Shown here: one piece after another, positions 1 to 64,000 of the stretch | Position numbering within the stretch: position 1 is the stretch's first letter | How the letters are laid out: every line of letters starts with the position of its first letter | DNA from: a virus | DNA: 64,000 nucleotides | Reading direction: 5' to 3' (one strand) | IMG/VR virus record: IMGVR_UViG_3300010151_000008 | Coordinates: 1 to 64,000 of that record | Program-made: the position numbers and the translations under genes | Notes under the pieces: model-generated | Told to the model about the DNA's origin: nothing | The model's input: only the letters and a program-made list of their open reading frames with translations | The model's database searches: none

Positions 1-129
1 ATAGGATATCGGACCGTAGGGACCAAAACGGGCGCGGGGTCACGGGCCTGGAATATTAAATGGTCCGGTGAATCAGTTGAAAAAGATGTTCCCCGAAATA
101 CATTTACGATCGAAAAAGATAAAGAATAA
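1..129 (+). CDS. 3' end of hypothetical protein (truncated by window edge)
   Basis: Frame 1 is open from base 1 to TAA 127-129 (...VEKDVPRNTFTIEKDKE*), overlapping the next ATG as TAATG. Confidence 0.6.
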   Translation: MGYRTVGTKTGAGSRAWNIKWSGESVEKDVPRNTFTIEKDKE

Positions 130-383
130 TGAAACTCACTAGGTCTCTGCTCAAACAATTGATCTATGAGGAAATTGCCCAAGCCGAGCCCTCTCGCTTT
201 GATCCTACCGATGTTGCCGAGGAAAAGAAATGTGACGCCGGTGAACATCGATGTACTTCGGGAGGGAAATGTACTAAAAAATCATGTAACCATCCAGTGG
301 GAATGATTGCGTCGGTAGATCTTAAAGAAAAAATTGAACAACTAGTTAGAGAGGAATTTGAATCTGTGAGGGGTACAAAATAA
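129..383 (+). CDS. Small phage protein, possibly head-associated, with a Cys-rich central segment
   Basis: MKLTRSLLKQLIYEEI start and KIEQLVREEF end motifs; TAATG-coupled at both ends. Confidence 0.7.
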   Translation: MKLTRSLLKQLIYEEIAQAEPSRFDPTDVAEEKKCDAGEHRCTSGGKCTKKSCNHPVGMIASVDLKEKIEQLVREEFESVRGTK

Positions 384-526
384 TGAAAAAACTATTAACT
401 GATAGCTTAGTATTAGCAAAGCAAATAGCGCTACTTCAAGCTTCTAGAGAAGTATATGTAGTTCTTGCGGCAGCAAAGCTCGGAGCCTTTGCAGCCGGAG
501 TAGTTGCAGCCAGTATTTTACTTTAA
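383..526 (+). CDS. 47-aa hydrophobic small protein (not in ORF track)
   Basis: MKKLLTDSLVLAKQIALLQASREVYVVLAAAKLGAFAAGVVAASILL*; TAATG coupling; GAGGGG upstream. Confidence 0.6.
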   Translation: MKKLLTDSLVLAKQIALLQASREVYVVLAAAKLGAFAAGVVAASILL

Positions 527-551
527 ATAAACAAAAAAATAGCATGTTTTG

Positions 552-580
552 ATTACCTCCTAGTTACTATAGGGGGTAAT
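552..580 (+). promoter_or_regulatory. RBS-sequestering hairpin overlapping a putative late-promoter motif (CTAGTTA)
   Basis: ATTACCTCCTA pairs with TAGGGGGTAAT (one G-U); the GGGGG RBS candidate for ATG 585 is in the 3' arm. Confidence 0.5.
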
Positions 581-584
581 TTTT

Positions 585-1190
585 ATGTTACGACTATTAT
601 TTGTTGGTTTATCTCTTATATCTTTAATCGCCTGTTCGCCGGCTTTGCCGTCTCCTGTAGATGACGATGACGCCACTCCTCAGAGCGAAGATGTGGAGGT
701 TCCTTTATACGATCCCGGCGTTGACTGGGAAATATGTGCGTCGTCGGAAGGCGATCACCCATGCAATATTATTGCTGTTGATCACAATGGCGACGAATTT
801 GATTTATATGCTAACTACGGATCTTTGATTGTAGTTGATCTTTCTGCTATGTGGTGCGGACCATGTAACAGCGCGGGCGCTCATGCCCAAGAGGTGCAAG
901 ACATGTACGCCTCAGATGATCTTATATATGTTACTGTTTTAATTGAAAATCGTCACGGTGTTCCACCATCAGAGGCTGACATTCAGCAGTGGGCTTCTGA
1001 CTATAACAATACCACATCTCCAGTAATAGCCGGCGATCGGGGTATGCTTACGAGCAGTGGAGGTTCCTGGGATCTTACGAGTTGGCCAACTTTCTTTTAT
1101 ATTGATCGAGAGATGGTTATTCGAGATGTAGACAAGGGATACAGCGCAACAGAAGTTGTTTATTCGATTGAATGGTTGCTGACGTTGTGA
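585..1190 (+). CDS. Lipoprotein with TlpA/thioredoxin-like domain
   Basis: Signal peptide with lipobox LIAC, acidic linker DDDDAT, WCGPC active site, WPTFFYID cis-Pro motif. Confidence 0.85.
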   Translation: MLRLLFVGLSLISLIACSPALPSPVDDDDATPQSEDVEVPLYDPGVDWEICASSEGDHPCNIIAVDHNGDEFDLYANYGSLIVVDLSAMWCGPCNSAGAHAQEVQDMYASDDLIYVTVLIENRHGVPPSEADIQQWASDYNNTTSPVIAGDRGMLTSSGGSWDLTSWPTFFYIDREMVIRDVDKGYSATEVVYSIEWLLTL

Positions 1191-1209
1191 TAAACTGAAG
1201 TTATATAAG

Positions 1210-1542
1210 GTGAAACGTCACAGTTCCAGAATTGCTAAAATTACTGACTGGGCTCTTTTTATTCTTACGCTACTCACTTTTTTCGACTTGGTCATGACAA
1301 TATTGTGGGTGGCTTCTGGCGAGGCCACGGAGGCAAATCCAGTAATGGACTTTTTCCTTCAAAGGTCATTTTGCTTATTTGTCATAGCAAAGCTCTTTTT
1401 GACTTTTGGCGGAATATTGATTTTAGATCGATACAAAATTGTTGCGGATAAGTTTATTTTCAAGGCTTCTTTATTTCTTGTATTAATTTATGCGCTCTTA
1501 ACAGGGTGGCATATTATTGGCGCCTTCGCGACTCTTACATAG
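1210..1542 (+). CDS. Membrane protein, DUF5658-like
   Basis: Three hydrophobic helices; D-x-x-x-T...EANP(V)M motif. Confidence 0.7.
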   Translation: MKRHSSRIAKITDWALFILTLLTFFDLVMTILWVASGEATEANPVMDFFLQRSFCLFVIAKLFLTFGGILILDRYKIVADKFIFKASLFLVLIYALLTGWHIIGAFATLT

Positions 1543-1576
1543 TCTGATTCTGTTGTCGATTACTACTTAGTATACG

Positions 1577-1825
1577 ATGATAAATATCAAACACCTAGAA
1601 GAGGCCGGCCAGAATTATTTTCAACACATGTGGTTTGCCGGATGGGTAGCAGTTCGGCTATTGGTAACAGCGATTGTGTTGTTGCTTCATGCTATTCTAC
1701 CAATTCTTCAAATGCCTAGGTCTCTTGATATTGCGCGCACATCTGATTTTTTGTTTGATAAAGATTATGATTTAAGGGTGCGCAAGATGAAGGTGATGGA
1801 CAGAGATGCATCAAATACAAAATAA
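1577..1825 (+). CDS. DUF6356-like membrane protein
   Basis: HLEEAGQNYFQHMWFA...HAILP pattern. Confidence 0.7.
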   Translation: MINIKHLEEAGQNYFQHMWFAGWVAVRLLVTAIVLLLHAILPILQMPRSLDIARTSDFLFDKDYDLRVRKMKVMDRDASNTK

Positions 1826-2723
1826 TACAACTGAAGATATCACCCATCTAGTTGATATTATCGAAAAATTCTTGCCGTATAGTCGGGAAAAGCTTGGATT
1901 TCACAAGCCTGTTATGCTTTCTTTTCAATCCGATGAGGAAAACGCTAATCGCATCCTAGGCAAGACAGCCTTCTATAATCCGGCAGATTTTAGCGTGACG
2001 GTGTTCATTACTGGGCGCCATCCAAAAGATGTTTTGCGCTCTTTGTCTCATGAATTGGTTCACCACGCACAGAATTGCCGTGGAGACTTCTCAGAAAATG
2101 ATAATGTGGGCCAAGGATATGCTCAAAAAGATCCCCATATGAGAAACATGGAACTCGAAGCTTATGAAAAAGGAAATATTATCTTTAGAGACTTCGAAGA
2201 TCTAATTAAAGCGGGGAAGATTAACATCAAACTAACTGGAGAACCCAAAATGACAATTCAAGAGTGGAAAAATAACGAGCTTAATAAGCTGTTACTAGAA
2301 AAATGGGGATATCGCAAAGAAGACGATAAGGCCGAAGAAGACGAATCCGCCAACCAACGAGGAAATCAAAAGGTTTCTATGGAAGACGAGATGGATCTAG
2401 AGGAAGGCGCCGCAGATTGGAAGGCTATAGCTGATGCTCCAGAAGATCCCACCGATGTCCCTACGGCGACCGCATTACAACAAAAGCGCACCAAAGAGCG
2501 CGGCGAATGGGGAAAGAAAGTTCGTGGAAAGAGCGGTGTTACCGGTAAGCGCGACAGACCCTTTCCAGCTGGATCGAAGAACGTGATGACCATGGGCGAA
2601 GGTTGTCCCCATGACGAAGACCAAGAAGATGAAGATACTGAAGTTGATGAGCGAATGCTTACCCTAAAAGAGGCTCGCGACGTTGCCCGTAGAATTTTTG
2701 AGCGTATTCAAAAGGAACTGTAA
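1806..2723 (+). CDS. HEXXH metallopeptidase-like phage protein with acidic C-terminal extension
   Basis: RHPKDVLRSLSHELVHHAQ plus downstream ELEAY. Confidence 0.7.
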   Translation: MHQIQNNTTEDITHLVDIIEKFLPYSREKLGFHKPVMLSFQSDEENANRILGKTAFYNPADFSVTVFITGRHPKDVLRSLSHELVHHAQNCRGDFSENDNVGQGYAQKDPHMRNMELEAYEKGNIIFRDFEDLIKAGKINIKLTGEPKMTIQEWKNNELNKLLLEKWGYRKEDDKAEEDESANQRGNQKVSMEDEMDLEEGAADWKAIADAPEDPTDVPTATALQQKRTKERGEWGKKVRGKSGVTGKRDRPFPAGSKNVMTMGEGCPHDEDQEDEDTEVDERMLTLKEARDVARRIFERIQKEL

Positions 2724-2971
2724 TGGACTTAAATCGTATGACAAGAAACTTCTTGCTTGGCGAATCAAAAAGGCCCGCAGTGGAGAGTTATATTCAATCC
2801 ATTCTTGAAACTCTTAATGCGGTGATGCCCAGGTCTCAGCGAGATACGCGACGGATCGAGATGGCAAAAACTAATTTACGAGAAGTTCGCAAATATTGTA
2901 GAACTATGCAAGAACAAATTCAAGTACTTGAAGAGCAAGTTAACTTACTAGAAGAAAGTAAAGGAGACTAA
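2723..2971 (+). CDS. Coiled-coil hypothetical protein
   Basis: AAGGA RBS, TAATG coupling, heptad-like C-terminus. Confidence 0.65.
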   Translation: MDLNRMTRNFLLGESKRPAVESYIQSILETLNAVMPRSQRDTRRIEMAKTNLREVRKYCRTMQEQIQVLEEQVNLLEESKGD

Positions 2972-2974
2972 AAT

Positions 2975-5092
2975 ATGGGTGCTGTTCAAGGCCATATGTC
3001 TCACCTTTATGACAACCCGAACTTAAAGTTTGGTCAAATAAAGGATGTATTTCAAAAAGCCGCCAACGGAGAATTGGAAGGTACCGAAAAAACCGATGGC
3101 CAGAACATCATGCTGTCGTTTGACGTCCGCGATAACACAGCTAGAGCTTCGAGAAATAAAGGACACTTCAAGGCCGGCGGATTAACTCCGGACGAACTTC
3201 AGACATTTTTTGGGGGCCGAGGAGATTTAGAACATTCCTTCTCCGACTCTTTTCGGGCATTTGAACAAATGGCGCGTAGCCTCCCTGAGGATGCTCAAAT
3301 TAAACTTTTTGGCCCAGAAGCTAACATCTATTATAATGCAGAGGTTCAAGATCCTCGCACATCTAACGTTATCAATTATGATGTGTCCACCCTGACTATT
3401 CACAGAAAAGGCCATGGAGAATATAACAGAGAGAACGGCGATCTAGTTCGTCCGGTTCCGGAAGAGTATGCAGCTTACTTAGAAGATCTTCTGGGGCGCG
3501 TCGAGGATAGAATCGAAGCAACAGATTACAGAGTGCAAGTTAATGCGATAAGACAATTAGAAAAATTAGCAAATGACAGCATTCTTAACCTTGCTACTGC
3601 GCGCCTAGATAGCTTTATGTCCGCAGCGGGCCTCTCTGACAATAATACAGTTGGGGAATACTTAGTACAGTCGTTAGAGCGCAAGATCGATGCTACGATC
3701 CCGGAAATAAATTTAGACGCCAAAAAGCTTTTAATGAAACGCATGTTCGAAGAAGTATACGGTACCGAGGACAAAAAGAGAAAAGTTACACAACGAGCCA
3801 TCAAAGACAGTCTAGAAAACCCCGATCAAGCGCCGGAAATAAAACCCCTTATTGGCAATTCTAAACTAATTGTTGGAGACTTTATTCTGCCGCTAGAAGA
3901 CATCGTTCATGATTTCTCAGTCGAGGTGCTTCGAAGCCTAGAGAGTGCATTCATTGCTGACAACACTGCTGAGCTAGAACGTCAAAAGGGAGAGGTGCGT
4001 AAAGCGATTGAAGCAATCGAAGCATCTGGTAATGAAGAGGCGATGAAGATTTTACAGCAGCAGATGAGAAAGCTAAAAAATGCAGAAAATATATCTACGG
4101 CCGCCGAAGGGTTTGTTTTTGATTATGACGGCCATACCTACAAGTTCACCGGAAACTTTGCTCCCGCTAACCAGATTTTAGGACTCTTCAAGTATGGTCG
4201 AAAAGGCATTCCGCCTCTTCAGCCGATCGACGCATCAGAAGTTTTATACGAAAAGCTCGATTACGTTATAACCTCTGAAAAACCATTTATTGCCCTTTAT
4301 CCCGGCAAATTTAAGCCACCTCACGCGGGACACCTTGGGGTGGTAAAAGAATTGGCCAACAACCATGGGGTTTCAAAAGTAAAAGTAATGATTTCACCCC
4401 GCCCCCACAAAGGAATAACTGCCGAGCAATCTAAGAAAATTTGGGAACTCTTTCTTAAGGGTCTTGTGTGGGCAGATAAAGTAGAGGTTGAAATTGCTAA
4501 GAATCCGTCTCCAGTTGGAGCTGTTTATGATTATATTGATAGTGCCTCTTCGTCAAAGCCAGTTTTGCTGGCTGTAGGAGAAAAAGATGAAAAGGACGGC
4601 CGATACGCTGCAGCCATAGAAAGAGGACAATCAAGACCACAGCGCCTCAATCAAGCTCCGCTGGATGTGGTGATTGATGCTATCCCATCCCAGGCCGGCG
4701 GATTATGTGCTACCGATATAAGAAGGGCCATGACAGAAAAAACACCCAGAAGTATAGCGAAAGTGAGAGAGTGTTTACCTCCCCATATCTCCCTAGAAGA
4801 TAAAGAAGAAATTATGAAGCTTATGACGCCGGCGGTCCAGGAGGTGCCGCTTGCGGAATCTTTTCGCACCGATGATCTTTATGGGCTAATAGACGAAATT
4901 CTCGATGAAATGTCAAGCATGGGAGGAGGTAACGTTCAAGGAGCCGCAACCTCTAGTACTGGAAAGGGCCCATGGGTCGATGCAGATATAGAAGAGGAAA
5001 ACGAAGAGCAAGCAAAAGACTCGGAACTAAAAGGTGATGTAAATGCATTAATTCATGAAGTGGCTAACTATTTACTGCAGCCGGGGATTTAA
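2975..5092 (+). CDS. Fusion of an ATP-dependent ligase-like (KxDG) domain and an HxGH cytidylyltransferase-like domain
   Basis: TEKTDGQN, NAEVQ, EGFVF and YKFTG in the N-terminal half; YPGKFKPPHAGH and ATDIR in the C-terminal half; AAGGAG RBS. Confidence 0.7.
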   Translation: MGAVQGHMSHLYDNPNLKFGQIKDVFQKAANGELEGTEKTDGQNIMLSFDVRDNTARASRNKGHFKAGGLTPDELQTFFGGRGDLEHSFSDSFRAFEQMARSLPEDAQIKLFGPEANIYYNAEVQDPRTSNVINYDVSTLTIHRKGHGEYNRENGDLVRPVPEEYAAYLEDLLGRVEDRIEATDYRVQVNAIRQLEKLANDSILNLATARLDSFMSAAGLSDNNTVGEYLVQSLERKIDATIPEINLDAKKLLMKRMFEEVYGTEDKKRKVTQRAIKDSLENPDQAPEIKPLIGNSKLIVGDFILPLEDIVHDFSVEVLRSLESAFIADNTAELERQKGEVRKAIEAIEASGNEEAMKILQQQMRKLKNAENISTAAEGFVFDYDGHTYKFTGNFAPANQILGLFKYGRKGIPPLQPIDASEVLYEKLDYVITSEKPFIALYPGKFKPPHAGHLGVVKELANNHGVSKVKVMISPRPHKGITAEQSKKIWELFLKGLVWADKVEVEIAKNPSPVGAVYDYIDSASSSKPVLLAVGEKDEKDGRYAAAIERGQSRPQRLNQAPLDVVIDAIPSQAGGLCATDIRRAMTEKTPRSIAKVRECLPPHISLEDKEEIMKLMTPAVQEVPLAESFRTDDLYGLIDEILDEMSSMGGGNVQGAATSSTGKGPWVDADIEEENEEQAKDSELKGDVNALIHEVANYLLQPGI

Positions 5093-5095
5093 CTT

Positions 5096-5881
5096 ATGAT
5101 TGATAGAAAAGAATTTATGGAAGAGATAGCACTTAGAGAGCACATTCGTGCAGCCATCAAAGTAGTTAAAGCACGCCGCTCAGCGGCGGTGCCACCTATG
5201 CTAGCCGAAGAAAAGGAGCTGAGGTCTTTTATCAGACAATTGATTAAAGAGGGCTCCCCCGCTGTGGCGGCCGAACCTGTGCACGCCAATACGGGCATTA
5301 ATGCTCTAGAGGATTTGTTTAAAAATAGCAATCTGTTAACAGTTCTAAGACAGGGATATAAGTCTCTTACGAGCCGAAAGGAACAGAGAGAGTCGTATAA
5401 AAACCACATCTTGAACGCTGTAGATTCGGCACTCGAAACCCAGGATTCCATCTATAATGCAGATCATCCCGCACTTCAGGAGGATGTCAATATTTCTATA
5501 GAAGAAGACGAAGTTGACCCAGCCTTTATTGACGTCGAAAAAAAAGAGCCCACTGAAGAAGAAGAAGTTGATGCTTTTGCAATAACCGGACAAGATAAAA
5601 CGGGGCGTAATCGCGCTTACACCGACTTCAAGAACATTGATAAGAATTTAATTACCGCCTTTGACAATTTAGATGATCCAAATGATCGTGCTATGTTTAA
5701 GGATTATCTCATGACAAACTTAAATTTATATTTTGAAAGGTTTGAGGAAGAACTCCCTGCAGACCTTCCTGCGCCGGAGATTGAAACACCCGAAGGTGCC
5801 GACATAGCCACCGGAGAAGAAGTGGCTCTTGATACTGAAGAGATTGTAGAATGGCTAGCCTCCCACGACACGAAAAACTAG
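5096..5881 (+). CDS. Acidic hypothetical phage protein (possible head/scaffold-associated)
   Basis: 261 aa, very D/E-rich, repeated LR-x-x-IR-x-x-I-x-E helices. Confidence 0.65.
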   Translation: MIDRKEFMEEIALREHIRAAIKVVKARRSAAVPPMLAEEKELRSFIRQLIKEGSPAVAAEPVHANTGINALEDLFKNSNLLTVLRQGYKSLTSRKEQRESYKNHILNAVDSALETQDSIYNADHPALQEDVNISIEEDEVDPAFIDVEKKEPTEEEEVDAFAITGQDKTGRNRAYTDFKNIDKNLITAFDNLDDPNDRAMFKDYLMTNLNLYFERFEEELPADLPAPEIETPEGADIATGEEVALDTEEIVEWLASHDTKN

Positions 5882-6216
5882 GTCGTAATCGATATTTCAG
5901 CGTTTCTCATAAATTAAGAAATGAGGGAAAATCGTCTGAAGAATTTGAAGCGATTCTATCTACCTTAACTTTGGAAGATTTGATAGCTTTACGATTAGAA
6001 CTAGCTGGACGTTTAACAAGGGGAAAAATTCATGGTCTGCTTCAGTGGAAATCTCTTCCAGATGTCATCAAGGATGCTGCCATCAAGGCGGCCCTAAGTA
6101 TTAGTAGCACTAGAAAGGATGCTACCAGGATTCTGGGAATATCTGAGAGAAACTTCAAGAAAGCAGTAAAAAAGTACGATTCTATAGATTTTTTTGTTGA
6201 TGAAACCGATCACTAG
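5851..6216 (+). CDS. DNA-binding protein with C-terminal Fis-type helix-turn-helix
   Basis: AALSISSTRKDATRILGISERNFKKAVKKY resembles Fis/NtrC HTH_8. Confidence 0.65.
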   Translation: MASLPRHEKLGRNRYFSVSHKLRNEGKSSEEFEAILSTLTLEDLIALRLELAGRLTRGKIHGLLQWKSLPDVIKDAAIKAALSISSTRKDATRILGISERNFKKAVKKYDSIDFFVDETDH

Positions 6217-6222
6217 CATAAT
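6194..6222 (+). promoter_or_regulatory. Putative sigma70-type promoter for the tmRNA
   Basis: TTGTTG-17 nt-CATAAT; overlaps ATAATTA (late-like motif). Confidence 0.35.
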
Positions 6223-6300
6223 TATTTTGTATAGTCAAGTCTTAAAGCCTAGAAATTAGTATGATAAGCTCTAGGTTGGACGGACGGGTTTCGAACCAAA

Positions 6301-6614
6301 GGGGGTGACAAGGTTTCGACAGGGTAGAGAAACTGAATGGTGCAGGTTGTGCAATCTGAGATGATCACATTAAACTTAACTCAGAATTAACTTAACTGCC
6401 AACAACGCAGATTACGATTTAGCCTTAGCTGCTTAGTCCTTGGTTGCTCTTCACCAAGTGTTCAAGAAGAGCATTGATAAGAGAAACGCTTTTGTTAATG
6501 ATTGCGGATTAAAAAATTAACTATTTTGCTGCTTTAGAAAAAACAGCTAAACCTGTGAATGACCTGAAAGGGAAAATGCTTTGGACGTGGGTTCGATTCC
6601 CACCACCTCCACCA
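6301..6614 (+). ncRNA. ssrA: tmRNA (transfer-messenger RNA)
   Basis: 5' GGGGGTG pairs with 3' CACCTCC-ACCA with a G3-U70 alanine identity pair; GGTTTCGAC 5' motif; T-arm GTGGG-TTCGATT-CCCAC; tag ORF 6398-6436 ANNADYDLALAA*. Confidence 0.95.
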
Positions 6615-6622
6615 AATATATT

Positions 6623-7234
6623 ATGTATTTATCATATGGACTCTCAGACACTATTAAAGCTCTTAAAAAAATGGCAGTCGGCTTTTTCCTAGCGGGAGCT
6701 ATTCTTCTTTCTGTACTATATCTATTAATTTCCCCAGCTATAGCGTCTGACTATACCTCTAACTATGAAAAAATTCATGCTATCGATCGATCCCCACCAA
6801 GGGTTGCAAAATGGAAGTACACTCCCACCGTATTGGTGTGTGAGCACGCTCCAATAGACCAGATACGTGTTAGCAGTACAGTAGCATTTTGGGAGCATCT
6901 TGGGTACAAGTTTTACAGAACCATATATAAAGAAAATCACCTAAACAAATGTACGTCGCCGGCACCAAAGGGCTTTATAGTTGTTAAACTAGTTTCTCAA
7001 GAGGAGCTAGCCGGAATGAAGCCAACTACTCTAGCTCAGACCCATTTCTATGTCGACAATCAAACGTCCGAAATAGAGTGGGCTATCATATACTTGCGGA
7101 CTGAACCTATAGCCCGTGTTTTTGAACACGAAATTGGACACGCATTGGGTTTTTTACATTACAACAAGATTGGTCATCTAATGCACGAATATGTTGCGCC
7201 CGGCGGCTGGAGCACTGAAGGCCTAGACGACTAA
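6623..7234 (+). CDS. Secreted or membrane-anchored matrixin-like (metzincin) metalloprotease
   Basis: HEIGHALGFLH (HEXXHXXGXXH) followed by an LM Met-turn; N-terminal hydrophobic helix. Start moved to ATG 6623 because TTG 6581 lies inside the tmRNA. Confidence 0.8.
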   Translation: MYLSYGLSDTIKALKKMAVGFFLAGAILLSVLYLLISPAIASDYTSNYEKIHAIDRSPPRVAKWKYTPTVLVCEHAPIDQIRVSSTVAFWEHLGYKFYRTIYKENHLNKCTSPAPKGFIVVKLVSQEELAGMKPTTLAQTHFYVDNQTSEIEWAIIYLRTEPIARVFEHEIGHALGFLHYNKIGHLMHEYVAPGGWSTEGLDD

Positions 7235-7269
7235 TTTTATGTTTTATTAGAATGCTTCAAAATATTTTC

Positions 7270-7298
7270 TTAACAATATCGACTTTAATGGTTATAAT
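7270..7298 (+). promoter_or_regulatory. sigma70-type (early) promoter
   Basis: TTAACA-17 nt-TATAAT in an intergenic gap, followed by hairpin TGTCGGT-ATGTTC-ACCGACA (7305-7324). Confidence 0.65.
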
Positions 7299-7343
7299 AG
7301 TAGCTGTCGGTATGTTCACCGACAAAGGATTAGGAAGAAAACG

Positions 7344-7577
7344 TTGAAAAAAGAAAAAAACAAAGATCACAGAGATGGGCCTTCATGGAATAAGGTAGCA
7401 CGATTTGAACAATATTATGCGGCCGATGCTCGCCGCCAACAGCTCCTAGCAGCAGACCCCGAACTGCAAGTCAAAGTTCATCGAACAGGGCCAGACGGGT
7501 GTTATTTTAGTGTCAAGACGCGTGTAGATCCGGTGATAGACAAACTAAGATCTAAAATGCGTAGAGGAAAGAAATAA
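7344..7577 (+). CDS. Basic hypothetical protein
   Basis: TTG start with AGGA upstream; 77 aa. Confidence 0.6.
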   Translation: MKKEKNKDHRDGPSWNKVARFEQYYAADARRQQLLAADPELQVKVHRTGPDGCYFSVKTRVDPVIDKLRSKMRRGKK

Positions 7578-7582
7578 GTGGA

Positions 7583-7699
7583 ATGGAAGTACTAGCATTC
7601 CAACACAGGGGAAACGGCCACGGCAAAGGGCGCCGCAAGCACGGCAAAAAGAAGAGAAAAAGTCGCGCTAAAGGAAGCCGATCGAGCAAAAAGAAGTGA
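7583..7699 (+). CDS. 38-aa extremely basic peptide (not in ORF track)
   Basis: MEVLAFQHRGNGHGKGRRKHGKKKRKSRAKGSRSSKKK*; fills the gap; its TGA overlaps the next GTG start (GTGA). Confidence 0.6.
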   Translation: MEVLAFQHRGNGHGKGRRKHGKKKRKSRAKGSRSSKKK

Positions 7700-8061
7700 G
7701 AGCAATAAAATTAATAATAGTTCTTCTATTATTAACTTTTTCCTCCTGTAACGCTTACAGCGAAGGCCCCGATTTAGACCTAGATATGGATCAAACAGGT
7801 TGGGCGTGTGAGCATAATCTGTGGAATATCTGGCTATATAGAGAAACGTTCAATGTGCAACTGGTCCAAGCTTACTTTTACTCAGAACCAAATCAGCTGG
7901 GATGGTATCAGGCACTTCCAGAATCAGAAGAAAACTATTATCAGAAAAAATTTATAGATATAGGTAGACAATGCGCGCCATATGATGTAAAATACATTAT
8001 GTACTTCACAGATAAAGAGCCTGAAGTGGTTTGGATGCACTGGAATGAATCATCGGAGTAA
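7696..8061 (+). CDS. Putative lipoprotein
   Basis: MRAIKLIIVLLLLTFSS-C signal/lipobox. Confidence 0.7.
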   Translation: MRAIKLIIVLLLLTFSSCNAYSEGPDLDLDMDQTGWACEHNLWNIWLYRETFNVQLVQAYFYSEPNQLGWYQALPESEENYYQKKFIDIGRQCAPYDVKYIMYFTDKEPEVVWMHWNESSE

Positions 8062-8569
8062 TACTCGAAAACAACGTTATGACAAAAAACTTAAAAATGC
8101 CACGAAGTATCCGATTAGCCTCTGCGCTATTAACTTTCGTGTCGACGACAATTTTGGCTATCTTGTTAGGGCTGCCGCTTGCTTTGGCGCTGAAAGGATT
8201 TATGTTATTGGACACCTTCCTGACCGTCGTGCAGTAAAGGCATCATCTGGGAGCCTTATAGATTATGTGGAACTTATCCAGTTTTCTTCGCCGTATGAGT
8301 TTCTCACTTCCATGGAAGTCGGAAAAACTCAGATCGTATCTGCAGAACTGGCGGAAGGAGCTAAATCCCTTTCTTCTTATAATTTCAATTTTGATCGCCC
8401 TGTTTGTTTGGTTGTTGGCAACGAAGAGACTGGAGTCCCTGTTGATATTCTTCAGCGGTCCGAAGTAGTGCAGATAGATATGCCCGGCGTAGGATTCTGT
8501 CTTAATACAGCTCAGGCCGCCAATATATTACTTTATGAAGCCGTTAAACAATACAATGAAAAGAGATAA
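8045..8569 (+). CDS. SpoU/TrmH-family (SPOUT) RNA 2'-O-methyltransferase
   Basis: NFGYLVRAAACFG, LVVGNEETGV and IDMPGVGFCLNTAQAANILLYE are SPOUT motifs 1-3. Confidence 0.9.
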   Translation: MNHRSNTRKQRYDKKLKNATKYPISLCAINFRVDDNFGYLVRAAACFGAERIYVIGHLPDRRAVKASSGSLIDYVELIQFSSPYEFLTSMEVGKTQIVSAELAEGAKSLSSYNFNFDRPVCLVVGNEETGVPVDILQRSEVVQIDMPGVGFCLNTAQAANILLYEAVKQYNEKR

Positions 8570-8572
8570 ACA

Positions 8573-8653
8573 ATGGGTATCCTAGCTTTTTTGTTGTTTG
8601 TGGGGGTTGGGATTCTTATAATAGTACATCTACACCTGGAAAAAAATGACTGA
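8573..8653 (+). CDS. 26-aa single-pass membrane peptide (not in ORF track)
   Basis: MGILAFLLFVGVGILIIVHLHLEKND* fills the gap between neighbouring genes. Confidence 0.4.
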   Translation: MGILAFLLFVGVGILIIVHLHLEKND

Positions 8654-8855
8654 AATAGGTAAAGACGATATAATCTTACAGGCAGCTATAGAATTTGGTC
8701 CTGATTACTTGTATAGTATAAAAGACAGTAACATGGGACCAACACTGTATGTGGAAGTTAACAACAAGGACGAATCGAACCGAATGAGAAAAGAAATTCC
8801 TCATTCATACGAAGGGCTAAGAACTATTGTGATTTGCAGCGAAAGGATAAATTAA
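8646..8855 (+). CDS. Hypothetical protein
   Basis: 69-aa ORF in operon context. Confidence 0.6.
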   Translation: MTEIGKDDIILQAAIEFGPDYLYSIKDSNMGPTLYVEVNNKDESNRMRKEIPHSYEGLRTIVICSERIN

Positions 8856-8861
8856 CAAGAC

Positions 8862-9269
8862 ATGACAAAGTGGAGCGACAAGACATTATTAAAATCAATA
8901 GCCAACCCATCGGGGGACGGGTACGAGATCAATATTAAGAATCCAGAGATTACCTTTATAGGAGTAAAAGACCAGCCGGATTTTGCTACTGTATACCTTA
9001 TTTTTTATCCTAAAAATTCTGTTATTGAATTAAAATCATTAAAGAGGTATTTTCAAAATTTTAGAAACACACTAGTATCTTATGAGCGGTTAATAAATGT
9101 AGTTTATGATGACCTGATAGAGGTCTATGATCCAAATCGCCTAAGAATCGAAATGGAATTTAGGCCCCGAGGTGGTATTTCTTCTCGGCTTGTGATAGAT
9201 TCTGATTGGTCTATTAGAGGGGGAGCCGAGAAGTTTAAAGATTGGGTTGGGAGAGAAAATCAATGGTAG
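8862..9269 (+). CDS. queF: QueF-like T-fold protein (preQ0 reductase homologue) lacking the catalytic Cys
   Basis: NP...PE-x-T...QPDFATV...ELKSLKRY...YE...F-x-PRGGI match unimodular QueF; the protein contains no cysteine. Confidence 0.8.
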   Translation: MTKWSDKTLLKSIANPSGDGYEINIKNPEITFIGVKDQPDFATVYLIFYPKNSVIELKSLKRYFQNFRNTLVSYERLINVVYDDLIEVYDPNRLRIEMEFRPRGGISSRLVIDSDWSIRGGAEKFKDWVGRENQW

Positions 9270-9297
9270 CCGGCCTGCAACAAAATAAAGATTAGTG

Positions 9298-9326
9298 TTG
9301 ACTTTGTTGAGCTAATAGGATAAAAT
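9298..9326 (+). promoter_or_regulatory. sigma70-type promoter, probably giving a leaderless mRNA
   Basis: TTGACT-17 nt-TAAAAT; ATG 9333 starts 7 nt after the -10 box with no SD. Confidence 0.65.
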
Positions 9327-9332
9327 AACAAT

Positions 9333-9608
9333 ATGACAGGTGATCTTGGATTTATCATAGCTAGCGCCGCCGTCGTTATGAGCACAGCAGTGCTGTTAAC
9401 GGGAAAAAGCATTTTTGAAGAACAAAGGCTAGCTATGCAAAAAATATGGTCTCGCCTCCGCTATTTGGAGGTCGCCATGTCCTATCACGATATGGTGCCC
9501 CTTCCGTGGGAAAATGAAGAATTTAACGAGAAATTTGAAGACATGGAAAAGACTCGTAAATTTAAGCGCGCCGGAAACGTCGTTTATATGGAACAGGAGG
9601 GCGACTAA
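9333..9608 (+). CDS. Membrane-anchored hypothetical protein
   Basis: N-terminal TM helix; C-terminal GNVVY motif. Confidence 0.65.
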   Translation: MTGDLGFIIASAAVVMSTAVLLTGKSIFEEQRLAMQKIWSRLRYLEVAMSYHDMVPLPWENEEFNEKFEDMEKTRKFKRAGNVVYMEQEGD

Positions 9609-10072
9609 TGCGGTGTAGCTCAATGGTAGAGCATTCGGCTGTTAACCGAAGGGTTGCAGGTTCGAGCCCCGCCGCCGCAGCCATTCTCATGCTTTTTGTT
9701 CTTGGGGGGTGTTTTTTCACCTATGATGATGGACGCCGCGACGGTACCATCTCTTCTCACGAATATTATGATTATTATCCTTACATTATAGATGTAGGGT
9801 GGGACTGTTACGACGGGGGCCCCTTTGACGACTGGTATTTTTTGGCCCGAACTGATCATACATATGATTGGTATCAAATATACTACTTGAGGATTACGAT
9901 GTATTCCCTGTATGAAACAGAAGTTTTTGAATTTAAGGAGTACGACCACACGCGCGGCTACTTTGAGACTGACACTAATTTGTATAGAATTCAGTGCGGA
10001 GATCCTGTCGACATAGAATACACAGTTGTTGACAGAGACGGAAATTGGGAAAGTTTTACGCTTTACTGGTAA
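9608..10072 (+). CDS. Putative lipoprotein whose 5' end overlaps the tRNA-Asn
   Basis: AGGAGG SD 7 nt upstream, TAATG coupling, lipobox LGG-C at codon 35, Tyr/Asp-rich mature domain. Confidence 0.7.
   Translation: MRCSSMVEHSAVNRRVAGSSPAAAAILMLFVLGGCFFTYDDGRRDGTISSHEYYDYYPYIIDVGWDCYDGGPFDDWYFLARTDHTYDWYQIYYLRITMYSLYETEVFEFKEYDHTRGYFETDTNLYRIQCGDPVDIEYTVVDRDGNWESFTLYW
9609..9683 (+). tRNA. tRNA-Asn (GTT)
   Basis: Acceptor TGCGGTG/CGCCGCA, D-arm GCTC-AATGGTA-GAGC, anticodon arm TTCGG-CTGTTAA-CCGAA, T-arm GCAGG-TTCGAGC-CCCGC (one A-C mismatch), G73, encoded CCA. Confidence 0.9.
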
Positions 10073-10092
10073 ATAAGAACTAAGGAGAAGAA

Positions 10093-10590
10093 ATGGCTAA
10101 TAGAACCCCCTATACTACAATTATGCTTTCTGGAGGATTTGATCCTCTACACATCGGTCATGTGCGTATGATATTGGCCGCGGCTGATTTGGGAAACGTT
10201 ATCATAGCGACCAACAGCGATCGATGGCTTATGAAAAAAAAGGGATATATTTTTATGCCCTGGGAAGAGAGAGCAGAGGTTATCAGAGCTGTTAGAGGCG
10301 TGGAAGATGTTATACGAGTTGATGATACGGACGGCACTGTATGTGCAGCCCTCCGCCGCGTCAAACCAGACATATTCGGTAACGGCGGAGACCGTACTAA
10401 AGACAACACTCCAGAAATGGAAGTGTGCAAAGAATTAGGTATTGAAATGGTTTGGGGTCTGGGAGGCACTAAGATACAAAGTAGTTCCGATCTAGTACAA
10501 TCATCTAACTTGTCTCCCCCCTCTTATGACGAAGACAGCGAATTTTTGCAGCCCTCGTTAATATACGTTGCAGCAAAACCAAAAGAATAA
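10093..10590 (+). CDS. Cytidylyltransferase-like protein (HIGH superfamily; TagD/RfaE/RibL-like)
   Basis: SGGFDPLHIGH, NSDRWLMKKKG, GGDR, KIQSSS; AAGGAG RBS. Confidence 0.9.
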   Translation: MANRTPYTTIMLSGGFDPLHIGHVRMILAAADLGNVIIATNSDRWLMKKKGYIFMPWEERAEVIRAVRGVEDVIRVDDTDGTVCAALRRVKPDIFGNGGDRTKDNTPEMEVCKELGIEMVWGLGGTKIQSSSDLVQSSNLSPPSYDEDSEFLQPSLIYVAAKPKE

Positions 10591-10611
10591 ATTTTTGAAA
10601 AGGATTAAATT

Positions 10612-10932
10612 ATGAAGATAAATGTAGATTCGTCCCAAGATGGTGGCGCCTATTTTGTAAATTTTACACATGTCCGTGATGGAGATAATTATCATGCTTA
10701 CATCAAATTAGAAGATATAAAAGCATGGGAATCGGTCGCGGCCTCACGACGACACGACCGATCCACACGCTGGAAACTAACAACAACACAAGGAGATGTA
10801 TATTATACATTAAACAATTTTGATCATATAATGTCTACATCTAGATGGTTCCCTCGTCCTAAAGATGGATCTGGCTCTGGCCGCATTTCAGACTCTTATC
10901 TCTATACAGATGGAGAAGGGGAGATGAGCTAA
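10612..10932 (+). CDS. Hypothetical protein
   Basis: AAGGA RBS; 106 aa. Confidence 0.6.
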   Translation: MKINVDSSQDGGAYFVNFTHVRDGDNYHAYIKLEDIKAWESVAASRRHDRSTRWKLTTTQGDVYYTLNNFDHIMSTSRWFPRPKDGSGSGRISDSYLYTDGEGEMS

Positions 10933-11183
10933 TGCGCGAAAACCTTAAAGAAAACCTTAAACACCTTTTATCTGGTCTTTGGAATTTAACCCTAAGCTTA
11001 ATTGTATTGGGGTGCTTGGGCACAGTGGTGCTGATAGCATCTATTTTGGTTACCAATATAGCCAATGTGTGGCGTCTGACAGGATATTTAGATGTCACGT
11101 TTGGACTCAGCTGTATGATGCTGTATCTTATAGCGATTTGGGCACCCATTTGGGTGACAATTTACTTGAAGAATTCTAAATGA
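10932..11183 (+). CDS. Small two-TM membrane protein
   Basis: Two hydrophobic segments; TAATG coupling. Confidence 0.6.
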   Translation: MRENLKENLKHLLSGLWNLTLSLIVLGCLGTVVLIASILVTNIANVWRLTGYLDVTFGLSCMMLYLIAIWAPIWVTIYLKNSK

Positions 11184-11302
11184 TAGCTATAGAATTATGG
11201 TTTAACTGGAGGTCTTGGTATTGGGGCCGAGAACACAATGTTTTAGAAGTAAGAAGGAATATTTTTTCTTTCGGACCTATTAAAGTAGTATGGAATATCT
11301 AA
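11180..11302 (+). CDS. 40-aa Trp-rich peptide (not in ORF track)
   Basis: MIAIELWFNWRSWYWGREHNVLEVRRNIFSFGPIKVVWNI*; ATGA overlap with the previous stop. Confidence 0.45.
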   Translation: MIAIELWFNWRSWYWGREHNVLEVRRNIFSFGPIKVVWNI

Positions 11303-11311
11303 TTATATAAA

Positions 11312-12661
11312 ATGAGCAGAAAAAAAATCTATGTTATAGACACCAGTGTCCTGTTGACAAATGCCGACAGCATCTATAGTTATGGAAATAACGACTTGGT
11401 TATTCCTTTTAAAGTATTAGAAGAAATCGATAAGCACAAAAAGAGACAAGATGGTGTAGGGGCTCAGTCCCGGAAGATAATTCGCATCCTAGACGAACTA
11501 AGATCAAAGGGATCTTTGTTTAAAGGGGTGAGGATTAGAAAAGGAAAGGGATTAATTTATGCTTGGGCCGCGACCGGCCCGGGCCCGCACGGCGACACCG
11601 TCCTCCCGGACGACCTAGACAAAGCTATAGCCGATCATATTATTATAGCCACCGCCCTAACAGTTAAAAAGACACATCCAGATCGGAGAGTTATCATGGT
11701 GTCACGCGATATTAATATGCGCGTAATCTGTGACTCTTTGGGTCTTCCTACTGAGGATTTTATTAATCATCAGGTGGTTAAAGACAGCGACAGTATATAC
11801 ACAGGATTTATATCTCGTTTGGTGGATGATGAATTGATTGATAGATTTTATAACAGAGAAGAAATATATCTAGATCAGGAAGATATCAATTATCATCCCA
11901 ATCAATTTTTGATGTTGGTTTCAAGCGCAAATGAAAAGAAGACTGCGTTGGCAAAATTTATTTCCCACTCAATGCCGTTGCAACCACTTCGAAATTTCAA
12001 TAAAGGCGTGTGGGGCATTAAATCTAGGAATAAAGAGCAGTCTTTTGCCTTGGAATTGCTCATGGACCCGGGCGTTGAAATAGTAACACTAGTGGGGAAG
12101 GCCGGCTCGGGCAAAACCTTATGTGCAATCGCTGCTGGTCTTCAGCAAACTGTTGACGATCTTACGTTGAAGGGGGAACCCAGATACTCTAGATTGATAG
12201 TGTCGCGACCCGTACAACCCCTCGGAAAGGACTTGGGCTTTTTGCCCGGGACCATGGAAGAAAAAATGAAGCCATGGTTAGCCCCTATCCAGGATAATCT
12301 TCAATTTTTAATGGGAAACGACAAAACCACTTTGGAAATGTATTTAGATAGAGGGGTAATAGAGATCGAGGCCCTCACATATATTCGCGGCCGTTCTATT
12401 GCTAAAGCTTTAATTATAATTGACGAAGCGCAAAACTTGACAATCCACGAATTAAAGACTATAATAACTAGAGTAGGAGAAGGATCTAAAATTATCCTTA
12501 CAGGAGATGTAGAGCAAATAGATAATGCCTATGTGGACGAAACCACAAATGGGCTGACGCATGCTGTAGAAAAATTTAAGAAATTTGAATTAGCTGGCCA
12601 TGTTACTCTCACCAAGGGTGAAAGATCTAAGGTGGCCACCTATGCTGCTAAATATTTATAG
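11312..12661 (+). CDS. phoH: PIN-PhoH protein (PhoH2/YlaK type)
   Basis: N-terminal PIN (VIDTSVLL, EEID, D-x-x-I, SRDINMR); Walker A GKAGSGKT; LGFLPG; IRGRS; IIDEAQN; GDVEQID. Confidence 0.93.
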   Translation: MSRKKIYVIDTSVLLTNADSIYSYGNNDLVIPFKVLEEIDKHKKRQDGVGAQSRKIIRILDELRSKGSLFKGVRIRKGKGLIYAWAATGPGPHGDTVLPDDLDKAIADHIIIATALTVKKTHPDRRVIMVSRDINMRVICDSLGLPTEDFINHQVVKDSDSIYTGFISRLVDDELIDRFYNREEIYLDQEDINYHPNQFLMLVSSANEKKTALAKFISHSMPLQPLRNFNKGVWGIKSRNKEQSFALELLMDPGVEIVTLVGKAGSGKTLCAIAAGLQQTVDDLTLKGEPRYSRLIVSRPVQPLGKDLGFLPGTMEEKMKPWLAPIQDNLQFLMGNDKTTLEMYLDRGVIEIEALTYIRGRSIAKALIIIDEAQNLTIHELKTIITRVGEGSKIILTGDVEQIDNAYVDETTNGLTHAVEKFKKFELAGHVTLTKGERSKVATYAAKYL

Positions 12662-12675
12662 AACAGGAGAAAAAA

Positions 12676-12954
12676 ATGAATATAGGAGACAACCCCGAAC
12701 TTGAGAAAGTCGTAGAAGGAATAAACGATCTGAAAGCGTTCGTCATCAATTATGTGGGGAACAAACTAAAACCCGAAAATGAAGAAGTTACGGTTGAAAT
12801 GATCGTCCAAGTAATGGCCGAGGATTTTCCAGAGTTTCTGTTGGCCGTGGCTGAAGAAAATTGGATTCGCGGATACCAACAGGCCTTTGTCGATATGGAG
12901 GCTCACGACAAAGAACCCAAAGAGACCGAATCGCAAGAAGATGAAGACGAATGA
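12676..12954 (+). CDS. Acidic hypothetical phage protein
   Basis: AGGAG RBS; AEENWIRGYQQA motif. Confidence 0.65.
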   Translation: MNIGDNPELEKVVEGINDLKAFVINYVGNKLKPENEEVTVEMIVQVMAEDFPEFLLAVAEENWIRGYQQAFVDMEAHDKEPKETESQEDEDE

Positions 12955-13621
12955 TCCCGCGGCTCTTTTAAGAGAGAGTGTCGAGAGAAACAAACAATAC
13001 CATATCAATACTAATATTCCGGTGGTGATCAAAGATGGGTTCATCTCTGACGAAGTGGATTTAGATGAATTTGTACATTCGATTAATGCTCGAATCCCCG
13101 GGCACTTACTTCAAGACGTTGAAATGGTATATATAGGAGAATTCCCTGAGTTGGCCGGCCGGAATGCGGCCTTTCTTGACGGGGCGATTTATATATCTAA
13201 TGAGGAGCCTACAACTTATGATATGTTAGAAGATGCCATTCATGAAATAGCGCATTCCATAGAGATATCAGCATCTTCAGTCGTATACGAAGACGGGCTT
13301 CTTGAGAAGGAATTTCTCAGCAAAAGAGAAAAACTGAAAAGCATATTAGATGCTCATGGTTACGAATTTCCCGAAAGATTATATTACGACACCGAATATC
13401 GCTCAACATTTGATGAGTTCTTATACAGTGTAGTGGGATACCCGACGTTGTTAACATTAACAATAGGACTTTTTGCTTCTCCATATGGGGCCACTTCGTT
13501 ACGCGAATATTTTGCCAACGGATTCGAAAAATATTACCTGGGAAACACAAAATTGGTTAAAGATGTGAGCCCAGTATTGTATAATAAATTAAATACCTTG
13601 CACACAGAAAGCGAACGCTAA
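12941..13621 (+). CDS. Zincin metallopeptidase-like protein (anthrax lethal factor C-terminal-like pattern)
   Basis: HEIAH plus LREYFANGFEKYY...SPVLYNKL; start placed at ATG 12941. Confidence 0.65.
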   Translation: MKTNDPAALLRESVERNKQYHINTNIPVVIKDGFISDEVDLDEFVHSINARIPGHLLQDVEMVYIGEFPELAGRNAAFLDGAIYISNEEPTTYDMLEDAIHEIAHSIEISASSVVYEDGLLEKEFLSKREKLKSILDAHGYEFPERLYYDTEYRSTFDEFLYSVVGYPTLLTLTIGLFASPYGATSLREYFANGFEKYYLGNTKLVKDVSPVLYNKLNTLHTESER

Positions 13622-14386
13622 TTGCCCCACATATCATACTCAGAACTTAAGAATTGGGAATTTTGCCCCCTTTACCACAAGCTGGTACACATAGATGGGA
13701 TTAAAGCATTCAAGGGCAATGAATATACAGCCTTTGGAACAGCCATACATGATGTTTGCGAGAAACAGCTTCTTAAAGAAGAATTTAATCCGTCACAAGT
13801 TTTTGTAGAAAAATTTAAAGGCGCCCTTAATACCCTGGAAGATGGAAACGTTAAATTTAATCTTAGCCGAGCCATGGAAATGGTACCGCAGGGAATTGCG
13901 ATATTGCCAGAGATAGAGCCGGCCCTGGTCGACTACTTTGGAGAAAGCTTTGAGGTGTTTTCTAGCGAAGAAAAGCTGATGGTTCCGATCGATGACGATT
14001 TAGATTTTAAGGGATATATTGATGCGGTTATAAAAACTCCGGATGATAAATATCATGTTGTTGATTGGAAAACGACGTCGTGGGGATGGGACCAGCGTAG
14101 ACGTTCAGATCCAATAGTAAATTATCAGCTGACTTTGTACAAGCACTTTTTTTGCAAGAAGCATAACATTGACCCAAAAAATGTTGAAACTCACTTTGCT
14201 CTTCTTAAGAGAACGGCCAAAAAAGATAGAGTAGAATTCTTCCGCGTAACAAGTGGAGAGAAAAAAACTAAAAATGCACTTAAGTTATTGGACATAGCGA
14301 TTTATAATATCAACAAGAAACGATATTTGAAGAAGCGCACTTCATGCAATAACTGTGCTTTCAATATGACAAAAGAATGCCCTTAG
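13622..14386 (+). CDS. PD-(D/E)XK (RecB/Cas4-like) exonuclease with Fe-S cysteines
   Basis: ISYS...CP; FGTAIH; GYIDAV...VVDWKT; QLTLY; C-terminal CNNC...CP. Confidence 0.88.
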   Translation: MPHISYSELKNWEFCPLYHKLVHIDGIKAFKGNEYTAFGTAIHDVCEKQLLKEEFNPSQVFVEKFKGALNTLEDGNVKFNLSRAMEMVPQGIAILPEIEPALVDYFGESFEVFSSEEKLMVPIDDDLDFKGYIDAVIKTPDDKYHVVDWKTTSWGWDQRRRSDPIVNYQLTLYKHFFCKKHNIDPKNVETHFALLKRTAKKDRVEFFRVTSGEKKTKNALKLLDIAIYNINKKRYLKKRTSCNNCAFNMTKECP

Positions 14387-14396
14387 GAATATAACT

Positions 14397-15656
14397 ATGA
14401 CAGAAAAAAAGATAAAGATTCTCACTCTTGGAGATCACCCGTTGTCTCCATCTGGAGTGGGGACACAAACAAAATATATTATCGAAGGAATGCTCAAAAC
14501 TGGAAAATACCAATTTGTCTCCTTCGGTGGCGCTATGAAACATCACAATTATCAGGCTCAAAAGACTGAGGAATGGGGCGACGATTGGCTCATCTTTCCC
14601 GTTGATGGATATGGTTCGCATGAACAAATCCGCGGCGTTTTATTTCAACAGCGCCCTGATATATTGTGGTTTATGACCGACCCTCGCTTTTACGGATGGC
14701 TTTGGCAAATAGAAAATGAGATAAGAACCCACATTCCTATGATTTATTATCATGTGTGGGATAACTATCCTTATCCAAAGTTTAATCATGCCGCCTATTC
14801 GTCGAATGATTATATCGCGTGCATCTCCAAAGTCACTCACGATATAGTAACGACGGTTGCGCCCGATGTGGCGTCTAGTTATGTTCCTCACGCGGTTGAT
14901 GAGAAAGTATTTAAGAAATTGCCAACCGATGAAGTATTAAGGTTCCGTCTAGCTAATATAAAAAAACCCGAGAGAATGATCTTTTTTTGGAACAATCGAA
15001 ACGCAAGACGCAAGCAGTCGGGCACCCTTATTTGGTGGTTTAAAGAATTTTTAGATAAAATAGGTCATGACAAAGCTACGCTATTGATGCACACAGACCC
15101 AAAAGATGTGAATGGTCAAGACTTAGAACATATCATAGGAGAGCTGGGTCTAACAAGCGGCCAGGTGATGTTTTCCAAAGAAAAACTACCTCCCCAGAAT
15201 TTAGCTATGATGTATAACATGGCCGATTGTACGCTTAATATTGCTGACGCTGAAGGATTTGGGTTAGCCACCCTAGAGTCTCTCGCATGTGAAACACCAG
15301 TTATAGTAAATATGACGGGCGGCTTGCAGGAGCAAGTAACAGATGGAGAAAATTGGTTTGGTATCGGATTAGAACCAGCATCTAGAGCCATTATAGGCTC
15401 ACAAGAGGTGCCTTATATCTACGAAGATCGTCTCAACAAAGATGATTTTATCAACGCTCTAACTGAATTTTATAATCTCTCGCCGGCCAACCGCGCCGAG
15501 ATGGGACGAAAAGGGGCCCACCACGTAAAAACCCATTATAATTTTGATAAGTTTATAACGCAGTGGGAAAATGTTTTTACAGAAGTGCACAATTCTTGCG
15601 GTTCGTGGGACACACGTAAAAATTACCAATCATATGAGTTGAGGGAAATCAAGTGA
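14397..15656 (+). CDS. Glycosyltransferase, GT-B/GT4 family
   Basis: RNARRKQ; YNMADCTLNIADAEGFGLATLESLACETPVI. Confidence 0.9.
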   Translation: MTEKKIKILTLGDHPLSPSGVGTQTKYIIEGMLKTGKYQFVSFGGAMKHHNYQAQKTEEWGDDWLIFPVDGYGSHEQIRGVLFQQRPDILWFMTDPRFYGWLWQIENEIRTHIPMIYYHVWDNYPYPKFNHAAYSSNDYIACISKVTHDIVTTVAPDVASSYVPHAVDEKVFKKLPTDEVLRFRLANIKKPERMIFFWNNRNARRKQSGTLIWWFKEFLDKIGHDKATLLMHTDPKDVNGQDLEHIIGELGLTSGQVMFSKEKLPPQNLAMMYNMADCTLNIADAEGFGLATLESLACETPVIVNMTGGLQEQVTDGENWFGIGLEPASRAIIGSQEVPYIYEDRLNKDDFINALTEFYNLSPANRAEMGRKGAHHVKTHYNFDKFITQWENVFTEVHNSCGSWDTRKNYQSYELREIK

Positions 15657-16927
15657 GAAAAAATCTTTTAATAAGAGGCCCGGCCCTTTCAAGATCCGGC
15701 TACGGCGAACAGACACGATTTGCATTGAATGCGCTAAGAGCATACTCAGATATCTATGAAATATATTTGCAGAATATTGCATGGGGACAAACGGGCCACA
15801 TTAATGAAGATACTGAAGAAAAACAGTGGATAGAGGGTTTGTTACTAAAAACGGCCATGTATAAACAACAAGGAGGAACATATGATGTTTCTTTACAGGT
15901 AACCATACCCAATGAGTGGAAACACTTGGCTCCAATAAATATTGGTTATACGGCTGGTATAGAAACTACAAAGGTAGCTCCCGACTGGCTAGAAAAAGGC
16001 AACATGATGGACAAGGTAATCGTGGTGTCTAATCACTCGAAAGAGGTTTTTGAAGAAACTGTTTATAGTGCTGTACACCCAGATAAATCTGAGAAAATGG
16101 TAATTTTAAAATTAGAAACTCCTGTTGATGTTATAAACTATGCAGTCCGGAAAAATGAGCCCGCAGATCTAAATTTGGAACTAGATTATGATTTTAATTT
16201 CCTTTGTATGGCACAGTGGGGCCCCCGCAAAAACCTTAAAAATACAATAAAATGGTTTATGGAAGAAAATTTTGATCAAGAAGTCGGCCTCGTTGTAAAA
16301 ACCTTTCTAAGAAATAATTCTTTTATTGATCGCGAGCACGTCAATAATGCGCTAAGGCAAATTCTTAATGAGTTCGAAGATTCTAAATGCAAAATATATT
16401 TGCTTCATGGTGATATGAGCCAAGAGGAGCTGGCGGGCTTGTATACTCACCCGAAAATTAAAGCGATGGTGACAGCCACACACGGAGAGGGCTTTGGCTT
16501 GCCATTATTTGAAGCCGCGTGTCACGGATTGCCAGTTATAGCTCCCGGCTGGTCTGGCCAGCGAGACTTTTTGTATATGCCTGACCCGAAACGCAAAAAA
16601 GCAGGGAAAAAACGGGCCATGTTTGCAGAAGTAAAATACGACCTAAAGCCGGTACAGAAAGCGGCGCACTGGGAGGGAGTTATTCAGGAAGACTCTGATT
16701 GGTGTTATCCTCAAGAAAGTTCATTTAAGCGCCGGCTGAGGGAAGTAATCACCCGCTACCCCCAATTTAAAGGAAATGCCACTAAACTACAAAAGTGGAT
16801 TTTAGAAGAATTTTCTGAAGGTAAACAATATGATGCTTTTTACGAATCTATTGCCAAGGAAACCATATCGGCCACATTTTATGAAGATGCTCTCAAAGAT
16901 GTAGTCATTCAAACTTTAAAATTGTAG
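15653..16927 (+). CDS. Glycosyltransferase, GT-B/GT4 family
   Basis: SRSGYG; PRKN; THGEGFGLPLFEAACHGLPVIAPGWSG. Confidence 0.9.
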   Translation: MRKNLLIRGPALSRSGYGEQTRFALNALRAYSDIYEIYLQNIAWGQTGHINEDTEEKQWIEGLLLKTAMYKQQGGTYDVSLQVTIPNEWKHLAPINIGYTAGIETTKVAPDWLEKGNMMDKVIVVSNHSKEVFEETVYSAVHPDKSEKMVILKLETPVDVINYAVRKNEPADLNLELDYDFNFLCMAQWGPRKNLKNTIKWFMEENFDQEVGLVVKTFLRNNSFIDREHVNNALRQILNEFEDSKCKIYLLHGDMSQEELAGLYTHPKIKAMVTATHGEGFGLPLFEAACHGLPVIAPGWSGQRDFLYMPDPKRKKAGKKRAMFAEVKYDLKPVQKAAHWEGVIQEDSDWCYPQESSFKRRLREVITRYPQFKGNATKLQKWILEEFSEGKQYDAFYESIAKETISATFYEDALKDVVIQTLKL

Positions 16928-16936
16928 GGCACAAAG

Positions 16937-17593
16937 ATGGACTTAGGCATTATTCAAATAACTAATCATAATACCAAACGATTATCTCTTTTAATAGAAG
17001 AGATAATTCCCGAATGTATTAAAATTTCTAAGGGTAAATACACACTAGTCTCTCCCCCCAACGAGAAGTTGAAAAAATCAGTTGTAAACCAGGGTGGTAC
17101 TTTCTCACCCTATAATGCGTGGGATAAGGATATGTCTCACAAATGGAGACAAGGAATGGGCACTAGAAAAGAAGCATGGATAGGATTTTTTGCGGACGAT
17201 ATTTTGCCAGATGAGGAGTGGCTCACCGAGATGGAAAGTTTTTTGAAGAACAAACCACCGGGCCAATATGGTTTTCGTTTAACTGATGAGAATGACAAGC
17301 GCCATGAATTTGGAGAGGATTGGATGCAGTGTCCTCACCCACGTTTGGGGCTCCCCCATAGACCTTTAGCCTATAATATACAGACGGGAGAAGTAGAAAA
17401 TTCTCCAACTGCCTATGTGGCCAACTGTATAGTTCATCGCGATGTATTGTCTCAGGTTGAACCGTTTGGAATATACGGGAGCGCCCCAGATGTAGCGTGG
17501 AGCTTGGCGATTCGATCTTATGGGTACCCCGTCGGATTTAATCCAAAGGCTAGAGCATATCACTTAGGGAGTAGAGAGGACAACAGAAAATGA
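16937..17593 (+). CDS. Putative GT-A (GT2-like) glycosyltransferase
   Basis: WIGFFADDIL (DxD-like); CIVHRDVL...DVAWSLAIRSYGY...ARAYH. Confidence 0.65.
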   Translation: MDLGIIQITNHNTKRLSLLIEEIIPECIKISKGKYTLVSPPNEKLKKSVVNQGGTFSPYNAWDKDMSHKWRQGMGTRKEAWIGFFADDILPDEEWLTEMESFLKNKPPGQYGFRLTDENDKRHEFGEDWMQCPHPRLGLPHRPLAYNIQTGEVENSPTAYVANCIVHRDVLSQVEPFGIYGSAPDVAWSLAIRSYGYPVGFNPKARAYHLGSREDNRK

Positions 17594-17988
17594 TTCACCC
17601 AACAGCAAACATATATGATACTGCACAAATTGGAGAAGGCACAAAAATTGGAGCTTTTGCCGAAATAGGACATCATGTTATTATTGGGAAAAACTGTTCT
17701 ATTGGCTGTGGGGTCTTCATCCCAGAAAATGTTATTATTGAAGATAATGTTTTTGTTGGCCCCCATGCGGTTTTTACAAATGACAAATATGCTCCCTCAA
17801 AAGGAAAGTGGCGAGAGAATCCTCCCACTCATATCTTTGAGGGCGCTTCGATAGGGGCAAACTCTACTATTCTGCCCAACTTAACTATCGGACCCGGGTC
17901 TATAATTGGCGCCGGCAGCGTCGTTACTAAAAATGTAGAAGACGGCACCATTGTGGTCGGAAACCCGGCAGCGAGACTTTCGAAATGA
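17590..17988 (+). CDS. Hexapeptide-repeat sugar N-acetyltransferase (WbpD/WlbB-like)
   Basis: IHPTA; LbH repeats; GPHAVFTNDKY; IGAGSVVTKNV; VGNPA. Confidence 0.88.
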   Translation: MIHPTANIYDTAQIGEGTKIGAFAEIGHHVIIGKNCSIGCGVFIPENVIIEDNVFVGPHAVFTNDKYAPSKGKWRENPPTHIFEGASIGANSTILPNLTIGPGSIIGAGSVVTKNVEDGTIVVGNPAARLSK

Positions 17989-18836
17989 CTAAAACAAGTA
18001 CACCTGAGCCTCGATCAGCTATCTTTAGAGGAAACGGCAGGGCTTTAGTAGAATTCCGAGAATATACTACTTTTATAAAAGATGTGATGGGAGATGGTGT
18101 TCAAAATATTACATTTGGAGAGTTGGCACAGAAGAAGAATATTAAAAAGAAATCTGTTATCTTGCGTCATGACGTTGATCATGATTTAGATATGGCAGTT
18201 GCTATGGCCAAAATAGAGCAAGAGGCCGGCCTAAAATCTACATATTTTTTATTACCCGATCATATTTCTAATCGAACTGGAAAAATATATTTTGATTATA
18301 CCGATAAATTTTTAGCTAAATGTAGGGAGATTCAAAATGCGGGGCAAGATATTGGACTTCATAACAACTTTTTGACTACCCACATTAAAACCGGCAAAAA
18401 GGTACACGACATTATTAGTAAGCCTTTAAGTTATTTACGAGACAATGATATAGAAGTGCTGGGAACAGCTTGTCACGGTGACCCCCTTTGTTATACTAAA
18501 AATTATTATAATTACGAAGTGTGGAAGGAATTTGATCCCAAACTAACAGAGCAGCGATCAAGGGGGGAATATCCCACGGTTTCGTTTGCTGATTATGGTT
18601 TTATTTATGAATCATATTTTATAGACTATGACTATTATGTTTCTGATTCGGGGGGATCTTTTCGAGGAGCTGATTTTACTACATCAAAAAAGAAATTGTT
18701 TGAAAGGGCTGTAAAACATCCAAACGTGAATATAGGTTTGCAGGCCATTAATCGCTTCAAATTGTCGACCAACAAAGTCGACACTATACAAATATTGACT
18801 CATCCGTGTTGGTGGGGCCTGTATAAGGTACCCTAA
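17985..18836 (+). CDS. Polysaccharide deacetylase-like protein (CE4/WbmS-like)
   Basis: LRHDVD; STYFL; IGLH; YVSDSGG; ILTHPCWW. Confidence 0.8.
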   Translation: MTKTSTPEPRSAIFRGNGRALVEFREYTTFIKDVMGDGVQNITFGELAQKKNIKKKSVILRHDVDHDLDMAVAMAKIEQEAGLKSTYFLLPDHISNRTGKIYFDYTDKFLAKCREIQNAGQDIGLHNNFLTTHIKTGKKVHDIISKPLSYLRDNDIEVLGTACHGDPLCYTKNYYNYEVWKEFDPKLTEQRSRGEYPTVSFADYGFIYESYFIDYDYYVSDSGGSFRGADFTTSKKKLFERAVKHPNVNIGLQAINRFKLSTNKVDTIQILTHPCWWGLYKVP

Positions 18837-18848
18837 GAAGAGAAAAAA

Positions 18849-19703
18849 ATGTCAGAAATAATATTAACTGTGGCTCTCCCAATCTGGCAAATGGCAGATA
18901 TTGCTTGGTTGCCTCTTGAGGGGCTGATTCGTCAAGAAGCTGTGGATTTCAAATGGGAGCTAATTATAGCGGAAGAAAGGGAGGGAGCCTTCGGCCTAGA
19001 AGAAATATCTAAATATAAAGATGGCCTTCGGGAAAAAGGGTGCGCACAAATAAAATATATAGGATTAGAGCAGTGGACGCCGTTATCTAAAAAGTGGTTC
19101 TCAATGGGCCTCGGCGCCGCGCCGACTTCAAAGTATTTCTTATTGCACGGCGCCGATAGTTATTCTCCCTCTCGCCGTCTCCGAGAAACAAAAGATATAT
19201 TTGAAGAAACTGATTGTGATTGGGTAGATACGGATCATAGCTATTGGTACGAGATCAATATGGGAAAATATTTTTATTGGCATAGCCCTTCGGATCATTA
19301 CATCCAACAACCACTACCACGCTGCATGTACATGGCGCTACGCACAGACCAACTTCGGGAGGTTGCAACGACCTACAAAGGAGACGCCTATATTCAACCC
19401 GCACACCGCTCATCTATCCGCGGTTTCCCCCGCAAGAGTGTAGACGGTTGGTTGGGGAAGCTTTTACGAAATAACAAGCCCTCGATAACTGCAGCAAAAA
19501 ATGAATCAGATAATTGGAAGACGGGGCTTGAAACGAATGGCCAGAACAAAATTTCTACAGATCGTCACCTTTATATGAAAGCACAAATGTGGCCCTTCAA
19601 TCAACCAATAAAAGAATCAACAGAAGTCCTAGAGTCTCGTTACGATAAAAAAATTCTACAAAGACTCAGAGATATTAAGACTGTGGGAGCTTGGTTAGTT
19701 TAA
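18849..19703 (+). CDS. Putative GT-A glycosyltransferase
   Basis: LTVALP...WELIIAEE; HGADSYS-x-x-x-RL. Confidence 0.65.
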   Translation: MSEIILTVALPIWQMADIAWLPLEGLIRQEAVDFKWELIIAEEREGAFGLEEISKYKDGLREKGCAQIKYIGLEQWTPLSKKWFSMGLGAAPTSKYFLLHGADSYSPSRRLRETKDIFEETDCDWVDTDHSYWYEINMGKYFYWHSPSDHYIQQPLPRCMYMALRTDQLREVATTYKGDAYIQPAHRSSIRGFPRKSVDGWLGKLLRNNKPSITAAKNESDNWKTGLETNGQNKISTDRHLYMKAQMWPFNQPIKESTEVLESRYDKKILQRLRDIKTVGAWLV

Positions 19704-20440
19704 TGACATTTAAAAAAATATTTATAAGTTCCTCGGGTCGATCTGGATCTAATGCTTTGGCATTGGCGTTTAAAAAGCTAGACGGTGTGGATTCTTATCA
19801 CGGACCTAATGTTTTTGAAAGAGAAAATTGTTTAAAATATCATGGAAAACTGTCTGAAAGGGATATTAGCACCATGCTGTCTCAAAAAAGAGATGGCTTA
19901 TTATTAGAGTCTCGCAATAACAACCACCATTATATAGAAAGTTCATGGTTTTTGTCGGCCATGCTGGAAGATATTGTAAAAAAATATCCCGATGCTCTAA
20001 TCGTTCATTTGGTGCGCGACGGCCGAGATTTTGTTCGATCGGGTATGAATCGGTTTTGGTTTAAGCCGGGAGCCCTATCACGATATAACTCGTGGACCCG
20101 CGATCGCTGGAATCCTCCGGGAGACTGTATTACACGTTTTGAAAAAATTAGTTGGCTATGGGCTGAGCAACAACGAACTCAACGGCTTTCTATGGAAAAA
20201 ATACCTAAGAAAAACAACGGGGGAACAATTCGACTTGAAGATCTGATAGCCCAAAAAAATATTAATTGGTTTGCAGATAGAATAGGATTACCACATAGTG
20301 GCGACATTATTCTTGAAAAGACTAACAAATCTAAAAATGCTCATGTTATATCTCCATGGCAAGAATGGGATACAGAGCATATTAGCCAAGCTCGTCGGTG
20401 GATGGACGCCGAACTAAGGGAGTATAATTATGAGTGGTAA
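19703..20440 (+). CDS. Sulfotransferase-family protein
   Basis: SSGRSGS PAPS loop; IVHLVRDGRDFVRS; IRLEDL. Confidence 0.85.
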   Translation: MTFKKIFISSSGRSGSNALALAFKKLDGVDSYHGPNVFERENCLKYHGKLSERDISTMLSQKRDGLLLESRNNNHHYIESSWFLSAMLEDIVKKYPDALIVHLVRDGRDFVRSGMNRFWFKPGALSRYNSWTRDRWNPPGDCITRFEKISWLWAEQQRTQRLSMEKIPKKNNGGTIRLEDLIAQKNINWFADRIGLPHSGDIILEKTNKSKNAHVISPWQEWDTEHISQARRWMDAELREYNYEW

Positions 20441-21237
20441 AATTATTTATTGGGAGTGGAAAAGTGCAAATATATGAAATTACACTAGCTAGCGGGATAA
20501 AGTTGACGACTAGAAATCGTGCGTCCCTGGAGGCAGATCTTCAAAGTAGGTATTTATGTTGTCACTATGAATTGACTCGATTTCCTATTAAAAAATATTC
20601 TACCTGCAATCAGCATAAAGACAATTTGACAAATCTTGAAGTTTCTGAAGATGCACGCAAGAGCTTACTCGAAACATTTCCCGTTCAAAAAAATGATACC
20701 GTAGTAGAGTTGGGAGCCTACCAAGGATTCGGGACCCTGCGCTTATCAGAGATGGTAGGGGACAACGGCTTAGTATTAGCCGTTGAGGCGGATGAAGCCA
20801 ATTACAAAGTGCTTAAAAGGAACATGGAGAACAATAATATTAAAAACGTTATTCCTGTTAACGCTTCTATTTGGGGAGCCGAAGAAGAGAAAACCATGTA
20901 TATAGCCGGCGGAGCTGGTTCACAACGACGAAGTCTAACTCAAGGGTTAGTCCCGGCTCATCAAACACAAAGAGTTCAAACAAGAACTGTAGATAGTTTG
21001 CTTGAAGAATATGATATTAAAAATGTAGATTTTGTAACAATGGAAATCAATCTAGCAGAATATCCTGCATTGTCGGGGATGCAACGAATTTTAGAACAAG
21101 AAACATTTCGGATTGTCTCTGCCGGCTGGTATTCGCTAGAAGGACAACCGGCTGGTTATTTGATGAAAGAAAAACTTGAAAGCTGCGGAGCCACAGTGTT
21201 TCTTGGAGTAAAAAATCGTGTTTATGCTATTAAGTAG
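20434..21237 (+). CDS. FkbM-family methyltransferase
   Basis: VVELGAYQG; VLAVEA; TVDSLL; VDFVTMEI-x-x-AE-x-x-AL-x-G. Confidence 0.85.
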   Translation: MVKLFIGSGKVQIYEITLASGIKLTTRNRASLEADLQSRYLCCHYELTRFPIKKYSTCNQHKDNLTNLEVSEDARKSLLETFPVQKNDTVVELGAYQGFGTLRLSEMVGDNGLVLAVEADEANYKVLKRNMENNNIKNVIPVNASIWGAEEEKTMYIAGGAGSQRRSLTQGLVPAHQTQRVQTRTVDSLLEEYDIKNVDFVTMEINLAEYPALSGMQRILEQETFRIVSAGWYSLEGQPAGYLMKEKLESCGATVFLGVKNRVYAIK

Positions 21238-21260
21238 ACATTAAGCGGGGGGTAATAAAG

Positions 21261-22115
21261 ATGAAAAATAGAATGACAGTGATTACATGGGACGCCGGAT
21301 ATAGAGAAAATATGAGAGATGGATTAGAATGTTTGAAAAAACAGACAGTTTTAGATCAGTTTGAATGTATTCATGTTGAATGGGGTTCTGCTCCAAATCC
21401 TATATTGTTAGAATATGATTTTATTAAGGTATGTTGTCTGAATCTACCATTAGTAAAACGGAAGAGTTATCCCTCCTTTGACACTGGCATTCAATGGAAT
21501 TTCGGACTCCATATTGCTAAAACCCCATGGGTTAGTTATAACCATTTGGATATATTCGCTAGAGATTTTTATGAAAAATTATTAAATAAAATCAATCTTT
21601 TAGAGTCACAGAATTCCAAGATTATCTATCTTGAAGGATGGCAGGTGAACCATAAGAGGTCGCATTCTTTAGACTGGAGGATGAAAGAATATAGTAACCT
21701 AAAAAAAGAACTTGGCAACGATTTAGATTTGTTGCCTTATAAATATGAGGGCCGAGCAAAAAAAAACCCATCTCCAAACGGGGTTGGAATTACGGTGAAA
21801 AAGCAAAATTTTATAAATGAATATGATGGCTGGATGTGGAATGTGGCTAATAGATCTGAATGGTGGTCGGGCCCGAGCCATCCACAAAAACAATATCTCC
21901 ATAAAGGAGTCCGAGATTTTTTGAAATCTAACAACCGCGCCCTATTGGCACAAAAAAATATGGTTCAGTTTGCGATACCTCACCCCACTCCTCCAAACCG
22001 CAATAATCTAAAAAAATCTCTTTATGGGAAAGGGATGAAACATTATAGTGACTTTATAAAAGAATGGATTCCTACCCACCGCGATCAATTAAACAACGGA
22101 GAAGAAAATGGATAA
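21261..22115 (+). CDS. Divergent glycosyltransferase-like protein
   Basis: LKKQT...ECIHVEWGS...WNFGLHIAKTPWVSYNHLD resembles a GT2 N-terminus. Confidence 0.55.
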   Translation: MKNRMTVITWDAGYRENMRDGLECLKKQTVLDQFECIHVEWGSAPNPILLEYDFIKVCCLNLPLVKRKSYPSFDTGIQWNFGLHIAKTPWVSYNHLDIFARDFYEKLLNKINLLESQNSKIIYLEGWQVNHKRSHSLDWRMKEYSNLKKELGNDLDLLPYKYEGRAKKNPSPNGVGITVKKQNFINEYDGWMWNVANRSEWWSGPSHPQKQYLHKGVRDFLKSNNRALLAQKNMVQFAIPHPTPPNRNNLKKSLYGKGMKHYSDFIKEWIPTHRDQLNNGEENG

Positions 22116-22635
22116 AATACGAAATGCCCCTTGGTTCGTGGATGAAGCCGTAGACTTTTTAGCCGAACAAATTCAGAAGGGAACTATTAAAAAAATTTTA
22201 GAATTCGGATCTGGAGCAAGCACTGTGTGGTTTTCTAGTCGAGTTGATGTTCTGATATCTGTGGAACACAGCAAAGAGTGGCATACAAAAATTTCAAATC
22301 TCATCACGCCCCGAAGTGGCATCGATCTTCGTCTACGGCCCCAACCCTATAATACTGTCTGTGAAGAGACTCTTCCAGAGAAGGAGTTTGATTTGGTAGT
22401 TATCGATGGCCGCGATCGTGTGGCTTGTACTCAATCAGCTTATCAAATGATCCGCCCCGGCGGATTTTTACTGTTGGACAATTCGGATTTATTCACAACG
22501 TGGGCGCCCCCGATCTTTGATTTATTAAAATCTTGGGATAAAATTACCTGGGTTCAGAAAGGCCCCGATCAAGAAGGATATAGCGCCCCCGAAGGAATTG
22601 AATGGGAGACTACTGTTTTCTTTAAGGGGATATAA
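22108..22635 (+). CDS. Class I SAM-dependent methyltransferase
   Basis: ILEFGSGAST; SVEH; FDLVVIDGRDR; PGGFLLLDNS. Confidence 0.85.
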   Translation: MDKIRNAPWFVDEAVDFLAEQIQKGTIKKILEFGSGASTVWFSSRVDVLISVEHSKEWHTKISNLITPRSGIDLRLRPQPYNTVCEETLPEKEFDLVVIDGRDRVACTQSAYQMIRPGGFLLLDNSDLFTTWAPPIFDLLKSWDKITWVQKGPDQEGYSAPEGIEWETTVFFKGI

Positions 22636-22637
22636 AA

Positions 22638-23744
22638 ATGAAAGTGTCACAGTTCGAACCCTTTATAGGAATGGAAGAATATGAAGCAATTAAGGATTGC
22701 TTTGACAAAAAATGGATAACAGAAGGCCCAAAGGCAGCAGAATTTTCACAGTCGCTGTGCGGTTTAATTGGGGCTAAGTACGGAGTTTTTGCACCAAATG
22801 GAACATTGGCCTTATATCTTGCCCTTAAATCTTTAGGAATAGGCCCCGGAGATGAAGTAATAGTTCCCAATTTCACCTTTATCGCTTCGGCTAATTCTGT
22901 TGAGATGATTGGCGCAACCCCCGTTTTTGTTGATATAAATTTGCAAACTTTACAAATTGATGTTCAGGACTGCTATCGTGCTCTCACAAAAAGTACGAAA
23001 GCCATAATGCCAGTACATATTTATGGCGCCTCCGCAGACATGTCAAGAGTGATGGCTTTCGCAAAAGAAAATAATCTCTTAGTTATTGAAGATGCTGCCC
23101 AAGCGCTGGGTGTCAAGTGGGCTGGGAAAGGGTGTGGGAGTTTTGGAGATGCGGCCACTTTTTCTTTCTTTGCTGATAAAACACTAACGACTGGAGAAGG
23201 CGGATTTGTTACCACGAATAACAAGGAAATTTATGATCGCCTGAGACTTTTCAGAAATCAGGGCCGCTTTCACCGAGGCACCTTCCAACATCCAGCAATT
23301 GGTTATAATTTTAGAATGACAGACATTCAGATGGCAATTGGCCTGGCACAGCTTAAAAAATTTGATATTATTGTTGAAAAGAAAAATAAGATCCTTAATT
23401 TATATAGGAACTTATTGTCGGATGTAGAAGACTTAAAAATAATGACTCCATCGGAAGAAGTATCTCCCTTTATTCCCTTTCGAGTAATATTGATGGGGCG
23501 ACAACTTTCTGGAAATTTAATGGAGTTTATGAAAAGAAATGATATAGAAACTAGAACTCTTTTTTACCCGCTCCACCGCCAACCTTGTTTTAAAGGAAGA
23601 TGGTCGACCCCCGGTGATGAGTGTTTTAAAAATTCGATTCACGCTTATGAACATGGAATTTGTTTGCCTTCTTATCCATCCCTTGAAGAAGAAAAGATTG
23701 AATATGTTTGTCATAAAATAAGGAATTTTTATAGTGCAATATAG
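22638..23744 (+). CDS. DegT/DnrJ/EryC1/StrS sugar aminotransferase
   Basis: NGTLAL; GDEVIVP; PVHIYG; IEDAAQALG; SFFADKTLTTGEGG; GYNFRM. Confidence 0.93.
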   Translation: MKVSQFEPFIGMEEYEAIKDCFDKKWITEGPKAAEFSQSLCGLIGAKYGVFAPNGTLALYLALKSLGIGPGDEVIVPNFTFIASANSVEMIGATPVFVDINLQTLQIDVQDCYRALTKSTKAIMPVHIYGASADMSRVMAFAKENNLLVIEDAAQALGVKWAGKGCGSFGDAATFSFFADKTLTTGEGGFVTTNNKEIYDRLRLFRNQGRFHRGTFQHPAIGYNFRMTDIQMAIGLAQLKKFDIIVEKKNKILNLYRNLLSDVEDLKIMTPSEEVSPFIPFRVILMGRQLSGNLMEFMKRNDIETRTLFYPLHRQPCFKGRWSTPGDECFKNSIHAYEHGICLPSYPSLEEEKIEYVCHKIRNFYSAI

Positions 23745-24498
23745 TGTAAAATTAGCCACATATTATGATTTAATTTTCACACACAAAAACTATAAAAAAG
23801 AGGTTGATTTTATTAAGAAAATGTGTTATTGTAAAGATACAAACTTGGTATTGGATGTCGGTTGTGGAACGGGTACTCATTCTATTCTACTAGCTGAAGA
23901 GGAAGAAACAAATTTTGTTTTAGGTATTGACGAATCAAAAAATATGATAAAAGTGGCCAGCGAAAAGTGTCCAACCTCGACAAAAATAAAATTTGTTTCA
24001 CAGCCCTTGGGTGATGTTCCTGAAACAAATTTTGATGTGATAATAAGTATGTTTAATGTCATAAATCATATTTCTAGTTTGGAGGATATCCGCGAGTTTT
24101 TTAGAGAAGTTTCTAAAAGGCTAGATAGGAAAGGTTCTTTTATTTTTGATTGCTGGAATGGAGCAGCCACGCTTCGGGATCCCCCGTCTAGAGAAAGGCG
24201 CAGCAGACTCAGTACTGATAAGATGTCTATTATCACTACTTGTACACCAGAAATAAATTTCATGGAATCTCAGATTACTATGAATAATGAGATAGAGATT
24301 TTCAAGTCGGGTGTAGTTGTTGATTCATTCGATTATAGTTTGAAACACACCATCTGGACACCAAAGACAATAGAAGATTTATTGAGATCGGCCGGCTTTA
24401 AACACATAAGAATCAATAAACATTTTATTGATGAACCGGCAAGTAGTGATGATTATAAGCTCGTTTATATATGTAAACTTGAAGAAGGGAGCGATTGA
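23734..24498 (+). CDS. SAM-dependent methyltransferase (sugar N-methyltransferase-like)
   Basis: YYDLIF..KNYKKE; VLDVGCGTG; FIFDCWNG. Confidence 0.85.
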   Translation: MQYSVKLATYYDLIFTHKNYKKEVDFIKKMCYCKDTNLVLDVGCGTGTHSILLAEEEETNFVLGIDESKNMIKVASEKCPTSTKIKFVSQPLGDVPETNFDVIISMFNVINHISSLEDIREFFREVSKRLDRKGSFIFDCWNGAATLRDPPSRERRSRLSTDKMSIITTCTPEINFMESQITMNNEIEIFKSGVVVDSFDYSLKHTIWTPKTIEDLLRSAGFKHIRINKHFIDEPASSDDYKLVYICKLEEGSD

Positions 24499-24499
24499 G

Positions 24500-24925
24500 A
24501 TGGAAAGAATTTATTCAAAAGTAGAACCAGATTTATTATTACTAGTAATAGGACGCCACGCCGACATAGATAAAAGTAGAACAGATTTCAGCCCAGCCCA
24601 TGAGTATATGCAGGTATCCGCTAAAAAATTATCCACGGGGACCTCCTTTTTACCTCACAAACACAACAAAATTTTAAGGACTTCGGACATAACTCAGGAA
24701 GCTTGGGTCTTCTTGAGTGGCAAAGTCACAGCCAGGTTTTGGGATATTGATGATTCTATTATATTTGAAACAGACTTAGGCGCCGGCGACTCAGCAGTTG
24801 TCTTTCGAGCGGGCCACAGTTTTGAAGTTTTAGAAGATAATACTATTTTGTATGAATTTAAAACTGGGCCCTATTATGGCCAAGAGAAGGACAAGACTTA
24901 TATACTAGAAGGAGAATCAGAATGA
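24500..24925 (+). CDS. Cupin-fold protein (WbuC-like)
   Basis: PHKH...QE...GHSF...EFKTGPY...DK; start at ATG 24500. Confidence 0.75.
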   Translation: MERIYSKVEPDLLLLVIGRHADIDKSRTDFSPAHEYMQVSAKKLSTGTSFLPHKHNKILRTSDITQEAWVFLSGKVTARFWDIDDSIIFETDLGAGDSAVVFRAGHSFEVLEDNTILYEFKTGPYYGQEKDKTYILEGESE

Positions 24926-25473
24926 AAATAAAACTACATTTAGGCTGTGGCGATAGACACATACCAGGCTTTATCAATATAGATATACGAAAAAGCGCCG
25001 CTGTCGACTTAATCTCTGATATATCCAAAGATTTGCCGTACAAAGACGCTAGTGTAGATTTGATATATTCTTGTGCCAATATCGAACATTTTGGCCGAAA
25101 GGAATGGAAAGAAGTTATACAATACTGGTTTAAGTTATTAAAGCCAAATGGCGTCTTAAGATTGTCGACAGCTGATTTTAAATCAGTATGTGATGAATAC
25201 CTGAAAAATGGGGAAGTTGAAAAATTATTTGGCTTTATCGTCGGTGGACAAAAAAATGATTATGATTGGCACGGCATGGTTTTTGATTTTAGGTTTTTAG
25301 AGAGAGAGTTAAAAAAAATAGGTTTTAAAGATGTTGTTAAATATAGTTGGGATGAAACTGAACATTCTCACATCGATGATTATAGTTCTGCATATTTGCC
25401 GCACATGGACAAAGAAAAAGGAAGATTAATGATGTTAAATATTGAAGCCACGAAGAGCGGTGAAGATGAATAA
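24922..25473 (+). CDS. SAM-dependent methyltransferase (type 11-like)
   Basis: KLHLGCG; LPY-x-D-x-SVDLIY; IEHF; LKPNGVLRLS. Confidence 0.85.
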   Translation: MKIKLHLGCGDRHIPGFINIDIRKSAAVDLISDISKDLPYKDASVDLIYSCANIEHFGRKEWKEVIQYWFKLLKPNGVLRLSTADFKSVCDEYLKNGEVEKLFGFIVGGQKNDYDWHGMVFDFRFLERELKKIGFKDVVKYSWDETEHSHIDDYSSAYLPHMDKEKGRLMMLNIEATKSGEDE

Positions 25474-26170
25474 ATCAAATATACTACTTTGCTCATACCC
25501 TCGGTCTGGTTCTTCGTATTTGAGGTTTTTGATAGATAATAATACTGATTACTGTATTGGGACATTATATTCTCATAATGATTTTGATATTAGGCAAACA
25601 TCGGAAGTGTTAGGTAAGCCATTGATTGCTTCTAAGACTCATTTCCCGACTAATGGAAAATGCCTGCCTTCAAACAAATTTACTTCTGTTGGAAAGAATC
25701 ATGGAAATAATTTTGCAAACTCTAAATTGGCTGTTTTAATTAGAAATCCTCACGATACTCTTAAGAGTCAATTGCTTCTCCATAGTAAAGTGCCCCATTC
25801 TTTGATTGATGATTACATTGATATTTTTTGCGAGGATTGGAATAAGTGGATTTCATATTATGAAAAAGTCGAGTGTGTCGATAAAAGATTTTATACTTAC
25901 GAACAATTAAGTATACATTGTTATGATACCGTATGTGATATATGCGAATATCTTAATATCGAAGTGAAGGATAATTTTAAAAATGTTGACAGAAAAGAGA
26001 GTGTGCGTCGTGTGTTATCGGCCCGCTGTCGCAATCCTAAATTTATAGGGGAATGTAAAATTTTGAATTATAAGAGTTTTTTTTCCCCTGATCAATGTAA
26101 GCGCATATATCAATTATGTAAGCGCAATATAACTAATTATTTTTCTTTTTTAGAAGAATATGATAACTAA
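25466..26170 (+). CDS. Sulfotransferase-domain protein
   Basis: SYPRSGS; KTH; IRNPHDTLKS; YEQL. Confidence 0.85.
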   Translation: MNKSNILLCSYPRSGSSYLRFLIDNNTDYCIGTLYSHNDFDIRQTSEVLGKPLIASKTHFPTNGKCLPSNKFTSVGKNHGNNFANSKLAVLIRNPHDTLKSQLLLHSKVPHSLIDDYIDIFCEDWNKWISYYEKVECVDKRFYTYEQLSIHCYDTVCDICEYLNIEVKDNFKNVDRKESVRRVLSARCRNPKFIGECKILNYKSFFSPDQCKRIYQLCKRNITNYFSFLEEYDN

Positions 26171-26179
26171 GAAGGTAAA

Positions 26180-27148
26180 ATGAAAAAAAAAGCTTTAATA
26201 ACAGGTATTGCTGGACAAGACGGAAGTTATTTAACGGAATATCTAATAGGGAAGGGGTATGAAGTCAGTGGTATTATTCGAAGACATTCGGTGGCGGAAA
26301 ATCAAGATTCTAGATTAGATTCCACTTTAAAAAATATAAAAACATATTATGGAGATTTGTTAGATTATCCATCTCTTTATCGGATTGTATCCGAAGTGAT
26401 GCCTGATGAAATTTATAATCTTGGAGCGATGAGTCATGTTCGTATTAGTTTCGACATCCCCTCCTTCACTATTCAGACAAATGCTTTAGGCGTTCTTAAT
26501 ATGTTAGAAGTTTATCGTACTATAGCACCAAAAGCTAGTTTTTATCAAGCCAGCTCTTCTGAAATGTTTGGAAACTCGGTGGATCATGATGGAATTCAGC
26601 GGCTAACCACCCCTATGAATCCGGTTAGTCCCTATGGCTGTGCCAAAGTATTAGGATATAACTTAGTTAGACATTATCGTCATGCCTATGGTTTACATGC
26701 ATGTAATGGAATTTTGTTTAATCACGAATCCCCACGACGCGGAACTAATTTTGTCACGAATAAAGTCGTTAAGGGAGCTGTTGAAATTAAAAAAGGATAT
26801 CGACAACAATTAGAATTAGGAAATCTAGATTCTGAGAGAGATTGGGGTCACGCCAAAGATTACGTACGCGCCATGAATATGATACTAACTCATAATACGC
26901 CTGACGATTTTATTGTCGCCACGGGGAAGACCCGATCAATTCGACAGTTATGCGAACATGTGTTTAGCCAGCTGGGATTAAACTATAAAGACCATGTTGT
27001 ACAAAACCCTATATATATGAGACCTGAAGAATTAAAGTATCTCAAGGGCGATCCCTCGAAGGTTAAAGAGGTGTTGGGGTGGACCCCCGATTACACATTT
27101 GAATCGATGATTGATGAAATGATTGATCGTTGGATGCGCGAAGTATAA
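26180..27148 (+). CDS. gmd: GDP-mannose 4,6-dehydratase
   Basis: ALITGIAGQDGSYL; YQASSSEMFG; SPYGCAK; LFNHESPRRG; RDWGHAKDYV. Confidence 0.95.
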   Translation: MKKKALITGIAGQDGSYLTEYLIGKGYEVSGIIRRHSVAENQDSRLDSTLKNIKTYYGDLLDYPSLYRIVSEVMPDEIYNLGAMSHVRISFDIPSFTIQTNALGVLNMLEVYRTIAPKASFYQASSSEMFGNSVDHDGIQRLTTPMNPVSPYGCAKVLGYNLVRHYRHAYGLHACNGILFNHESPRRGTNFVTNKVVKGAVEIKKGYRQQLELGNLDSERDWGHAKDYVRAMNMILTHNTPDDFIVATGKTRSIRQLCEHVFSQLGLNYKDHVVQNPIYMRPEELKYLKGDPSKVKEVLGWTPDYTFESMIDEMIDRWMREV

Positions 27149-27163
27149 ATTAACGAGAAGAAA

Positions 27164-28093
27164 ATGAAAAAGTTCGGACTAATCGGTGCCTCAGGATATA
27201 TAGCGCCCCGGCATATGAAAGCAATTAAAGACACGGGGAATAAGCTCCAGGTGGCCTTGGACCCAAGTGATTCGGTGGGAATAATGGATTCTTATTTCCC
27301 GGAGGCCTCATTCTTTACCGAGGTGGAAAGATTCGATAGACACATTGATAAACTGCGCCGGAGAAACGAGGGCTTGGATTATATTAGTATATGCTCTCCA
27401 AACTATTTGCACGAGTCTCATGTAAGGCTTGCTCTAAGAAACGGTTGCGATGTTATTTGTGAAAAGCCTCTTGTGGTAAACCCGCACAACTTAGAATACC
27501 TAGATCTTCTAGAGCAAGAAACAGGAAAGAAAATTAATAATATTGTACAGCTCAGACATCATGAGGCGGTAGTCGACTTAAAGAAAAGCGTTAATAAGAC
27601 TGAGATATATGAGATAGATTTATCTTACATAACTTCTCGCGGCCTGTGGTATCAATATTCTTGGAAGGGCGCCGAATCCAAATCTGGTGGTCTAACCACA
27701 AACATTGGTATACATTTTTTTGATATGTTGATTTGGATTTTTGGCAATGTTATTAGAAACGAGGTTCATGTCCTGGAGAAAGATGTGGCCTCCGGATATT
27801 TATGCCTGGAGAACGCACGCATAAAATGGTTTCTAAGTAGTAATTATAAATTTTTACCCGATGCAGTGAAAAAAGCTGGACGACGCACATACCGATCTAT
27901 TAGAATAGATGATAAAGAATTTGAATTTAGCGGCGGCTTCACGGAGCTTCATACTGCGAGCTACCAACACATATTAAATGGAGACGGCTTCGCTGTTTCA
28001 GATGTTCGGCCGGCTATTAATTTAGTACACAGTATCAGGTATAGTAAGCCTATCGGCTGCAATAGGAATAGTCATTCCCTTCTGGGAGGATAA
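27164..28093 (+). CDS. wbpB: Gfo/Idh/MocA oxidoreductase, UDP-GlcNAcA 3-dehydrogenase (WbpB/WlbA-like)
   Basis: GASGYIAPRHMKAI; DSVGIMDSYFP; CSPNYLH; CEKPL; TNIGIHFFDML; FTELHT. Confidence 0.88.
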   Translation: MKKFGLIGASGYIAPRHMKAIKDTGNKLQVALDPSDSVGIMDSYFPEASFFTEVERFDRHIDKLRRRNEGLDYISICSPNYLHESHVRLALRNGCDVICEKPLVVNPHNLEYLDLLEQETGKKINNIVQLRHHEAVVDLKKSVNKTEIYEIDLSYITSRGLWYQYSWKGAESKSGGLTTNIGIHFFDMLIWIFGNVIRNEVHVLEKDVASGYLCLENARIKWFLSSNYKFLPDAVKKAGRRTYRSIRIDDKEFEFSGGFTELHTASYQHILNGDGFAVSDVRPAINLVHSIRYSKPIGCNRNSHSLLGG

Positions 28094-28097
28094 AACG

Positions 28098-28316
28098 ATG
28101 GCGACAGTTTTAAGGCGTAGACACATAGCAAAAACCATTACATGGAGAGTGGTGGCATCTTTAAGTACCTTCTTAATAAGTTGGATGATAACTGGTAAAA
28201 TAGAGTATGGCTTAGCCATTGGGGTGACCGAAGCGCTCATAAAATTAGTTTTATATTATTTACATGAAAGAATGTGGTATAAATCTAACTTTGGAATATC
28301 GAAAAGGAGAAAATAA
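28098..28316 (+). CDS. DUF2061-like small membrane protein
   Basis: RHIAKTITWR...KLVLYYLHERMW. Confidence 0.85.
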   Translation: MATVLRRRHIAKTITWRVVASLSTFLISWMITGKIEYGLAIGVTEALIKLVLYYLHERMWYKSNFGISKRRK

Positions 28317-28552
28317 TGAAACTATCTAATCAAGCAATGGGGGCCCTAATGATGGTTCTTCAAAAATGCTTAATGGAGGAAACCGATATTATAGAACTAT
28401 TGAGAGATATGGATTTTGTAGTAGCGAACGATGAGTTAACCATACTCAATCCTCCCGTCGTCAGCATGGAGGGGGTAACGTTCGATAACGTTTCCGACTT
28501 TGCAGAGCACGCGATGAACGATGAAGAAGCTTCTGATGAAGAAGTTCACTAG
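28316..28552 (+). CDS. Hypothetical protein
   Basis: AGGAG RBS; TAATG coupling. Confidence 0.65.
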   Translation: MKLSNQAMGALMMVLQKCLMEETDIIELLRDMDFVVANDELTILNPPVVSMEGVTFDNVSDFAEHAMNDEEASDEEVH

Positions 28553-28558
28553 AACATA

Positions 28559-28810
28559 GTGCCGCGATATGCATACATATGTGATGCCTGCGAAGAACAC
28601 TTCTTGACGATGCACTCGTCTGATGAATTATTAGACGAGTGTGAGAAGTGTGGTAAAGGGGGACAATTGCGTAAGACGTTGACCACCCCTTTGTATTCTT
28701 CTGCGAAGCCTACCAAATCTCAAAAGGTTGGCCAAGTAACGGAAGAATTTATTGAAGAATCTCGTAAAGAACTTAAGCAGCAAAAGGAAAGTATGAGCAA
28801 AGAACGATGA
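28559..28810 (+). CDS. FmdB-family zinc-ribbon protein
   Basis: MPRYAYICDAC...CEKCG. Confidence 0.85.
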   Translation: MPRYAYICDACEEHFLTMHSSDELLDECEKCGKGGQLRKTLTTPLYSSAKPTKSQKVGQVTEEFIEESRKELKQQKESMSKER

Positions 28811-29136
28811 CAATTTGGATAATAATATTTGTTTTATCGGTTTTGTTAAATATCACCTTGGCGTGGTACGTCTATAAGGTGTTAGCAAAGCTGCTTTACA
28901 CAGCCGATAATCTTGGCGACCTGTATGTTGCATTTCGTATGTATGAAAGATTTTGTGATTCTCTATATGAAATGGATATGTTCTATGGAGAACCGGTCAT
29001 TAAAGAGTTAATTGACAAAACAAAGCTTGTGCGCGAGGAGTTGCAAAGGTTTGAGGATATATACGGCTTGACCACCGATGCGGAATTACTTGAGGAGGAA
29101 ATGGCCGATGACGAAGCCCAAGAAGAAGCGCGCTAA
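28807..29136 (+). CDS. Membrane-anchored hypothetical protein
   Basis: N-terminal TM helix; YEMDMFYGEP motif. Confidence 0.65.
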   Translation: MTIWIIIFVLSVLLNITLAWYVYKVLAKLLYTADNLGDLYVAFRMYERFCDSLYEMDMFYGEPVIKELIDKTKLVREELQRFEDIYGLTTDAELLEEEMADDEAQEEAR

Positions 29137-29809
29137 GAGGCGTAAGAATTATTATTTTACACAAGTGCACGAAGATGCCATTGTTGAATATGCCAATACC
29201 ACAGACCGCGATCGGAGAACTGAGCTATATATTGAATTAATCCAGCCGGCCCTCGATGAAATGGTTAATAAAATCATTTTTACTTATCGATTTACGTCGC
29301 TTCCTAATATTGATTATTTACGTCAAGACTGTAAAATATGGTTGACCACGATTCTTGATAAATTCGACCCTTCCAAAGGGTCAAAAGCCTTTTCTTATTT
29401 TAGTGTTGTAACTAAAAATTGGTTTATTCATAAAGTTAAACAAAACGCTCGCCGCGCGCGCAAAGAAGTTTTCCTAGAGGACATGATAAACGAGCTTGAG
29501 GAAGAAGTTGTATCCCAGGAAAAACAATATGATCAGCTGAGAATAGAACGAGAATTTTGGAACAACTTTTACGAAGAACTTTCGAAGTGGGATGCCGACA
29601 TGCTGAAAGAAAATGAAAAAAAGGTTCTGCAGGCAGTTAAAATCCTTTTTGAATCCTCTGGGGATATTGAAATTTTCAACAAAAAGGCTATTTATTTATA
29701 CTTGAGAGAGATTACGGGGCTTAATACCAAACAGGTCGTCAATAACCTAAATAAACTTCGTAAAAAATATAGGACTTTTAGAGGCAAATGGGAAAGCGGC
29801 GAAATTTAG
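29108..29809 (+). CDS. Phage-encoded sigma factor, T4 gp55 (late sigma)-like
   Basis: DKFDPSKGSKAFSYFSVVTKNWF resembles sigma region 2.2-2.4 of gp55-type factors; GAGGAGG upstream of ATG 29108. Confidence 0.7.
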   Translation: MTKPKKKRAKRRKNYYFTQVHEDAIVEYANTTDRDRRTELYIELIQPALDEMVNKIIFTYRFTSLPNIDYLRQDCKIWLTTILDKFDPSKGSKAFSYFSVVTKNWFIHKVKQNARRARKEVFLEDMINELEEEVVSQEKQYDQLRIEREFWNNFYEELSKWDADMLKENEKKVLQAVKILFESSGDIEIFNKKAIYLYLREITGLNTKQVVNNLNKLRKKYRTFRGKWESGEI

Positions 29810-30084
29810 AAGATTACATCAACGAAGCCACGCGCAACATTAGAGAAGATCGCGCGCTGGCTAAAACGCTTCTTATGGACGCCATGTCTGACATGAAAAG
29901 CGGCGACGCTGCACGTCGAGAACTTGGCTCCATTGCCGCTAAATATGTCGAAAATCTTCAGCGTTCTAACGAACAAATGGTTAAACTCTCTGCACTCCTT
30001 CAGAAGCAGCAATCTGGCGCTGTCGGTCTATCGGAAGAAGACAAAGAGGACCTATATGATATGCTCAACGAGAACGAGGAATAG
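29788..30084 (+). CDS. Helical/coiled-coil hypothetical protein
   Basis: 98 aa; AKYVENLQRSNEQMVKL; GAGG RBS. Confidence 0.65.
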   Translation: MGKRRNLEDYINEATRNIREDRALAKTLLMDAMSDMKSGDAARRELGSIAAKYVENLQRSNEQMVKLSALLQKQQSGAVGLSEEDKEDLYDMLNENEE

Positions 30085-30087
30085 CGT

Positions 30088-31302
30088 GTGGCCAAGAAGA
30101 AAAAAAGTCGTATCAATCAGATGCGTTATGGGGAGATGAATTTTTTAGGGTCTGCCTATGGTAAATCAACTTTTGACCCAAGCCGCGTAGATATTATAAG
30201 TGTTTTACAGGGAAGCAACACCGATTATTATACTGCCAATGTAATCGCCGGGAAGCGACGTTGGAATGCTATCGTACTGAGATCCACTCAACAAACGCAT
30301 GCTACAGTTTCTTCAGAATTCCAGAGATCCTATACCGTTTTTGAGCGGGGAAATGAAGATGGCGAATTTGTACATTTTACATATAAGATTTATATAGCTG
30401 AGCTAGACGGTTTTAAGAAAATCCCTGAAAAGTTCTCGTCTAATTCAGAGGACGCCGGCCTGGTAAACTTATGCCGAGACGCGCTAGCGCCCCTAGGTCA
30501 ATCATATGGCAAGATAGATTATGGTACGCCCGTCGAGGTGGTCTTTGCCGACCAAGAAAAGTTAAGACACCCAACAATTGTAGATGTCCACTGGAATCGA
30601 AGGATTTCATTGCAGAGCGGAGTGCAGCCCCTGTGGACCACGTCAGGCCCCCGAGTGACGGTAGCATCCCCCCACGAGGGCGCCCTACCAGAGGATACCG
30701 GACCCCCCATTCCCGGTCGCGCAGGTCAGGTTCGGAACGGAAAGGCCTTCTACGACGACCTCGGCCGTGCTGGAATAGAGTGTGAGGCGTTGCGCCATGG
30801 AATTTTGGTTAACGTTAAAAATGAGTCAAGATTTGATCCTAGCGTCCCGGGTGACTCCATTCAGCGCTTGGGCGCCCCAGGAAAGCCGGGAGGTATAAAA
30901 ACAGATTACCCGGGCAACCCCGACGCACCATGGCCAAAACTACCCACAAAACTTTATGCTTCCTACGGCCTGTTTCAAATGAACATCGGCCGATCCGACG
31001 CCCTGGGCTGGCAGATGTTAGAATATTACAATTTGACCGATGCTGACAACGACGCCAAATTGGATATTTTGACCGGCGAAAAGGGATATGATAAGCAAAT
31101 AGAATTTATGGTTCATAAGCTAGAGACAAATTATCCTTCGGTCCTCGATTGTTCTAGGTATAAAACTTCACAGCAATATCACGATTTCTGGCTTGAGCAG
31201 ATCGAAAATCCCTCTAAGACTGAGGCCATCGGTCACCGCAACAGACGTAAAGGACTCTTTAAAAGAACCCTTAGAGGACTCGGTTTTGAACCGATCGAAT
31301 AA
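30088..31302 (+). CDS. Paralogue A: shared OB-fold-like N-domain plus lysozyme/lytic-transglycosylase-like C-domain
   Basis: N-domain shared with the next two genes; C-domain KNESRFDP...SYGLFQMN...QIEFM. Confidence 0.7.
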   Translation: MAKKKKSRINQMRYGEMNFLGSAYGKSTFDPSRVDIISVLQGSNTDYYTANVIAGKRRWNAIVLRSTQQTHATVSSEFQRSYTVFERGNEDGEFVHFTYKIYIAELDGFKKIPEKFSSNSEDAGLVNLCRDALAPLGQSYGKIDYGTPVEVVFADQEKLRHPTIVDVHWNRRISLQSGVQPLWTTSGPRVTVASPHEGALPEDTGPPIPGRAGQVRNGKAFYDDLGRAGIECEALRHGILVNVKNESRFDPSVPGDSIQRLGAPGKPGGIKTDYPGNPDAPWPKLPTKLYASYGLFQMNIGRSDALGWQMLEYYNLTDADNDAKLDILTGEKGYDKQIEFMVHKLETNYPSVLDCSRYKTSQQYHDFWLEQIENPSKTEAIGHRNRRKGLFKRTLRGLGFEPIE

Positions 31303-31304
31303 CA

Positions 31305-32501
31305 ATGTCTACTAAAAAAACAGCTCTGAAAGATATCCGCCATGGCGAAATGAATGCTTTAGAAGCACCTTCAACGCAGCCTAGATTTGATCCCTCCCGT
31401 GCGCAGGTTGTTGACGTAATGAGAAACAACATATCAAACCATTATACGGCCAACACCATCAAGGGCAAAAGACGATGGAACGCGATTGTTCTTAAGAGCA
31501 CACAGCAAAAGTATGCGCACGTTGCGTCTGAATTTCAAAGAACCTATACGTCCTACGAGAGGGGCAATAGTGATGGTGAATTTACACACTTTACATATAA
31601 AATATTTATAGCAGAGCTTGATAGCTTTAAGAAGCTCCCTGAAGACTTTAGGAATAGCGGGCCCAGCGCTGGCTTACTTAATTTATGCCGAGATGCCATA
31701 TCTCCTTTGGGGAAGAGTTGGGGCAAGATAGATTATGGTACCCCGGTCGAAGTTGTATTTGAAGACCAGGAGAGACTCCGTACTCCAATTATTACAGACG
31801 TACATTCTAATCGACGCATTGCTCTTAAGGGTGAAAAAAGCGCACAAGGACTTTTCCTTACGTCTCCGCGGATCGCGCGCGAATCAGCCGGAGGATCTGC
31901 AACTGTTGGTAGCCGTACGGTAACAGACTGCAACGAAACTGATTTTGGAGCTTTAAAGAATGTTGATACGTGGCCAAAAAGATGGCGCTCAAAGTGGCGT
32001 GCAATGGAAAAGGCTTCCCGAGCCACCCGAATGGATACGGCCTATAATTATTTTATAAACAAGGATTATAGTGCCGCGGCTAGCGCAGGTATAGTGGGTG
32101 GTTTGATACAAGAGTCATCAGTTAGCCCGGACGCTTGCAATAAGACCGATAAAGATTATTGCGTGGCATACGGTATTGCGCAGTGGACCTCTGAGCGCCA
32201 AAAGAGATTGAAAGAAAAATATCCTAATACCTACAATACACTAAATTCTCAACTAGACTGGTTATACTACGAGCTATCCCAAGGGAGGGAACAAAAAGCC
32301 GGCAGGCTGTTGTCTGCTGCCACCACGTTAGGAGAGGCTGTATATGGGGCTGCCAATTTTGAGAGATTTAGTGGCTATAAGAGCGGTCAACAAGGAATTT
32401 ATACGAACTGTCCTGATTTTGGAAGAGGGCACGAATGGGGCGGCCGCGCCTATTATTCGGTTGGGGTTTACGAACGACACAATAGTTCCGCGGGAGTTTA
32501 A
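31305..32501 (+). CDS. Paralogue B: shared N-domain plus phage tail lysozyme (Phage_lysozyme2-like) domain
   Basis: YSAAASAGIVGGLIQES...YGIAQWT..RQKRL...LNSQLDWLYYEL...FER. Confidence 0.8.
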   Translation: MSTKKTALKDIRHGEMNALEAPSTQPRFDPSRAQVVDVMRNNISNHYTANTIKGKRRWNAIVLKSTQQKYAHVASEFQRTYTSYERGNSDGEFTHFTYKIFIAELDSFKKLPEDFRNSGPSAGLLNLCRDAISPLGKSWGKIDYGTPVEVVFEDQERLRTPIITDVHSNRRIALKGEKSAQGLFLTSPRIARESAGGSATVGSRTVTDCNETDFGALKNVDTWPKRWRSKWRAMEKASRATRMDTAYNYFINKDYSAAASAGIVGGLIQESSVSPDACNKTDKDYCVAYGIAQWTSERQKRLKEKYPNTYNTLNSQLDWLYYELSQGREQKAGRLLSAATTLGEAVYGAANFERFSGYKSGQQGIYTNCPDFGRGHEWGGRAYYSVGVYERHNSSAGV

Positions 32502-32561
32502 ATAGGTAATGTCCATCAAAAAGACAGTGGCCACGATGGTGTGGCGGAGGTACACAAGCTA

Positions 32562-33977
32562 ATGGTTATCAAGCTAGATAAGATTACTCAGATGCGTTAT
32601 GGCCAGATGAATGAGCTGGTTGACCCCATCGCTCAACGACGATTTGATCCGAGCCGAGTGGAGATGGTTAGTGCACTCCGCTCTAACAATATTGATCGCT
32701 ACGTGGCAGATGTTATAGAGGGAAAGGAACGCTGGAACGCGATTGTTTTGTCGAGCACGCCACAGAATTATGCACACGTGGCGTCTGAGTTTCAACGAAC
32801 ATATTCTGCTTTTGAAAGACAAGACGGGGAATTTACACACCACACTTATAAAATTTTTATAGCTGAGCTAGATTCCTTTAAAAAGTTGCCCGACAAGTTT
32901 TCTCGTAGCGACAATCCGGATGCAGGACTGCTTAACTTATGTCGGACTGCTATCGCGCCTCTTGGCCAAGGGTGGGGCAAGATAGACCACGGAACCCCGG
33001 TGGAGGTGGTTTTTGAAGATCAGGAAAGACTAAGAAGTCCAATAATTGTAGACGTACACTGGAACAGGAGAATGCCTTTAGAGGCGGGTAAGACGGCGAC
33101 GTGGTCTGCAGCCGCCCCCCGTGTAACGGTGCCCACTAACGATAATTTAAAACAAGCGCCCCCACCGGTGATCGAAGGCTGCGACAACTATTTTATACCA
33201 TCAAGAGCTGGAGCGAACAAGTCGAGGGTCTTGGCCCTCGGGGCCTCTTTTGCGTCGGGCAAGCAAACTTGGGCTGGCCATGAGAGATTAAATCGCAAAC
33301 CTAGTGGAAATTTAGATCTGGACAGGGTGGCAAAGGGGAGTATGCTATTGGCCGGAGGGAAGAAATCAATACTTGCTCATCTGCAGGCAAACGTCAATTC
33401 GGGATGTATAAAGGCAGAAGACTATGACTCAGTAATAATATTTGGTGGCGCTAACGGAATGACGGACAGAAAAGAAAATCAATGGGAGATGGGTCTTAAA
33501 AAACTTTTAACATACGTACGAGATGAGATGGGGATTCAATACAGATATGTTGTAACCCTCCATGGCTGGTATGGCTGGAGAGACACGAGGAGAAAACTGG
33601 CCGATAAGGACAGCGGACTCCCTGATGACCCGAGCACACCAGATGTTGATGAATCAAAGGAGGAAGTTTGGGCGAGCGGCTGGAAAGAACCTAAAAGAAA
33701 AAAAGTAGCGGAGTGGACACTGAAGTATAACAACGACATCATCGCAGCCGAGGGTGACCTCATTACTGGCGTCTTAAGGTGGAGCAAGGACGCGACCGCC
33801 ACTAACGAGACTGGAAGCGAAGACATAGGCGAGATTATTCCAATAGGAGAACCAGGAGGACCTCGCGACTGGTTCCGAAAACCATGGGCCAGCAGCGATG
33901 GCTTACATCCCAGTGAGGCAGGCCACAAGGAAATTGCGCGCCGTCTTCGCGCGATGGGGATCCCAGGTCTAAAGTGA
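32562..33977 (+). CDS. Paralogue C: shared N-domain plus SGNH/GDSL hydrolase domain
   Basis: VLALGASFA (block I); IIFGGAN (block III); DGLHPSEAGH (block V). Start ATG 32562 chosen by alignment with paralogues. Confidence 0.78.
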   Translation: MVIKLDKITQMRYGQMNELVDPIAQRRFDPSRVEMVSALRSNNIDRYVADVIEGKERWNAIVLSSTPQNYAHVASEFQRTYSAFERQDGEFTHHTYKIFIAELDSFKKLPDKFSRSDNPDAGLLNLCRTAIAPLGQGWGKIDHGTPVEVVFEDQERLRSPIIVDVHWNRRMPLEAGKTATWSAAAPRVTVPTNDNLKQAPPPVIEGCDNYFIPSRAGANKSRVLALGASFASGKQTWAGHERLNRKPSGNLDLDRVAKGSMLLAGGKKSILAHLQANVNSGCIKAEDYDSVIIFGGANGMTDRKENQWEMGLKKLLTYVRDEMGIQYRYVVTLHGWYGWRDTRRKLADKDSGLPDDPSTPDVDESKEEVWASGWKEPKRKKVAEWTLKYNNDIIAAEGDLITGVLRWSKDATATNETGSEDIGEIIPIGEPGGPRDWFRKPWASSDGLHPSEAGHKEIARRLRAMGIPGLK

Positions 33978-34080
33978 TAGAAGAAGAGCAGATGATGACC
34001 TCGCGTTAAAAGTTCAACAAGAAGATAATTATATATGATGCCAACGTTAAAAGAATATTATAGACAGAAAGAGGATAGAA

Positions 34081-35397
34081 ATGGCCGACGACCCCACTAG
34101 AACATCAGCCGAGATAGCACAATCTCTAGCTTATTATGACCCTACTTCGGGCCCCCCGATTATTCCCCCCGATCCATCTTCTCCCGATGGTGAGATTCTT
34201 TATGGCGAACTGGGAGATGAGCGTAGAGAAAGTTATAATAACTACGCCATGGATCTCGATCAATATGATCGGCAGCTGGAACAGTACGAGGAATATTTAA
34301 CCTCTCAGCAAGATCCTGGTTCTGCTAATCCTGCGATGTCACCCGGGGCGATTACCGCCGCAGCCGGTGCGCTTGGTCTGCCCGACCCTCCAGGCCTCCC
34401 CAGTTCGGGCCCCCCCGCCCCCGGCGCGTCGTCCTTGGGGCCCGTGCAACAAAAACCAGCTGTAGATTTGGGAGACCCCCTTGAGGCCGAGTCATTTGAG
34501 AAGATGTCTTTGCCGGATCAGATTGCTTTTTCGGGTATTGGAGGTTCCAAGCGCCGCGGCGTAGACGTCCCCAAATTTATTAAGACGCCTGCAGAAAAAG
34601 TTTTAGACAATGGAAATGCTTTTATTGTTTTGGGGGTCGACCGAAGTGGTAATCCGTTTGAGGGCTATGGTGGACTGGGAAACACTCATTGTGCGGCGAT
34701 TGATATTGTTGCCGGCCGCATGGGCGCCCGCGCTAGAAGCAGAGATGATAGCAAACCTTTTCCGAAGCCGGTGTGGACCAACGTTGGTTTTATTGCCGAC
34801 GCTGCGCGCGTATATATTTCTCAAAAGTCAAATGTGGATGCATATTTTGGCCTGGCAGCCGGCACAGTAGGGAATACATCATATGAATCGCCTCGGTCCA
34901 CTGTCGCTCTCAAAGCCGACACTATTCGAATCATTGGCCGAGAAGGGATCAAGCTGGTGACCAATACGGATACTCAAAATTCTCAAGGCGGTGTTGTACA
35001 TGGCTCTCCCGGTATTGACTTGATAGCAAATAACAATGATGAGGACATGCAGCCGCTTGTGAAGGGTAACAATTTGATAGAGGCACTTAAAGAAATATTA
35101 AAACTAATTGACGATCTTCGCGACCTATTTAATAACTTTGTTAGCTATCAAAAAGATCTGAATCGAACGTTAATGACGCATAGCCACTATTCTCCATTTT
35201 ACGGAGCGGCTACGAGCCCGGATCCACAAGTGATTCGACAGGCTACCCAATTTTTGATCGATACTGTTAGAAACGTAGAACTGGGCGCCCAGAACCACAT
35301 GATGAATTCAGTTGGAATTTCAATGAATTATTTAGAACTTCCTCTGCCAGGAAAAGACAGCACTTACATAAATAGTACCAACAACCACACGAATTAA
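34081..35397 (+). CDS. Putative baseplate central spike / gp5 C-terminal-like protein
   Basis: Pro-rich N-terminus; beta-rich DAARVYISQK, ALKADTIRIIGREGIKLV; QPLVKGNNL; helix then THSH (HxH); position upstream of gp25/gp6. Confidence 0.6.
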   Translation: MADDPTRTSAEIAQSLAYYDPTSGPPIIPPDPSSPDGEILYGELGDERRESYNNYAMDLDQYDRQLEQYEEYLTSQQDPGSANPAMSPGAITAAAGALGLPDPPGLPSSGPPAPGASSLGPVQQKPAVDLGDPLEAESFEKMSLPDQIAFSGIGGSKRRGVDVPKFIKTPAEKVLDNGNAFIVLGVDRSGNPFEGYGGLGNTHCAAIDIVAGRMGARARSRDDSKPFPKPVWTNVGFIADAARVYISQKSNVDAYFGLAAGTVGNTSYESPRSTVALKADTIRIIGREGIKLVTNTDTQNSQGGVVHGSPGIDLIANNNDEDMQPLVKGNNLIEALKEILKLIDDLRDLFNNFVSYQKDLNRTLMTHSHYSPFYGAATSPDPQVIRQATQFLIDTVRNVELGAQNHMMNSVGISMNYLELPLPGKDSTYINSTNNHTN

Positions 35398-35401
35398 TAT
35401 T

Positions 35402-38400
35402 ATGGCACGCACACCCAAGATAATAAGCAAATGGACGAGCAAAGAAACTGGTGTTGCTTATACGCAGTTTAATAAATCAAAAGTAGCAGTACAGACACAG
35501 TATACCACAGCAGATGAAATTGAACAAAACACTGAGGCGATTCTTGAACTGGGCGCCCTTGCTCTTATGCGCTATTATTTCCCCGGCTCTTGGTATCAGG
35601 TAGCTGCAGGGGTCCAGGGTGACACATATGGAAGTCTACTTTTTAGTAATTTATTAGACAAGCTTACGGTCTCGGCTACCGATTTTAATAGCCGGCCTAA
35701 GATGGGGCTTCGTGTTTTGGTGGCGTGCTCTATTGATTTGACAGATGAGGAAGAGACTGCCGAGATAATTCCTCCCGAGAGTGGCCCGCCAGCTGATTTA
35801 GAGTTAGCATTGGATTATTATCTTTCTACTGGGTCGACTGATATCAAAAAAGTTTCGAGTACCGGCCGATCTATGACATTTTCAGCGGACACCCTCAACG
35901 AAAACCTGAAATTGATTGGCGCCGCTTTTACTAAATATCATAAACAACATCGTTTTTTTAATGGGCAGATTAAGCCTTCAATAAATTTTTTAAAGGAATT
36001 TGATCTTATATCAAGTTCAATTCATGCCATTCTGCGTCTGGCTGCCCAGAACTATATTGACACAGGTATTCACTCAGGTACAACATTTAAAGTTGATTTT
36101 AATGGTGATTATTCTATTGTAAATATAAAAGCCATAACTCCTGAAGGGCGCTACCTATCTCTTCCTGTGGGGTTGCTGCCGTCTTTGGGCGCCGCAGCGT
36201 TGTCTTCAAGACAAACTAATGTTTATCTGGCGTCTTTTAAAGATATATTAATCAAGTTAAGAACTCGGGGCCCGACTCAAGATTCTTATGCCAACTTTAT
36301 TAATTTTATAAAACAAGTATCCTCCCTCGGCCCGACTAAATACAAAATTAATTATTCGGGGCCGTCCCGAACCGCCGATGCCGGCGCTACCGCGGCTGCT
36401 ACCGCCACCCAAGGAACGGCAGCCGCAACCGGCACTGCTACTGGGGTGGATCCAGATGGCCCCCCAAACGCAGAACTTGGTCTGACTCCGGAGGAGAAAG
36501 AGAAACAAGAAAAGGTTATAACTCCCAAAGAGGCGGCAGAAATTCTCGAACAACAGATGAAAAAGGTCGACAAGGCCGCCCAAGAGGTCTCTAAAGAAGT
36601 TGGCAAGAAGTTGCGCGAGTTACAGGGTACCGAAGGTTTTCAAATATTCACGATGATCATCAATCGGATAGGGATTGATTCTCTTGTAAAGGAGGGGCTC
36701 CTTTGTATGCTCTTCGGAGTTGATTTTAGTATACCCGATCTTTATTCTGACATAAGAGATATGCTTTCCGCTGGCGATGGACTTTTTAGTAAGCCAAAGA
36801 CAGGCGCCCTTGTGGGCTTTGATATTCCTAAAGTGGACATGAAGTGGGAAATTTTTAAGATTACGGGAAACATTCAGCCGATGATCAAGAAGGCTCTTTT
36901 GGATGCCGTCTTCGGCGCAGTACGAGGGATCCTTGAAGCCGTTACAGAATTAATTCGCGAACAATGTGAAGCTCGCGATACCGGCAATTTTGGCGACATA
37001 GACCTTGCTAGCCTATTACAAGATAAGCCGGCCGGCGGTACTGGACTACTTGGTGATGGTTCTGGGCCTAATGGTTGTTTTTCTGAATTCGGCTTACCTC
37101 CAACGTCAGGGAACAATTTTCTTTCCCAGGTATCTCAAATCTTGACCCCGATCGAGGCATGCCAGCTTTTGACGGGGTCAGCCTCGGCCGCTGTTATGTC
37201 CGCGGTCCAAAATTTCATTCAAAATTATTCTAGCGCTACAATACAAAACGCTCTTGGGTCGCCCTCTGAAATAGCCGCCTTCTTTTTATGTATAGGGGAC
37301 CAACTCGATGTAAACGATCTTTGTCGGGAAGCTGCCGAGCGCGATATAATCCCCAACGCAGAGGAAATTTGTATTACAGGTGGGGACATTTTAGATGCTG
37401 TGGGTCAACATAATGTTAACACTCTTCTCGATATGCTTAAGGATGGCATCGCGGTGGAAATGCCAGAGATCAACTTACAGTGCCCCGACTCCGAGAACTA
37501 TATTCCCAACCCCTTTGTTGATCGATCGATCCCACAGTTAATGAGCGCTCTAATAGAGTCAATAGCCGCCAGCTTTTATTTCGCGGCCGACGGCACGAAG
37601 GCGGTTCTTTTGAGATCGCAGTTGGGACAGAATGCTACAGCAAATGCTTTGTTAGAGGCTTGCTTAAGCGAGTCAGGTTCAATGCCGGCCTCCGAGGCTC
37701 GCGGCGGAGCTGGCGCCACTCCCGGTGATATTATTGCTATGATCAGTGAGGGCATCCAGGAAGTAGTGTCAACAGACCTTAACGCTGCGTCCGATGCATG
37801 CGGTATCACCTTGGGAGAAATATTCCGAGGAACAGACGATCTAGCCGAGGTATTGGCAACATTTCAAGATGTCATAGAAAACTTTGATTTCTCGGCTTTG
37901 GGAGACATGTCCGCACAGTTGGGCTCGAACGCAAGCGATTTGGCCGCGGCGCAGTTGAGACTCGACTTTCCAGAGGGTTATAAAGAGGATTTCTTAGAAT
38001 TTATTCCTACGGCTATCAAGACTGAACTCTATAATGGCAACTATTTGTACAATTTCAACACAGCCTATCAATCTCCAGCTTTTCATGTAGAAGCGGAGGG
38101 ACCGCCATTCACGTATACGCTCGACGATGGAGACGACGACGGCGACGGCACCCCTAACTACGACGACCGCGACGAAGGCGGCACCGGCGAACCGCACGAG
38201 AACTACGATATGCACGCTCTGCAGAATGCTGCCGACGCCGCGCAGCACGCCGCCATGGCCCGGACTCGATACACGACCACCTTCGCACTCCCAGCTGAGG
38301 GATATCAGGCCAATGCAAATGCAGCTCAGATGCAAGAAGAGTTAGAAGCCATAGAGGAATGGGAATTCAATCATGGTAACTCTAATATGATAGGACAATC

Positions 38401-41400
38401 GAGGCACTTTGAAGAGTGGCTGAAGGGAAACCGGCAAGGTGACCTTTGGTGGGAGGAAGGCCAGCAGGACTGGTGGTCTCCCGAGGGCTATTCGTGGTAT
38501 CAGTGGTTTAAGCTTTGGGCCGAGCAAAGAATTGAGCGCGATGAGGAACAAGGGCCTGATTGGTGGATGCGGTCGACCTTAGCCCTCCCGGCTGATACGC
38601 GTGGCGCGCTCCCCGGGTTTGGCAATAAACAGCTATTAGGTCCGGGGTATGGGCCCGAAGATCCGCAGCCGGAGGTGGATGGCTACCAGCAAGGCTGGTG
38701 GGATATGTACCGTGCCCCAGAGCGCTGGGCCACAGCGACGCAAGCAGAAATACGCGCAGACGAGAGAGTGTGGAAAATATATCAAACGCTGTTCTCGCCA
38801 TGGCTCCGTGCCAATCCAGACGACTCCATTTTGGCCGGCGAATGGGACTACGGCGAGGTCTGGTGGATCGCAAATATTCCATTTGAGTATGTCCCCCGAC
38901 CTCCCGGCCCGGGTGGCGGTGGCCCTCAGCCAATTGCTCACATCGGGCGGTCTACGATGTTCGGTGCACCCGAAGGGATAGGTGGCCGCTCTGCCGGCTT
39001 CTCTGCTGGAACTGGAATAAAATTCCTGTTCCGGAAAGAATATGCGATTCAAAAGTATGAGAGCATTCATTTCCCGAGTTTTCAAGAAGTAACAGAAGAT
39101 AACCAGAATATATTTGTTGCCAGCGCCCCTGTGGCCTTTCGTGGAGAGATTCCTTTTATAGAGGGGCGTCAGGGACTGCAGACGACTACTGCAACAGAAT
39201 TGTATGCCGTGAACCAATCCGCGCACGGATCGGTAATTTCTCCAGATAGAATCGCAGAACGCGACGCCAATCCAGCGCGCGGCCTTTTTGCTGACATAAT
39301 CCACTCAGCATTCGCGAAAAATCTGCTAGAACACGGGAATAGTGACCTAGCCGCGGCCGCGAGGGTCACAGCCGCCGGCGGCGAATACACCTCCGGCATC
39401 TTGGCCGAATTCTATAACAACCTAGAACACCAATATTATTATGCAGCCATGGCCGGAACTATGAAGCAAATGAGTGCTTACATAGTGAAAAATGGTGCAT
39501 TTACACTTGATAGAGTACTTAAGATCCTGGTGGTTCCGGAGAGTGCTAACGATGCTACAGAACAGTTGGGAGATCTACTAGATTTCAAAAAGCTTGTTCG
39601 TGAAGTGCAGGATGAATATGTAGATGCTATTTGCTACGACGGTCTTAGTCAAGACGAGGTTTTGATTAATTCGCTTGTGTACGGAGCTATAGAACTATTT
39701 TTACAAGTGCATCTGGTTGAGTTTTATTTACAAAATGTGTTTGTTTTGTCGGCATTTGATTTAGACGGGCTGTACGAACTAGAATTGGTGATGGCATATA
39801 TTTCTTCCTCCATACAAAATACGATTGCTACTTTTTTGCAGGGGATAAGTGCCTCAGGGGCCCAGTATAATTTGTTTGAAACGAATTTTCAAGATGCGGT
39901 AGTGGAGCATGTTAGCAGAAAAATTATACGCGACGGCGGCGCTCCTATCGATGGTGAGATTCTGTCATCTTTGGGAATGTCAGAAGGCGATTTGGGAACC
40001 TACGAAGCTAGCATTAGATATCTTCTGGCTAAAAGGATGAAGGAATCCGCCCCAGCTGTATCTAAAATTATCTCCCAATGTTCACTTGGGTCTGTCGACG
40101 AAGTCTTCTTGAAGGCGGGAATTGGCATTTCTAAACCATTTTTGAAAGGCCTAGGAGCCGATTGGGGACTTAGTTCTACTAGTCGATATCTAGTAGCATC
40201 GCCAGGTGATCGGGATCTTGGGTTTACCGAGGAAGATGCTCAAATTATTGCCTATGGTGGATTTAGATTTGAGAAAATAATTAGATTCACACCGCATACA
40301 TCCGGATATTACGGAGGCTCTGAGGAAAATCCAGATGTACACCTAAGGGTGGACAAGGAGCTGGGAACCATTGCAGGGGGCAATTGGGTAGCTAACGACA
40401 CCTTTAAGATCGGCTCGGCCTATCACACCGATTCACCAATAACACAAAACTTTGTTTCATTGGACAAGCTAATTAGAGTTTTAGACGACCCCGCGGTTAC
40501 GGATAACATGACCATTCTGGGTAATCCAACGTTATATTATCGATTGGTATATTATGTTCCGATGCAAACTCGATCCGAGTATTCCGCCAACTCCTCCGGC
40601 GAAATAATTTTCGCGGACTCGGCAACTAAAAACCAAGAAATAATGGACACGATCGAGGCGTACTTCCTCGATGCTCGTGACGGAGATGACGCCATAGTGA
40701 GAGACACGCTCGATACCCTTATCAACGACCAAGCTTCATTTGTTCCGTTCTTGGTGGGCCCCGGCGGAGGGGACGCATCGATGTCGCACGCCGTCGCCGC
40801 GCCCGCATCGAGACAGAACATGACGATAGGAATTCCCATTTTAGAAGTTGAGTCGGGGGTAAATCTACCCAACAGTATGCGTCTTGATACTGATTCGAGC
40901 GCTCCCAAGCGGTACTGGGGCGCCCCCACAACGGGTGGATTATCGTTGATAAGGTCTTTGGCAGAAAAGGATTTCTTAGATGGAGATGTCGAGATCATCA
41001 TGAATGACGAGGTTGTGAAAGCACTGTTTAATAAGAGTCTGAGCAAAGATGTTATTCTGTCTACCCTCTTGTTTAATAATTTTTATCTAACAAAATCACA
41101 CTTTAGGGGAATCGATACGATCTTTAAGTCCTGCAAGGAATCGGTGGCCGCACTAATGATGCAAATACAGCAAGGCCGCGGCCTCCAGCCAGACGCTGGT
41201 GCAGCCGGCATCGCTCAAATACAGAATGCTTTAGCTAATCAAGGTCAGGGGGGAGGTAGTGACGATCCCAACGTGGCGGCCTATATCATAAAAGCTATAA
41301 TCCAAACTCCTTTTGATATCCTTAAGGGCTTAGCCGAGATAATGGATCCACATGTTGTTATAACCAAAATGATAAAAGATATAAGTGGTATGGTGATAAC

Positions 41401-41836
41401 ACAGTTTATTGAGGTTTTAGAGTCAGCATTTGGCGCCGTCCCGGGCCTAGCACAGCTTGACATTGATGTGGAGAAACTAGTAGAAGTTCTTTTCTGTACC
41501 ATGAATGAAGAAATAAAGAAGAACGGGCCCATGTCAAACGCCGCGGCAGAAATATCAGAGATGTTGTGTCAAGACATCAATCCGTGGCCCACCTTTACGA
41601 CAAAAGGAATCCAGTTTACTGGGACCATTCCCGGCATGTTTATGGCCCCTCCGGGCCCTCTGGGAATTTTCTATCTTATATATGGATTACTTAAAAACGA
41701 GATTGACAGAGGTATTGACGATGCCTTCGCCGCCCCAGCCGGCGAAACAGACGAATTCTGTATTGATGTAGAAGCTGTTGTCGAAGGCGAAGAAGATACT
41801 GGCTGCGTACCGTTCACTGCGCAGCGCGACGACTAA
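35402..41836 (+). CDS. 2144-aa virion protein of unknown function (baseplate-associated)
   Basis: Long uninterrupted ORF between spike-like and gp25-like genes; helical; hydrophobic C-terminus. Confidence 0.75.
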   Translation: MARTPKIISKWTSKETGVAYTQFNKSKVAVQTQYTTADEIEQNTEAILELGALALMRYYFPGSWYQVAAGVQGDTYGSLLFSNLLDKLTVSATDFNSRPKMGLRVLVACSIDLTDEEETAEIIPPESGPPADLELALDYYLSTGSTDIKKVSSTGRSMTFSADTLNENLKLIGAAFTKYHKQHRFFNGQIKPSINFLKEFDLISSSIHAILRLAAQNYIDTGIHSGTTFKVDFNGDYSIVNIKAITPEGRYLSLPVGLLPSLGAAALSSRQTNVYLASFKDILIKLRTRGPTQDSYANFINFIKQVSSLGPTKYKINYSGPSRTADAGATAAATATQGTAAATGTATGVDPDGPPNAELGLTPEEKEKQEKVITPKEAAEILEQQMKKVDKAAQEVSKEVGKKLRELQGTEGFQIFTMIINRIGIDSLVKEGLLCMLFGVDFSIPDLYSDIRDMLSAGDGLFSKPKTGALVGFDIPKVDMKWEIFKITGNIQPMIKKALLDAVFGAVRGILEAVTELIREQCEARDTGNFGDIDLASLLQDKPAGGTGLLGDGSGPNGCFSEFGLPPTSGNNFLSQVSQILTPIEACQLLTGSASAAVMSAVQNFIQNYSSATIQNALGSPSEIAAFFLCIGDQLDVNDLCREAAERDIIPNAEEICITGGDILDAVGQHNVNTLLDMLKDGIAVEMPEINLQCPDSENYIPNPFVDRSIPQLMSALIESIAASFYFAADGTKAVLLRSQLGQNATANALLEACLSESGSMPASEARGGAGATPGDIIAMISEGIQEVVSTDLNAASDACGITLGEIFRGTDDLAEVLATFQDVIENFDFSALGDMSAQLGSNASDLAAAQLRLDFPEGYKEDFLEFIPTAIKTELYNGNYLYNFNTAYQSPAFHVEAEGPPFTYTLDDGDDDGDGTPNYDDRDEGGTGEPHENYDMHALQNAADAAQHAAMARTRYTTTFALPAEGYQANANAAQMQEELEAIEEWEFNHGNSNMIGQSRHFEEWLKGNRQGDLWWEEGQQDWWSPEGYSWYQWFKLWAEQRIERDEEQGPDWWMRSTLALPADTRGALPGFGNKQLLGPGYGPEDPQPEVDGYQQGWWDMYRAPERWATATQAEIRADERVWKIYQTLFSPWLRANPDDSILAGEWDYGEVWWIANIPFEYVPRPPGPGGGGPQPIAHIGRSTMFGAPEGIGGRSAGFSAGTGIKFLFRKEYAIQKYESIHFPSFQEVTEDNQNIFVASAPVAFRGEIPFIEGRQGLQTTTATELYAVNQSAHGSVISPDRIAERDANPARGLFADIIHSAFAKNLLEHGNSDLAAAARVTAAGGEYTSGILAEFYNNLEHQYYYAAMAGTMKQMSAYIVKNGAFTLDRVLKILVVPESANDATEQLGDLLDFKKLVREVQDEYVDAICYDGLSQDEVLINSLVYGAIELFLQVHLVEFYLQNVFVLSAFDLDGLYELELVMAYISSSIQNTIATFLQGISASGAQYNLFETNFQDAVVEHVSRKIIRDGGAPIDGEILSSLGMSEGDLGTYEASIRYLLAKRMKESAPAVSKIISQCSLGSVDEVFLKAGIGISKPFLKGLGADWGLSSTSRYLVASPGDRDLGFTEEDAQIIAYGGFRFEKIIRFTPHTSGYYGGSEENPDVHLRVDKELGTIAGGNWVANDTFKIGSAYHTDSPITQNFVSLDKLIRVLDDPAVTDNMTILGNPTLYYRLVYYVPMQTRSEYSANSSGEIIFADSATKNQEIMDTIEAYFLDARDGDDAIVRDTLDTLINDQASFVPFLVGPGGGDASMSHAVAAPASRQNMTIGIPILEVESGVNLPNSMRLDTDSSAPKRYWGAPTTGGLSLIRSLAEKDFLDGDVEIIMNDEVVKALFNKSLSKDVILSTLLFNNFYLTKSHFRGIDTIFKSCKESVAALMMQIQQGRGLQPDAGAAGIAQIQNALANQGQGGGSDDPNVAAYIIKAIIQTPFDILKGLAEIMDPHVVITKMIKDISGMVITQFIEVLESAFGAVPGLAQLDIDVEKLVEVLFCTMNEEIKKNGPMSNAAAEISEMLCQDINPWPTFTTKGIQFTGTIPGMFMAPPGPLGIFYLIYGLLKNEIDRGIDDAFAAPAGETDEFCIDVEAVVEGEEDTGCVPFTAQRDD

Positions 41837-41887
41837 GATTCTGATGCCTAATGTTGTTTAAGTCTCTAATTATTAAGAGGGTATATA

Positions 41888-42283
41888 ATGGCTAATGGTT
41901 TATCGGTGGCTCTTCCGCTTCAACAGAGTCCTATTTTTGGTACGTACAGACTAAACACCACGTTTGCAGAGATCGCGCGACAAAACCTGAAGATGCTTTT
42001 GTTAACCAATCCGGGCGAGAGAATGATGGATCCGGAGTTTGGTGTTGGAATGCAGAGATACTTATTTGAAGCGAATACGAAGTTTGTATACTCAGAGATA
42101 CAAAGTAGAATTGAGCAGCAAGTTAAAAAGTATCTTCCATACATAGGAATAGATAAAATTGAGTTTTTAACATCCGCTTTGGAGTCAGCCGTTGATCCTC
42201 ACTATTTGGGAGTCAATGTTTCTTTTATAATACTGCCACTTAACATGAGTTCTCTGTTGCAGATTAATGCAAACGGAAACTAA
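41888..42283 (+). CDS. Baseplate wedge subunit, T4 gp25/GpW-like
   Basis: QNLKMLLLTNPGERMMDPEFGVG...YLFE...KKYLPYI. Confidence 0.9.
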   Translation: MANGLSVALPLQQSPIFGTYRLNTTFAEIARQNLKMLLLTNPGERMMDPEFGVGMQRYLFEANTKFVYSEIQSRIEQQVKKYLPYIGIDKIEFLTSALESAVDPHYLGVNVSFIILPLNMSSLLQINANGN

Positions 42284-42312
42284 TTATTGAAATTAATTAG
42301 GAATTTTAATAG

Positions 42313-44103
42313 ATGCCAAAAAAACTGCAACCGATTAACTACACAAGTAGAGACTTTGATAGTATCAGGCGTGACTTAGAAAATTACGCTAAGCGCTATT
42401 ATCCCGATTCGTATCGAGACTTTAATGAAGCCAGTTTTGGCTCTTTGATGTTGGACACCGTTTCCTATATAGGGGATATTCTTTCCTTTTATATAGATTA
42501 TCAGACCAATGAAAGCTTTTTAGACAGCGCTATAGAATATAGTAACATAGTACGTCTTGCGAGGCAACTCGGGTTTAAGTTAAACTCCAGCCCCTCGTCT
42601 TATGGGGTTCTGACTTTTTATATCAGCGTTCCGGCTTCCACCTCGGAAGACGGACCAGATTTGGCGTACGCACCCACTCTACAAGCCGGCTCTCAGTTTG
42701 GTTCGAGCGGCGGTGGCCTTTTCACCCTTCTTGAAGATATTACTTTTTCCAACCCCGCTAATCAGATGGTGGCCGGCGTGATAGTTAATGAAGCGCCCGC
42801 ATCTTATGTTATACGTGCCCAGGGGCGCGCGGTTTCTGGACGGCTAGCACGAGAAACCAAAATTGTTGGAACCTATGAGCGTTTTAGAAAAGTATTTCTT
42901 TCATCTGACCAGGTCGCAGAGATTATATCAGTAACTGATTCCGAGGGTCATGAGTACGTAGAGGTTAATAATCTCTCTCAGAACGTAGTTTATAAGGCAA
43001 TTCGGAATACTCAAGCGTTTAGTGATACGGTACCCTCCATACTGAAAGCGGTGCCGGTCGCCCGCCGATTTACAGTTGAGAGGAGCAAGCGCGCCACTTA
43101 CTTGCAGTTTGGGTACGGATCTGACTCAGAGCTGCTTGCGGAATCGATAGCTGATCCATCTAATGTGGTTTTAAAGCTTCATGGAAAAGATTATATTACT
43201 GAAGATGATTTTGATCCAACGAGATTAATAGAAAGTGATAAATTTGGAATTGCTCCGGCTGATACCACATTAACGATCTCCTACAGAGTTAATACAACTC
43301 GCGATGTTAATGCGGCGGTGGACACTGTTGTACAGGTCTTATCCCCGCAGATAAAATTTTCAAACCAGGGCGCCTTGAATTCCACTACCAGACGAGAGGT
43401 GGCTGCGAGCCTTGAGGTAACCAACGAAAACCTAATTACAGGGGATATATCTTTGCCATCCTCTGATGAAATCCGCCAACGGGTAATTTCTCATTATTCG
43501 GCACAAAACCGCGCGGTAACAGCACAGGATTATCAGGCTGTCATTTATGGCATGCCCGTCTATTTCGGATCTGTAAAACGGTGTTCTGTGGCGAGGGACT
43601 TTACGGAGTTTAAAAGAAACGTCAACATGTATGTTATTTCTGAAGATACAACGACCGGTCGACTTACCACTACCAACTCCATTATCAAAACCAACCTTAG
43701 TACGTGGTTGGCCCAATACAAAATGATAAATGATACACTTGATATATTAGATGCCATCATAGTCAACTTTGGCGTGGAGTATCGGCTAATATCAGACTAT
43801 GACTCAAATAAATATACAGTGCTAAAAAATGCCAATTCTGCCCTAACTGCACACTTTTCCAGAACTCGTGATATCGGTGAGCCGGTATATATTACAGATA
43901 TTTATAAGGTATTGAATGGCGTTAAAGGAGTAGTAGACGTGTTGGATGTTCAGATAGTTAGCAAAACGGGCGGCATTTATTCATCGACTGGATACGATTT
44001 CGAAGCAAAACTATCTAACGACGGTCGTTATATAGTTGGAGATCCGTCGGTTATATTTGAGTTGAAATACCCCAATGTAGATATTCAGGGATCAATCACA
44101 TAA
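42313..44103 (+). CDS. Baseplate wedge protein, T4 gp6-like
   Basis: INYTSRDFDSIR...DFNEASFG...D.LSFY.D...NESFLDSA; LQFGYG; QNRAVTAQDY. Confidence 0.9.
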   Translation: MPKKLQPINYTSRDFDSIRRDLENYAKRYYPDSYRDFNEASFGSLMLDTVSYIGDILSFYIDYQTNESFLDSAIEYSNIVRLARQLGFKLNSSPSSYGVLTFYISVPASTSEDGPDLAYAPTLQAGSQFGSSGGGLFTLLEDITFSNPANQMVAGVIVNEAPASYVIRAQGRAVSGRLARETKIVGTYERFRKVFLSSDQVAEIISVTDSEGHEYVEVNNLSQNVVYKAIRNTQAFSDTVPSILKAVPVARRFTVERSKRATYLQFGYGSDSELLAESIADPSNVVLKLHGKDYITEDDFDPTRLIESDKFGIAPADTTLTISYRVNTTRDVNAAVDTVVQVLSPQIKFSNQGALNSTTRREVAASLEVTNENLITGDISLPSSDEIRQRVISHYSAQNRAVTAQDYQAVIYGMPVYFGSVKRCSVARDFTEFKRNVNMYVISEDTTTGRLTTTNSIIKTNLSTWLAQYKMINDTLDILDAIIVNFGVEYRLISDYDSNKYTVLKNANSALTAHFSRTRDIGEPVYITDIYKVLNGVKGVVDVLDVQIVSKTGGIYSSTGYDFEAKLSNDGRYIVGDPSVIFELKYPNVDIQGSIT

Positions 44104-45557
44104 TGGCCATTAAAAGATATACAGCGGATGCCGACACCACCATAACAAATGCCTTTGAGGCCAATTTGGTTTTAAGGGGGACCGGATCTAATATGGGAGC
44201 GGCCGATAGTTTGGCGGTGTTTTCTATTTATGGCCAGACGTCCTCAAGCGCCGGACAAAGTTCCGAAGAATCAAGAATTTTAATACAATTTCCTGTACAA
44301 GATATTATAGCCGATAGGGCTGCTAATATTCTCCCGGATCCCGGCTCTGTTAGCTTCTATCTTAAAATGTTTAATGCGAAACACCCATTCACTTTGGCAA
44401 GAGACTTCACACTTACGGTATCACCCATTTCTCAATCTTGGCAAGAGGGCAGCGGTCTAGACATGGATGAATATAAAGACCTTACATACAATGGTATTGG
44501 CTCTAATTGGATTCGTCATGGTTCTACAGGCCCATGGACTGCTGCCGGCGGTGATTATTTGTCTACCCCTTCATATGATGTGGATTTCCCCAACGGCTGG
44601 GAAGATTTAACACTTGATATCTCGACTGTTGTAGAAGACTGGATAGCTGGGACCTATACTAGCGGAAATTGTGGTGTAGGGGTGCAGCTGTCGTCTTCGC
44701 TTGCGGGAGCTTCTCAGTCTTATTATCTCAAGAAGTTCTTCGCCAGGTCTTCGGAATTTTTTTATAAGCGTCCAGTAATAGAGGCTCGATGGGACTCGCG
44801 AGTACAGGATGATCGATGCGCCTTTTACTATAGTAGTTCTCTGGCGCCAGCTGCGGATAACTTAAACACTTTGTATTTTTACAATTATATTCGCGGCCGC
44901 CTTGTGGACTACGGCGGGAACCTGGGAGTTAGCTTTTATTCTAGCTCGGCTGGTGCCCCCGCGGGTTCTGCTCTCCTTACTGCGTTTCCTGGCGCCACAA
45001 CGGTTAATGCGGCGCATATTTCTACCGGCATATACGGAGTTACGATGGCCCTAACAGCGGCCGCCACACCCCTTGCTGCCATTAATGACGTTTGGAGAGA
45101 CGTTGATAGCGGCGAGGAGTTGATTACAGGATCCTTTTCTCCAGAAATATTTCCCGTATATCAGAGTGCGCCAACCTTTAATTATGTAACAGCGCTAACC
45201 AATCTAAAGGCGAACTACTCCAGAGAAGAGACTGCCCGCTTCAGATTCTTCATACGACAGAGGAATTGGGATCCCAACATGTATGTTGTTGCGACGAACA
45301 CAATTCCAAATGAATGTATAGCTAGCGCATCTTATAAAATAATGAGATTAACAGACGAGCTGGATGTGGTATCATATGGAACAGGAAGTGACTTGAGCAC
45401 TTATATGTCTTATGATGTAGACGGAAATTATTTTGATTTAGACATGTCGCTGCTAGAAGCGGATTATATGTATGGGATTAAACTTGCTTACTATAATGAT
45501 AGCATTGGCTCGTGGGTCGAGCAACCGGAAATATTTAAATTCAGAATAGAAGAGTAA
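44103..45557 (+). CDS. Baseplate-associated protein with DNRLRE/CBM96-like N-terminal domain
   Basis: ADADTTI; SRILIQF; SWQEGSG; W..AGGD; DISTVVEDW; KFFARSS...RPVIEARWD. Confidence 0.6.
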   Translation: MAIKRYTADADTTITNAFEANLVLRGTGSNMGAADSLAVFSIYGQTSSSAGQSSEESRILIQFPVQDIIADRAANILPDPGSVSFYLKMFNAKHPFTLARDFTLTVSPISQSWQEGSGLDMDEYKDLTYNGIGSNWIRHGSTGPWTAAGGDYLSTPSYDVDFPNGWEDLTLDISTVVEDWIAGTYTSGNCGVGVQLSSSLAGASQSYYLKKFFARSSEFFYKRPVIEARWDSRVQDDRCAFYYSSSLAPAADNLNTLYFYNYIRGRLVDYGGNLGVSFYSSSAGAPAGSALLTAFPGATTVNAAHISTGIYGVTMALTAAATPLAAINDVWRDVDSGEELITGSFSPEIFPVYQSAPTFNYVTALTNLKANYSREETARFRFFIRQRNWDPNMYVVATNTIPNECIASASYKIMRLTDELDVVSYGTGSDLSTYMSYDVDGNYFDLDMSLLEADYMYGIKLAYYNDSIGSWVEQPEIFKFRIEE

Positions 45558-45564
45558 AACAACT

Positions 45565-48500
45565 ATGAGCTTAAAGGATACATACAGACGCCAGTTAGAA
45601 AATCTTCAAAATATTTCTAACAAGAGCGAAGAGCAAATAGCTGCGGAAGTAGAGTCTGTAGGGTATCACGAACAGGACATAATCAAAGAAGAGAGGTTTA
45701 TTCCTCGCACCGATTATTCGAGACCAAGCGCGTTTGCTCGCTACGGATCAGCTACCGAGTATTATCAACAGTCTATAAAAAGAGTTTACAGTACATACCC
45801 CTACGACGGCTCACTCAAAGAGAGGTTAGAGTGGGAAAATGATTCCAATTACTTAGATCTATATCTTTTTGAGCAGCGCTATCCTCGCACGAACGGGTAC
45901 GTAATTTTATCAGCCGACGGTTGGGGCACCCAGACTGCCACGACAGGCGGCTACGGGATGCCCTCCTCTCAAGAGTACATATCATTTATTGGCGGGCCCA
46001 ATGTAAATCCGGGAGGAATGAGCCCCATAGCGCTTCAGTTTACTGGATCAAACTATTGGGACCCAGATAAAAATAGAGTTTCGAACCTGCAGTTCGATCT
46101 GGAAAACAATGGAGCTACGGTTGAGTTTTGGCTCAAAAAAGACAGCTTTGACGCAAGCTTAACAGAGAAGGAGGTTGTTTTTGACCTCTGGAATAATGAG
46201 CTATCTTCTAGCGATTCATACGGCCGTTTTAGATTAGAGTTGTCCTCTTCCACAACACCTGGAGGCGAGGGGCCGCTCTTACTCACAGTGATGTCTGGTG
46301 CAACCGGGTTCCAGTGGGAACCTGTTGTCGTTGGCTCCGCTTTCACGACTGCCTCTATAGCAGATGGCAATTGGCACCACTATGCGGTAACTGTAAAATC
46401 TGCTAGCGCAGGGGTGCTAACAAAATTCTATGTCGACGGCGCCCTACACGCGGAAAATACGCTTGGTGTCGCCGGTATAAATAATATTGGGGGTGCCCTC
46501 AAGGGACATATCGGTGCACTAATTATTGGCCCCTCGGGGACCGTGGGCCCCGGTACGCCCGAAGAATCGGCCTTCGCTTGGACCGGCGCCGGGAAACTCT
46601 CCGCATCCATGGATGAGTTCAGGTACTGGAAAACTCAGAGAAGTTCTAAGGACATAGGAAGATATTGGATATCGCAGGTTGGGGGTGGTACCAACACAGA
46701 TCCAGCCCCCGATTCGCACGAAACTAACCTAGTGAACACAGATCTTGGAGTTTACTTTAAGTTCAATGAAGGAATCACCGGGGTCGAATCCGCGGATAGT
46801 ACCGTCTTGGACTACGCAGGCCGAGTTTCCAATGGCGCTTGGACGGGCTACGGTGAAAATTCCAGGAATACGGATTCTGCTATAGTAATTTCTAAAGCGG
46901 CTGTAAAAGAATTTAAAGATCCTATTATATACTCCTTCCATCCTGAAGTTGTATCGCTGAAGACACAGCTAGAAGCTACTGGATCCTATCATGATGTTCG
47001 CAACAATACGTCCATCTACAATTCTATTCCCGGATGGGTTCAAGAGGAAGATGACGAGAGTGCTGGAGAACTTAGGAAGTTAACTCAAATATTGGCTAGC
47101 TACTTTGATACGTTACAACTTCAGATTGATTCTGTCAATTCACTCAAAGATGTGGTTTATTACGGAGATAGTCAGAAACCTCTTCCGTTCGCCAACAAAT
47201 TATTAGAATCTATGGGTCTTATGACTCCTGAAATGTTCCTAGATGCAGATGTGCTAGAGAAGCTGGCAGATCGCAGCGAGAAGCATCTGTATGAAAAGTC
47301 ACTTAATGATATTAAGAATACAATCTATCAGAACATTTATAATAATCTAACTTATATTTATAAATCCAAAGGAACTGAAAAAGCTTTTCGTAATTTAATT
47401 CGCTGCTACGGAATTGACGACGAGCTAATCAAATTAAGCCTATATGCTAACAACATAGAGTATGAACTTCTAGATAACTCACGAAATGTTGTTACTTCGA
47501 AGAGATTCGTCAACTTTAATACAAAAGATAATCTAGGCGCCACCATCTACCAGAGTTCGGCTTCTAGTGATGCCAATTCCGTAGCGTTTATAGCCGGTTC
47601 TACTAATCTGACTGGTGGTTTTGCTTTTACCACGGAAGTTGATGTGTTGTTCCCCCGAAAAGCGCCCCCAGGTCAAGAAAACTACATCGATACCAATTTC
47701 ATAACAGCCTCTGTCTTCGGAATTCACGGTGACGCTTCCGGCAGTGAAGACACCACATGGGCAACTCCAGATGCGGTAAATTTCCAGGTTTTTGCAGTCC
47801 GAGATGAATTAAGATCTCCAAATGTTCGATTTGTGCTGACGGGAACAGCCGGGGGCTTCATGCCGCCCACCCTGGTTAGTGATTTATACGAGGATACCTA
47901 CAACAATACTAAGTGGAACTTGGCTGTACGTATTAAGCCTGAAAAATATCCTTACGAAAACTGGATTACTAGTTCGGTGAACGGCGATTATATCGTCGAA
48001 TTACGAGGTACCAACACTCAAGATGGGGTTGTACTCAATACGTTTACGCTCAGCTCTTCGATTTCATCGCCACCGCCGGCGTTCGTTAGCGGCTCCCGGC
48101 GCCTCTTCGTCGGCGCCCATCGACAAGACTTTACCGGCTCACTCCTACAGCGTTCTGATGTTAAGGTGGGCACCGCGCGCAGCTGGTTAACATATCTAGA
48201 TAATAAAACTCTTCTAGAACACGCCCAAGACATTCACAACTACGGAACACCGAATCCGCAGTGGTACGCGTTTCCATTTCACCCCAGCGCCTCATTCGGA
48301 GAAATCCCACAACTTGATACGTTAGTATTAAATTGGAACTTTAATCAGAATACGGGCTCGAACGCATCTGGCCAGTTCGGGGTAGCCGACTTCTCGTCCG
48401 GCTCTACTCAGTTAGCCACATCCCAGTACGATTGGCTCGGCCCTATTCTTCTTAATCAACACCCAGGTCGAGGAGACTTCTTTCCGGCGAACTCTATCAA

Positions 48501-51500
48501 GGCAATAGATAAAGATTATATTACCAACACGAAGCAAAACTTACCCGAGAACTTACAGTCCAAGGACATGATTTCGGTTCTTTCACAAGAGGAACAAGAG
48601 GCTTTTGGGCGTACAACTAGACCTGTTACATTCTATTTTGCATTTGAGAAGAGCCCCTATCAGGTTATTTCTGAAGAGATGATAAATTATTTTGCGTCTA
48701 TGCGGGACATGCACACCCTAATAGGTGAACCAGTTAATCGATATAGAATAGAATATAAGGCTCTCGGCAAGATGCGTCACGCCTTCTTCTTGAATGTAGA
48801 GAACGATAGAATTGATTTTGATAAATTTTATGAGTTTTATAAGTGGTTCGACAGTTCTCTTTCTTTAATGTTACAACAGCTTGTTCCGATTTCAGCCGAC
48901 GTGGCCGGAAACATCCGAACCATTATTGAAAGCCATATCTTTGAAAGAAACAAATATCAATCCAAGTTCCCGACCATAGACACTATGGACGCAGATATAG
49001 AGGGATCTTTTAATACGATTTTGAATGCTTCTCCCGGCTGGCGCTATAATCACCACCCTATTGATGGAGCGGAGAATAAAAACGCCCACTGGTGGAAGAC
49101 GAGAGCTAGCCGAGAAAAAACCAAGCTTCGCACTGGAAATTACGAACTAGACTGGAGAAGGCAGAGAATCTTTGAGGATAGTGATTATGAATATGAACGA
49201 GAAATAAAGGTTCCTTATAGATTTGAAGCACGTGCTGGAATACAACAGCTATCTCCGCCTCATATTATACATAGCGGCCCTAATTATCACCCCAACAAGA
49301 AGTACAATTACGTATTTACAGCCACACGGCCTGCAGGCCCTCTCGTAGAGGGAACAAATCTGCCGGCCAACATTATGCTCGCATTCGATGAGGATGTAGA
49401 ACGGTTTGTGGATGTGGTGGATGATTTAGAGTTAACCCCTAAGCGCCGCATCGGGTGGGGGATCAACGCTAGAATCAACAAGGACTTGTCTGGCAGCGCT
49501 ACTTACGAATTTGCGAAGGGAAGCCTGCTGGCGCCGTTTAGTTTGTACAGTAGCTCCGTTACGACGGGTTATAACAAGCAGGTTGTGGAGAAGTTCACAC
49601 CCGGCGTAATGATTACCAATTTACATCATGATGTATATGGTGTGACTCACGAAGTCCCGCTCCAGGGCCCCTTCCCCGAAACGTATGTTGGCGGCCGAGA
49701 ACATCGCCATGTTCCTATTAACAAATTCGATTCCTCCAAAACGGGACCAAACAATCTAGATTCTCCTGCCGACCGGCCCGAAGGGTTTAAGATCTTGTTA
49801 GGCAGCTGCGACGGAATCACTACCACCTCCGGCGCCTTAGGTATCGTAGATCCTCAGTATCCAGATCCAGATTCGCCAGCAGTTTCTCCGCCTTATCTCT
49901 TCGACCGACCTAAGGGCAATATGTCACGTAATGTGGGTACCAAGCGTCCAGTTAATATACGCAACATTCGGAAGAACTCCCCGGGGAACTATAGCCAGAA
50001 CTACGATGTTGTGTCGACCAATGCACGATCATCAAATGATCTCTTCTTTAGAAAGCAGACATTCGATTTCTCTCTTTATCCTCAAAGCCCATACCCTCGG
50101 CTGCCGATTGTAGATCGTCACGCAGTACAAAACATCAGAGTTAGAAACACAAAAGCCATCTCGATTGACGATAGTCTTAATTATTATGTTTTTACTGCTC
50201 CGGCGGCAATGAACACAAATAAGAAAGAAACGTGGTCTTGTTGGCTGAATTGTACCAATCCCGGTGAGCTTAATTACTTTATATTGGATGTATCTGATCG
50301 TTACTTTGTGATCAATGCCGATAACACCTTCACTTTTGCCGCTTATTGGACGGGGCCTGTTGATGGGATTTGGCAGACTGATGCGGCGATTACAACCGGC
50401 AACGAGTGGGTGCATGTGGCTATAACCTACGATGGTAATTCCAGTACAAACCATCCTGTCGTCTATATTAATGGCGAAGCGGTAGCAATAACCCGAACAT
50501 CCGCGGAGCCAACTGGCGATTTAGAACCCTACTTCGGCGGTATCGGCATCGGCTATGCCGGCGCCCATGCTTTTGAGGGCTATATATCTGATCTGGCATT
50601 TTATAATACTAACTTGCTTGCCGATGAAATTAAGGCGATTTATGGCAATTCAACGTTAGACCTGATTAATTATGGTCCACCCCGCGTTGCATCCAACCTT
50701 ATAATGTGGTGGAGAATGGGCGACGGCCCGGGCGATACGGTTGGCACCATCATCGACCAGATGGGCACTGTAAATTTGGCTGCCGGAGGTTCTCCTTCTA
50801 TCGTTAATATAAGCGCTGGCGATTGTTTGGTTACCGCCAACGAAAACAACTTCGCTCTGCCTGACAGATCTGGCAAGAACTCTAACCAAACCGTTTTTGT
50901 AAATCGTTTTGCCGGCTCGGGCTATGAGGTGATGTCGAGAGGCTATATGGATCCAGCTCATGAAGAGAAGTCTGTATATAACGTTTTGCCGTATCACAAC
51001 TTATCGATTCTAAACTATGGTTTTCCTGAATCAGCATCAGCAGACCCCTCCATCGCCACCGCAATAGTGGTTGTAGATCAGATAGGCAAGAACAGAGGAA
51101 GAAACCAACGGCTTACTTTACACTGTGGCCAGTTTGGTCACGATGCGGCATATGGAACAATTCCCGCGGACACCTATGTTACTGTTCCTTCATACCAGAA
51201 AACAAACCGAAACCCCCGGTCTCGGATAAAGCAGCTAGCCGACGGCTCTTATGTGACAGGGGTGGTGTACGATAACGGATGGGTAACCCACCCAATTCCG
51301 CGTTCGGCGCGGCAGTATTCTTGGATTACGGCTAGCCTTTCTCCGGATGTTGGCACCGAGCTGTTTGGCTATTCGGCCCTAAGCGGCGGATTTGCTCAGA
51401 GTTTGCCTTTAATTAGCGCAAGCCAGTTTGGATCTGTCCATTGGGCCTCGGGGTCGACAGTCCTCCCTAGAACCTTGGGGTATGATCAAAACATCGTGGG

Positions 51501-54500
51501 CCAAGGCGCCGTACTCTTCGGCGCCCCAGTCACCGCATCTGACTTTTATCCCACCACATTTGCCGGCATTAACGGGAATATTTCCGAACCGGTGGACATT
51601 TCCTCTCACAATCTGGGGTATCCTCTCGGCACCCCTCTCGTCCCGACGGACTTCTCCTCGAAGGAACCCCAATATCGGAATCGTTCTTTTTGTTCGGTCA
51701 CCAACCTCGCTAGTCTCGCCGGCGCCCCGGTCTTTAACTCCCTCATGCTTCACCGCAACGGGCCCTATGGTTGGCCCACGTGGAAACAAATTCGAGCCGG
51801 CCAGACTCCGGTTGCAAGACGTCTGAGAAAAAAGAATTTAGTCGTCGTTAGAAATGAGCCAGAACCATTTACCTACGTATATCCTCAATATTCCTCGGGC
51901 GGCGTAACGCTGCCCCGCAACCAAGTTCGAGTGTATCCACTCAAAGGCAATACCTTCACTTCATACATCGAACAGCCAATAAGCAGTCGACACAAAGCAC
52001 TAGAGTTTGTATACAATAATCACTCTCGTAGTGCTCCGGGGGTGGATAATAATGTTATTGCTAGGGTGTCATGGGCAAACAATTTAGACTATTTCTCCAA
52101 CGAGGGGCTTAATAATCGACTTAACAAGATCCCAAATGTTACGCTCAACCAGCCTTATAAGACTCTCGTTAACTTTACTCTAGACGCAGACAAAAACAAT
52201 TCTGATACATTAGTTCAATATACAGAAAGAATTTATCCTCGCGAGGTTAACGCCTATCAGAATAGGGTTCGAACCCGAACAGACTATAGCATCTCGGATA
52301 TATGGGATGATTCCCGGCCCCTTCGCTCGAAAGACGCGGGGGTAGTAAACTCTCTGGGGTACCCAATCTATTCGGCCAGTGTATGGCATCTAGATGCTCA
52401 CAATAATTTTACCACTCGTCCAGCATATCCAGAGTACATAAATTCGGTCTTCGTTGATTCTGCGGGAGAGCTGCAAAATGATTATTGTCGATTTATCAAA
52501 CATACTCTTCAAGGCTCGGACCAGAGCCAGTGGGCGCGCACATCTCCAGCGCCGGCTGCCCTATATGCCATGCGTATCCCTATGGGCTCGTCTTCCGGCG
52601 GGGAACTGCCGGTCGGTGTTGTCATGCCGGTGTGGGGAGGAGATACGTATTGGGATGCTCCCGAGCAAGCTGGGAAGAAACCATATCAAGTATATGAAGA
52701 ATATGCAGAGTTTATACGCCTAAAGGGCAAAGACCACTCACTGGTGCCGGAATTTAGAATAAGCGAGCATATTGAAAAATATATTGAAGACGGATCTGAC
52801 TGGCTTAAAGATATTGATGACTCCTCTCCGGGAATGTTTGAAATAACGGGCGCTGCCATCTCTGATAGCGCTCAAACCAATTTCTATAAAGTATATGGCC
52901 ACACTGACTTCTTAAAATATTTTAAAGTAATAGATGATGATCTCGACAATAAAAATATTGGCCAAGGCCTCTCACTTAATCGTCGAGCAATAGAGATAGA
53001 GTGCTCAGCTTATCTTAAGTTCCTCCCCTATAAGGGATTTTACCCCGCAGAGCGGACTAGAGAGTTGGCAAAAATCTTTAACGATTCTTGTGATGATTTT
53101 GTTAACAAAGCCGGCTATCCGTCTCCGACCTATGCAGCAGCCGTCGGCAGCTCCTGCTCCCTCACCCCCCTCACCGAGACTCAAAAAATACTTAAGCGCG
53201 CCATTATAGAGCCCCTCTTTGCTCCGGGAATTGTGCATAACACGGTAAAGTCGGGAATTGCCGTGAGTAGCTTTGTTATAACCAACAGTGCTTCGTGTCC
53301 AACCATTGATCTTACTGCTTCATGGCTAGCTAAGCCATTTTCAATCCTTACCGAATTACCTGAGGGAAATGTTGATTTTGGCGCAGGAGCGAATGGGTGT
53401 CTAAACCCTGTTGAAATTCAGACCGGCGGCGGATACGAAGACCAGAGAGGGTATAAATTTAGACGAATTCCTTTTGAGGCCGCTCTTCGGCCGGGAGAAT
53501 ATCTGAGCAAGTACAATATTTATGATAATGGGCTTCCTCCCTCCGCGAGTCTTTTAGATCCAGCTGTCATCGGCGCCGCTCTCACCTACAATCGCCTTCA
53601 TGTTAACTGGAGCGGCGGTGGCTCGGATCTCTATAGATTGGCCTCGGACAATTATCACTGCGAGGTGGTTAACTTCTTTTCTCCAGGGCTTACAAGTTTT
53701 GTTTCAGCTCGCGAAGATGAGTTTTCTGCTATGCAGTCGGGGTCGCTCTATGCCATGACGCTAAGACTGGGGCGCCCACTCAATGCTGACTTGGTTCCCA
53801 ATAGATCTTTGTTCGAAATGTACGAGAGGGCTTCCGCTTTTGGCCCCCCGTTTGCAGGAACTGCTGATACCATTTTATCCTGGGCCGTGTATTCAGCTAG
53901 TTTTGATCCGCTAACTCCTCCATACTTTAATGGAGTCGGGGAAGTAACAATTTTATATCAAGCAAAATACGATGGAAAACCGGAGCTTGATGATATCTTA
54001 TCAACTTCGGAATTTATCTATGACCGGTCCCGGGACAATGTGCCTATCGTCCCCCCCGGCTTCGAGCCCATCCTCACTGCCGGCTATATATACGGAATGC
54101 AGATGGATCAAAGTTATAATTTGGTTGATAAGATAATAGAGGTGCCGCCCGGAACAGACAGTAATAGGGAGCGTTGGCTTATTCAGAGTAAATTTGAGAC
54201 TCCGGTGTTAAATTTTGCTGGCGTAAGCCCTCTTACCATCACACAGCCTGCCACGGGATCTGTTAACCCCGGCGTCACACCTGATGTTATATCCAAGGGT
54301 ATGTGGCACCAGTATGGCTCAATTCCATCTGGGCGAGAGGCTGTTGTATCTTCTATCAAGGTTCCCAATTCGCTAGTATCTCCTACTTTCGGCGCGCTCT
54401 CTGCTAGCACCCCGGCGGGGCCCGAGTATCATTCGTTGGCCAGCGTGGTCGGCTTCGACACGACAAATTCTAAGCAATTGGGCCCCCTGCGTACCATGCA

Positions 54501-55110
54501 GAGAATGGAAGAAGCAATAATAGCTGTACCGTTCACCGTTAAAAGAAATCGGCGGAAGTTCTTCCACCCCCGAAAGAGATCGAGCGATTACAAAGAGATT
54601 TTAAAAATTCTTGACAAGTATCTGTTACCACCCAAGTTAGACTTTGTGACCAACGAGGGACTAAAGCCGATACTGTTTTATGCCTTTGAATTCGGGGCGG
54701 ATCTGTCTCAACAGGACCTAGCGGATATTTGGCAGAATTTGCCTCCCGATATTGGTCTAAATTTTGAAAGTTCTAAGGCAATTATTCGCGAAGAGAAGAT
54801 AATTAAAGAGATGTATAATTCTATCGATACACTGCAATGGCTTGTTTTTAAGGTTAAGAAAAAGGCCGCAAAGGATTATAATAGGTTTGTTAAACAGAAC
54901 CTGACTGACGATTTAGATTCTGTTACGCCAAATATTGTTTCCAAGTACTCCTATAACTGGCCCTACGATTACTGCTCTTTGGTGGAATTAATTAAACTAG
55001 ATGCCACGGCACAGTATGAAACAGAAACAGAGGGAACATCAGAAGTGGATCTTTTGATTAGAGCCCACAATCCGGTGATTCCTCCCATAGAACCTCCGGA
55101 GATGGGATAA
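45565..55110 (+). CDS. 3181-aa baseplate wedge/receptor-binding-like protein with LamG (concanavalin-like) domains
   Basis: TVEFWLK...DGNWHHYAVT...FYVDG...MDEFRYW and EWVHVAITYDG...VYING...GYISDLAFYN; IYKSKGTEKAFRNLIRCYG (gp7/P2 gpI-like). Confidence 0.8.
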   Translation: MSLKDTYRRQLENLQNISNKSEEQIAAEVESVGYHEQDIIKEERFIPRTDYSRPSAFARYGSATEYYQQSIKRVYSTYPYDGSLKERLEWENDSNYLDLYLFEQRYPRTNGYVILSADGWGTQTATTGGYGMPSSQEYISFIGGPNVNPGGMSPIALQFTGSNYWDPDKNRVSNLQFDLENNGATVEFWLKKDSFDASLTEKEVVFDLWNNELSSSDSYGRFRLELSSSTTPGGEGPLLLTVMSGATGFQWEPVVVGSAFTTASIADGNWHHYAVTVKSASAGVLTKFYVDGALHAENTLGVAGINNIGGALKGHIGALIIGPSGTVGPGTPEESAFAWTGAGKLSASMDEFRYWKTQRSSKDIGRYWISQVGGGTNTDPAPDSHETNLVNTDLGVYFKFNEGITGVESADSTVLDYAGRVSNGAWTGYGENSRNTDSAIVISKAAVKEFKDPIIYSFHPEVVSLKTQLEATGSYHDVRNNTSIYNSIPGWVQEEDDESAGELRKLTQILASYFDTLQLQIDSVNSLKDVVYYGDSQKPLPFANKLLESMGLMTPEMFLDADVLEKLADRSEKHLYEKSLNDIKNTIYQNIYNNLTYIYKSKGTEKAFRNLIRCYGIDDELIKLSLYANNIEYELLDNSRNVVTSKRFVNFNTKDNLGATIYQSSASSDANSVAFIAGSTNLTGGFAFTTEVDVLFPRKAPPGQENYIDTNFITASVFGIHGDASGSEDTTWATPDAVNFQVFAVRDELRSPNVRFVLTGTAGGFMPPTLVSDLYEDTYNNTKWNLAVRIKPEKYPYENWITSSVNGDYIVELRGTNTQDGVVLNTFTLSSSISSPPPAFVSGSRRLFVGAHRQDFTGSLLQRSDVKVGTARSWLTYLDNKTLLEHAQDIHNYGTPNPQWYAFPFHPSASFGEIPQLDTLVLNWNFNQNTGSNASGQFGVADFSSGSTQLATSQYDWLGPILLNQHPGRGDFFPANSIKAIDKDYITNTKQNLPENLQSKDMISVLSQEEQEAFGRTTRPVTFYFAFEKSPYQVISEEMINYFASMRDMHTLIGEPVNRYRIEYKALGKMRHAFFLNVENDRIDFDKFYEFYKWFDSSLSLMLQQLVPISADVAGNIRTIIESHIFERNKYQSKFPTIDTMDADIEGSFNTILNASPGWRYNHHPIDGAENKNAHWWKTRASREKTKLRTGNYELDWRRQRIFEDSDYEYEREIKVPYRFEARAGIQQLSPPHIIHSGPNYHPNKKYNYVFTATRPAGPLVEGTNLPANIMLAFDEDVERFVDVVDDLELTPKRRIGWGINARINKDLSGSATYEFAKGSLLAPFSLYSSSVTTGYNKQVVEKFTPGVMITNLHHDVYGVTHEVPLQGPFPETYVGGREHRHVPINKFDSSKTGPNNLDSPADRPEGFKILLGSCDGITTTSGALGIVDPQYPDPDSPAVSPPYLFDRPKGNMSRNVGTKRPVNIRNIRKNSPGNYSQNYDVVSTNARSSNDLFFRKQTFDFSLYPQSPYPRLPIVDRHAVQNIRVRNTKAISIDDSLNYYVFTAPAAMNTNKKETWSCWLNCTNPGELNYFILDVSDRYFVINADNTFTFAAYWTGPVDGIWQTDAAITTGNEWVHVAITYDGNSSTNHPVVYINGEAVAITRTSAEPTGDLEPYFGGIGIGYAGAHAFEGYISDLAFYNTNLLADEIKAIYGNSTLDLINYGPPRVASNLIMWWRMGDGPGDTVGTIIDQMGTVNLAAGGSPSIVNISAGDCLVTANENNFALPDRSGKNSNQTVFVNRFAGSGYEVMSRGYMDPAHEEKSVYNVLPYHNLSILNYGFPESASADPSIATAIVVVDQIGKNRGRNQRLTLHCGQFGHDAAYGTIPADTYVTVPSYQKTNRNPRSRIKQLADGSYVTGVVYDNGWVTHPIPRSARQYSWITASLSPDVGTELFGYSALSGGFAQSLPLISASQFGSVHWASGSTVLPRTLGYDQNIVGQGAVLFGAPVTASDFYPTTFAGINGNISEPVDISSHNLGYPLGTPLVPTDFSSKEPQYRNRSFCSVTNLASLAGAPVFNSLMLHRNGPYGWPTWKQIRAGQTPVARRLRKKNLVVVRNEPEPFTYVYPQYSSGGVTLPRNQVRVYPLKGNTFTSYIEQPISSRHKALEFVYNNHSRSAPGVDNNVIARVSWANNLDYFSNEGLNNRLNKIPNVTLNQPYKTLVNFTLDADKNNSDTLVQYTERIYPREVNAYQNRVRTRTDYSISDIWDDSRPLRSKDAGVVNSLGYPIYSASVWHLDAHNNFTTRPAYPEYINSVFVDSAGELQNDYCRFIKHTLQGSDQSQWARTSPAPAALYAMRIPMGSSSGGELPVGVVMPVWGGDTYWDAPEQAGKKPYQVYEEYAEFIRLKGKDHSLVPEFRISEHIEKYIEDGSDWLKDIDDSSPGMFEITGAAISDSAQTNFYKVYGHTDFLKYFKVIDDDLDNKNIGQGLSLNRRAIEIECSAYLKFLPYKGFYPAERTRELAKIFNDSCDDFVNKAGYPSPTYAAAVGSSCSLTPLTETQKILKRAIIEPLFAPGIVHNTVKSGIAVSSFVITNSASCPTIDLTASWLAKPFSILTELPEGNVDFGAGANGCLNPVEIQTGGGYEDQRGYKFRRIPFEAALRPGEYLSKYNIYDNGLPPSASLLDPAVIGAALTYNRLHVNWSGGGSDLYRLASDNYHCEVVNFFSPGLTSFVSAREDEFSAMQSGSLYAMTLRLGRPLNADLVPNRSLFEMYERASAFGPPFAGTADTILSWAVYSASFDPLTPPYFNGVGEVTILYQAKYDGKPELDDILSTSEFIYDRSRDNVPIVPPGFEPILTAGYIYGMQMDQSYNLVDKIIEVPPGTDSNRERWLIQSKFETPVLNFAGVSPLTITQPATGSVNPGVTPDVISKGMWHQYGSIPSGREAVVSSIKVPNSLVSPTFGALSASTPAGPEYHSLASVVGFDTTNSKQLGPLRTMQRMEEAIIAVPFTVKRNRRKFFHPRKRSSDYKEILKILDKYLLPPKLDFVTNEGLKPILFYAFEFGADLSQQDLADIWQNLPPDIGLNFESSKAIIREEKIIKEMYNSIDTLQWLVFKVKKKAAKDYNRFVKQNLTDDLDSVTPNIVSKYSYNWPYDYCSLVELIKLDATAQYETETEGTSEVDLLIRAHNPVIPPIEPPEMG

Positions 55111-55112
55111 AG

Positions 55113-56087
55113 ATGGTAGCTTTTTTTAACAAGAAAGAGGATGTAATTGATCTCCAACTCACCGGGTACGGGAAGCTTCTTTTGGCTCAGGGTACATTTA
55201 AACCTTCGTATTATGCTTTCTTTGACGATGATATATTGTATGATTCAGAGTGCGGAGGGTTTGCGGAGATTCAAAATAATGCAGAAGTGAGAATCCAAGA
55301 AGAGACTCCATCCTGCAAGGTGGTGGCCAACATCGTAGGCGCCGAAACTCGTGTGAATGCTTTCGTTGAGGGGGTTGCTTCGAATTTAAACATTATTAAC
55401 ACTGTGCCATCCGATGACCCCAATATAGCCTTTGCTTTTAATCAGCAGCAGCTGTTCGAAGAAAAAGTAGATCTTTTATACGATCCTCTCGGGAATAGCG
55501 CGCTATCGTCCGATAAAGCCCCCGCCTGGAAAGTGACGGCGCTCCATAACGAGATCGACAGTACTACGGTTACAACGCTAAGCACTGCCGGCCGTCTCCC
55601 GGACCATTCTGGGCGTGGCATAGTACAAAATATACCTCAAATTAATATAGAAATAGATTATGAAACTTTTTTCAGTGAGGGTCCCCCGACTGTCGCCACA
55701 GTTAGCCCTCTTCTTAACGATACTTTATATCTGTCGGTCAATAGAGACTATTTAGTAATAGAGGTGTTGGAAGAAAATACTGATTTCCTTAAAGAGAACT
55801 TCGATATAGAGGTGTTTTATTCTGGAACCTTGGCCACGACCCTAACACCACCAACGTCAGAGAATATTCAAATGTCATTTATGGAAGCATACAGCGAGGC
55901 CTTCCCGCAGCCGGTGACCGCCGAAGTTCAAACTCCGAATGTGGAATATTATATGGATGTCCTTTTAGATGATGAATTGCCTTCGGGGGTGGTAAACGAG
56001 CTGAATCTGCCAAACACTCGTACTTCGTCCGGACGCCTCCGGCTCAATATGAATCTTTACAAGACTCCCGATGAGGGGTGCTGTTAA
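55113..56087 (+). CDS. Tail/baseplate structural protein
   Basis: IDLQLTGYGKLLLAQG...YAFFDDDILY N-terminal motif shared with 62991..63953. Confidence 0.65.
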   Translation: MVAFFNKKEDVIDLQLTGYGKLLLAQGTFKPSYYAFFDDDILYDSECGGFAEIQNNAEVRIQEETPSCKVVANIVGAETRVNAFVEGVASNLNIINTVPSDDPNIAFAFNQQQLFEEKVDLLYDPLGNSALSSDKAPAWKVTALHNEIDSTTVTTLSTAGRLPDHSGRGIVQNIPQINIEIDYETFFSEGPPTVATVSPLLNDTLYLSVNRDYLVIEVLEENTDFLKENFDIEVFYSGTLATTLTPPTSENIQMSFMEAYSEAFPQPVTAEVQTPNVEYYMDVLLDDELPSGVVNELNLPNTRTSSGRLRLNMNLYKTPDEGCC

Positions 56088-59002
56088 TGGTGGCCATAAG
56101 CCCATATTCCCTAAACGGTATCTTTCCTGAAATTTTCGTAGAGAAAATATTTTTAGAGCCTCCCTCCGACAATCTGGAGAGCGCTAAATTAGATATTCGA
56201 ATTAATTTTTCTTTACAAAGAGCGAAACAGAAGACCCCATGGTATTTGGATGATGGATTAAAGGGTCGCCTTAAAATATTTGTATGCTTCGTAGCGGATG
56301 AAAAGCTGGCGAGGAAGCTGACTGTTCCGAGAAGGCTCCGTCGCGAAATGCTAAGTACAAAATTTAATCCGGCCTTAATCAAAACTCATATTGGCATGGA
56401 AAAAGCTATCGTACCCCCCTATGCGGAAGTTTCGAGCGACTCCACTCAGATTTTAGATTCGAAGAATGCCTATGCGGTTGAAAGTTTACGCTATAGTATT
56501 AAAACATCTATAAAGAAGAACGCCAACTATCTCTCTTGCATACTAATACCTTATCTGACATCGCCGCAGTCTTCGGTCCCCTCGGGTGTGTCCCCCGATG
56601 CTCCAATCCAAATGGGCAATATGTGTATCGAGGGAATTTTTAATCAGAAAGAGGTTCTATCGAATAGTTTTATTTTTACACTTACTGAGGGGATGGATAA
56701 CTTTGGCAAAGCGGGCGAAGTATGGATCGGCCCCGTGCATTATAATCACACCATGGGTTTTATGGCCGGCCCATCTCATACCGAGACGAGCCACCCTTCT
56801 TTAAAAGCACAGCTGGTAGCCAATAAAAAAATTCTAGACTTAAGATTCCAAAAACACTTTAGAGGATCTCTGATCAATGCTCAAAACAATGAGATAGCAG
56901 GCGCCATCAACGAGGCGATTTCATCGAAGCTGCTTAAGCGAGAAAAAGACAGCAACATAAACTATTTTTCACCACTGTGTATGTCCCGCAATAAAAACAA
57001 TACCACAGATTTAATACTGGGGTTTAATATAGTCCAGGCAGTTGAAAACTTAACTAGATATCCGTATCTGTATCATACAGCCGCAGAACTTAGATCTGCC
57101 ATCATTTTAAATGACGTCGAAGTTTATCGCAAGAGGGTTACAAACCCATCTGTGGGGAATCGCCTGACACCTTCTCCAATTTTTAATCGGCCTATAGAAA
57201 CAGATCAGCCCGACGAACTGGTTGGCAGTATATCGAACGGCAAATTAAAAGTTTTGAATTATTCAGTAGACGAAAAAATAATGCATTTTGTAGTACGTGA
57301 TGAAGGGATGCAAGCTATAGCTGAGGGTGAATATCAATATGGTATCAGTATTAAGTTTACCGACAATACGACTGTCAAGTTAAGGTCCGCACTGAAGGCT
57401 ATGAGAAGGAGCCTACAAGGATATAAAAAATATGTACAGTTGGCCCAAGACCCCAACGTTTATGATTTTCCTACCAATCAGTTTAAGCAAAGGTATATAA
57501 CAAAGTTATACAGTGACTCTAAAGCGTGGTCGGATTTAGTAAATAAATACATTGCCATAGTTTTGTTGGTCTTCGGTAGATCGGCTTTTGTTCAGTATAG
57601 TATTCCGAGATGGCAAAGAAATCTACTCAACATGACTGATCCTCGATCAGCTAGTATCGAATCTATTCTAGAGTTTGAGGGGTTTGCTATAAGCTTGGTA
57701 GAGAAGCTGTCATCCATCACGGGGAAAGCGGCCATAAGTAATGCGGACGAACAGCCAGACGTTGGTTCCAGGGTGAGGTCTAGTGGACCTTCTGGAGCGC
57801 TATTGGAAATTAAGCACGATTTTATGACCCCGTATGAAGCAAAAGATAAAAACGATCGCGGCGTGAGATACTTCAACTCCAGAGAGAACTCATCCGAACT
57901 TCTAAATATCAGTTATTCAGACTGGGCCCGAAGAGTACAGCGTGAGTCGACAATGTTTTCTTCTACTTCCCCCCAGGCTAGGTCAATACAGAGGAACGGC
58001 TTTTTAACCCCCTATGCACTAGAAACACCAAATCAGAGTATCGGCGTACGTCAAAACATGAATTCTGAAGATTCGTTGGCGATCCTGAATGCTAAATTAA
58101 ACCCATACAGAGAAGATTTCGGGCCTAGAAATTTAGGACCCAGCGTAATCATGGCTCTGAAACAACAGCTGATGGGGTATAGAGGAGTAAGTATTGAGGG
58201 TCTTAAACAAAATATAGCAGAATATAAGGATCGATCTAGCAAAAAAATTGATTTATATGATAGTGCAAATGTGGTGGGAGAAAGATCTCATTTTGTTCCA
58301 GACGAAGACCACATGGACAGTGTTAGCGGAAGTCATATAGCAGTGTGGACGGGTACGAATAGTATAGAAGAATCTGTTCTTAATTCAGATTTAGCTACTG
58401 ATATATTAAATGAAATTAGTTTAAATTTTATGCCTCTAGAAGCTACGTCATTAGACCAGATAGCGGGTTCGTATGCGGCACAAAAACTAAGACAGGCGCC
58501 TGAAATTGTACAAGAGTCTAACGCATTCGAATTCAATGTAAATTATAACACAGAAGCGGTAGTTCAAGTTTTGAGTGGTTACCGGGAGATTGACGGCGAA
58601 TCATATGTAATAGCTCCACAGTGGACATCTTTGGGGACCACCTCTTTGGAATCGTTAGCGAAGGGCGGTTTTTTGGTGTGCCGGCTGCGCCGCGTGAACA
58701 CTATCACCGGTCAACAAAATGCTTATGAGTTGCCGGTGTATAATGAATATTTTATTTTAGGAGAGCCGCCGTCTCTTTCATCTAATTTGCCATCACCAGG
58801 ATTTTCTACCAATATCCATTCTTACGCGACCGTTCTGCAAGACGAGATGAGCCGAGCAACTATTAATCGAGGTAATCAAGAATTACCAATTGCATACTTA
58901 AAATCGACCGCAATGATTAGTTTGAACGCTCCGGCAATAAAGCGCCGAGCTAAAGCCAGATCTCTTCAAAAAACATCTCGGGGAGTAGTTACTAGAAAAT
59001 GA
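56087..59002 (+). CDS. Large putative virion protein
   Basis: About 970 aa; TAATG coupling; FN3-like segment VEVYRKRV...D...GEYQYGI. Confidence 0.7.
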   Translation: MVAISPYSLNGIFPEIFVEKIFLEPPSDNLESAKLDIRINFSLQRAKQKTPWYLDDGLKGRLKIFVCFVADEKLARKLTVPRRLRREMLSTKFNPALIKTHIGMEKAIVPPYAEVSSDSTQILDSKNAYAVESLRYSIKTSIKKNANYLSCILIPYLTSPQSSVPSGVSPDAPIQMGNMCIEGIFNQKEVLSNSFIFTLTEGMDNFGKAGEVWIGPVHYNHTMGFMAGPSHTETSHPSLKAQLVANKKILDLRFQKHFRGSLINAQNNEIAGAINEAISSKLLKREKDSNINYFSPLCMSRNKNNTTDLILGFNIVQAVENLTRYPYLYHTAAELRSAIILNDVEVYRKRVTNPSVGNRLTPSPIFNRPIETDQPDELVGSISNGKLKVLNYSVDEKIMHFVVRDEGMQAIAEGEYQYGISIKFTDNTTVKLRSALKAMRRSLQGYKKYVQLAQDPNVYDFPTNQFKQRYITKLYSDSKAWSDLVNKYIAIVLLVFGRSAFVQYSIPRWQRNLLNMTDPRSASIESILEFEGFAISLVEKLSSITGKAAISNADEQPDVGSRVRSSGPSGALLEIKHDFMTPYEAKDKNDRGVRYFNSRENSSELLNISYSDWARRVQRESTMFSSTSPQARSIQRNGFLTPYALETPNQSIGVRQNMNSEDSLAILNAKLNPYREDFGPRNLGPSVIMALKQQLMGYRGVSIEGLKQNIAEYKDRSSKKIDLYDSANVVGERSHFVPDEDHMDSVSGSHIAVWTGTNSIEESVLNSDLATDILNEISLNFMPLEATSLDQIAGSYAAQKLRQAPEIVQESNAFEFNVNYNTEAVVQVLSGYREIDGESYVIAPQWTSLGTTSLESLAKGGFLVCRLRRVNTITGQQNAYELPVYNEYFILGEPPSLSSNLPSPGFSTNIHSYATVLQDEMSRATINRGNQELPIAYLKSTAMISLNAPAIKRRAKARSLQKTSRGVVTRK

Positions 59003-61635
59003 CTGGTTTACTTGATAAGTTAATTATAGTTCAGCCGTCCTCGGTTGGAAGAAATTGGAAATATGTGGTCACCACTGGCCTTCGCCACCCATTCATTAAG
59101 ACTGCCGCGCAGTGGCAGCTGCCCGATAAATTCTTGGCCTCTCTCGGAAAGTACTGGACCACAACCCTTACTGGAAAATTCGAAAGGATGGCTGCGCCAG
59201 GGCTCCGTTCTATGCAGTATTTTGATCCGGGCGCTACACTCGATATCGAGGAAAATCCTGATTATGGAAATGTCCTTGATGTGGAGCGCATTGGTGACGG
59301 CTCCCCCAGCGCCTCGGGGCCCCCCTCTGGCCTCGCAGATTTTTTTGAGTGGGCTCGATACGAAATTACATATAATAACCAAATCTGGAATTTATATAAT
59401 AGCTACTATGAAGCCGATCCCGACATGGTTGATCTACTCGACAAAATTTTAGCCGGGGATCCGTTTTATATAGACTATCTCCAGAATGGGATCGTGTCCT
59501 CGCAGTTGCCGGGCGCTCCATCGTTGCTGCTTTGGAAAGGAGCCTCCGCTAGTCCCAACATTCCTGCGCTGGTGGACACCCAACCACAATATTCTCAAAG
59601 AATGTTTGAACTTAACCTTCCGGCCCAAAACGACATGAACGCTAGCGCGCTGAATGTTCAGGCAATTCCAATGTATAATTATTATGTAGGCGCAGATCGG
59701 GTGAATTCATATGAGTCAGCGGTTGCAGATCTTCCCGAATCCGTTATTCCAAATTTCTATATGCTTCACTATAGTGTGGCGCCCTCCGGAGATATAATTC
59801 CTAGGTATCAAAATCAAATTACTTTTAATAGTAATGTGGGGTCTTTCGATGATCCGATAGAGGATAGGGGACAGTTTTTTTCTTCGTACGCTACGACCTT
59901 AAAAGCTCTTAAAACTGCGCGCGATGAAAACATAGTGCCGAAAGATCACCCCGACTATGCACCAAGCGACTGGTCCGTCGCCGTCGACACCCTTCGAACG
60001 CTGGGATTCAATATTGGAATATATTCTGAAAATTTATCTATTTTGGAAGGTCTTTCAACAATACCTGCAGAAGAGCGCGTCGAGTCCTCTATTACTGATA
60101 TGCCCATGTATGTAGACTTAAAGATCGATCACAACCAAAGTCTTGATATAGTATACCCCGCCTCGGTCACGCCCCAGGCAACGGATCCGACTGTGGCCCA
60201 GCTTTTAACTGAGCAAGGTCTTTATGATATGGTACTGAGTATGATAGTACAGCAAGACGTAGCACGGACCGATTATCTAGAGTGCACCATGGCGATTGAA
60301 AGATCCACGAGGACCACAACTACCGAGGGGGAAATAATTACCGATCTTCCTACTCAAATAATAAATCAGTCCCTGCACCACAATATCTTCCCCTCCTGGC
60401 AAGGCGCCCTCATGGGCGGCGATTATTGGCTCTACAGCGGACTGGACTTGGACAGCATGCTTGCCAATCCGTGGACCCTCGGGCCTTCGATCGGCAAAGG
60501 CACAAACCTAATTGATCCAGTTAATTTGGAAGCCCCGGGCATGTCTGTACCATCCGGTACCGGATCGATCACACAAGCCACCGTGAATGGTTCCTTTAAC
60601 GATTTCTATTTTTCTTCCGCCAGCCCCCTGACGGCCGGCCAACTCTTTAATAGCCTTCGCAAAAGCGACATAGGAATTATGAATCTAGACTCCGGGTACT
60701 CAGAAACATTTATGTATAAAGTTGAAAAAAGAGTTGTTGAGTCGGGTGCTTTTATCCCGCTTGATCAATTAAATGATGCCGATGGCCCGAACGGCGCGCC
60801 CTTATACCCCGTGGTACAAACCTTTTATATAGCAGTAGATCCCGATCAGGTAGAAAAGACTATAAGATATATTGACACTCAAGTTAAGTACGGGGTAGTA
60901 TATCAATATAATTTTACACAAATTCGTTTTATTCTCTCGACCCTGTACGACTACGACGATTTACAAGTTCAGACAGATTACGACGGCATGGGTCGCGCCC
61001 TCGGAAATGCCCTCGGATTTTATGTCGACGAGCAAATCGACAACCCCCCGGAAATAGATCAGTGGGACTATGTGCCGTGGGGCCAGGATACCCCGGTGGC
61101 CCTTGAGCAAGTGGGGCATCTTGTTTTGCCTTACTCGGATAATCAAGGCCCGGGCCCGAACGATCCAGATTTAAGCAATCACATGATACAACTTAAGCCT
61201 GGTTATGGTTTTAATAGTAATAACCTAGGCGGAGCCGTCACAACGGGGCCAGGTCTTAACCTCGCAGGCGCCAACGCGTCGGCCGCGGCAGACCTCTTCA
61301 AAGCCCGCGGCAATGAAGGTGTCGACCAGTTCGGGCCCGATCACTGGAAGACTGTCGAGCCCACGGAAAAACAAGAAGAAATGCTCAACCTCCTAGATAG
61401 GCTAGCCCCTGTCGGTGAGATGCATGGAGAAAAGTTACTGGAAGAAATGTTGGCCGGCCCTCTTCGTGGCCCCGGCGGAGGATTCAATTTTGGAGACCTA
61501 AACCCTAGTGTCCACCTTAGCGAGACCGACGAGATGTATGGAGAAGCGATGTCGCCAGGAGAGGTTGCCGAGGGCGGCCCCTACGAAGAAAAGGACTGGG
61601 GTCGAAGCCCGCTGTTTGACGAGGGGATTATATAA
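58999..61635 (+). CDS. Large putative virion protein
   Basis: 878 aa; YKVEK...YIDTQVKYGVVYQY FN3-like strand pattern. Confidence 0.7.
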   Translation: MTGLLDKLIIVQPSSVGRNWKYVVTTGLRHPFIKTAAQWQLPDKFLASLGKYWTTTLTGKFERMAAPGLRSMQYFDPGATLDIEENPDYGNVLDVERIGDGSPSASGPPSGLADFFEWARYEITYNNQIWNLYNSYYEADPDMVDLLDKILAGDPFYIDYLQNGIVSSQLPGAPSLLLWKGASASPNIPALVDTQPQYSQRMFELNLPAQNDMNASALNVQAIPMYNYYVGADRVNSYESAVADLPESVIPNFYMLHYSVAPSGDIIPRYQNQITFNSNVGSFDDPIEDRGQFFSSYATTLKALKTARDENIVPKDHPDYAPSDWSVAVDTLRTLGFNIGIYSENLSILEGLSTIPAEERVESSITDMPMYVDLKIDHNQSLDIVYPASVTPQATDPTVAQLLTEQGLYDMVLSMIVQQDVARTDYLECTMAIERSTRTTTTEGEIITDLPTQIINQSLHHNIFPSWQGALMGGDYWLYSGLDLDSMLANPWTLGPSIGKGTNLIDPVNLEAPGMSVPSGTGSITQATVNGSFNDFYFSSASPLTAGQLFNSLRKSDIGIMNLDSGYSETFMYKVEKRVVESGAFIPLDQLNDADGPNGAPLYPVVQTFYIAVDPDQVEKTIRYIDTQVKYGVVYQYNFTQIRFILSTLYDYDDLQVQTDYDGMGRALGNALGFYVDEQIDNPPEIDQWDYVPWGQDTPVALEQVGHLVLPYSDNQGPGPNDPDLSNHMIQLKPGYGFNSNNLGGAVTTGPGLNLAGANASAAADLFKARGNEGVDQFGPDHWKTVEPTEKQEEMLNLLDRLAPVGEMHGEKLLEEMLAGPLRGPGGGFNFGDLNPSVHLSETDEMYGEAMSPGEVAEGGPYEEKDWGRSPLFDEGII

Positions 61636-62942
61636 TGTCCGGCTTTTCAAACGGCTTCTACGGCTCCTCGCCTCAACCCGGCCTCGACGGCCTCGACCGC
61701 CCCACGGGACCTTCTTTAAATTGGTGGTTTGATATCGATGAGTATGACGAGGATATGAACTTTTTGCGCACTGTGTCTATCCCCCTCAACTTCGTTGTAA
61801 ACGAAACCCTCAGCGTTCAAGAATTTCTAAGTATAGTCCAGAACACTTTTGATGCCCATGCACTCCCCATTATCTCGGGCCGTCGCCAATATATGATTAC
61901 TGCTATAGCGGGACAACCGGCCAGCACCAACGCGGCGGTCCGCTTCAAAAACCGCGACACCACCATTCAATATAGAATCTGGAACGAGGATGAATTACCT
62001 TTTCAACTAAGATTTATGACAGGCCCTCATGGCTCCGTACCCGGGGGCGCCCCGGATAATGCTCGTGTTGATATGCAATCAGGTTATTGGCCTGAAATAA
62101 TGCAGACTCCCTATTATGCCACCCAGGCGGTAGTAATGGACCGCCCTCCTGTATCACCTCAGGTGAATATAGTTCCCTTTAAAAATATTAATAATCGGGT
62201 ATTGATTATGTTGAATAGTTCTACTGGCGAGGTTGCAGAAAAGCCATTCCCCATAGAAGACAGCGACCTGGAAGATATTAGGTTACAGTTTTTGGCCCAA
62301 GGATTGTTACCCAACAACACTGTGGCCACCAACGAACAAATAATTCAAATGGCACTTGATTCCGATTTAACATTTCGTAGTGATGACCCTTCTTACCGAT
62401 ATGAAATATACCGGACTAGGGAAGCTCCCATGAGTTATCAAGATTTCAAAGGAAAAAGAAGGGCCGATATTATAGAACATCTCGGAACTGTCGGCGGCAA
62501 TCGATATGCTACCTACGCCACCTATCTAGAGGACCTCGTGCCCAATACCAAATATTATTATTGTTTTAGGGTTATAGACGTTCACGGGCACGTTTCCAAT
62601 CCCACTGTCCCCTATGAGGTGGAAATGGTCGATAATTCGGGTCAAGTATATTTACTGTATAAAGAATACTATTTTCCAGCAGAGCAAAATCAAAACTTTA
62701 GTAAAAATGGTAGACAATATCTTTATATTGCTCCCACGTGGACGCAATCACGTTTTGATGATGCCAACACATCGATAGAGACGGTGGGTATCGATGAGGT
62801 CCCTCCTCCAAATGTGCTGGGTACTTCCGAAACTGATTCAGTTTGGAACAAAGTATTTAAGGTTCGCCTTACCAGTAAGAAGACGGGGAAGAAGATAGAT
62901 CTTAATTTAACATTTAAAAACACAGGAGTAGTTAATCCTTAG
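61635..62942 (+). CDS. Putative virion protein with fibronectin type III-like domain
   Basis: PPVSPQV...YEIYR...EDLVPNTKYYYCFRVIDVHGHVSNP. Confidence 0.7.
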   Translation: MSGFSNGFYGSSPQPGLDGLDRPTGPSLNWWFDIDEYDEDMNFLRTVSIPLNFVVNETLSVQEFLSIVQNTFDAHALPIISGRRQYMITAIAGQPASTNAAVRFKNRDTTIQYRIWNEDELPFQLRFMTGPHGSVPGGAPDNARVDMQSGYWPEIMQTPYYATQAVVMDRPPVSPQVNIVPFKNINNRVLIMLNSSTGEVAEKPFPIEDSDLEDIRLQFLAQGLLPNNTVATNEQIIQMALDSDLTFRSDDPSYRYEIYRTREAPMSYQDFKGKRRADIIEHLGTVGGNRYATYATYLEDLVPNTKYYYCFRVIDVHGHVSNPTVPYEVEMVDNSGQVYLLYKEYYFPAEQNQNFSKNGRQYLYIAPTWTQSRFDDANTSIETVGIDEVPPPNVLGTSETDSVWNKVFKVRLTSKKTGKKIDLNLTFKNTGVVNP

Positions 62943-62963
62943 GGCATGATATTGATTTAATTA

Positions 62964-62970
62964 CTATTTA
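62964..62970 (+). promoter_or_regulatory. Putative late promoter motif CTATTTA
   Basis: Intergenic, just upstream of the GAGG RBS; same CTANTTA pattern recurs before other genes. Confidence 0.45.
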
Positions 62971-62990
62971 TAGAGAGAGAGGTTGATTTT

Positions 62991-63953
62991 ATGGCATTTT
63001 TAGACAATTCAGGAGATATTATATTGGACGCGGTTTTAACAGACACGGGTCGAATGCGTCTTGCTCGCGGCGATGGAAGTTTCCGAATCGCAAAATTTGC
63101 ATTAGGAGATGACGAAATAGATTATGGTTTATTTGATAAACTTAACGTCAACGGGTCAGAATACTATGACCTTCAGTGCTTACAAACTCCAGTTCTAGAA
63201 GCGTTTACAAACAACACTTCTCTCCTCAATTCTAAATTAATTACAATTAGCAACAACATGACATGGTATTTACCAATCATTAAGTTGTTTAATCAGGGTT
63301 CCTCAACGCTTTATAATGGCACACATTTTATTGTATTGGCTGATCAAACGACGGTAGATCAGATCACCCTTGCGGGGACAGTTCAGCTGGTGGCCGATGG
63401 AATACTCAATGGCGCCACCGTCGGCGGTTCTCAAATGCAAATCACAACAGATCAAGGATTGGATACTGCCAATATTACACCAGATACTCCGCTGAATCCG
63501 GAGTTGGTGGAAACTGCCTATATTGTTGAAATGGATAATCGTCTAGGAAAACTATTTCCGGGCATCACTGGCCAGGGCACCAATCCGGCTGCAGCCTCGC
63601 TGAGTCCTCTTTCTTATTCTTTCATAGATGATGATTCTGTGGCTAGCTATTATATCTCAATGCGACGAGCTGGCCTTATAAGTACGATTGCGACCGGTCT
63701 CGGAATTAATTCATCGATTCTCGGGCCCCGCGGAACTAGGCTTTCGTTCAGAATAGGGTCTTCTTTAGAAAATAGATCGGGGTACTACTTGTTTGACACC
63801 TTTGGTAACGTGGGAACAACCACCATTACCAATGACACCGTCAACCTCGTCGCCGGGACATATAAATACATTGACTCAACCATACGTGTTTCGGGAGTAT
63901 CTACTGGATATAGAATAGATATACCTGTAAGATACGTGAAATATATATTATAA
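62991..63953 (+). CDS. Tail/baseplate structural protein
   Basis: ILDAVLTDTGRMRLARG...KFALGDDEIDY motif. Confidence 0.7.
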   Translation: MAFLDNSGDIILDAVLTDTGRMRLARGDGSFRIAKFALGDDEIDYGLFDKLNVNGSEYYDLQCLQTPVLEAFTNNTSLLNSKLITISNNMTWYLPIIKLFNQGSSTLYNGTHFIVLADQTTVDQITLAGTVQLVADGILNGATVGGSQMQITTDQGLDTANITPDTPLNPELVETAYIVEMDNRLGKLFPGITGQGTNPAAASLSPLSYSFIDDDSVASYYISMRRAGLISTIATGLGINSSILGPRGTRLSFRIGSSLENRSGYYLFDTFGNVGTTTITNDTVNLVAGTYKYIDSTIRVSGVSTGYRIDIPVRYVKYIL

Positions 63954-63966
63954 TAGGGTATAAAAG

Positions 63967-64000
63967 ATGGCAACGACATTTAAAACACTAACCAACAAAG
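63967..64000 (+). CDS. 5' end of next structural gene (truncated)
   Basis: ATG GCA ACG ACA TTT AAA ACA CTA (MATTFKTL...) is open to the window end. Confidence 0.55.
   Translation, partial: MATTFKTLTNK

Follow-up and report, generated by a model that had tools for sequence, protein, structure and literature searches.

The closest described relative of the protein studied here is QueF of the unimodular, YkvM type (EC 1.7.1.13), to which the B. subtilis enzyme (PDB 4F8B) belongs. A census published in 2017 defined the QueF family jointly by Cys55, Asp62, Glu97 and the QueF motif, and sequences missing any of these were dropped as 'non-QueF' (PMC5372742). A survey of phage QueF in 2023 found the characteristic residues, one tyrosine excepted, to be conserved in all phage sequences surveyed (PMC10516641). 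Cys55 is essential, and the C55A enzyme is inactive on preQ0 (PMC13740343). A T-fold paralogue of QueF with a changed reaction is QueF-L, the archaeosine synthase of Crenarchaeota (PDB 5JYX); it still works through the catalytic Cys and a thioimide, and its NADPH-dependent reduction is gone (PMC10516641). More distantly, GTP cyclohydrolase I (FolE) belongs to the same T-fold superfamily, and it is found among the structural matches of the phage protein model described below. FolE is a zinc-dependent ring-opening enzyme of about 190–220 aa without an NADPH motif, and it handles purine and pterin in one site, showing that the T-fold accepts pterins.

The gene described here lies in the IMG/VR phage record IMGVR_UViG_3300010151_000008, which is 92.7 kb long and about 51% complete; the window, the whole stretch of DNA that was analysed, is its first 64 kb. 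The gene and its parts are as follows.

8862..9269, plus strand: gene for a QueF-fold (T-fold) protein, stop codon included, an intact ORF of 135 aa with zero Cys (profile matches, alignment and AlphaFold model)
8943..8987, plus strand: active-site loop P28-A42 (PEITFIGVKDQPDFA), from the alignment to B. subtilis QueF
9027..9050, plus strand: QueF/NADPH-binding motif E56-L-K-S-L-K-R-Y63, kept (alignment; motif definition from PMC5372742)
9078..9089, plus strand: S73-Y74-E75-R76, in which Ser73-Tyr74-Glu75 correspond to Phe95-His96-Glu97 of B. subtilis QueF
9198..9266, plus strand: clade-specific C-terminal extension D113-S-D-W ... R119-G-G ... D127-W ... W135, without counterpart in canonical QueF, modelled at low confidence

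The protein matches Pfam QueF (PF14489) at E = 1e-21, and it scores 91.7 bits with the NCBIfam model TIGR03139, 'preQ(1) synthase', for which the cut-off is 86.9, so annotation pipelines would name it QueF. There is also a weak NCBIfam match to GTP cyclohydrolase I. The AlphaFold model, built on 28 relatives, is a T-fold with a pLDDT of 81.6, and of about 50 over the last 20 residues. Among PDB structures it is closest to B. subtilis QueF 4F8B, with a TM score of 0.77, about 35% identity and a similar size, and QueF-L is the structural match of rank 35. The protein thus has both the T-fold and the unimodular architecture expected of QueF.

The alignment to B. subtilis QueF (4F8B/4FGC) places Gly34 (8961-8963) at the position of the thioimide nucleophile, Cys55. 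Phe32 stands where canonical QueF has Ser, and the active-site loop is one residue shorter than in the B. subtilis enzyme. The catalytic acid Asp62 is kept as Asp40, Glu78, the first residue of the QueF motif, as Glu56, and the substrate anchor Glu97 as Glu75, together with the QPD segment and R103-G-G. Beside the anchor, the stacking Phe95 is replaced by Ser73 and His96 by Tyr74. The protein therefore has the Asp, the Glu and the NADPH motif that define QueF (Asp40, Glu75 and E56-L-K-S-L-K-R-Y63), but not the defining Cys55, and it carries a C-terminal tail of its own. This is the reverse of QueF-L, since here the Cys is lost and the NADPH motif is kept. The preliminary description of this DNA had reported a QueF homologue of 135 aa without any Cys, quoted three motif strings, and noted that HE has become YE while the Asp, the substrate-binding Glu and ELKSLKRY are retained. 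We confirm the complete absence of Cys from 8862-9269(+), all three strings are present as written, and the alignment bears out the substitution and the retained residues.

Is the missing Cys peculiar to this phage gene? A search of 5.8 billion proteins matched 747 clusters, of which the best 120 are 64–95% identical to the query. No Cys occurs anywhere in 108 of these 120 closest clusters. The loop motif P-E-x-T-F-x-G-x-x-x-Q-P-D-[FY] was found in 118 of them, and none of the 118 has Cys at the catalytic position. The close homologues thus clearly do not keep the Cys, which rules out the local error or decay that the preliminary description had considered; what they form is a large Cys-less clade. 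Gly occupies the Cys55 position throughout an aligned set of 28 members, and likewise in 28 of 28 bacterial genome loci of the clade. The 28-member alignment has 47 invariant positions, among them the C-terminal D-S-D-W...R-G-G...D-W...W motif. Phe32, Gly34 and Asp40 are invariant in the clade, where the canonical group has Ser, Cys and Asp. Relative to canonical unimodular QueF, the clade has therefore switched Ser to Phe32, Cys to Gly34 and Phe to Ser73, on a scaffold of Glu, Asp, NADPH motif and RGG common to both. Two loci from Nitrospiria and Gammaproteobacteria MAGs (L019 and L020) have P-E-C-T-F-L-G-V in the loop; this Cys precedes the Gly by four residues and is not at the catalytic position.

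Hundreds of relatives at 55–95% identity, from phages and bacteria, have the same F-x-G / S-Y-E signature and C-terminal motif. When 1.84 billion proteins were read and the best 150 of the 50%-identity clusters taken, 109 representatives were near full length, and the co-varying signature is present in about 56–62 of these 109. A quick tree puts 45 canonical sequences on one side and the Cys-less group apart, and this group may have had a single origin. In the ESM Atlas, only QueF-named clusters were matched, of mixed bacterial and Uroviricota origin. Loss of an essential catalytic Cys is what one would see in a decaying or inactive QueF remnant without function. However, the hundreds of intact relatives, the 47 invariant positions, the conserved C-terminal motif and the conserved positions in bacterial operons effectively refute that explanation, and we consider its probability negligible. 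Judged by these comparisons, the phage gene belongs to a coherent Cys-less sister family of unimodular QueF that is under selection. A literature search found no paper describing a Cys-less QueF family. The family is undescribed, widespread and probably mis-annotated.

The gene is also present in at least 80 further viral contigs, of up to 332 kb. Its chromosomal carriers include Marinilabiliales, Cytophagales (of the Cyclobacteriaceae type and the Marinoscillum type), Pleionea, Syntrophorhabdus aromaticivorans, SAR202, Nitrospiria and Nitrotoga MAGs, a Flavobacteriales MAG and two CPR MAGs. One CPR copy, on a 400-kb contig of a Parcubacteria MAG (L002), is 67% identical to the phage protein and lies beside a ParB-N-like gene among unannotated ORFs; its place may be within a prophage or a mobile region, in which case it would not be native.

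The gene context of the family is that of methionine and SAM, and not queCDE/tgt as for unimodular QueF. In three Cytophagales genomes (L005, L205 and L206), the gene separates the two parts of a split metH, in the order metH-N, gene, metH-C, with a SAM riboswitch ahead of each operon; L206, with the gene at 8697-9065, comes from the complete Cytophagales genome G119. In the Marinoscillum-type genomes, the order is metK, gene, DUF6580, metH, and the one locus of this type that was scanned for RNA families (L023) has its operon behind a SAM-I/IV riboswitch. The DUF6580 protein between the QueF-like gene and metH in this riboswitch operon has about 186 aa (L023:8391-8951; also in L207-L209). In Pleionea, the gene is divergent from metH. 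Among 81 viral loci, 23 have MetK, AhcY (SAH hydrolase) or a Pfs-like phosphorylase within 6 kb, mostly adjacent and in at least four gene orders. A DUF2452 protein of about 142 aa is encoded directly beside the QueF-like gene in 13 viral loci (L142:6366-6794 and 12 others), and it may be a partner of the QueF-like protein. In Marinilabiliales, Syntrophorhabdus, Pleionea, the Flavobacteriales MAG and a further Cytophagales carrier, G018, the surroundings of the gene gave no riboswitch match. The neighbours are uninformative in the Parcubacteria, Syntrophorhabdus, SAR202, Nitrospiria and Flavobacteriales loci. The phage protein is 58–66% identical to the operon-embedded bacterial proteins, and all core signature residues are common to both.

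What is the relation of the family to queuosine synthesis? The preliminary description had proposed a preQ0/preQ1 sponge, a dominant-negative subunit that poisons host QueF, or a new T-fold activity. The last of these is now favoured, and the other two find no support. More broadly, the protein could act in 7-deazaguanine metabolism as a sponge, as a dominant-negative partner of host QueF or by reducing a 7-substituent other than a nitrile, and so change Q-tRNA or DNA modification during infection. QueF is the closest protein in both sequence and fold, a SpoU methylase gene lies upstream, and tRNA-Asn(GUU) (9609-9683, plus strand) begins 340 nt downstream. Furthermore, Syntrophorhabdus aromaticivorans (G002; L003) has a strong QueC match of 244 bits, with the Cys-less protein as its sole QueF-family member, and in this organism a role in queuosine may exist. 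However, dpdA, folE, queC and queD, which the preliminary description had proposed to look for elsewhere in the genome, are all absent from the 92.7-kb record, as is tgt. The same family is chromosomal in bacteria inside SAM-riboswitch metH and metK operons. Canonical QueF, bimodular or as a second unimodular copy, accompanies it in 9 of 15 carrier genomes, and it occurs where QueC does not: the Cytophagales carriers G018, G103 and G119, the last of them one contig of 6.2 Mb, lack both a true QueC and a canonical QueF. A sponge would have no need of a strictly conserved NADPH motif and Asp, and the inactivity of the C55A enzyme on preQ0 speaks against a role in 7-deazaguanine metabolism. As for the tRNA, in 39 of 60 related viral loci neither a tRNA nor a tmRNA lies within 6 kb of the gene, and Q-family tRNAs make up only 4 (all Asn) of the approximately 45 tRNAs near the gene in these loci, with Thr, Ala, Gly, Leu and Arg as common or commoner. 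A specific link of the gene to Q-family tRNAs was rejected for this lack of enrichment, and the tRNA-Asn near the phage gene is probably just part of a phage tRNA region. We regard a 7-deazaguanine role as improbable; the Cys-less family has probably left queuosine synthesis.

The distribution of MetF, the FAD-dependent methylene-THF reductase (MTHFR; PF02219), was compared between carriers and non-carriers in the Cytophagales. MTHFR is present in none of 8 Cytophagales carriers but in 15 of 16 Cytophagales non-carriers larger than 3 Mb (Fisher p = 1e-5, or 7e-4 when five small genomes lacking both genes are counted), a contrast in which the carriers represent only about two to four independent lineages and include several incomplete MAGs or SAGs. 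The same 8 carriers all have FolA and keep MetH, and FolD is clear in 7 of them, with a sub-threshold match only in G018. The gap is therefore specific to MetF and does not reflect general incompleteness. Similarly, Syntrophorhabdus aromaticivorans has full-length MetE and SHMT and no MTHFR, and three more carrier MAGs gave no clear MTHFR match. MetF is encoded by none of 33 long viral records that carry the gene.

We suggest that the Cys-less QueF-fold protein is a flavin-free NAD(P)H methylene-THF reductase, and in the phage an auxiliary metabolic gene; we put the probability of this reading at roughly 45%. We infer the substrate, the reaction and the role in infection from the sequence signature, the coherence of the family, its fold, the gene contexts and riboswitches, and the counts of MetF, QueC, FolA and FolD. 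Because the phage protein is so similar to the operon-embedded bacterial proteins and has their core signature residues, the reading would transfer from them to the phage. Several observations count against it. MTHFR is present in 10 of the first 15 carrier genomes (six Marinilabiliales, Pleionea, two SAR202 and the Flavobacteriales MAG). Of five further carrier MAGs, including the three just mentioned, Nitrotoga gave a clear MTHFR match and another a sub-threshold match only, so that the gene and MetF occur together in 11 carriers outside Cytophagales. In Marinilabiliales, the gene stands beside an RlmD-like methyltransferase, with no metH nearby, and the CPR carriers have no methionine synthase. 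A 7.2-Mb Cytophagales non-carrier, G020, has MetH but neither MTHFR (PF02219) nor a member of the Cys-less family; it may have another route to 5-methyl-THF, or an assembly gap. In the lineage of the phage itself, methyl-cycle genes are missing from the neighbourhood of the gene. Finally, the T-fold binds purines as readily as pterins. The Cys-less protein may be an additional isozyme in the majority of carriers and the only MTHFR in a minority, or it may catalyse a neighbouring folate reduction.

The latter possibility can be put more definitely. Instead of being an analogue of MetF, the protein could use NAD(P)H to reduce some other folate or pterin, one that supplies or repairs the methionine/SAM cycle. 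The substrate might, for example, be an oxidised 5-methyl-dihydrofolate that is re-reduced, methenyl-THF going to methylene-THF, or another dihydropterin. Such an enzyme is consistent with the retained residues (NADPH motif, Glu anchor, Asp) as well as with the gene contexts, met operons and riboswitches in bacteria and metK/ahcY in viruses, and it explains why many carriers keep MetF. It leaves unexplained, however, the absence of MTHFR from 8 of 8 Cytophagales carriers and from Syntrophorhabdus, and in genomes without MTHFR, the 5-methyl-THF on which MetH or MetE depends must still come from somewhere. We consider this reading unlikely, but less so than a role in 7-deazaguanine metabolism. 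Replacement of DHFR and replacement of FolD by the Cys-less family were each considered and rejected, since, of 19 carriers, 16 have FolA and 18 have FolD.

How might a QueF-type protein without Cys act as a methylene-THF reductase? In T-fold enzymes, one and the same Glu anchors purine and pterin ligands, and the pterin N5 takes the topological place of C7 in 7-deazaguanine. The carbon of a 5-iminium would therefore sit at the position of the imine carbon in the second, Cys-independent half-reaction of QueF. In the mechanism that we propose, the family would no longer reduce preQ0. The T-fold, the Glu that anchors a 2-amino-4-oxo-pyrimidine ring, whether of a purine or a pterin, the general-acid Asp and the NADPH motif are all kept, and NAD(P)H would donate its hydride directly, without a flavin, to the N5-bound one-carbon unit of 5,10-methylene-tetrahydrofolate, giving 5-methyl-THF, which is the MetF reaction. 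The Asp would serve as the proton donor to the reduced 5-iminium of the ring-opened methylene-THF. The changes of Cys55 to Gly and of Phe95 to Ser, from bulky to small residues, would enlarge the pocket, in keeping with a substrate larger than preQ0, and the C-terminal tail, rich in Trp and Arg, could accommodate the pABA-glutamate moiety.

MetF and the flavin-independent mycobacterial Mfr have a TIM-barrel fold and a length of about 300 aa, and neither is related in sequence or fold to the 135-aa T-fold phage protein. The likeness to them would lie in the proposed reaction, in the metH-operon position and in a distribution complementary to that of MetF in Cytophagales. That direct NADH reduction of methylene-THF without a flavin is feasible is seen from the mycobacterial Mfr (PMC11094777). 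An MTHFR role would thus be one of analogy and not of membership in the MetF family, as the phage protein matches only QueF-type models. A literature search on QueF or the T-fold in combination with MTHFR found nothing relevant.

In the phage genome, the gene stands between the SpoU methylase gene (8045-8569) and tRNA-Asn, which is followed by genes for a cytidylyltransferase, a PIN-PhoH protein and a PD-(D/E)XK nuclease, and then by a glycan-modification cluster. Further features of the window are the following.

6301-6614, plus strand: tmRNA (Rfam, 125 bits), with the tag ANNADYDLALAA
14397-24498, plus strand: cluster resembling glycan or nucleotide-sugar modification, with two GT4-type glycosyltransferases, a sulfotransferase-like protein, an FkbM-type methyltransferase, a DegT/EryC1 aminotransferase and a class I methyltransferase
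35402-41836 and 45565-55110, plus strand: giant ORFs of 2144 and 3181 aa

Genes for tmRNA also lie near the QueF-like gene in seven other loci (L124, L130, L139, L143, L147, L150 and L167), each with its own tag. The SAM methyltransferases of the phage, SpoU and two in the glycan cluster, make it a consumer of SAM. The 92.7-kb record contains no metK, ahcY or pfs, and MetK is found in only 2 of the 33 long viral records with the gene. A weak tblastn match of viral MetK at 45571-45831 lies inside the 3181-aa ORF and is spurious. As a methylene-THF reductase, the phage enzyme would raise the supply of methyl-THF to the host methionine synthase and so sustain SAM for the SpoU, FkbM-type and class I methyltransferases of the phage. 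The argument for such an auxiliary role, boosting methyl-THF, would be one of orthology to the bacterial genes.

Since the phage protein passes the TIGR03139 cut-off, hundreds of phage and bacterial genes are probably mis-annotated as preQ1 synthase, and counts of viral queuosine and 7-deazaguanine genes are probably inflated. We tentatively propose that the Cys-less family could be a third, structurally unrelated class of MTHFR, a replacement for MetF in some bacteria and a widespread auxiliary gene of marine phages for methionine and SAM supply. A T-fold methylene-THF reductase would close the gap left by the absence of MetF from several lineages of bacteria. It would be a new enzyme class in one-carbon metabolism and a clear case of a catalytic half-reaction re-used on a new substrate. 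If this is true, many marine phages would tune the methyl-group supply of their hosts with a gene of 400 bp.

What the first reader, a model, noticed from the sequence alone, without database searches (positions are those of the whole stretch)
9595..9712. tRNA-Asn that also appears to encode the signal peptide of a lipoprotein
Seen: the tRNA (9609-9683) starts at the T of ATG 9608. That ATG has a perfect AGGAGG SD 7 nt upstream and is TAATG-coupled to the previous gene. The frame reads through the whole tRNA, giving ...NRRVAGSSPAAAAILMLFVLGG-C, so the tRNA supplies the basic n-region and the start of the hydrophobic region. The first Met after the tRNA (9689) would leave only 7 residues before the lipobox Cys, too short for a signal peptide. 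The single T-stem mismatch (A9658-C9670) is at a synonymous third codon position. Asn identity elements (GUU, G73, U1-A72) are intact. Inference: a dual-use sequence in which tRNA excision destroys the mRNA (a mutually exclusive switch), or a tRNA being exapted into coding sequence.
Basis: partly seen in the sequence, partly recalled or inferred. Interest (0 to 1): 0.8.

Follow-up and report, generated by a model that had tools for sequence, protein, structure and literature searches.

The report
tRNA gene doubling as signal-peptide code
In a group of marine phages, a working tRNA-Asn gene sits in frame inside the start of a conserved lipoprotein gene, so the same 75 bases appear to make a tRNA and encode the front of the export signal; in some relatives the tRNA has decayed or been cut out while the reading frame survives.

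Summary
tRNA-Asn(GTT) at 9609-9683 is a strong tRNA (Rfam 66 bits). The ATG at 9608 is the last base of the upstream gene's TAA plus tRNA bases 1-2. The 154-codon ORF reads through the whole tRNA into a hydrophobic stretch, a lipobox Cys and a conserved Ig-like domain.

The arrangement is old and under selection. At least nine divergent marine phage lineages keep the intact tRNA in the same frame, although their mature domains share only 35-45% identity and synonymous sites are saturated. The tRNA differs at just 1-8 of 75 bases. All spacer length changes are multiples of three, and one lineage has no ATG/GTG/TTG between tRNA and Cys.

Within one well-supported clade the tRNA has lost its acceptor stem (L013), diverged beyond detection (L014) or lost 54 internal bases in frame (L009). 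Each keeps the same start and frame. Other relatives have an ordinary 17-23-residue lipoprotein signal and no tRNA.

Translation itself is inferred, not shown. The closest precedent is selC nested in the 3' end of selB (Mukai 2021). An unchecked first-stage note (e1-3431905) describes a similar tRNA-Tyr case on other DNA.

The parts
9333..9608 (+). Upstream 91-codon gene for a small membrane protein. Its TAA stop (9606-9608) overlaps the lipoprotein start.
   Evidence: ORF list. Homologous upstream genes whose stop overlaps the lipoprotein ATG (TAATG or ATGA) occur in 11 of 13 loci examined.
9595..9600 (+). Shine-Dalgarno-like AGGAGG, 7 nt before the ATG.
   Evidence: Read directly from the sequence. 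Relatives have purine-rich but weaker equivalents.
9608..9610 (+). Proposed start codon: A at tRNA position -1 plus tRNA bases U1 and G2. The RNase P cleavage site falls between its first and second base.
   Evidence: This ATG is kept in all tRNA-bearing loci, including L003, which has no overlapping upstream stop.
9609..9683 (+). tRNA-Asn(GTT), 75 nt including the encoded CCA, which is exactly 25 codons.
   Evidence: ARAGORN. Rfam 66.2 bits. 95% of stem cells paired across 5 lineages, with A-U / U-A / A.C at the third T-stem pair. It is the only tRNA in the 92.7-kb contig.
9623..9625 (+). In-frame ATG inside the D-loop; an alternative start that is not conserved.
   Evidence: It is ACG in L002/P0002 and has no SD-like sequence upstream.
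9684..9709 (+). 26-nt post-tRNA segment that encodes the end of the hydrophobic region and the lipobox residues before Cys.
   Evidence: Spacer lengths in tRNA-bearing relatives are 26, 26, 38, 26 and 29 nt, all 2 mod 3. The segment is always hydrophobic and ends in G/S + C.
9689..9691 (+). First ATG after the tRNA; rejected as the start.
   Evidence: It would leave 7 residues before Cys. The equivalent is absent or even closer to Cys in relatives, and L012 has no ATG/GTG/TTG there at all.
9608..9712 (+). Proposed lipoprotein signal peptide of 34 residues plus the lipobox Cys.
   Evidence: A rule-based check is met: Cys at position 35, Arg within the first 7 residues, a 19-residue uncharged run and a lipobox pattern.
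9710..10072 (+). Mature lipoprotein: Cys, a disordered tether of about 20 residues, and a 7-strand Ig/Fn3-like domain; the range includes the stop codon.
   Evidence: AlphaFold2 pLDDT 84.8, with residues 1-19 below 50. Only weak Fn3/Ig matches. pN is 0.14-0.43 while pS is saturated, and dN/dS is about 0.08 where measurable. Wider family members are all lipoproteins.

Best explanation
A functional tRNA-Asn gene is nested, in sense and in frame, in the first 25 codons after the start codon of a conserved phage lipoprotein gene.

Proposed mechanism:
- The gene pair is transcribed with the upstream small membrane-protein gene.
- Ribosomes that finish the upstream gene at its TAA sit on the first bases of the tRNA. 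This keeps the acceptor and D arms unfolded.
- These ribosomes re-initiate at the overlapping ATG (9608).
- They translate the tRNA sequence as a long, positively charged n-region plus the first part of the hydrophobic region of a type II (lipoprotein) signal peptide.
- The 26 nt after the CCA supply the rest of the hydrophobic core and the lipobox.
- Signal peptidase II then removes all tRNA-encoded residues, so the mature membrane-tethered Ig-like protein is unaffected.

Transcripts that instead fold and are cut by RNase P, between the A and the UG of the start codon, yield tRNA-Asn and lose the lipoprotein start. Each transcript therefore gives one product or the other.

Because the tRNA with CCA is exactly 75 nt, it behaves as an in-frame cassette. 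In some lineages the tRNA function was later lost, and the sequence lived on, or was trimmed in frame, purely as signal-peptide code.

Shown here: the tRNA, the conserved frame linkage, purifying selection on both products, and the derived relic and deletion states.

Inferred: initiation at 9608, coupling to the upstream gene, lipidation, and the trade-off at RNase P.
For: 1. The tRNA is real and constrained as RNA.
- It scores 66.2 bits.
- It differs at only 1-8 of 75 nt among five lineages whose flanking synonymous sites are saturated (pS 0.75-0.90).
- 95% of stem cells are paired. The third T-stem pair is A-U in L002, U-A in L003 and A.C in the others.

2. The lipoprotein is under purifying selection in tRNA-bearing lineages.
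- pN is 0.14-0.43 with saturated pS, and dN/dS is about 0.08 where it can be measured.
- Every wider family member is a lipoprotein with a 15-24-residue signal.
- The product therefore needs a signal peptide.

3. All tRNA-bearing homologues keep the same frame. These are the window, L002, L003, L004/5/6, L012, and P0001, P0003, P0004 and P0006.
- Spacers of 26, 26, 38, 26 and 29 nt differ only by multiples of 3.
- Starts after the tRNA would give 4-12 residues before Cys.
- L012 has no ATG/GTG/TTG there.

4. The syntenic relative L001 and L007/8/11 have no tRNA.
- They have an ordinary 17-residue signal starting at the same stop-overlapping ATG.
- The L001 phage has no tRNA-Asn anywhere in its 170-kb record.

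5. Clade A (support 100/99) contains intact-tRNA members and three derived states.
- L013/L015: acceptor stem lost, Rfam 32.6 bits over model positions 6-65 only.
- L014: 21.8 bits, below the gathering score.
- L009/L010: only the two acceptor-stem ends remain, and 54 nt were deleted in frame.
- All three keep the same ATG and frame.

6. In the relics the tRNA-derived residues moved towards a better signal peptide.
- They became more hydrophobic, and L014 gained positive charge.
- Neutral simulations give P about 0.03 for L013 and 0.002 for L014. This test was chosen after seeing the data.

7. No terminator-like site lies between the tRNA and the ORF body.
Against: - There is no direct evidence of translation, lipidation or a mature tRNA from this locus.
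- The frame through this type of tRNA-Asn is open anyway, as the unrelated ORFs P0007 and P0008 show. A relic staying open has a chance probability of about 0.5.
- The start codon is buried in the acceptor stem of a stable, fast-folding RNA that is an RNase P substrate, so initiation may be inefficient.
- The A at -1 is also constrained by the upstream stop codon in most lineages.
- A 34-38-residue lipoprotein signal is at or beyond the upper end of the usual range.
- No SignalP or LipoP prediction was possible.
- L014 keeps stem pairing through four compensatory changes (P about 0.003). It may have been, or may still be, a structured RNA and not a purely coding relic.
- The deep branching order is unresolved, so the ancestral state of the whole family is unknown.
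Confidence: 0.7

Rival explanations
1. The tRNA-encoded stretch is used, but translation starts inside the tRNA and not at 9608. Candidates are the D-loop ATG at 9623 or lineage-specific GTG codons. This would give a 29-30-residue signal peptide. The dual coding would still be real, but the start codon would not straddle the RNase P site.
For: An in-frame ATG in the D-loop is present in most lineages. L002 has a GTG in the variable loop. These starts put the Cys at position 21-34, which is more typical.
Against: The D-loop ATG is ACG in L002/P0002. No SD-like sequence precedes it. These starts leave no Lys/Arg in the first 7 residues. The deletion form L009 and the tRNA-free relatives all use the stop-overlapping ATG, which is the same position as 9608.
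Confidence: 0.13
2. The tRNA is an ordinary intergenic tRNA. The lipoprotein is translated from a start after the tRNA, either a near-cognate codon or the short post-tRNA ATG/TTG, perhaps on the processed downstream RNA fragment. The long ORF would then be a gene-caller artefact.
For: Gene callers that mask tRNAs do call the gene from TTG just after the tRNA (P0010 and P0023). The tRNA frame is intrinsically open. The window has an ATG 5 nt after the CCA.
Against: Such starts leave 4-12 residues before Cys, with no charged n-region. They are not conserved, and L012 has none. Indels upstream of these starts are still multiples of 3 (L003, L012). The relic and deletion forms keep the upstream ATG and frame. 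Every family member outside this group has a full-length signal.
Confidence: 0.1
3. The lipoprotein gene was inactivated by the tRNA insertion and is a decaying pseudogene in tRNA-bearing phages.
For: The insertion removed the original n-region. No expression data exist.
Against: The mature domain shows strong purifying selection across tRNA-bearing lineages whose synonymous sites are saturated. It has no stops or frameshifts in at least nine lineages.
Confidence: 0.03
4. The tRNA-like sequence in the window no longer works as a tRNA and only the coding function remains.
For: One A.C mismatch in the T stem. No tRNA sequencing data.
Against: The full-length score is 66 bits with all identity elements present. 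Nucleotide conservation far exceeds what a signal-peptide n-region needs. The third T-stem pair has two Watson-Crick forms, A-U and U-A. Where constraint really was lost, in L013 and L014, the sequence changed quickly.
Confidence: 0.04

Closest known systems
selC (tRNA-Sec) nested inside the selB ORF of Alphaproteobacteria (Mukai 2021, PMC8124441; bioinformatic prediction)
   Same: - A whole tRNA lies in sense orientation inside a protein ORF.
- The tRNA length is usually a multiple of three.
- There are stop/start overlaps with the neighbouring gene.
- Remnant tRNAs are still translated in some lineages.
- The proposed model is that tRNA processing and full-length protein are alternative outcomes.
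   Different: - There the tRNA is at the 3' end and adds a C-terminal extension. Here it is at the 5' end, the start codon straddles the RNase P site, and the encoded residues do a job as a signal peptide that is later cleaved off.
- This case is in phages, not bacteria.
- No functional link between tRNA-Asn and the protein is known, unlike SelB and tRNA-Sec.
tRNA genes integrated in protein genes of compact animal mitochondrial genomes, for example tRNA-Lys inside cox1 of Armadillidium vulgare (Doublet et al. 2015, cited in PMC8124441)
   Same: A tRNA in direct orientation lies within coding sequence, so processing and translation compete for the same transcript.
   Different: That case is a mitochondrial genome under extreme compaction, with a reduced 60-nt tRNA, and it does not involve a start codon or an export signal. 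I did not read the paper itself; it is cited only through Mukai 2021.
Ordinary bacterial and phage lipoprotein (SPase II) signal peptides
   Same: Positively charged n-region, an uncharged hydrophobic run, and a lipobox ending in Cys. Relatives without the tRNA have exactly this.
   Different: Here 25 of the 34 residues are dictated by a tRNA sequence. The signal peptide is about twice the family's usual length.
tRNA-mRNA co-transcripts and tmRNA (from my own knowledge of the E. coli tufB and secG-leuU operons and of ssrA)
   Same: tRNA and coding sequence share one transcript, or one molecule in tmRNA.
   Different: In those operons the tRNA and the ORF do not overlap. In tmRNA the tRNA-like part and the coding part are separate segments.

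Membership tests
tRNA (Rfam RF00005), tRNA-Asn | Full cloverleaf that scores above the family gathering score. | tested here: met
   66.2 bits against 29, model positions 1-71. ARAGORN calls tRNA-Asn.
tRNA (Rfam RF00005), tRNA-Asn | Asn identity: anticodon GUU and discriminator G73 (from established knowledge of AsnRS recognition). | tested here: met
   Anticodon gtt. G at 9680 before the encoded CCA.
tRNA (Rfam RF00005), tRNA-Asn | Evolutionary constraint on the RNA structure. | tested here: met
   Only 1-8 of 75 nt differ although neighbouring synonymous sites are saturated. 95% of stem cells are paired. One pair has two Watson-Crick forms. With only 5 sequences the covariation statistics alone are not significant.
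tRNA (Rfam RF00005), tRNA-Asn | A mature, aminoacylated tRNA is produced. | not testable with these tools
   No RNA data were available for this phage.
Bacterial lipoprotein (type II) signal peptide | Lipobox ending in Cys, preceded by an uncharged hydrophobic run and a positively charged N-terminus, with Cys within roughly the first 15-35 residues (PROSITE PS51257-type rule, recalled from memory). | tested here: met
   From ATG 9608 the Cys is at position 35, Arg is at position 2, the uncharged run is 19 residues and the pattern matches. From ATG 9689 every criterion fails. In L003, L012, L013 and L014 the Cys is at position 36-39, slightly beyond the rule's limit.
Bacterial lipoprotein (type II) signal peptide | Prediction by a trained predictor (SignalP or LipoP), and experimental lipidation or globomycin sensitivity. 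| not testable with these tools
   No such predictor is available here. Pfam scans of the N-termini gave nothing useful.
Nested tRNA-in-ORF arrangement (as defined for selB/selC, PMC8124441) | The entire tRNA lies within a protein ORF on the same strand. | tested here: met
   tRNA 9609-9683 lies within ORF 9608-10072.
Nested tRNA-in-ORF arrangement (as defined for selB/selC, PMC8124441) | The overlap is conserved across divergent lineages, and remnant tRNAs are still read in frame. | tested here: met
   At least nine tRNA-bearing lineages, plus the relics L013/L015 and L014 and the in-frame deletion L009/L010.
Nested tRNA-in-ORF arrangement (as defined for selB/selC, PMC8124441) | The tRNA-encoded residues are actually translated. 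| not testable with these tools
   This rests only on comparative inference. It has not been shown experimentally for selB either.

The most novel reading that the evidence does not exclude
The overlap is a selected kinetic switch and not just a tolerated accident. RNase P cleavage inside the start codon, competing with termination-reinitiation by ribosomes arriving from the upstream gene, would set the ratio of tRNA-Asn to lipoprotein from one transcript. Output would then be tied to the host's translational and RNA-processing state during infection. The phage's own tmRNA might rescue ribosomes stalled on the upstream ORF, whose stop codon becomes the very 3' end of the RNA after RNase P cleavage.
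Probability: 0.2. Interest if true: 0.88.

Novelty: new variant of a known kind. Interest (0 to 1): 0.72.

Why it matters
If the tRNA bases are translated, three things follow.

1. This would be the first example I could find of a functional tRNA gene nested at the 5' end of a protein gene, with the start codon split by the RNase P site. It would also be the first such case in a virus of bacteria. The only bacterial precedent in the literature searched is a C-terminal, purely bioinformatic case, selB/selC.

2. The related loci form a natural series: intact dual-use tRNA, then a tRNA with a broken acceptor stem, then an unrecognisable relic, then an in-frame deletion. This documents step by step how non-coding RNA sequence can be recruited as protein-coding sequence. 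Signal peptides tolerate almost any N-terminal extension, and the extension is then cleaved off.

3. There is a practical consequence. Annotation pipelines that mask tRNAs before gene calling truncate these genes (P0010, P0023) or miss them. The same may apply to other ORFs that abut tRNAs.

The system is small enough to test directly with a reporter construct.

Tried and rejected
Tools and searches that gave nothing:
The DNA for P0001, P0003, P0004 and P0006 could not be fetched, so those lineages are known only as proteins.
- A viral-contig scan with the single protein found nothing. Scans with alignments found only the L001 contig.
- tblastn against isolated phages found no match. blastn there matched only tRNA-Asn genes.
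- The genome-contig scan found no relative. An earlier attempt failed for lack of a conserved block.
- No RNA holder was listed among public runs, so expression could not be examined. DNA contigs were used only to confirm the junctions.
- Pfam and PHROGs give no family for the lipoprotein or its N-termini.
- Foldseek against PDB gave only weak generic Fn3/Ig-like matches with E about 0.01. The function of the mature domain stays unknown.
- Minimum-free-energy folding of the region was uninformative.
- A possible paralogue at 7696-8061 is not detectably related.

Tests that were weak or inconclusive:
- An open frame in the relics is not significant by itself; the chance probability is about 0.5.
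- Whether the tRNA-free group with an ordinary signal (L001, L007, L008, L011) is ancestral or a clean loss could not be settled. The deep backbone is a polytomy. The AU test against a single tRNA-derived clade is only marginal (p = 0.037).

Literature:
- Searches for a phage or 5'-end precedent found only Mukai 2021.

Full report
**What is at the locus**

- AGGAGG lies at 9595-9600, followed by a 7-nt spacer and the ATG at 9608.
- The A of that ATG is the last base of the TAA stop (9606-9608) of the preceding 91-codon ORF.
- ARAGORN finds tRNA-Asn(gtt) at 9609-9683 with CCA encoded. Rfam scores it 66.2 bits over the full model.
- The ORF 9608-10072 (154 codons) runs through the whole tRNA.
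- Counting from 9608, the tRNA fills codons 1-26. It contributes two bases of the ATG and one base of codon 26.
- Nine more codons give a hydrophobic stretch and Gly-Gly-Cys. The Cys codon is at 9710-9712.
- The one non-standard stem pair, A9658/C9670, joins two third codon positions.
- The window is the first 64 kb of a 92.7-kb virus record. All large ORFs are on one strand, there is a baseplate wedge homologue and a tmRNA gene, and no other tRNA is present.
- Contigs from independent samples confirm both junctions of the tRNA.

**The downstream gene is a real, selected lipoprotein gene**

- A search of 5.8 billion proteins found six homologues at 92-41% identity. All begin with the same tRNA-derived peptide, followed by 7-10 hydrophobic residues and G/S-Cys.
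- A profile search of 1.8 billion cluster representatives found more distant members, including two-domain bacterial forms. Every full-length one starts with an ordinary 15-24-residue lipoprotein signal.
- AlphaFold2 models the mature part as a tether of about 20 disordered residues plus a confident 7-strand beta-sandwich (pLDDT 84.8). Structural matches are only generic Ig/Fn3-like, and no Pfam or PHROG family matches. The function of the domain is unknown.
- Between tRNA-bearing lineages the mature domain has pN 0.14-0.43 while synonymous sites are saturated (pS 0.75-0.90). Where dS can be estimated, dN/dS is about 0.08.
- The protein is therefore made and needed in phages that carry the tRNA, and its family biology requires a signal peptide.

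**Related loci**

Scans of IMG/VR and of JGI metagenomes gave 17 marine loci with the same gene order. The order is tmRNA, small genes, an upstream membrane-protein gene of about 90 codons, the lipoprotein gene, then a cytidylyltransferase gene. The loci fall into four states.

1. Intact tRNA-Asn in frame: the window, L002, L003, L004/5/6 and L012. By their N-terminal peptides, P0001, P0003, P0004 and P0006 belong here too.
2. tRNA-derived sequence that detectors no longer accept.
   - L013/L015 score 32.6 bits, but only over model positions 6-65. The acceptor stem keeps 4 of 7 pairs.
   - L014 scores 21.8 bits, below the gathering score. ARAGORN finds no tRNA-Asn in it even at 70% thresholds.
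3. L009/L010 keep only the first 6 or so and the last 11 or so bases of the tRNA, which are the two halves of the acceptor stem plus CCA. They lack 54 nt (18 codons) compared with L012.
4. No trace of a tRNA and an ordinary 17-23-residue signal: L001, L007, L008, L011 and L016. The L001 phage record is 170 kb and estimated 94% complete. It has tRNA-Ile, tRNA-Leu and tRNA-Lys but no tRNA-Asn.

**Evidence that the tRNA bases are also read as codons**

- Frame linkage. The distance from the CCA to the Cys codon is 26, 26, 38, 26 and 29 nt in the five tRNA-bearing DNA loci. It is the equivalent of 26 or 29 nt in the four protein-only lineages. Together with the +3 nt in L013 and the 54-nt deletion in L009, that makes at least four independent length changes, all multiples of three. 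Chance would give about (1/3)^4. Some of these changes lie upstream of any conceivable post-tRNA start (L003, L012).
- No alternative start. ATG/GTG/TTG codons after the tRNA would leave 4-12 residues before the Cys, are not conserved in position, and are absent in L012. The D-loop ATG is ACG in L002.
- One universal start. The only start shared by all lineages is the ATG formed by base -1 and tRNA bases 1-2. It is the same stop-overlapping ATG (TAATG or ATGA) that the tRNA-free relatives and the deletion form use. L003 keeps it even though its upstream gene has been replaced.
- Conserved post-tRNA segment. It stays hydrophobic and keeps its lipobox although its nucleotides have diverged freely, so it is translated.
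- Behaviour after tRNA loss. When the tRNA constraint disappears, the frame and the start persist, and the former tRNA codons drift towards better signal-peptide character. Neutral-substitution simulations give P about 0.03 for the hydrophobicity gain in L013 and about 0.002 for hydrophobicity plus charge in L014. These measures were chosen after seeing the data, so the values are indicative only.

Caveats on this evidence:
- The open frame across an intact tRNA-Asn carries no weight, because unrelated ORFs P0007 and P0008 show it too.
- A relic staying free of stops is roughly a coin toss.

**Evidence that the tRNA is also a working tRNA**

- The five intact copies differ at 1-8 of 75 positions while neighbouring synonymous sites are saturated.
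- Half of the 12 variable tRNA positions are third codon positions.
- The third T-stem pair occurs as A.C, A-U and U-A. Both Watson-Crick forms are synonymous in the overlapping Ala and Pro codons.
- Anticodon, discriminator G and the U1-A72 pair are intact.
- The rapid change of L013 and L014 shows what happens when this constraint is released.

**Direction of evolution**

- On a tree of the mature domain, clade A has 100/99 support. It contains intact-tRNA members in two subclades (L012/P0004/P0005, and P0006), together with L013, L014 and L009.
- The relics and the deletion are therefore derived from a tRNA-bearing ancestor.
- L009 cannot be a pre-insertion state, because it carries both ends of the tRNA.
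- Deeper branches are unresolved. It is unclear whether the L001 group kept the ancestral signal or lost the tRNA cleanly. The AU test against a single tRNA-derived clade gives p = 0.037, which is only marginal.
- An unexplained detail: L014 has four compensatory double changes in its D, anticodon and T stems (P about 0.003 by chance), and possibly a matching change at the D-loop/T-loop tertiary pair. It either spent a long time as a divergent functional tRNA before losing its acceptor stem, or it still forms a tRNA-like fold.

**Mechanism (inferred)**

- No terminator-like site separates the tRNA from the ORF body. A promoter-like site at 9298-9326 precedes the upstream gene, but such matches are not above shuffled expectation.
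- On a shared transcript, RNase P would cut between A9608 and U9609, inside the start codon. Processing to tRNA therefore removes the lipoprotein's start.
- A ribosome terminating on the overlapping TAA covers the 5' acceptor and D-stem bases, which prevents folding and favours re-initiation.
- The two outputs are thus mutually exclusive for each transcript.
- Signal peptidase II would remove every tRNA-encoded residue. This explains why a 25-residue insert of arbitrary sequence is tolerated.
- The 75-nt length (25 codons) makes the tRNA an in-frame cassette.
- Whether the trade-off is used for regulation is unknown.

**Comparison with what is known**

- The closest precedent is Mukai 2021 (PMC8124441). 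It predicted from genomes that selC is nested in the 3' end of the selB ORF in many Alphaproteobacteria. It found remnants that are still translated and proposed the same either/or model. It called itself the first report of a whole tRNA nested in a bacterial ORF.
- That paper cites mitochondrial cases such as tRNA-Lys inside cox1 of Armadillidium.
- The present case is the same kind of thing, with four differences. The tRNA is at the 5' end. The start codon straddles the RNase P site. The tRNA-derived residues serve as a cleavable export signal. The host is a phage.
- Four full-text searches found no phage or 5'-end example.
- Within this scan, an unchecked first-stage note on another genome (e1-3431905) describes an ORF with a lipoprotein-like signal reading through tRNA-Tyr. 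It is a lead, not evidence.

**Verdict**

The dual-use and exaptation reading is supported by comparative evidence.

| Claim | My estimate |
|---|---|
| Translation starts at or within the tRNA | about 0.85 |
| Translation starts at 9608 itself | about 0.7 |
| The overlap is a selected regulatory switch | about 0.2 |

It is a new variant of a known, and itself barely explored, kind of arrangement. It is readily testable.

Noticed in passing
window 6301-6614; also L001 1460-1778, L002 1019-1332, L003 575-906, L012 596-914: This phage group encodes a full-length tmRNA (Rfam 125-143 bits) with a conserved 12-residue tag ending in ALAA, about 3 kb upstream of the tRNA/lipoprotein locus. It is also present in L001, which lacks the tRNA-Asn.
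   Followed up: partly
L014 746-820: The unrecognisable tRNA relic keeps D, anticodon and T stem pairing through four compensatory double substitutions (chance P about 0.003). Its acceptor stem, T-loop and anticodon loop are altered. It may still form a tRNA-like fold.
   Followed up: partly
window 7696-8061: A second small ORF (121 aa) has a lipoprotein-type signal ending in SSC and a Trp/Tyr-rich body. It has no detectable similarity to the lipoprotein studied here (BLASTP E 0.2) and no Pfam family.
   Followed up: partly
window 8862-9269: A QueF-like protein (Pfam PF14489, E 1e-21) contains no cysteine at all and lies 340 nt upstream of tRNA-Asn, which is a queuosine-modified tRNA species. 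Earlier scan notes on look-alike DNA describe the same cysteine-less family.
   Followed up: no
L003 3600-3676 and L004 535-611: Relatives carry extra tRNAs near this locus (tRNA-Arg TCT 214 nt upstream in L003; tRNA-Ile TAT in L004). In L003 the usual upstream membrane-protein gene is replaced. tRNA content in this region is fluid.
   Followed up: no
proteins P0007, P0008, P0010, P0022, P0023: Public protein sets contain spurious ORFs translated from tRNA-Asn (P0007, P0008). They also contain truncated calls of this lipoprotein starting just after or inside the tRNA (P0010, P0022, P0023), which shows how pipelines mishandle the overlap.
   Followed up: partly
window 35402-41836 and 45565-55110: Two very large ORFs (2144 and 3181 codons) lie in the structural region next to a baseplate-wedge homologue (42313-44103). 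They were not examined.
   Followed up: no
window 11312-12661: A PIN-PhoH fusion protein (449 aa) is conserved at high identity in L001 (7451-8791).
   Followed up: no

What the first reader, a model, noticed from the sequence alone, without database searches (positions are those of the whole stretch)
30088..33977. Three tandem proteins with one shared docking domain and three different cell-wall enzymes
Seen: 30088, 31305 and 32562 share ~170 highly similar N-terminal residues (R(Y/H)G(E/Q)MN...FDPSR...RWNAIVL.ST.Q..A.V.SEFQR.Y..(F/Y)ER...DGEF.H.TYKI.IAELD.FKK.P..F...AGL.NLCR.A..PLG...GKID.GTPVEVVF.DQE.LR.P.I.DVH.NRR). After a linker they diverge completely: (A) ES..P...YGLFQ lysozyme/transglycosylase-like fold, (B) phage tail lysozyme, (C) SGNH hydrolase. 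GTPVEVVF.DQ...PII resembles the G.EV.V.F..GD...P.I signature of the gp5/VgrG OB-fold. Established: T4 gp5 is a homotrimer with OB-fold, lysozyme and beta-helix. Inference: a split, diversified gp5 in which three paralogues form a heterotrimeric hub, or alternative homotrimers, delivering three enzymes. This would be a modular polymorphic warhead system on a phage baseplate.
Basis: partly seen in the sequence, partly recalled or inferred. Interest (0 to 1): 0.9.

Follow-up and report, generated by a model that had tools for sequence, protein, structure and literature searches.

The report
Triplicated gp5-like tail enzyme array
In an uncultured marine T4-related ("Far-T4"-type) phage, the baseplate gene that joins a gp5-like OB-fold anchor to a cell-wall enzyme is present three times in a row with three different enzymes, and across related phages the anchor stays genome-specific while the enzyme part is swapped, which suggests a modular way of arming the tail tip.

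Summary
Three tandem genes share an N-terminal domain of about 180 residues (59-67% identical). Their C-terminal domains are unrelated: a lysozyme/transglycosylase-like domain, PF18013, and an SGNH-like domain.

The shared domain folds as a helix plus a five-stranded OB barrel. It most resembles the OB folds of central spikes, VgrG and gp5 (Z up to 7.6), and it shows a faint profile match to gp5 OB domains.

In 80 related IMG/VR loci, a protein with this domain sits directly before a conserved HxH protein (34081-35397). After that come a giant protein, gp25 and gp6. The copy number is 1 in 58 loci, 2 in 6 and 3 in 4, plus the window.

On a tree, N-domains group by genome, whereas C-domains group across genomes. 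Identity collapses at about residue 190, which points to cassette exchange. C-domains seen in the family include amidase, M15, M23, M74, GH19, GH24, SLT, SGNH, GDPD and phosphatase types.

Best reading: this is the clade's split gp5 equivalent, expanded in tandem here. An obligate A+B+C heterotrimer is untested, and the 1- and 2-copy genomes make it unlikely as a rule. Virion location, trimer state and binding to the HxH protein remain inferences. The scan's other notes on this stretch come from first readers only.

The parts
29788..30084 (+). 98-aa ORF that is conserved immediately upstream of the anchor-enzyme gene(s); function unknown
   Evidence: A homologue occupies the same position in nearly all 80 related loci. 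No Pfam or PHROG hit.
30088..31302 (+). Paralogue A: N-terminal OB anchor (about 30088-30650) plus a lysozyme/transglycosylase-like C-domain
   Evidence: PF18013 E 1.5e-4, below cut-off; ES...GLFQ motifs by eye. The C-domain clusters with L011_1262, L048_4925 and L057_5575.
31305..32501 (+). Paralogue B: OB anchor (about 31305-31860) plus a PF18013 phage tail lysozyme domain. This is the variable slot: other strains and phages carry GDPD, a lambda-lysozyme-like(?) domain or VanY here.
   Evidence: E 2e-19; P0006 is 90-100% identical to residue 180, then unrelated, with GDPD.
32509..32562 (+). 17-codon ORF in the B-C spacer whose start (MSIKKT) resembles B's start (MSTKKT). It could be a recombination scar, but it is too short to judge.
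32562..33977 (+). Paralogue C: OB anchor (about 32562-33120) plus an SGNH/GDSL-like esterase domain
   Evidence: E 3.4e-4, below cut-off. The C-domain clusters with L011_3837 and L073_4383. The start follows homologue P0007.
34081..35397 (+). Conserved partner gene (P0004): disordered Pro-rich N-terminus, beta region about 165-300, and a long helical hairpin with an invariant HxH (H367, H369) at its turn. Candidate spike or tip.
   Evidence: It lies directly downstream of the anchor-enzyme gene in 68 of 80 loci. Weak Gp5_C/DUF2345 lead.
35402..41836 (+). 2144-aa protein, conserved in position (1800-2330 aa, sometimes split into two ORFs); function unknown (tape measure or hub candidate)
41888..42283 (+). 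gp25-like baseplate wedge protein
   Evidence: PF04965 E 1.5e-11; phrog_261 and phrog_43.
42313..44103 (+). gp6-like baseplate wedge protein
   Evidence: phrog_219 E 1e-21; tblastn to annotated baseplate wedge proteins.

Best explanation
The three genes are a tandem expansion of one conserved baseplate gene of a widespread, uncultured marine clade of T4-related myoviruses. Its nearest cultured relatives by capsid and gp6 are Flavobacterium phage immuto, Microcystis phage Mel-JY01 and Rhodothermus phage RM378, that is, 'Far-T4'-type phages. The gene encodes an N-terminal helix plus an OB-fold anchor that is a distant equivalent of the gp5/VgrG/gpV spike OB domain. After a roughly 20-residue linker comes an exchangeable envelope-degrading enzyme. 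Unlike T4 gp5, the chain has no needle. The next gene, which is always present, encodes a separate protein with an invariant HxH at the turn of a helical hairpin, and this protein probably supplies the axial or tip part. Inferred mechanism: the anchors dock at the three-fold hub/spike position of the baseplate, so the tail tip carries the enzymes into the periplasm or cell wall when the tail contracts. In the window's phage three different enzymes (two lysozyme-like domains and one SGNH esterase) compete for or share these positions as interchangeable subunits, giving mixed trimers or alternative homotrimers. The anchor co-evolves with the phage's own docking site and so stays genome-specific. 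Recombination just after the anchor swaps enzyme cassettes between phages. Shown: the paralogy, the fold class, the synteny, the copy-number range, the cassette boundary and the diversity of the enzyme domains. Inferred: virion location, trimeric state, binding to the HxH protein or hub, and enzyme activities.
For: Paralogy and junction. Fold: the AlphaFold model (pLDDT 71.5) has helix 30-46 plus a five-stranded barrel at 58-166. The VIA-align top hit is phage P1 baseplate chain 9vzk_q (Z 7.6, rmsd 3.0, 77 aligned residues). Other hits are KP1 and A-1(L) baseplate chains (Z 6.7), CIS/AFP/PVC spikes (6.2-6.3), VgrG1 (6.1), a chain of the phage Mu baseplate entry (9ki1_V, Z 6.0), the R2 pyocin and phiKZ spikes (5.0-5.2), at 17-21% identity for several. 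After the family's own members, the BFVD hits are cyanophage 'baseplate hub + tail lysozyme' and Gp5-OB proteins (E 3e-3 to 5e-2). The ESM Atlas nearest named cluster is Gp5 N-terminal OB (score 0.93, 183/256 features). hhalign of 61 N-domains against 13 gp5 OB domains scores 24.0 (P 0.0044) and aligns residues 90-170 to T4 gp5 20-103. Sixty column-shuffled controls gave mean 10.5, sd 2.1, max 17.7. Position: the order sig243-orf98-[anchor-enzyme x1-3]-HxH protein-giant-gp25-gp6 holds in about 80 loci. Gene 5 precedes gene 6 in T4. One member (L019) carries PF00959 Phage_lysozyme after the anchor; that this is the family of T4 gp5's own lysozyme domain is from background knowledge, not tested here. 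Enzyme diversity. Genome-specific anchors against shared cassettes: the tree (window trio SH-aLRT 99; L057 100; L073 98) set against the C-domain clusters. In other metagenomes the same array keeps its N-domains while the C-domains diverge.
Against: No sequence-level membership in Gp5_OB or Phage_base_V: nothing at E<=10 in the whole 92.7-kb record. The profile also finds no PDB sequence. The fold hits (Z 5-7.6) are in the range that generic OB folds reach, and eIF1A, uS12 and PAN OB domains score similarly. No gp27/gpD hub and no Gp5_C repeat were found in the held half of the genome, so the docking partner is unidentified. The HxH protein's fold search gave only generic helical hairpins. No proteomic, structural or expression data exist for any member.
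Confidence: 0.55

Rival explanations
1. Obligate 1:1:1 heterotrimer: A, B and C each occupy one of the three positions around the hub axis, so every virion carries one copy of each enzyme.
For: The array has exactly three copies, matching three-fold symmetry. A second, distant phage (L001/L011) keeps three copies, with its A-type and C-type cassettes orthologous to the window's. Three-copy arrays also occur in L057, L073 and L084.
Against: 58 of 80 related loci have one copy and 6 have two. The docking site therefore accepts homotrimers, and two-copy phages cannot be 1:1:1. One three-copy array (L057) has a middle copy with no enzyme. The N-domains of one genome are each other's closest relatives. 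That fits one shared docking surface rather than three specialised, mutually fitting subunits.
Confidence: 0.15
2. The anchor docks the enzymes elsewhere in the tail or baseplate, for example on the giant downstream protein or inside the tube as ejected proteins, and not at the gp5 position. The OB resemblance is then convergent or generic.
For: The OB match is weak. No hub protein was identified. A conserved 2144-aa protein of unknown role follows in every locus. Tail enzymes fused to tape-measure proteins are known, for example the P1 tape-measure candidate Sit with its SLT domain (PMC9024508).
Against: Among OB folds, the spike/VgrG ones lead the structural list and show the highest identities. 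The profile alignment falls on the gp5 OB region in the right order. No other gp5-like OB is found in the record.
Confidence: 0.2
3. They are not virion proteins. Instead they are soluble lysis or host-remodelling enzymes whose OB domain binds cell-wall glycan or nucleic acid.
For: OB folds bind oligosaccharides and nucleic acids in many contexts. Foldseek's best PDB hits are ribosomal uS12. No expression or proteome data exist, and no RNA-type run is listed as holding the stretch.
Against: The position is fixed inside the baseplate gene block, ahead of gp25 and gp6, in every locus examined. N-domain evolution is genome-specific, as expected for a structural docking domain. The enzymes in the set (amidase, M15, M23, lysozyme types) are of the kinds reported for tail-associated enzymes (A-1(L) hub: lysozyme, endoglucanase and peptidase domains). 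Single long chains carry two enzymes behind one anchor (L051).
Confidence: 0.1

Closest known systems
T4 gp5 (baseplate central spike with tail lysozyme) and cyanophage gp5
   Same: An N-terminal OB fold is followed by a peptidoglycan-degrading domain. The gene lies just ahead of baseplate wedge genes (gene 5 before gene 6 in T4). One family member has a PF00959 phage lysozyme domain behind the anchor. There is a faint profile match to the gp5 OB region.
   Different: The chain has no C-terminal triple beta-helix, and no Pfam Gp5_OB or Gp5_C match. An extra N-terminal helix and inserts are present. The enzyme is exchangeable and of many families. The gene is present in 1-3 copies. A separate HxH protein follows.
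P2 gpV / phi92-type spikes and the P1, Mu and A-1(L) central spikes (N-terminal helix, OB fold, beta domain, apex with HxH-bound iron)
   Same: The anchor has the helix-plus-OB arrangement described for the A-1(L) gp25 spike (PMC10966104). The best structural hits are baseplate chains of P1, KP1, A-1(L) and Mu. The downstream protein has an invariant HxH, the motif that binds iron at the gpV apex (established knowledge; 10.1101/2023.02.25.529910 listed).
   Different: Here the OB and the HxH parts are on different polypeptides. The HxH lies at the turn of a predicted alpha-helical hairpin, not at the end of a beta-helix.
Anabaena phage A-1(L) hub gp15 with lysozyme, endoglucanase and peptidase domains
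   Same: Several different envelope-degrading activities are carried at the hub/spike of one contractile tail (PMC10966104).
   Different: In A-1(L) the enzymes are domains of one hub chain. Here they are on separate paralogous chains that share an anchor. In single-copy relatives they are strung on one long chain behind the anchor (L051: VanY plus Amidase_2).
'Evolved' VgrG proteins and polymorphic toxin systems of type VI secretion
   Same: A conserved structural or delivery module at the N-terminus with a variable effector at the C-terminus, and a sharp recombination junction between them. Several paralogues with different effectors occur in one genome. VgrG OB domains are among the structural hits.
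   Different: This is a phage baseplate context. The effectors are cell-wall enzymes for entry, not toxins. The anchor is only the OB part, without the gp27-like and beta-helix parts.

Membership tests
Gp5_OB (PF06714) / gp5-type spike OB domain | Match to the Pfam model at or above its cut-off | tested here: not met
   No match at E<=10 anywhere in the 92.7-kb record. Pfam scans of A, B and C show nothing in the N-domain.
Gp5_OB (PF06714) / gp5-type spike OB domain | Five-stranded OB barrel structurally similar to spike OB domains | tested here: met
   The model has strands 58-68, 95-102, 129-132, 147-154 and 159-166. Z is 7.6 to 9vzk_q, and 6.0-6.7 to the KP1, A-1(L), AFP, PVC, VgrG1 and Mu baseplate-entry chains. 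Generic OB folds score similarly, so this shows fold class, not homology.
Gp5_OB (PF06714) / gp5-type spike OB domain | Detectable remote sequence homology (profile-profile) | tested here: inconclusive
   hhalign score 24.0, P 0.0044, probability 7.8%, 74 columns on T4 gp5 residues 20-103. None of 60 shuffles reached it (max 17.7). Against the single T4 sequence, E is 0.32.
T4 gp5 architecture | C-terminal triple-stranded beta-helix needle in the same chain | tested here: not met
   The chains end with the enzyme domain. No Gp5_C match in the record.
T4 gp5 architecture | Trimer bound to a gp27-type hub | not testable with these tools
   No gp27/gpD-like gene was found in the held half of the genome. 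The one complex job, against the HxH protein, gave no verdict.
Phage_lysozyme2 (PF18013), paralogue B | Match above the Pfam cut-off | tested here: met
   70.5 bits against a cut-off of 28.2, E 2e-19, residues 243-362.
Phage_lysozyme2 / SLT-like, paralogue A | Match above the Pfam cut-off | tested here: inconclusive
   22.4 bits against a cut-off of 28.2. ES and GLFQ motifs are seen by eye. No PDB sequence hit.
SGNH/GDSL hydrolase, paralogue C | Match above the Pfam cut-off and the conserved Ser, Gly, Asn and His blocks | tested here: inconclusive
   21.3 bits against a cut-off of 23.6 (PF00657). The blocks GASFASG, GGANG and DGLHP are present by eye in the translation. No PDB sequence hit.
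gpV-type spike apex (for 34081-35397) | Conserved HxH motif | tested here: met
   H367 and H369 are invariant in 54 homologues.
gpV-type spike apex (for 34081-35397) | Beta-helical spike fold with its own OB domain | tested here: inconclusive
   The monomer model (pLDDT 64) shows a beta region and a helical hairpin. The fold searches returned only generic helical hits and faint SSB-type OB hits.

The most novel reading that the evidence does not exclude
The tail tip of these phages is a combinatorial device. A split spike has an OB-anchored 'enzyme ring' built from up to three different paralogues per virion, either as a defined heterotrimer or as a mixture. Its enzyme cassettes are traded between phages at a fixed junction, so the envelope-breaching chemistry (glycosidase, amidase, endopeptidase, esterase, phosphodiesterase, phosphatase) can be re-tuned independently of the rest of the baseplate.
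Probability: 0.2. Interest if true: 0.8.

Novelty: new variant of a known kind. Interest (0 to 1): 0.6.

Why it matters
Tail-tip enzymes decide whether a contractile phage can cross a given cell envelope. In well-studied phages the central spike carries one fixed enzyme or none. Here a whole, abundant marine clade appears to have separated the anchor from the needle and turned the enzyme into an exchangeable cassette, in one to three copies. If the proteins are in the virion, this gives a natural system for studying how a three-fold spike accommodates different subunits. It would also give a catalogue of entry enzymes, including unusual ones such as GDPD and PTP-like phosphatase domains, that hints at the envelope chemistry of uncultured hosts. 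Finally, it defines a junction that could be used for domain-swap experiments in laboratory phage-host pairs. In the paper library searched I found no description of this family or of its copy-number variation. The library does not cover all journals.

Tried and rejected
1. Complex prediction of B's N-domain with residues 126-438 of the HxH protein: no verdict (score 0.00, controls not run). This is evidence neither for nor against binding.
Contexts were obtained with the search for related loci instead.
3. Sequence searches for the N-domain found nothing: Pfam and PHROGs, PDB sequences with A1 and with the 61-sequence profile A9, and tblastn and megablast against GenBank phages.
4. hhalign against the single T4 gp5 sequence was not significant. 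Only the 13-sequence gp5 profile gave a weak signal.
5. The HxH protein had no hit in PDB sequences or in GenBank phages by tblastn; Pfam and PHROGs found nothing either. Its fold searches returned only helical hairpins.
6. Giant protein: no Pfam, PHROG or PDB hit.
7. Flavobacterium phage immuto gp116 as an unsplit form of anchor plus HxH protein: hhalign gave no support (P 0.3-0.5), and neither HMM hit it.
8. The idea, from memory, that the L001/P0012-type cassette is lambda-lysozyme-like (GH104): no PDB sequence hit, and not tested further.
9. The T4 late-promoter motif TATAAATA is not enriched, and none lies upstream of the array on the + strand. The sigma-70 and terminator scans were uninformative.
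10. No RNA holder was listed among the sequencing runs.
11. A first metagenome scan with A6 failed for lack of conserved columns. The scan with A4 found only L001's contig again plus a 6.6-kb copy. Viral-contig scans with P0019 and P0010 found nothing.
12. Recent gene conversion between the three copies: no long identical DNA tracts.
Full report
**What is there.**
- The window is the first 64 kb of a 92.7-kb IMG/VR viral contig, estimated about half complete.
- Three + strand ORFs follow one another: A 30088-31302, B 31305-32501 and C 32562-33977.
- The ORF listing extends C to a GTG at 32541. The near-identical homologue P0007 starts at the ATG.
- The first ~180 residues align cleanly. The 174-column N-domain alignment has 92 invariant columns, and pairwise identity is 59-67%.
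- From about residue 181 on, identity per 20-residue window falls to <=30%.
- B carries PF18013 Phage_lysozyme2 (E 2e-19).
- A hits the same family below cut-off and has ES...GLFQ motifs.
- C hits GDSL/SGNH below cut-off and has GASFASG, GGANG and DGLHP blocks by eye.
The enzyme labels for A and C are provisional.

**What the shared domain is.**
- It has no Pfam, PHROG, PDB-sequence or GenBank-phage match.
- An AlphaFold2 model built on a 24-sequence alignment (pLDDT 71.5) gives an N-terminal helix (30-46) and a five-stranded barrel (58-166).
- Foldseek against the PDB returns ribosomal uS12 OB folds at E about 2e-3.
- The exhaustive VIA-align search has these leading hits:
  - a chain of the phage P1 baseplate at the top (9vzk_q, Z 7.6, rmsd 3.0, 77 residues);
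  - the KP1 and A-1(L) baseplate chains (Z 6.7);
  - CIS, AFP and PVC spikes (Z 6.2-6.3);
  - VgrG1 (Z 6.1);
  - a chain of the phage Mu baseplate entry (9ki1_V, Z 6.0);
  - the R2 pyocin and phiKZ spikes (Z 5.0-5.2).
- These hits are interleaved with eIF1A, uS12 and PAN OB folds, so the search shows an OB fold with spike OBs enriched, not proof of homology.
- In BFVD, the best non-family hits are cyanophage 'baseplate hub + tail lysozyme' and Gp5-OB proteins.
- The ESM Atlas places the domain next to a 'Gp5 N-terminal OB' cluster (0.93, 183/256 features).
- I built a 61-sequence profile of the domain (A9) and a 13-sequence alignment of gp5 OB domains from T4, cyanophages, Vibrio, Aeromonas, Rhizobium and Ackermannviridae phages.
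- hhalign of the two gives score 24.0, P 0.0044. It aligns residues 90-170 with T4 gp5 20-103 in the expected motif order.
- Sixty column-shuffled controls average 10.5 (sd 2.1, max 17.7), and the reversed alignment scores 12.7.
- The Pfam models Gp5_OB and Phage_base_V find nothing in the whole record.
- Conclusion: this is a gp5/VgrG-like OB anchor by fold, context and a faint profile signal. It is not a member of the curated family.

**The wider family and its context (the main new result).**
- A narrow profile finds only 23 representatives among 1.84 billion proteins.
- The downstream gene 34081-35397 (P0004) has more than 670 homologues.
- I fetched 80 IMG/VR loci by that gene and searched them with an iterated HMM of the N-domain.
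- A protein with the N-domain lies immediately upstream of the P0004 homologue in 68 loci.
- Of the other 12 loci, 8 are cut off within 1 kb upstream. The other 4 have a 460-1310-aa ORF in the same slot that the HMM does not recognise.
- Copy number is one in 58 loci, two in 6 and three in 4 (L011 = L001, L057, L073, L084), plus the window. Some loci are near-duplicates, leaving 74 distinct proteins.
- The gene order is essentially invariant: [~82 aa][~108 aa][228-245 aa, weak late-sigma hit][~100 aa][anchor-enzyme x1-3][HxH protein][giant 1800-2330 aa, sometimes split][gp25][gp6].
- gp25 and gp6 are supported by Pfam, PHROGs and tblastn.
- By capsid and gp6 the nearest cultured phages are Flavobacterium phage immuto, Microcystis phage Mel-JY01 and Rhodothermus phage RM378. 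This is the neighbourhood called Far-T4 (PMC4360716). That paper does not mention gp5, baseplate or lysozyme.

**Enzyme cassettes.** These C-terminal domains were found behind the anchor:
- Amidase_2, VanY/Peptidase_M15, Peptidase_M23 and Peptidase_M74;
- a GH19-like domain, PF00959 Phage_lysozyme (L019), SLT and PF18013;
- SGNH and DUF2272;
- GDPD (P0006) and a PTP-type phosphatase (L084, P0021);
- several unassigned domains.

Long single-copy forms (870-1277 aa) string two enzymes behind one anchor, for example L051 with VanY plus Amidase_2. One copy in the L057 array is anchor-only (247 aa).

**Evolutionary pattern.**
- On a maximum-likelihood tree of 73 N-domains, the copies within one genome group together. 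SH-aLRT support is:
  - window trio 99;
  - L057 100;
  - L073 98;
  - L084 83;
  - L030 97;
  - L088 100.
- The C-domains instead cluster across genomes:
  - A-type: window, L011, L048 and L057;
  - C-type SGNH: window, L011 and L073;
  - a third type: L011, L033, L041, L047, L073 and L084.
- Pairs with nearly identical anchors carry unrelated enzymes, and identity collapses within residues ~180-200:
  - B against P0006 is 90-100% identical and then <=30% except one 20-residue window at 45%;
  - L014 against L022 is 80-100% identical, then about 20%.
- In independent marine metagenomes the same three-gene array recurs with conserved anchors, but the C-domain of A is replaced by 286 diverged letters and parts of B's C-domain have diverged (compare P0008 and P0005).
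- The three window copies are 65-78% identical in DNA with no long identical tracts. Any homogenisation is therefore not recent.
- Together this indicates an anchor constrained by a genome-specific partner and an enzyme part that is exchanged at a fixed junction.

**The downstream HxH protein.**
- The family core (about 328 aa) has invariant H367 and H369.
- The window's copy has an extra ~125-residue Pro/Gly/acidic N-terminus.
- The monomer model (pLDDT 64) shows a beta region (165-300) and a long helical hairpin (329-366 and 382-418) with HxH at the turn.
- Fold searches give only generic helical hits and faint SSB-type OB hits.
- The Atlas's nearest named clusters are DUF2345, Gp5_C and Gp5_trimer_C at 0.82-0.84, which is only a lead.
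- A trimer would bring six histidines together, as at the iron site of the P2 gpV apex (established knowledge). This is inference.

**Interpretation.**
- The best-supported reading is a split gp5 equivalent. One polypeptide carries the OB anchor plus an enzyme, and the next gene supplies the axial or tip part.
- The window's phage has expanded the first gene to three copies.
It remains possible in three-copy phages.
- Interchangeable subunits (mixed trimers or alternative homotrimers) fit the within-genome similarity of the anchors at least as well.
- Virion location, oligomeric state and the docking partner are not shown.
- No gp27/gpD-type hub or Gp5_C repeat is detectable in the held half of the genome.
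- The single complex prediction gave no verdict.

**Novelty and score.**
- Tail-associated lysins, gp5 and effector-bearing VgrGs are known. The A-1(L) hub already shows several enzymes at one tail tip (PMC10966104).
- Four things appear new:
  - the clade-wide split of anchor and needle;
  - the sharp cassette junction;
  - the 1-3 copy variation with genome-specific anchors;
  - the breadth of enzymes.
- I rate it a new variant of a known kind, with interest 0.6.
- The earlier notes of this scan on the same stretch are first-reader notes only and were treated as leads.

Noticed in passing
window 32509-32562: A 17-codon ORF in the B-C spacer begins MSIKKT, like B's MSTKKT. Its stop overlaps C's ATG (TAATG). 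It could be a recombination scar of another copy, but it is too short to distinguish from chance.
   Followed up: partly
L057:4830-5570: The middle gene of another three-copy array encodes the anchor domain only (247 aa, no enzyme domain, no Pfam hit).
   Followed up: partly
window 34081-34455: The window's HxH protein has a ~125-residue Pro/Gly/acidic, predicted disordered N-terminal extension. Most of its >670 homologues (~328 aa) lack it.
   Followed up: partly
window 35402-41836 and L012-L044: The giant protein that always follows (2144 aa here, no family hit) is split into two ORFs (about 1400-1780 aa plus about 500-640 aa) in many related loci. Its C-terminus has a hydrophobic PGPLGIFYLIYGLL segment.
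   Followed up: no
L102:10885-12018 (Flavobacterium phage immuto gp116): In the nearest cultured relative, the slot between the sig243/orf98 homologues and gp25/gp6 holds a 378-aa protein. By eye it has an OB-like N-terminus and an 'EPVILGRQL' helix resembling 'QPLVKGNNL' of the HxH protein, so it may be an unsplit form. hhalign gave no support.
   Followed up: partly
window 30803-31096, 31945-32217, 32426: Contigs from other marine metagenomes carry the same array with conserved anchors. The C-domain of A is replaced by 286 diverged letters, stretches of B's C-domain are diverged, and there is a 13-nt insertion after 32426.
   Followed up: partly
window ~30000: G+C rises from about 0.39 (24-30 kb, glycan-synthesis genes) to 0.47-0.51 (30-42 kb) exactly where the array and baseplate block begin.
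   Followed up: no
P0006, P0021, L084:5604-6923: Some cassettes are not peptidoglycan hydrolases: a glycerophosphodiester phosphodiesterase (GDPD + DUF4996) and PTP/DSP-type phosphatase domains. These hint at teichoic-acid-like or phosphorylated envelope targets.
   Followed up: no
window 28559-28810: An 83-aa Zn-ribbon protein (PF09723, E 7.5e-9) and two further small ORFs are conserved upstream of the 243-aa weak late-sigma-like gene in nearly all related loci.
   Followed up: no

What the first reader, a model, noticed from the sequence alone, without database searches (positions are those of the whole stretch)
33200..33977. SGNH esterase paired with two muramidase-type domains: possible peptidoglycan de-O-acetylase
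Seen: GAS(F) nucleophile block, GGAN oxyanion block and DGLH catalytic block. Established: O-acetylation of MurNAc C6 blocks lytic transglycosylases and most lysozymes, and bacterial O-acetylpeptidoglycan esterases (Ape1) are SGNH enzymes. Inference: paralogue C removes the protective acetyl groups so that A and B can cut, overcoming a host wall-modification defence. Deacetylation of LPS or exopolysaccharide is an alternative.
Basis: partly seen in the sequence, partly recalled or inferred. Interest (0 to 1): 0.75.

Follow-up and report, generated by a model that had tools for sequence, protein, structure and literature searches.

The report
Tail-hub esterase beside two phage lysozymes
A T4-like phage from a metagenome carries, next to two tail-lysozyme genes, a third copy of the same tail-tip docking domain fused to an intact SGNH esterase, which most likely strips ester (probably acetyl) groups from the host envelope during infection, though its substrate is not known.

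Summary
Gene C (32541/32562-33977, +) ends in an SGNH-fold domain (aa ~225-478). Its residues Ser236 (GAS), Gly266, Asn305 (GGAN), Asp453 and His456 (DGLH) are kept in homologues as low as about 25% identical. The model matches solved SGNH esterases at Z 12-14.

Residues 1-190 form an OB fold. Its best structural matches are central-spike and hub proteins of contractile tails: phage P1 (Z 8.0), cyanophage A-1(L), VgrG, Afp8 and cyanophage gp5. The gene lies in a T4-type baseplate module, after a gp55-like sigma factor and before a spike-like gene, gp25 and gp6.

Paralogues A and B share this carrier and bear Phage_lysozyme2 domains. Elsewhere the same carrier bears M23, VanY, GDPD, phosphatase and endolysin-like domains. 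It is therefore a polymorphic carrier-plus-warhead family, and a rare one: 20 hits among 1.84 billion representative proteins.

Peptidoglycan de-O-acetylation is the leading reading (about 0.4), but nothing here separates it from other glycan or lipid esters. No Ape1-type accessory domain is present. An SGNH domain on a tail hub has a precedent in Staphylococcus phage Tal, whose activity is also unknown. Other first-reader notes on this same genome flagged the same stretch.

The parts
32541..33977 (+). Gene C, 478 aa from GTG 32541. The likelier start is ATG 32562 (471 aa), which matches P0021 and lines up the N-termini of A and B.
32541..33110 (+). N-terminal carrier domain (aa 1-190): a helix followed by a gp5/VgrG-type OB fold. 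It is 62% identical to the same domain in A and B.
33111..33212 (+). Pro-rich linker (aa 191-224), low model confidence. It contains Cys214.
33213..33974 (+). SGNH hydrolase domain (aa 225-478), with two low-confidence insertions (aa 344-368 and 416-454).
33240..33251 (+). Block I, GASF. Ser236 is the predicted nucleophile.
33330..33341 (+). Block II, AKGS. Gly266 is the predicted oxyanion-hole residue.
33444..33455 (+). Block III, GGAN. Asn305 is the predicted oxyanion-hole residue.
33897..33908 (+). Block V, DGLH. Asp453 and His456 complete the predicted triad.
30088..31302 (+). Paralogue A: the same carrier plus a divergent Phage_lysozyme2-like domain. The ES...GLFQ motifs are invariant within its class.
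31305..32501 (+). Paralogue B: the same carrier plus a Phage_lysozyme2 domain (2e-19).
34081..35397 (+). Conserved downstream gene (438 aa), possibly the spike. It follows the paralogue array in L005, L006 and L014 as well. No family match was found.
29078..29809 (+). gp55-like late sigma factor upstream of the array (a weak match).
41888..42283 (+). gp25-type baseplate wedge protein.
42313..44103 (+). gp6-type baseplate wedge protein.

Best explanation
Gene C encodes a virion protein of the baseplate centre. A gp5/VgrG-type OB-fold carrier domain docks it at the tail hub beside its paralogues A and B. A flexible linker then presents a catalytically competent SGNH serine esterase (Ser236-His456-Asp453, with Gly266 and Asn305 forming the oxyanion hole).

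When the tail contracts, the domain enters the host envelope and periplasm together with the two lysozyme-family domains. Its most likely job there is to hydrolyse small ester substituents. The leading candidate is the 6-O-acetyl group of MurNAc, which blocks lytic transglycosylases and most lysozymes; removing it would let A and B cut the wall locally.

Shown here: the esterase fold and its conserved catalytic residues, the OB-fold carrier, the baseplate gene context, and the paralogy with lysozyme carriers. Inferred: presence in the virion, delivery to the periplasm, and the substrate.

Confidence by tier: about 0.8 for a hub-mounted, envelope-acting esterase, and about 0.4 for peptidoglycan O-acetyl specifically (the figure given below).
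For: - SGNH fold and invariant catalytic residues.
- The N-domain model's best match among 48,161 chains is the phage P1 baseplate chain 9vzk_q (Z 8.0, rmsd 2.3, 71 aa, 20% identity). It is followed by A-1(L) 8kea_D, PVC and AFP spikes, VgrG1, Mu 9ki1_V, phi812 and the phiKZ spike at Z 5-7 and 15-23% identity.
- BFVD also hits cyanophage S-CAM9 and S-RIM14 'baseplate hub + tail lysozyme'.
- The gene order sigma-like / A / B / C / spike-like / giant protein / gp25 / gp6 recalls the T4 gene 5 region.
- B's match to a Rhizobium phage 'baseplate hub subunit and tail lysozyme' starts inside the carrier, at residue 152.
- Carrier domains resemble each other within a genome (59-62% here, 70% in L006) but differ between genomes (21%). 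The SGNH domains stay about 50% identical across those same genomes. This is what a docking module that must fit one partner would show.
- In all three loci with full context, the SGNH paralogue sits beside at least one lysin-type paralogue: Phage_lysozyme2, or phrog_90 'endolysin'.
- Most other warheads on this carrier are peptidoglycan hydrolases: M23, VanY and lysozyme.
- De-O-acetylation is a prerequisite for cleavage by lytic transglycosylases (bioRxiv 10.1101/2021.09.23.461501, abstract).
Against: - No feature singles out peptidoglycan. Ape1 is not among the 50 best structural matches, and no Ape1_N/CBM35 domain is detected.
- Carbohydrate acetylesterases, PAF acetylhydrolase and the lysophospholipase TesA score alike.
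- Relatives put GDPD and DSP-type phosphatase domains on the same carrier, so not every warhead targets peptidoglycan.
- A second SGNH subclass (P0026) may share a contig with a phosphatase carrier rather than a lysozyme carrier. This rests only on equal 'longest contig' lengths.
- The OB assignment is at fold level only. hhalign against T4 gp5 is not significant, and the Gp5_OB and Phage_base_V HMMs find nothing in the record.
- Model confidence is moderate (pLDDT 62 and 67).
- The host is unknown.
Confidence: 0.4

Rival explanations
1. The same hub-mounted esterase deacetylates a different envelope glycan (LPS O-antigen, capsule, exopolysaccharide or S-layer glycan). It would clear or remodel the path or the receptor, as SGNH tailspikes do.
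For: The nearest solved structures include carbohydrate acetylesterases, acetyl-xylan esterases and sialate O-acetylesterases. Many phage SGNH proteins found by BFVD are tail fibre or spike proteins (LIT1, KPP21, Xp15). Phage SGNH tail proteins that deacetylate surface polysaccharide are documented (PMC8471582, PMC9569702).
Against: The domain sits on a central-spike-type OB carrier, not on a fibre or spike scaffold. It has no receptor-binding or beta-helix module. Its paralogues carry wall hydrolases that act after the outer layers have been crossed.
Confidence: 0.2
2. It is a lipid esterase (phospholipase A, lysophospholipase, or lipid A or lipoprotein deacylase) that weakens a membrane at the point of penetration. 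This would be analogous to lipase effectors carried on T6SS VgrG spikes.
For: The SGNH superfamily includes lysophospholipases. TesA (1ivn) scores Z 11.9 and PAF acetylhydrolase 12.9. One fragment homologue is named 'lysophospholipase L1-like esterase' by its source. Relatives carry GDPD (P0004) and phosphatase (P0017, P0027) domains on the same carrier, which fit lipid head-group chemistry. The carrier fold is shared with VgrG.
Against: No lipase-specific feature was identified. The best matches are short-chain (acetyl) esterases. The immediate partners here are lysozymes.
Confidence: 0.2
3. The protein is not a virion component, or the SGNH domain is not used as a hydrolase. Examples would be a soluble late enzyme, a binding module, or a PatB-like acyltransferase.
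For: There is no proteomic or structural evidence for virion incorporation. PatB, an SGNH O-acetyltransferase, is among the Foldseek hits. The OB assignment is at fold level only.
Against: The complete catalytic set is conserved down to about 25% identity. The gene sits inside the baseplate module and shares its N-domain with tail-lysozyme carriers. The carrier co-varies within genomes, as a docking module would.
Confidence: 0.1

Closest known systems
T4 gp5 and other gp5/VgrG/gpV-type central hub-spike proteins (including cyanophage 'baseplate hub + tail lysozyme' and the split gp5 of Rhizobium phage RHph_I1_18)
   Same: An N-terminal OB fold is followed by an enzymatic domain. The gene sits in the baseplate module near gp25 and gp6. 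The presumed role is local digestion of the envelope after tail contraction.
   Different: The enzyme is an SGNH esterase rather than a lysozyme. The chain has no C-terminal triple beta-helix. It does not match the Gp5_OB or Phage_base_V HMMs. There are three paralogous carriers with different enzymes instead of one gene.
Tal (tail-associated lysin) of Staphylococcus phages 80alpha (gp59) and phi11 (Gp44)
   Same: A tail-tip hub component carries a C-terminal SGNH/GDSL hydrolase domain. [quoted passage not shown] A related phage 187 SGNH protein appears among the BFVD hits.
   Different: The carrier there is a gp27-like hub domain of a siphovirus that infects a Gram-positive host. Here it is a gp5-type OB fold in a T4-like myovirus, and the gene belongs to a paralogue array. 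No sequence similarity was detected.
Ape1, the O-acetylpeptidoglycan esterase of Neisseria and Campylobacter
   Same: An SGNH catalytic domain with a Ser-His-Asp triad and a Gly/Asn oxyanion hole. The proposed reaction, licensing of lytic transglycosylases, is the same.
   Different: No Ape1_N/CBM35 domain is present. There is no detectable sequence relationship. Ape1 is not among the top 50 structural matches. An Ape1_N + GDSL cluster appears as only one of ten generic Atlas structure rows (TM 0.57).
SGNH tail-fibre and tailspike polysaccharide deacetylases (for example Acinetobacter phage Aristophanes, Pectobacterium phage Possum)
   Same: A virion-borne SGNH esterase that acts on host envelope esters.
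   Different: Those enzymes sit on peripheral fibres or spikes and act on capsule or O-antigen as receptor-modifying enzymes (PMC8471582, PMC9569702). This one sits on a central-spike-type carrier.
'Evolved' T6SS VgrG spikes and polymorphic toxins
   Same: A conserved delivery module is joined to interchangeable enzymatic warheads. Here these are lysozyme, M23, VanY, GDPD, DSP phosphatase and SGNH.
   Different: This is a phage tail component. The warheads presumably serve entry rather than killing.

Membership tests
SGNH/GDSL hydrolase superfamily | Block I Ser nucleophile at the end of the first beta-strand | tested here: met
   Ser236 in GAS lies directly after strand 229-235. It is invariant in all SGNH-type homologues.
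SGNH/GDSL hydrolase superfamily | [quoted passage not shown] | tested here: met
   Gly266 is kept in all but P0019, and Asn305 is invariant.
SGNH/GDSL hydrolase superfamily | Block V DxxH | tested here: met
   In DGLH (453-456), Asp and His are invariant.
SGNH/GDSL hydrolase superfamily | Three-layer alpha/beta/alpha SGNH fold | tested here: met
   VIA-align Z 12-14.1, rmsd 2.5-3.3, 156-180 aligned residues to many SGNH structures. Foldseek probability 1.0.
SGNH/GDSL hydrolase superfamily | Score above Pfam's curated cut-off (Lipase_GDSL / Lipase_GDSL_2) | tested here: inconclusive
   21.3 bits against a cut-off of 23.6. The homologues P0010, P0019, L006_1 and P0013 are also sub-threshold but hit the same families.
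SGNH/GDSL hydrolase superfamily | Esterase activity | not testable with these tools
   Needs an enzyme assay.
Ape1-type O-acetylpeptidoglycan esterase | Ape1_N / CBM35-type accessory domain | tested here: not met
   No Pfam hit at E <= 1. The region before the SGNH domain is an OB fold plus a linker.
Ape1-type O-acetylpeptidoglycan esterase | Specific sequence or structural kinship with Ape1 | tested here: inconclusive
   No PDB sequence hit. Ape1 is not in the 50 rows shown. An Ape1_N + GDSL cluster appears at TM 0.57 among generic rows.
Ape1-type O-acetylpeptidoglycan esterase | Release of acetate from O-acetylated peptidoglycan | not testable with these tools
   Needs a biochemical assay.
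gp5/VgrG/gpV-type central hub-spike proteins | OB-fold domain of the central-spike type | tested here: met
   The best hit among 48,161 chains is the P1 baseplate chain 9vzk_q (Z 8.0). Several spike, VgrG and Afp8 chains follow at Z 5-7 with 15-23% identity. Generic OB folds such as uS12 and IF1A score similarly, so this is fold level only. Cyanophage gp5 is hit in BFVD.
gp5/VgrG/gpV-type central hub-spike proteins | Match to the Gp5_OB or Phage_base_V sequence models | tested here: not met
   No hit in the protein or anywhere in the 92.7-kb record. hhalign against T4 gp5 gives E 0.83.
gp5/VgrG/gpV-type central hub-spike proteins | C-terminal trimeric beta-helix or needle in the same chain | tested here: not met
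   The chain ends with the SGNH domain. A separate conserved gene follows (34081-35397), but its fold was not determined.
gp5/VgrG/gpV-type central hub-spike proteins | Gene located in the baseplate module | tested here: met
   gp25 (PF04965, 1.5e-11) and a gp6-like wedge protein lie downstream. The same order is seen in L005, L006 and L014.
gp5/VgrG/gpV-type central hub-spike proteins | Presence at the tail tip of the virion | not testable with these tools
   Needs virion proteomics or cryo-EM.

The most novel reading that the evidence does not exclude
A, B and C co-assemble through their near-identical OB carriers into one heterotrimeric gp5-like hub. One tail tip would then deliver two different glycan-strand cleaving enzymes plus a peptidoglycan O-acetylesterase that unblocks them. 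This would be the first virion-borne O-acetylpeptidoglycan esterase and a built-in counter to wall O-acetylation, drawn from a polymorphic set of interchangeable 'warheads'.
Probability: 0.25. Interest if true: 0.8.

Novelty: new variant of a known kind. Interest (0 to 1): 0.55.

Why it matters
Tail-associated wall hydrolases are well known, and SGNH domains on tail hubs have been seen before (Staphylococcus phage Tal), but no activity has been assigned to them.

Here the esterase is one of several interchangeable enzyme heads on a single gp5-type carrier, directly beside two lysozyme heads. That arrangement gives a clear and cheap experiment: does de-esterification license muramidase action during phage entry?

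If the substrate is O-acetyl-peptidoglycan, it would show that phages counter a widespread wall modification at the entry step. It would also supply a new enzyme class for lysin cocktails against lysozyme-resistant bacteria. Even without the substrate, the polymorphic carrier family (lysozyme, M23, VanY, GDPD, phosphatase, SGNH) shows how T4-like phages diversify their penetration chemistry.

Tried and rejected
- tblastn of C against 50,697 phage records found no match.
- phmmer of C, and profiles of the N-domain, the A class and the downstream gene, against PDB sequences found nothing.
- PHROGs and NCBIfam gave nothing useful for C.
- hhalign of the carrier profile against T4 gp5 and against the Rhizobium phage gp5-like protein was not significant. 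It did align GTPVEVVFED with gp5's GTRVYGHFLD.
- hhalign of the C family against IAS virus gp063 (annotated SGNH) showed no relation. Pfam sees only Phage_lysozyme2 in that protein.
- A profile search for cellular relatives of the SGNH domain found only members of the same carrier family. The profile also picked up carrier columns.
- The T4 late-promoter motif TATAAATA is not enriched and none lies upstream of the array.
- The Gp5_OB and Phage_base_V models find nothing in the record.
- dN/dS against the 98%-identical variant rests on too few changes to mean anything (7 synonymous, 6 non-synonymous).
- Host assignment was not achieved. The tmRNA tag ANNADYDLALAA was not diagnostic to me.
- I could not read model coordinates, so the active-site geometry and the Cys214-Cys289 distance were not measured.
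- Literature searches found no characterised phage O-acetylpeptidoglycan esterase. They did find the hypothesis, raised for Curtobacterium prophage SGNH proteins (PMC9862828).
Full report
**What is there.**
The window is the first 64 kb of a 92.7-kb IMG/VR virus record estimated to be about half complete. Three co-oriented genes lie at 30088-33977:
- A, 30088-31302, 404 aa
- B, 31305-32501, 398 aa
- C, 32541-33977, 478 aa

They share their first ~190 residues at 59-64% identity and then diverge completely.
- GASF, aa 234-237 (nt 33240-33251)
- GGAN, aa 302-305 (nt 33444-33455)
- DGLH, aa 453-456 (nt 33897-33908)
- a block II glycine in AKGS (Gly266)

The likelier start of C is ATG 32562. That start gives the 471-aa form recorded as P0021 and lines up with the N-termini of A and B.

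**Is it a real SGNH domain?**
Sequence models alone are marginal. Pfam Lipase_GDSL scores 21.3 bits against a cut-off of 23.6, and there are no PHROG, NCBIfam or PDB-sequence hits. Three further lines settle it.

1. Conservation. The family is very rare. Only 20 proteins among 1.84 billion representatives match C at E <= 0.001, and a few more turn up in the 5.8-billion set. Among those with the same C-terminal domain (P0021, P0005, P0022-24, P0010, P0019, L005_3; 25-56% identity), the Ser of block I, the Asn of block III and the Asp and His of block V are invariant. The block II Gly is lost only in P0019. A second subclass on the same carrier (P0013, P0025, P0026) has the canonical GDS...GAN...DGLH.
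2. Fold. An AlphaFold model built on a 22-sequence alignment has an overall pLDDT of 62, with 80-93 in the core strands. It places Ser236 at the end of strand 229-235 and GGAN after strand 295-301.
   - Foldseek matches SGNH enzymes with probability 1.0: PAF acetylhydrolase, the acetyl-xylan esterase PbeAcXE, PatB, CE2 and Axe2.
   - VIA-align gives Z 12-14.1, rmsd 2.5-3.3 Å, over 156-180 residues.
3. Language-model features. The ESM Atlas places residues 215-478 with SGNH/GDSL clusters at 0.96.

The defining features of SGNH enzymes (Ser-His-Asp triad, Gly/Asn oxyanion hole) are as set out in PMC9487903.

**What carries it.**
A separate model of residues 1-200 (pLDDT 67) is a helix followed by a five-stranded barrel. 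Foldseek sees a generic OB fold, ribosomal uS12. The exhaustive VIA-align search of 48,161 chains ranks the phage P1 baseplate chain 9vzk_q first (Z 8.0, rmsd 2.3, 71 residues, 20% identity). The following appear among the next rows at Z 5-7 and 15-23% identity:
- cyanophage A-1(L) baseplate chain 8kea_D
- the PVC, AFP, Streptomyces and Algoriphagus injection-system spikes
- VgrG1 and VgrS
- Mu baseplate chain 9ki1_V, phi812, and the phiKZ spike

Generic OB proteins score in the same range at about 10% identity, so this is a fold-level assignment. It is strengthened by BFVD hits to cyanophage 'baseplate hub + tail lysozyme' proteins. B's tblastn match to a Rhizobium phage 'baseplate hub subunit and tail lysozyme' also begins inside the carrier, at residue 152.

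The A-1(L) central spike is described as an N-terminal helix, an OB fold and a beta-strand domain (PMC10966104). The first two elements match the model here.

Sequence models do not confirm membership. hhalign against T4 gp5 gives E 0.83, and the Gp5_OB and Phage_base_V HMMs find nothing in the whole record.

**Context.**
The gene order is:
- a gp55-like sigma factor (29078-29809, weak match)
- A, B, C
- a conserved 438-aa gene
- a 2144-aa protein
- gp25 (41888-42283; PF04965, 1.5e-11)
- a gp6-like wedge protein (42313-44103)

This recalls the T4 gene 5-6 region. The nearest cultured relatives of the wedge protein are Flavobacterium phage immuto and Microcystis phage Mel-JY01, at about 30% identity. 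The same layout recurs in three unrelated viral contigs:
- L005: three carriers (A-like, endolysin-like, SGNH), then the spike-like gene, then a giant gene
- L006: two carriers (SGNH, endolysin-like)
- L014: an SGNH carrier at the contig edge, then a 316-aa gene in the spike-like gene's position (not compared), then a giant gene

**A polymorphic carrier family.**
Across homologues the same carrier bears these heads:
- Phage_lysozyme2 (B)
- a divergent Phage_lysozyme2 with invariant ES...GLFQ motifs (the A class)
- a phrog_90 'endolysin'-like domain
- Peptidase_M23
- VanY
- GDPD
- a DSP-type phosphatase
- two SGNH subclasses
- at least one unknown domain

Carriers are more alike within a genome (59-62% here, 70% in L006) than between genomes (21% between the window and L006). 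The SGNH heads of those same genomes are about 50% identical. This is the signature of a docking module that is kept compatible with one partner while the heads are exchanged. It is consistent with all paralogues occupying the same site, but it does not prove that.

**How it most likely works.**
- Shown: an intact SGNH catalytic apparatus on a central-spike-type OB carrier, encoded in a baseplate module next to two lysozyme-family paralogues.
- Inferred: the protein is built into the tail tip and enters the periplasm on contraction, as the T4 gp5 lysozyme does. There it removes ester substituents.

The peptidoglycan reading is favoured for four reasons. It fits the position, since a central hub enzyme meets the wall rather than the surface. 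It fits the neighbours. Most heads in this family are wall hydrolases. Finally, 6-O-acetyl-MurNAc blocks lytic transglycosylases (bioRxiv 10.1101/2021.09.23.461501).

Nothing in the sequence or the model selects this substrate, however:
- Ape1 is not among the 50 best structural matches, and the Ape1_N/CBM35 domain is absent.
- Acetyl-carbohydrate esterases, PAF acetylhydrolase and TesA score within about 2 Z units of each other.
- The GDPD and phosphatase heads show that the family also aims at non-peptidoglycan targets.

I put about 0.8 on 'hub-mounted, envelope-acting esterase'. For the substrate I put about 0.4 on O-acetyl-peptidoglycan, 0.2 on other glycans and 0.2 on lipids.

**Comparison with what is known.**
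An SGNH domain on a tail hub is not new. Tal of Staphylococcus phages 80alpha and phi11 is a gp27-like hub with a C-terminal SGNH domain. Its role in wall degradation is suggested but its activity is not established (PMC7048315, PMC4876445). SGNH tail fibres and spikes that deacetylate capsule or O-antigen are characterised (PMC8471582, PMC9569702). The idea that phage SGNH proteins might de-O-acetylate peptidoglycan has been raised for Curtobacterium prophages (PMC9862828). I found no paper characterising a phage O-acetylpeptidoglycan esterase. Split gp5 genes also exist in cultured phages: Rhizobium phage RHph_I1_18 has an OB + Phage_lysozyme2 gene and a separate Gp5_C + peptidase M15 gene.

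What is new here is the combination of three things: an SGNH head on a gp5-type carrier, a T4-like myovirus, and a tandem array of carriers with different heads. I therefore class it as a new variant of a known kind.

**Limits.**
- Both models are of moderate confidence and rest on shallow alignments.
- I could not inspect coordinates.
- The host is unknown.
- Other first-reader notes on this genome (e1-6041652, -655, -656) propose the same architecture. They are not independent evidence. The parts I tested are stated above.

Noticed in passing
window 32509-32562: A 17-codon ORF (MSIKKTVATMVWRRYTS) sits between B and C. Its first six residues resemble B's start (MSTKKT), and its stop overlaps ATG 32562 as TAATG. 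That ATG is the likelier start of C, rather than the GTG at 32541 listed by the ORF finder.
   Followed up: partly
proteins P0004, P0006, P0014, P0015, P0017, P0027, P0008, P0020 (homologues of the carrier): In other metagenomic phages the same OB carrier is fused to GDPD, VanY, Peptidase_M23, DSP-type phosphatase (models PTP-NADK / Tc-R-P) and phrog_90 endolysin-like domains. This is a polymorphic 'warhead' system on a phage tail hub.
   Followed up: partly
window 30088-33110; L005 1262-4445; L006 6651-8700: Carrier domains are homogenised within genomes (59-62% here, 46-50% in L005, 70% in L006) but only 21-25% identical between the window and L006. The SGNH heads are about 50% identical across those same genomes. 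This suggests concerted evolution or recent head swapping.
   Followed up: partly
window 33180-33182 and 33405-33407 (Cys214, Cys289 of C): Two cysteines at the start of the SGNH domain are kept in all SGNH-I homologues except P0019, which lacks both. They may form a disulphide. The distance in the model was not checked.
   Followed up: no
window 35402-41836; L005 6355-13140; L006 10453-15333; L014 2197-8208: A giant gene (2144, >2262, 1626 and 2003 aa in the four loci) with no Pfam match lies downstream of the carrier array, right after the spike-like gene (in L014, a gene in that position that was not compared) and, in the window, before gp25. Its role is unknown; a tape measure or an ejected protein are possibilities.
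   Followed up: no
window 34081-35397: The downstream 438-aa protein has a ~140-residue Pro/Gly/acidic N-terminus that its homologues lack. Its conserved core includes HCAAIDIVAG and an H-x-H motif (HSH / HTH). Pfam, PHROG and PDB-sequence searches gave no significant match.
   Followed up: partly
window 6301-6614 and 9609-9683: ARAGORN finds a one-piece tmRNA (tag ANNADYDLALAA) and a tRNA-Asn(GTT) encoded by the phage.
   Followed up: partly
L009 (Rhizobium phage RHph_I1_18, MN988519.1) 2764-5924: A cultured T4-like phage has a split gp5. One 300-aa gene is N-terminal region + Phage_lysozyme2. A separate 635-aa gene is Gp5_C beta-helix + Peptidase_M15. Both are annotated 'baseplate hub subunit and tail lysozyme'.
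   Followed up: partly
L013 (IAS virus NC_049978.1) 5332-6732: The crAss-like phage protein gp063 is annotated 'SGNH_hydrolase domain containing protein'. Pfam finds only Phage_lysozyme2 (aa 220-340, 1e-25), and there is no relation to the SGNH domain studied here.
   Followed up: partly
window ~30000: G+C rises from 0.35-0.41 in the glycan-synthesis cluster (about 18-30 kb) to 0.46-0.51 in the baseplate module (30-42 kb).
   Followed up: no
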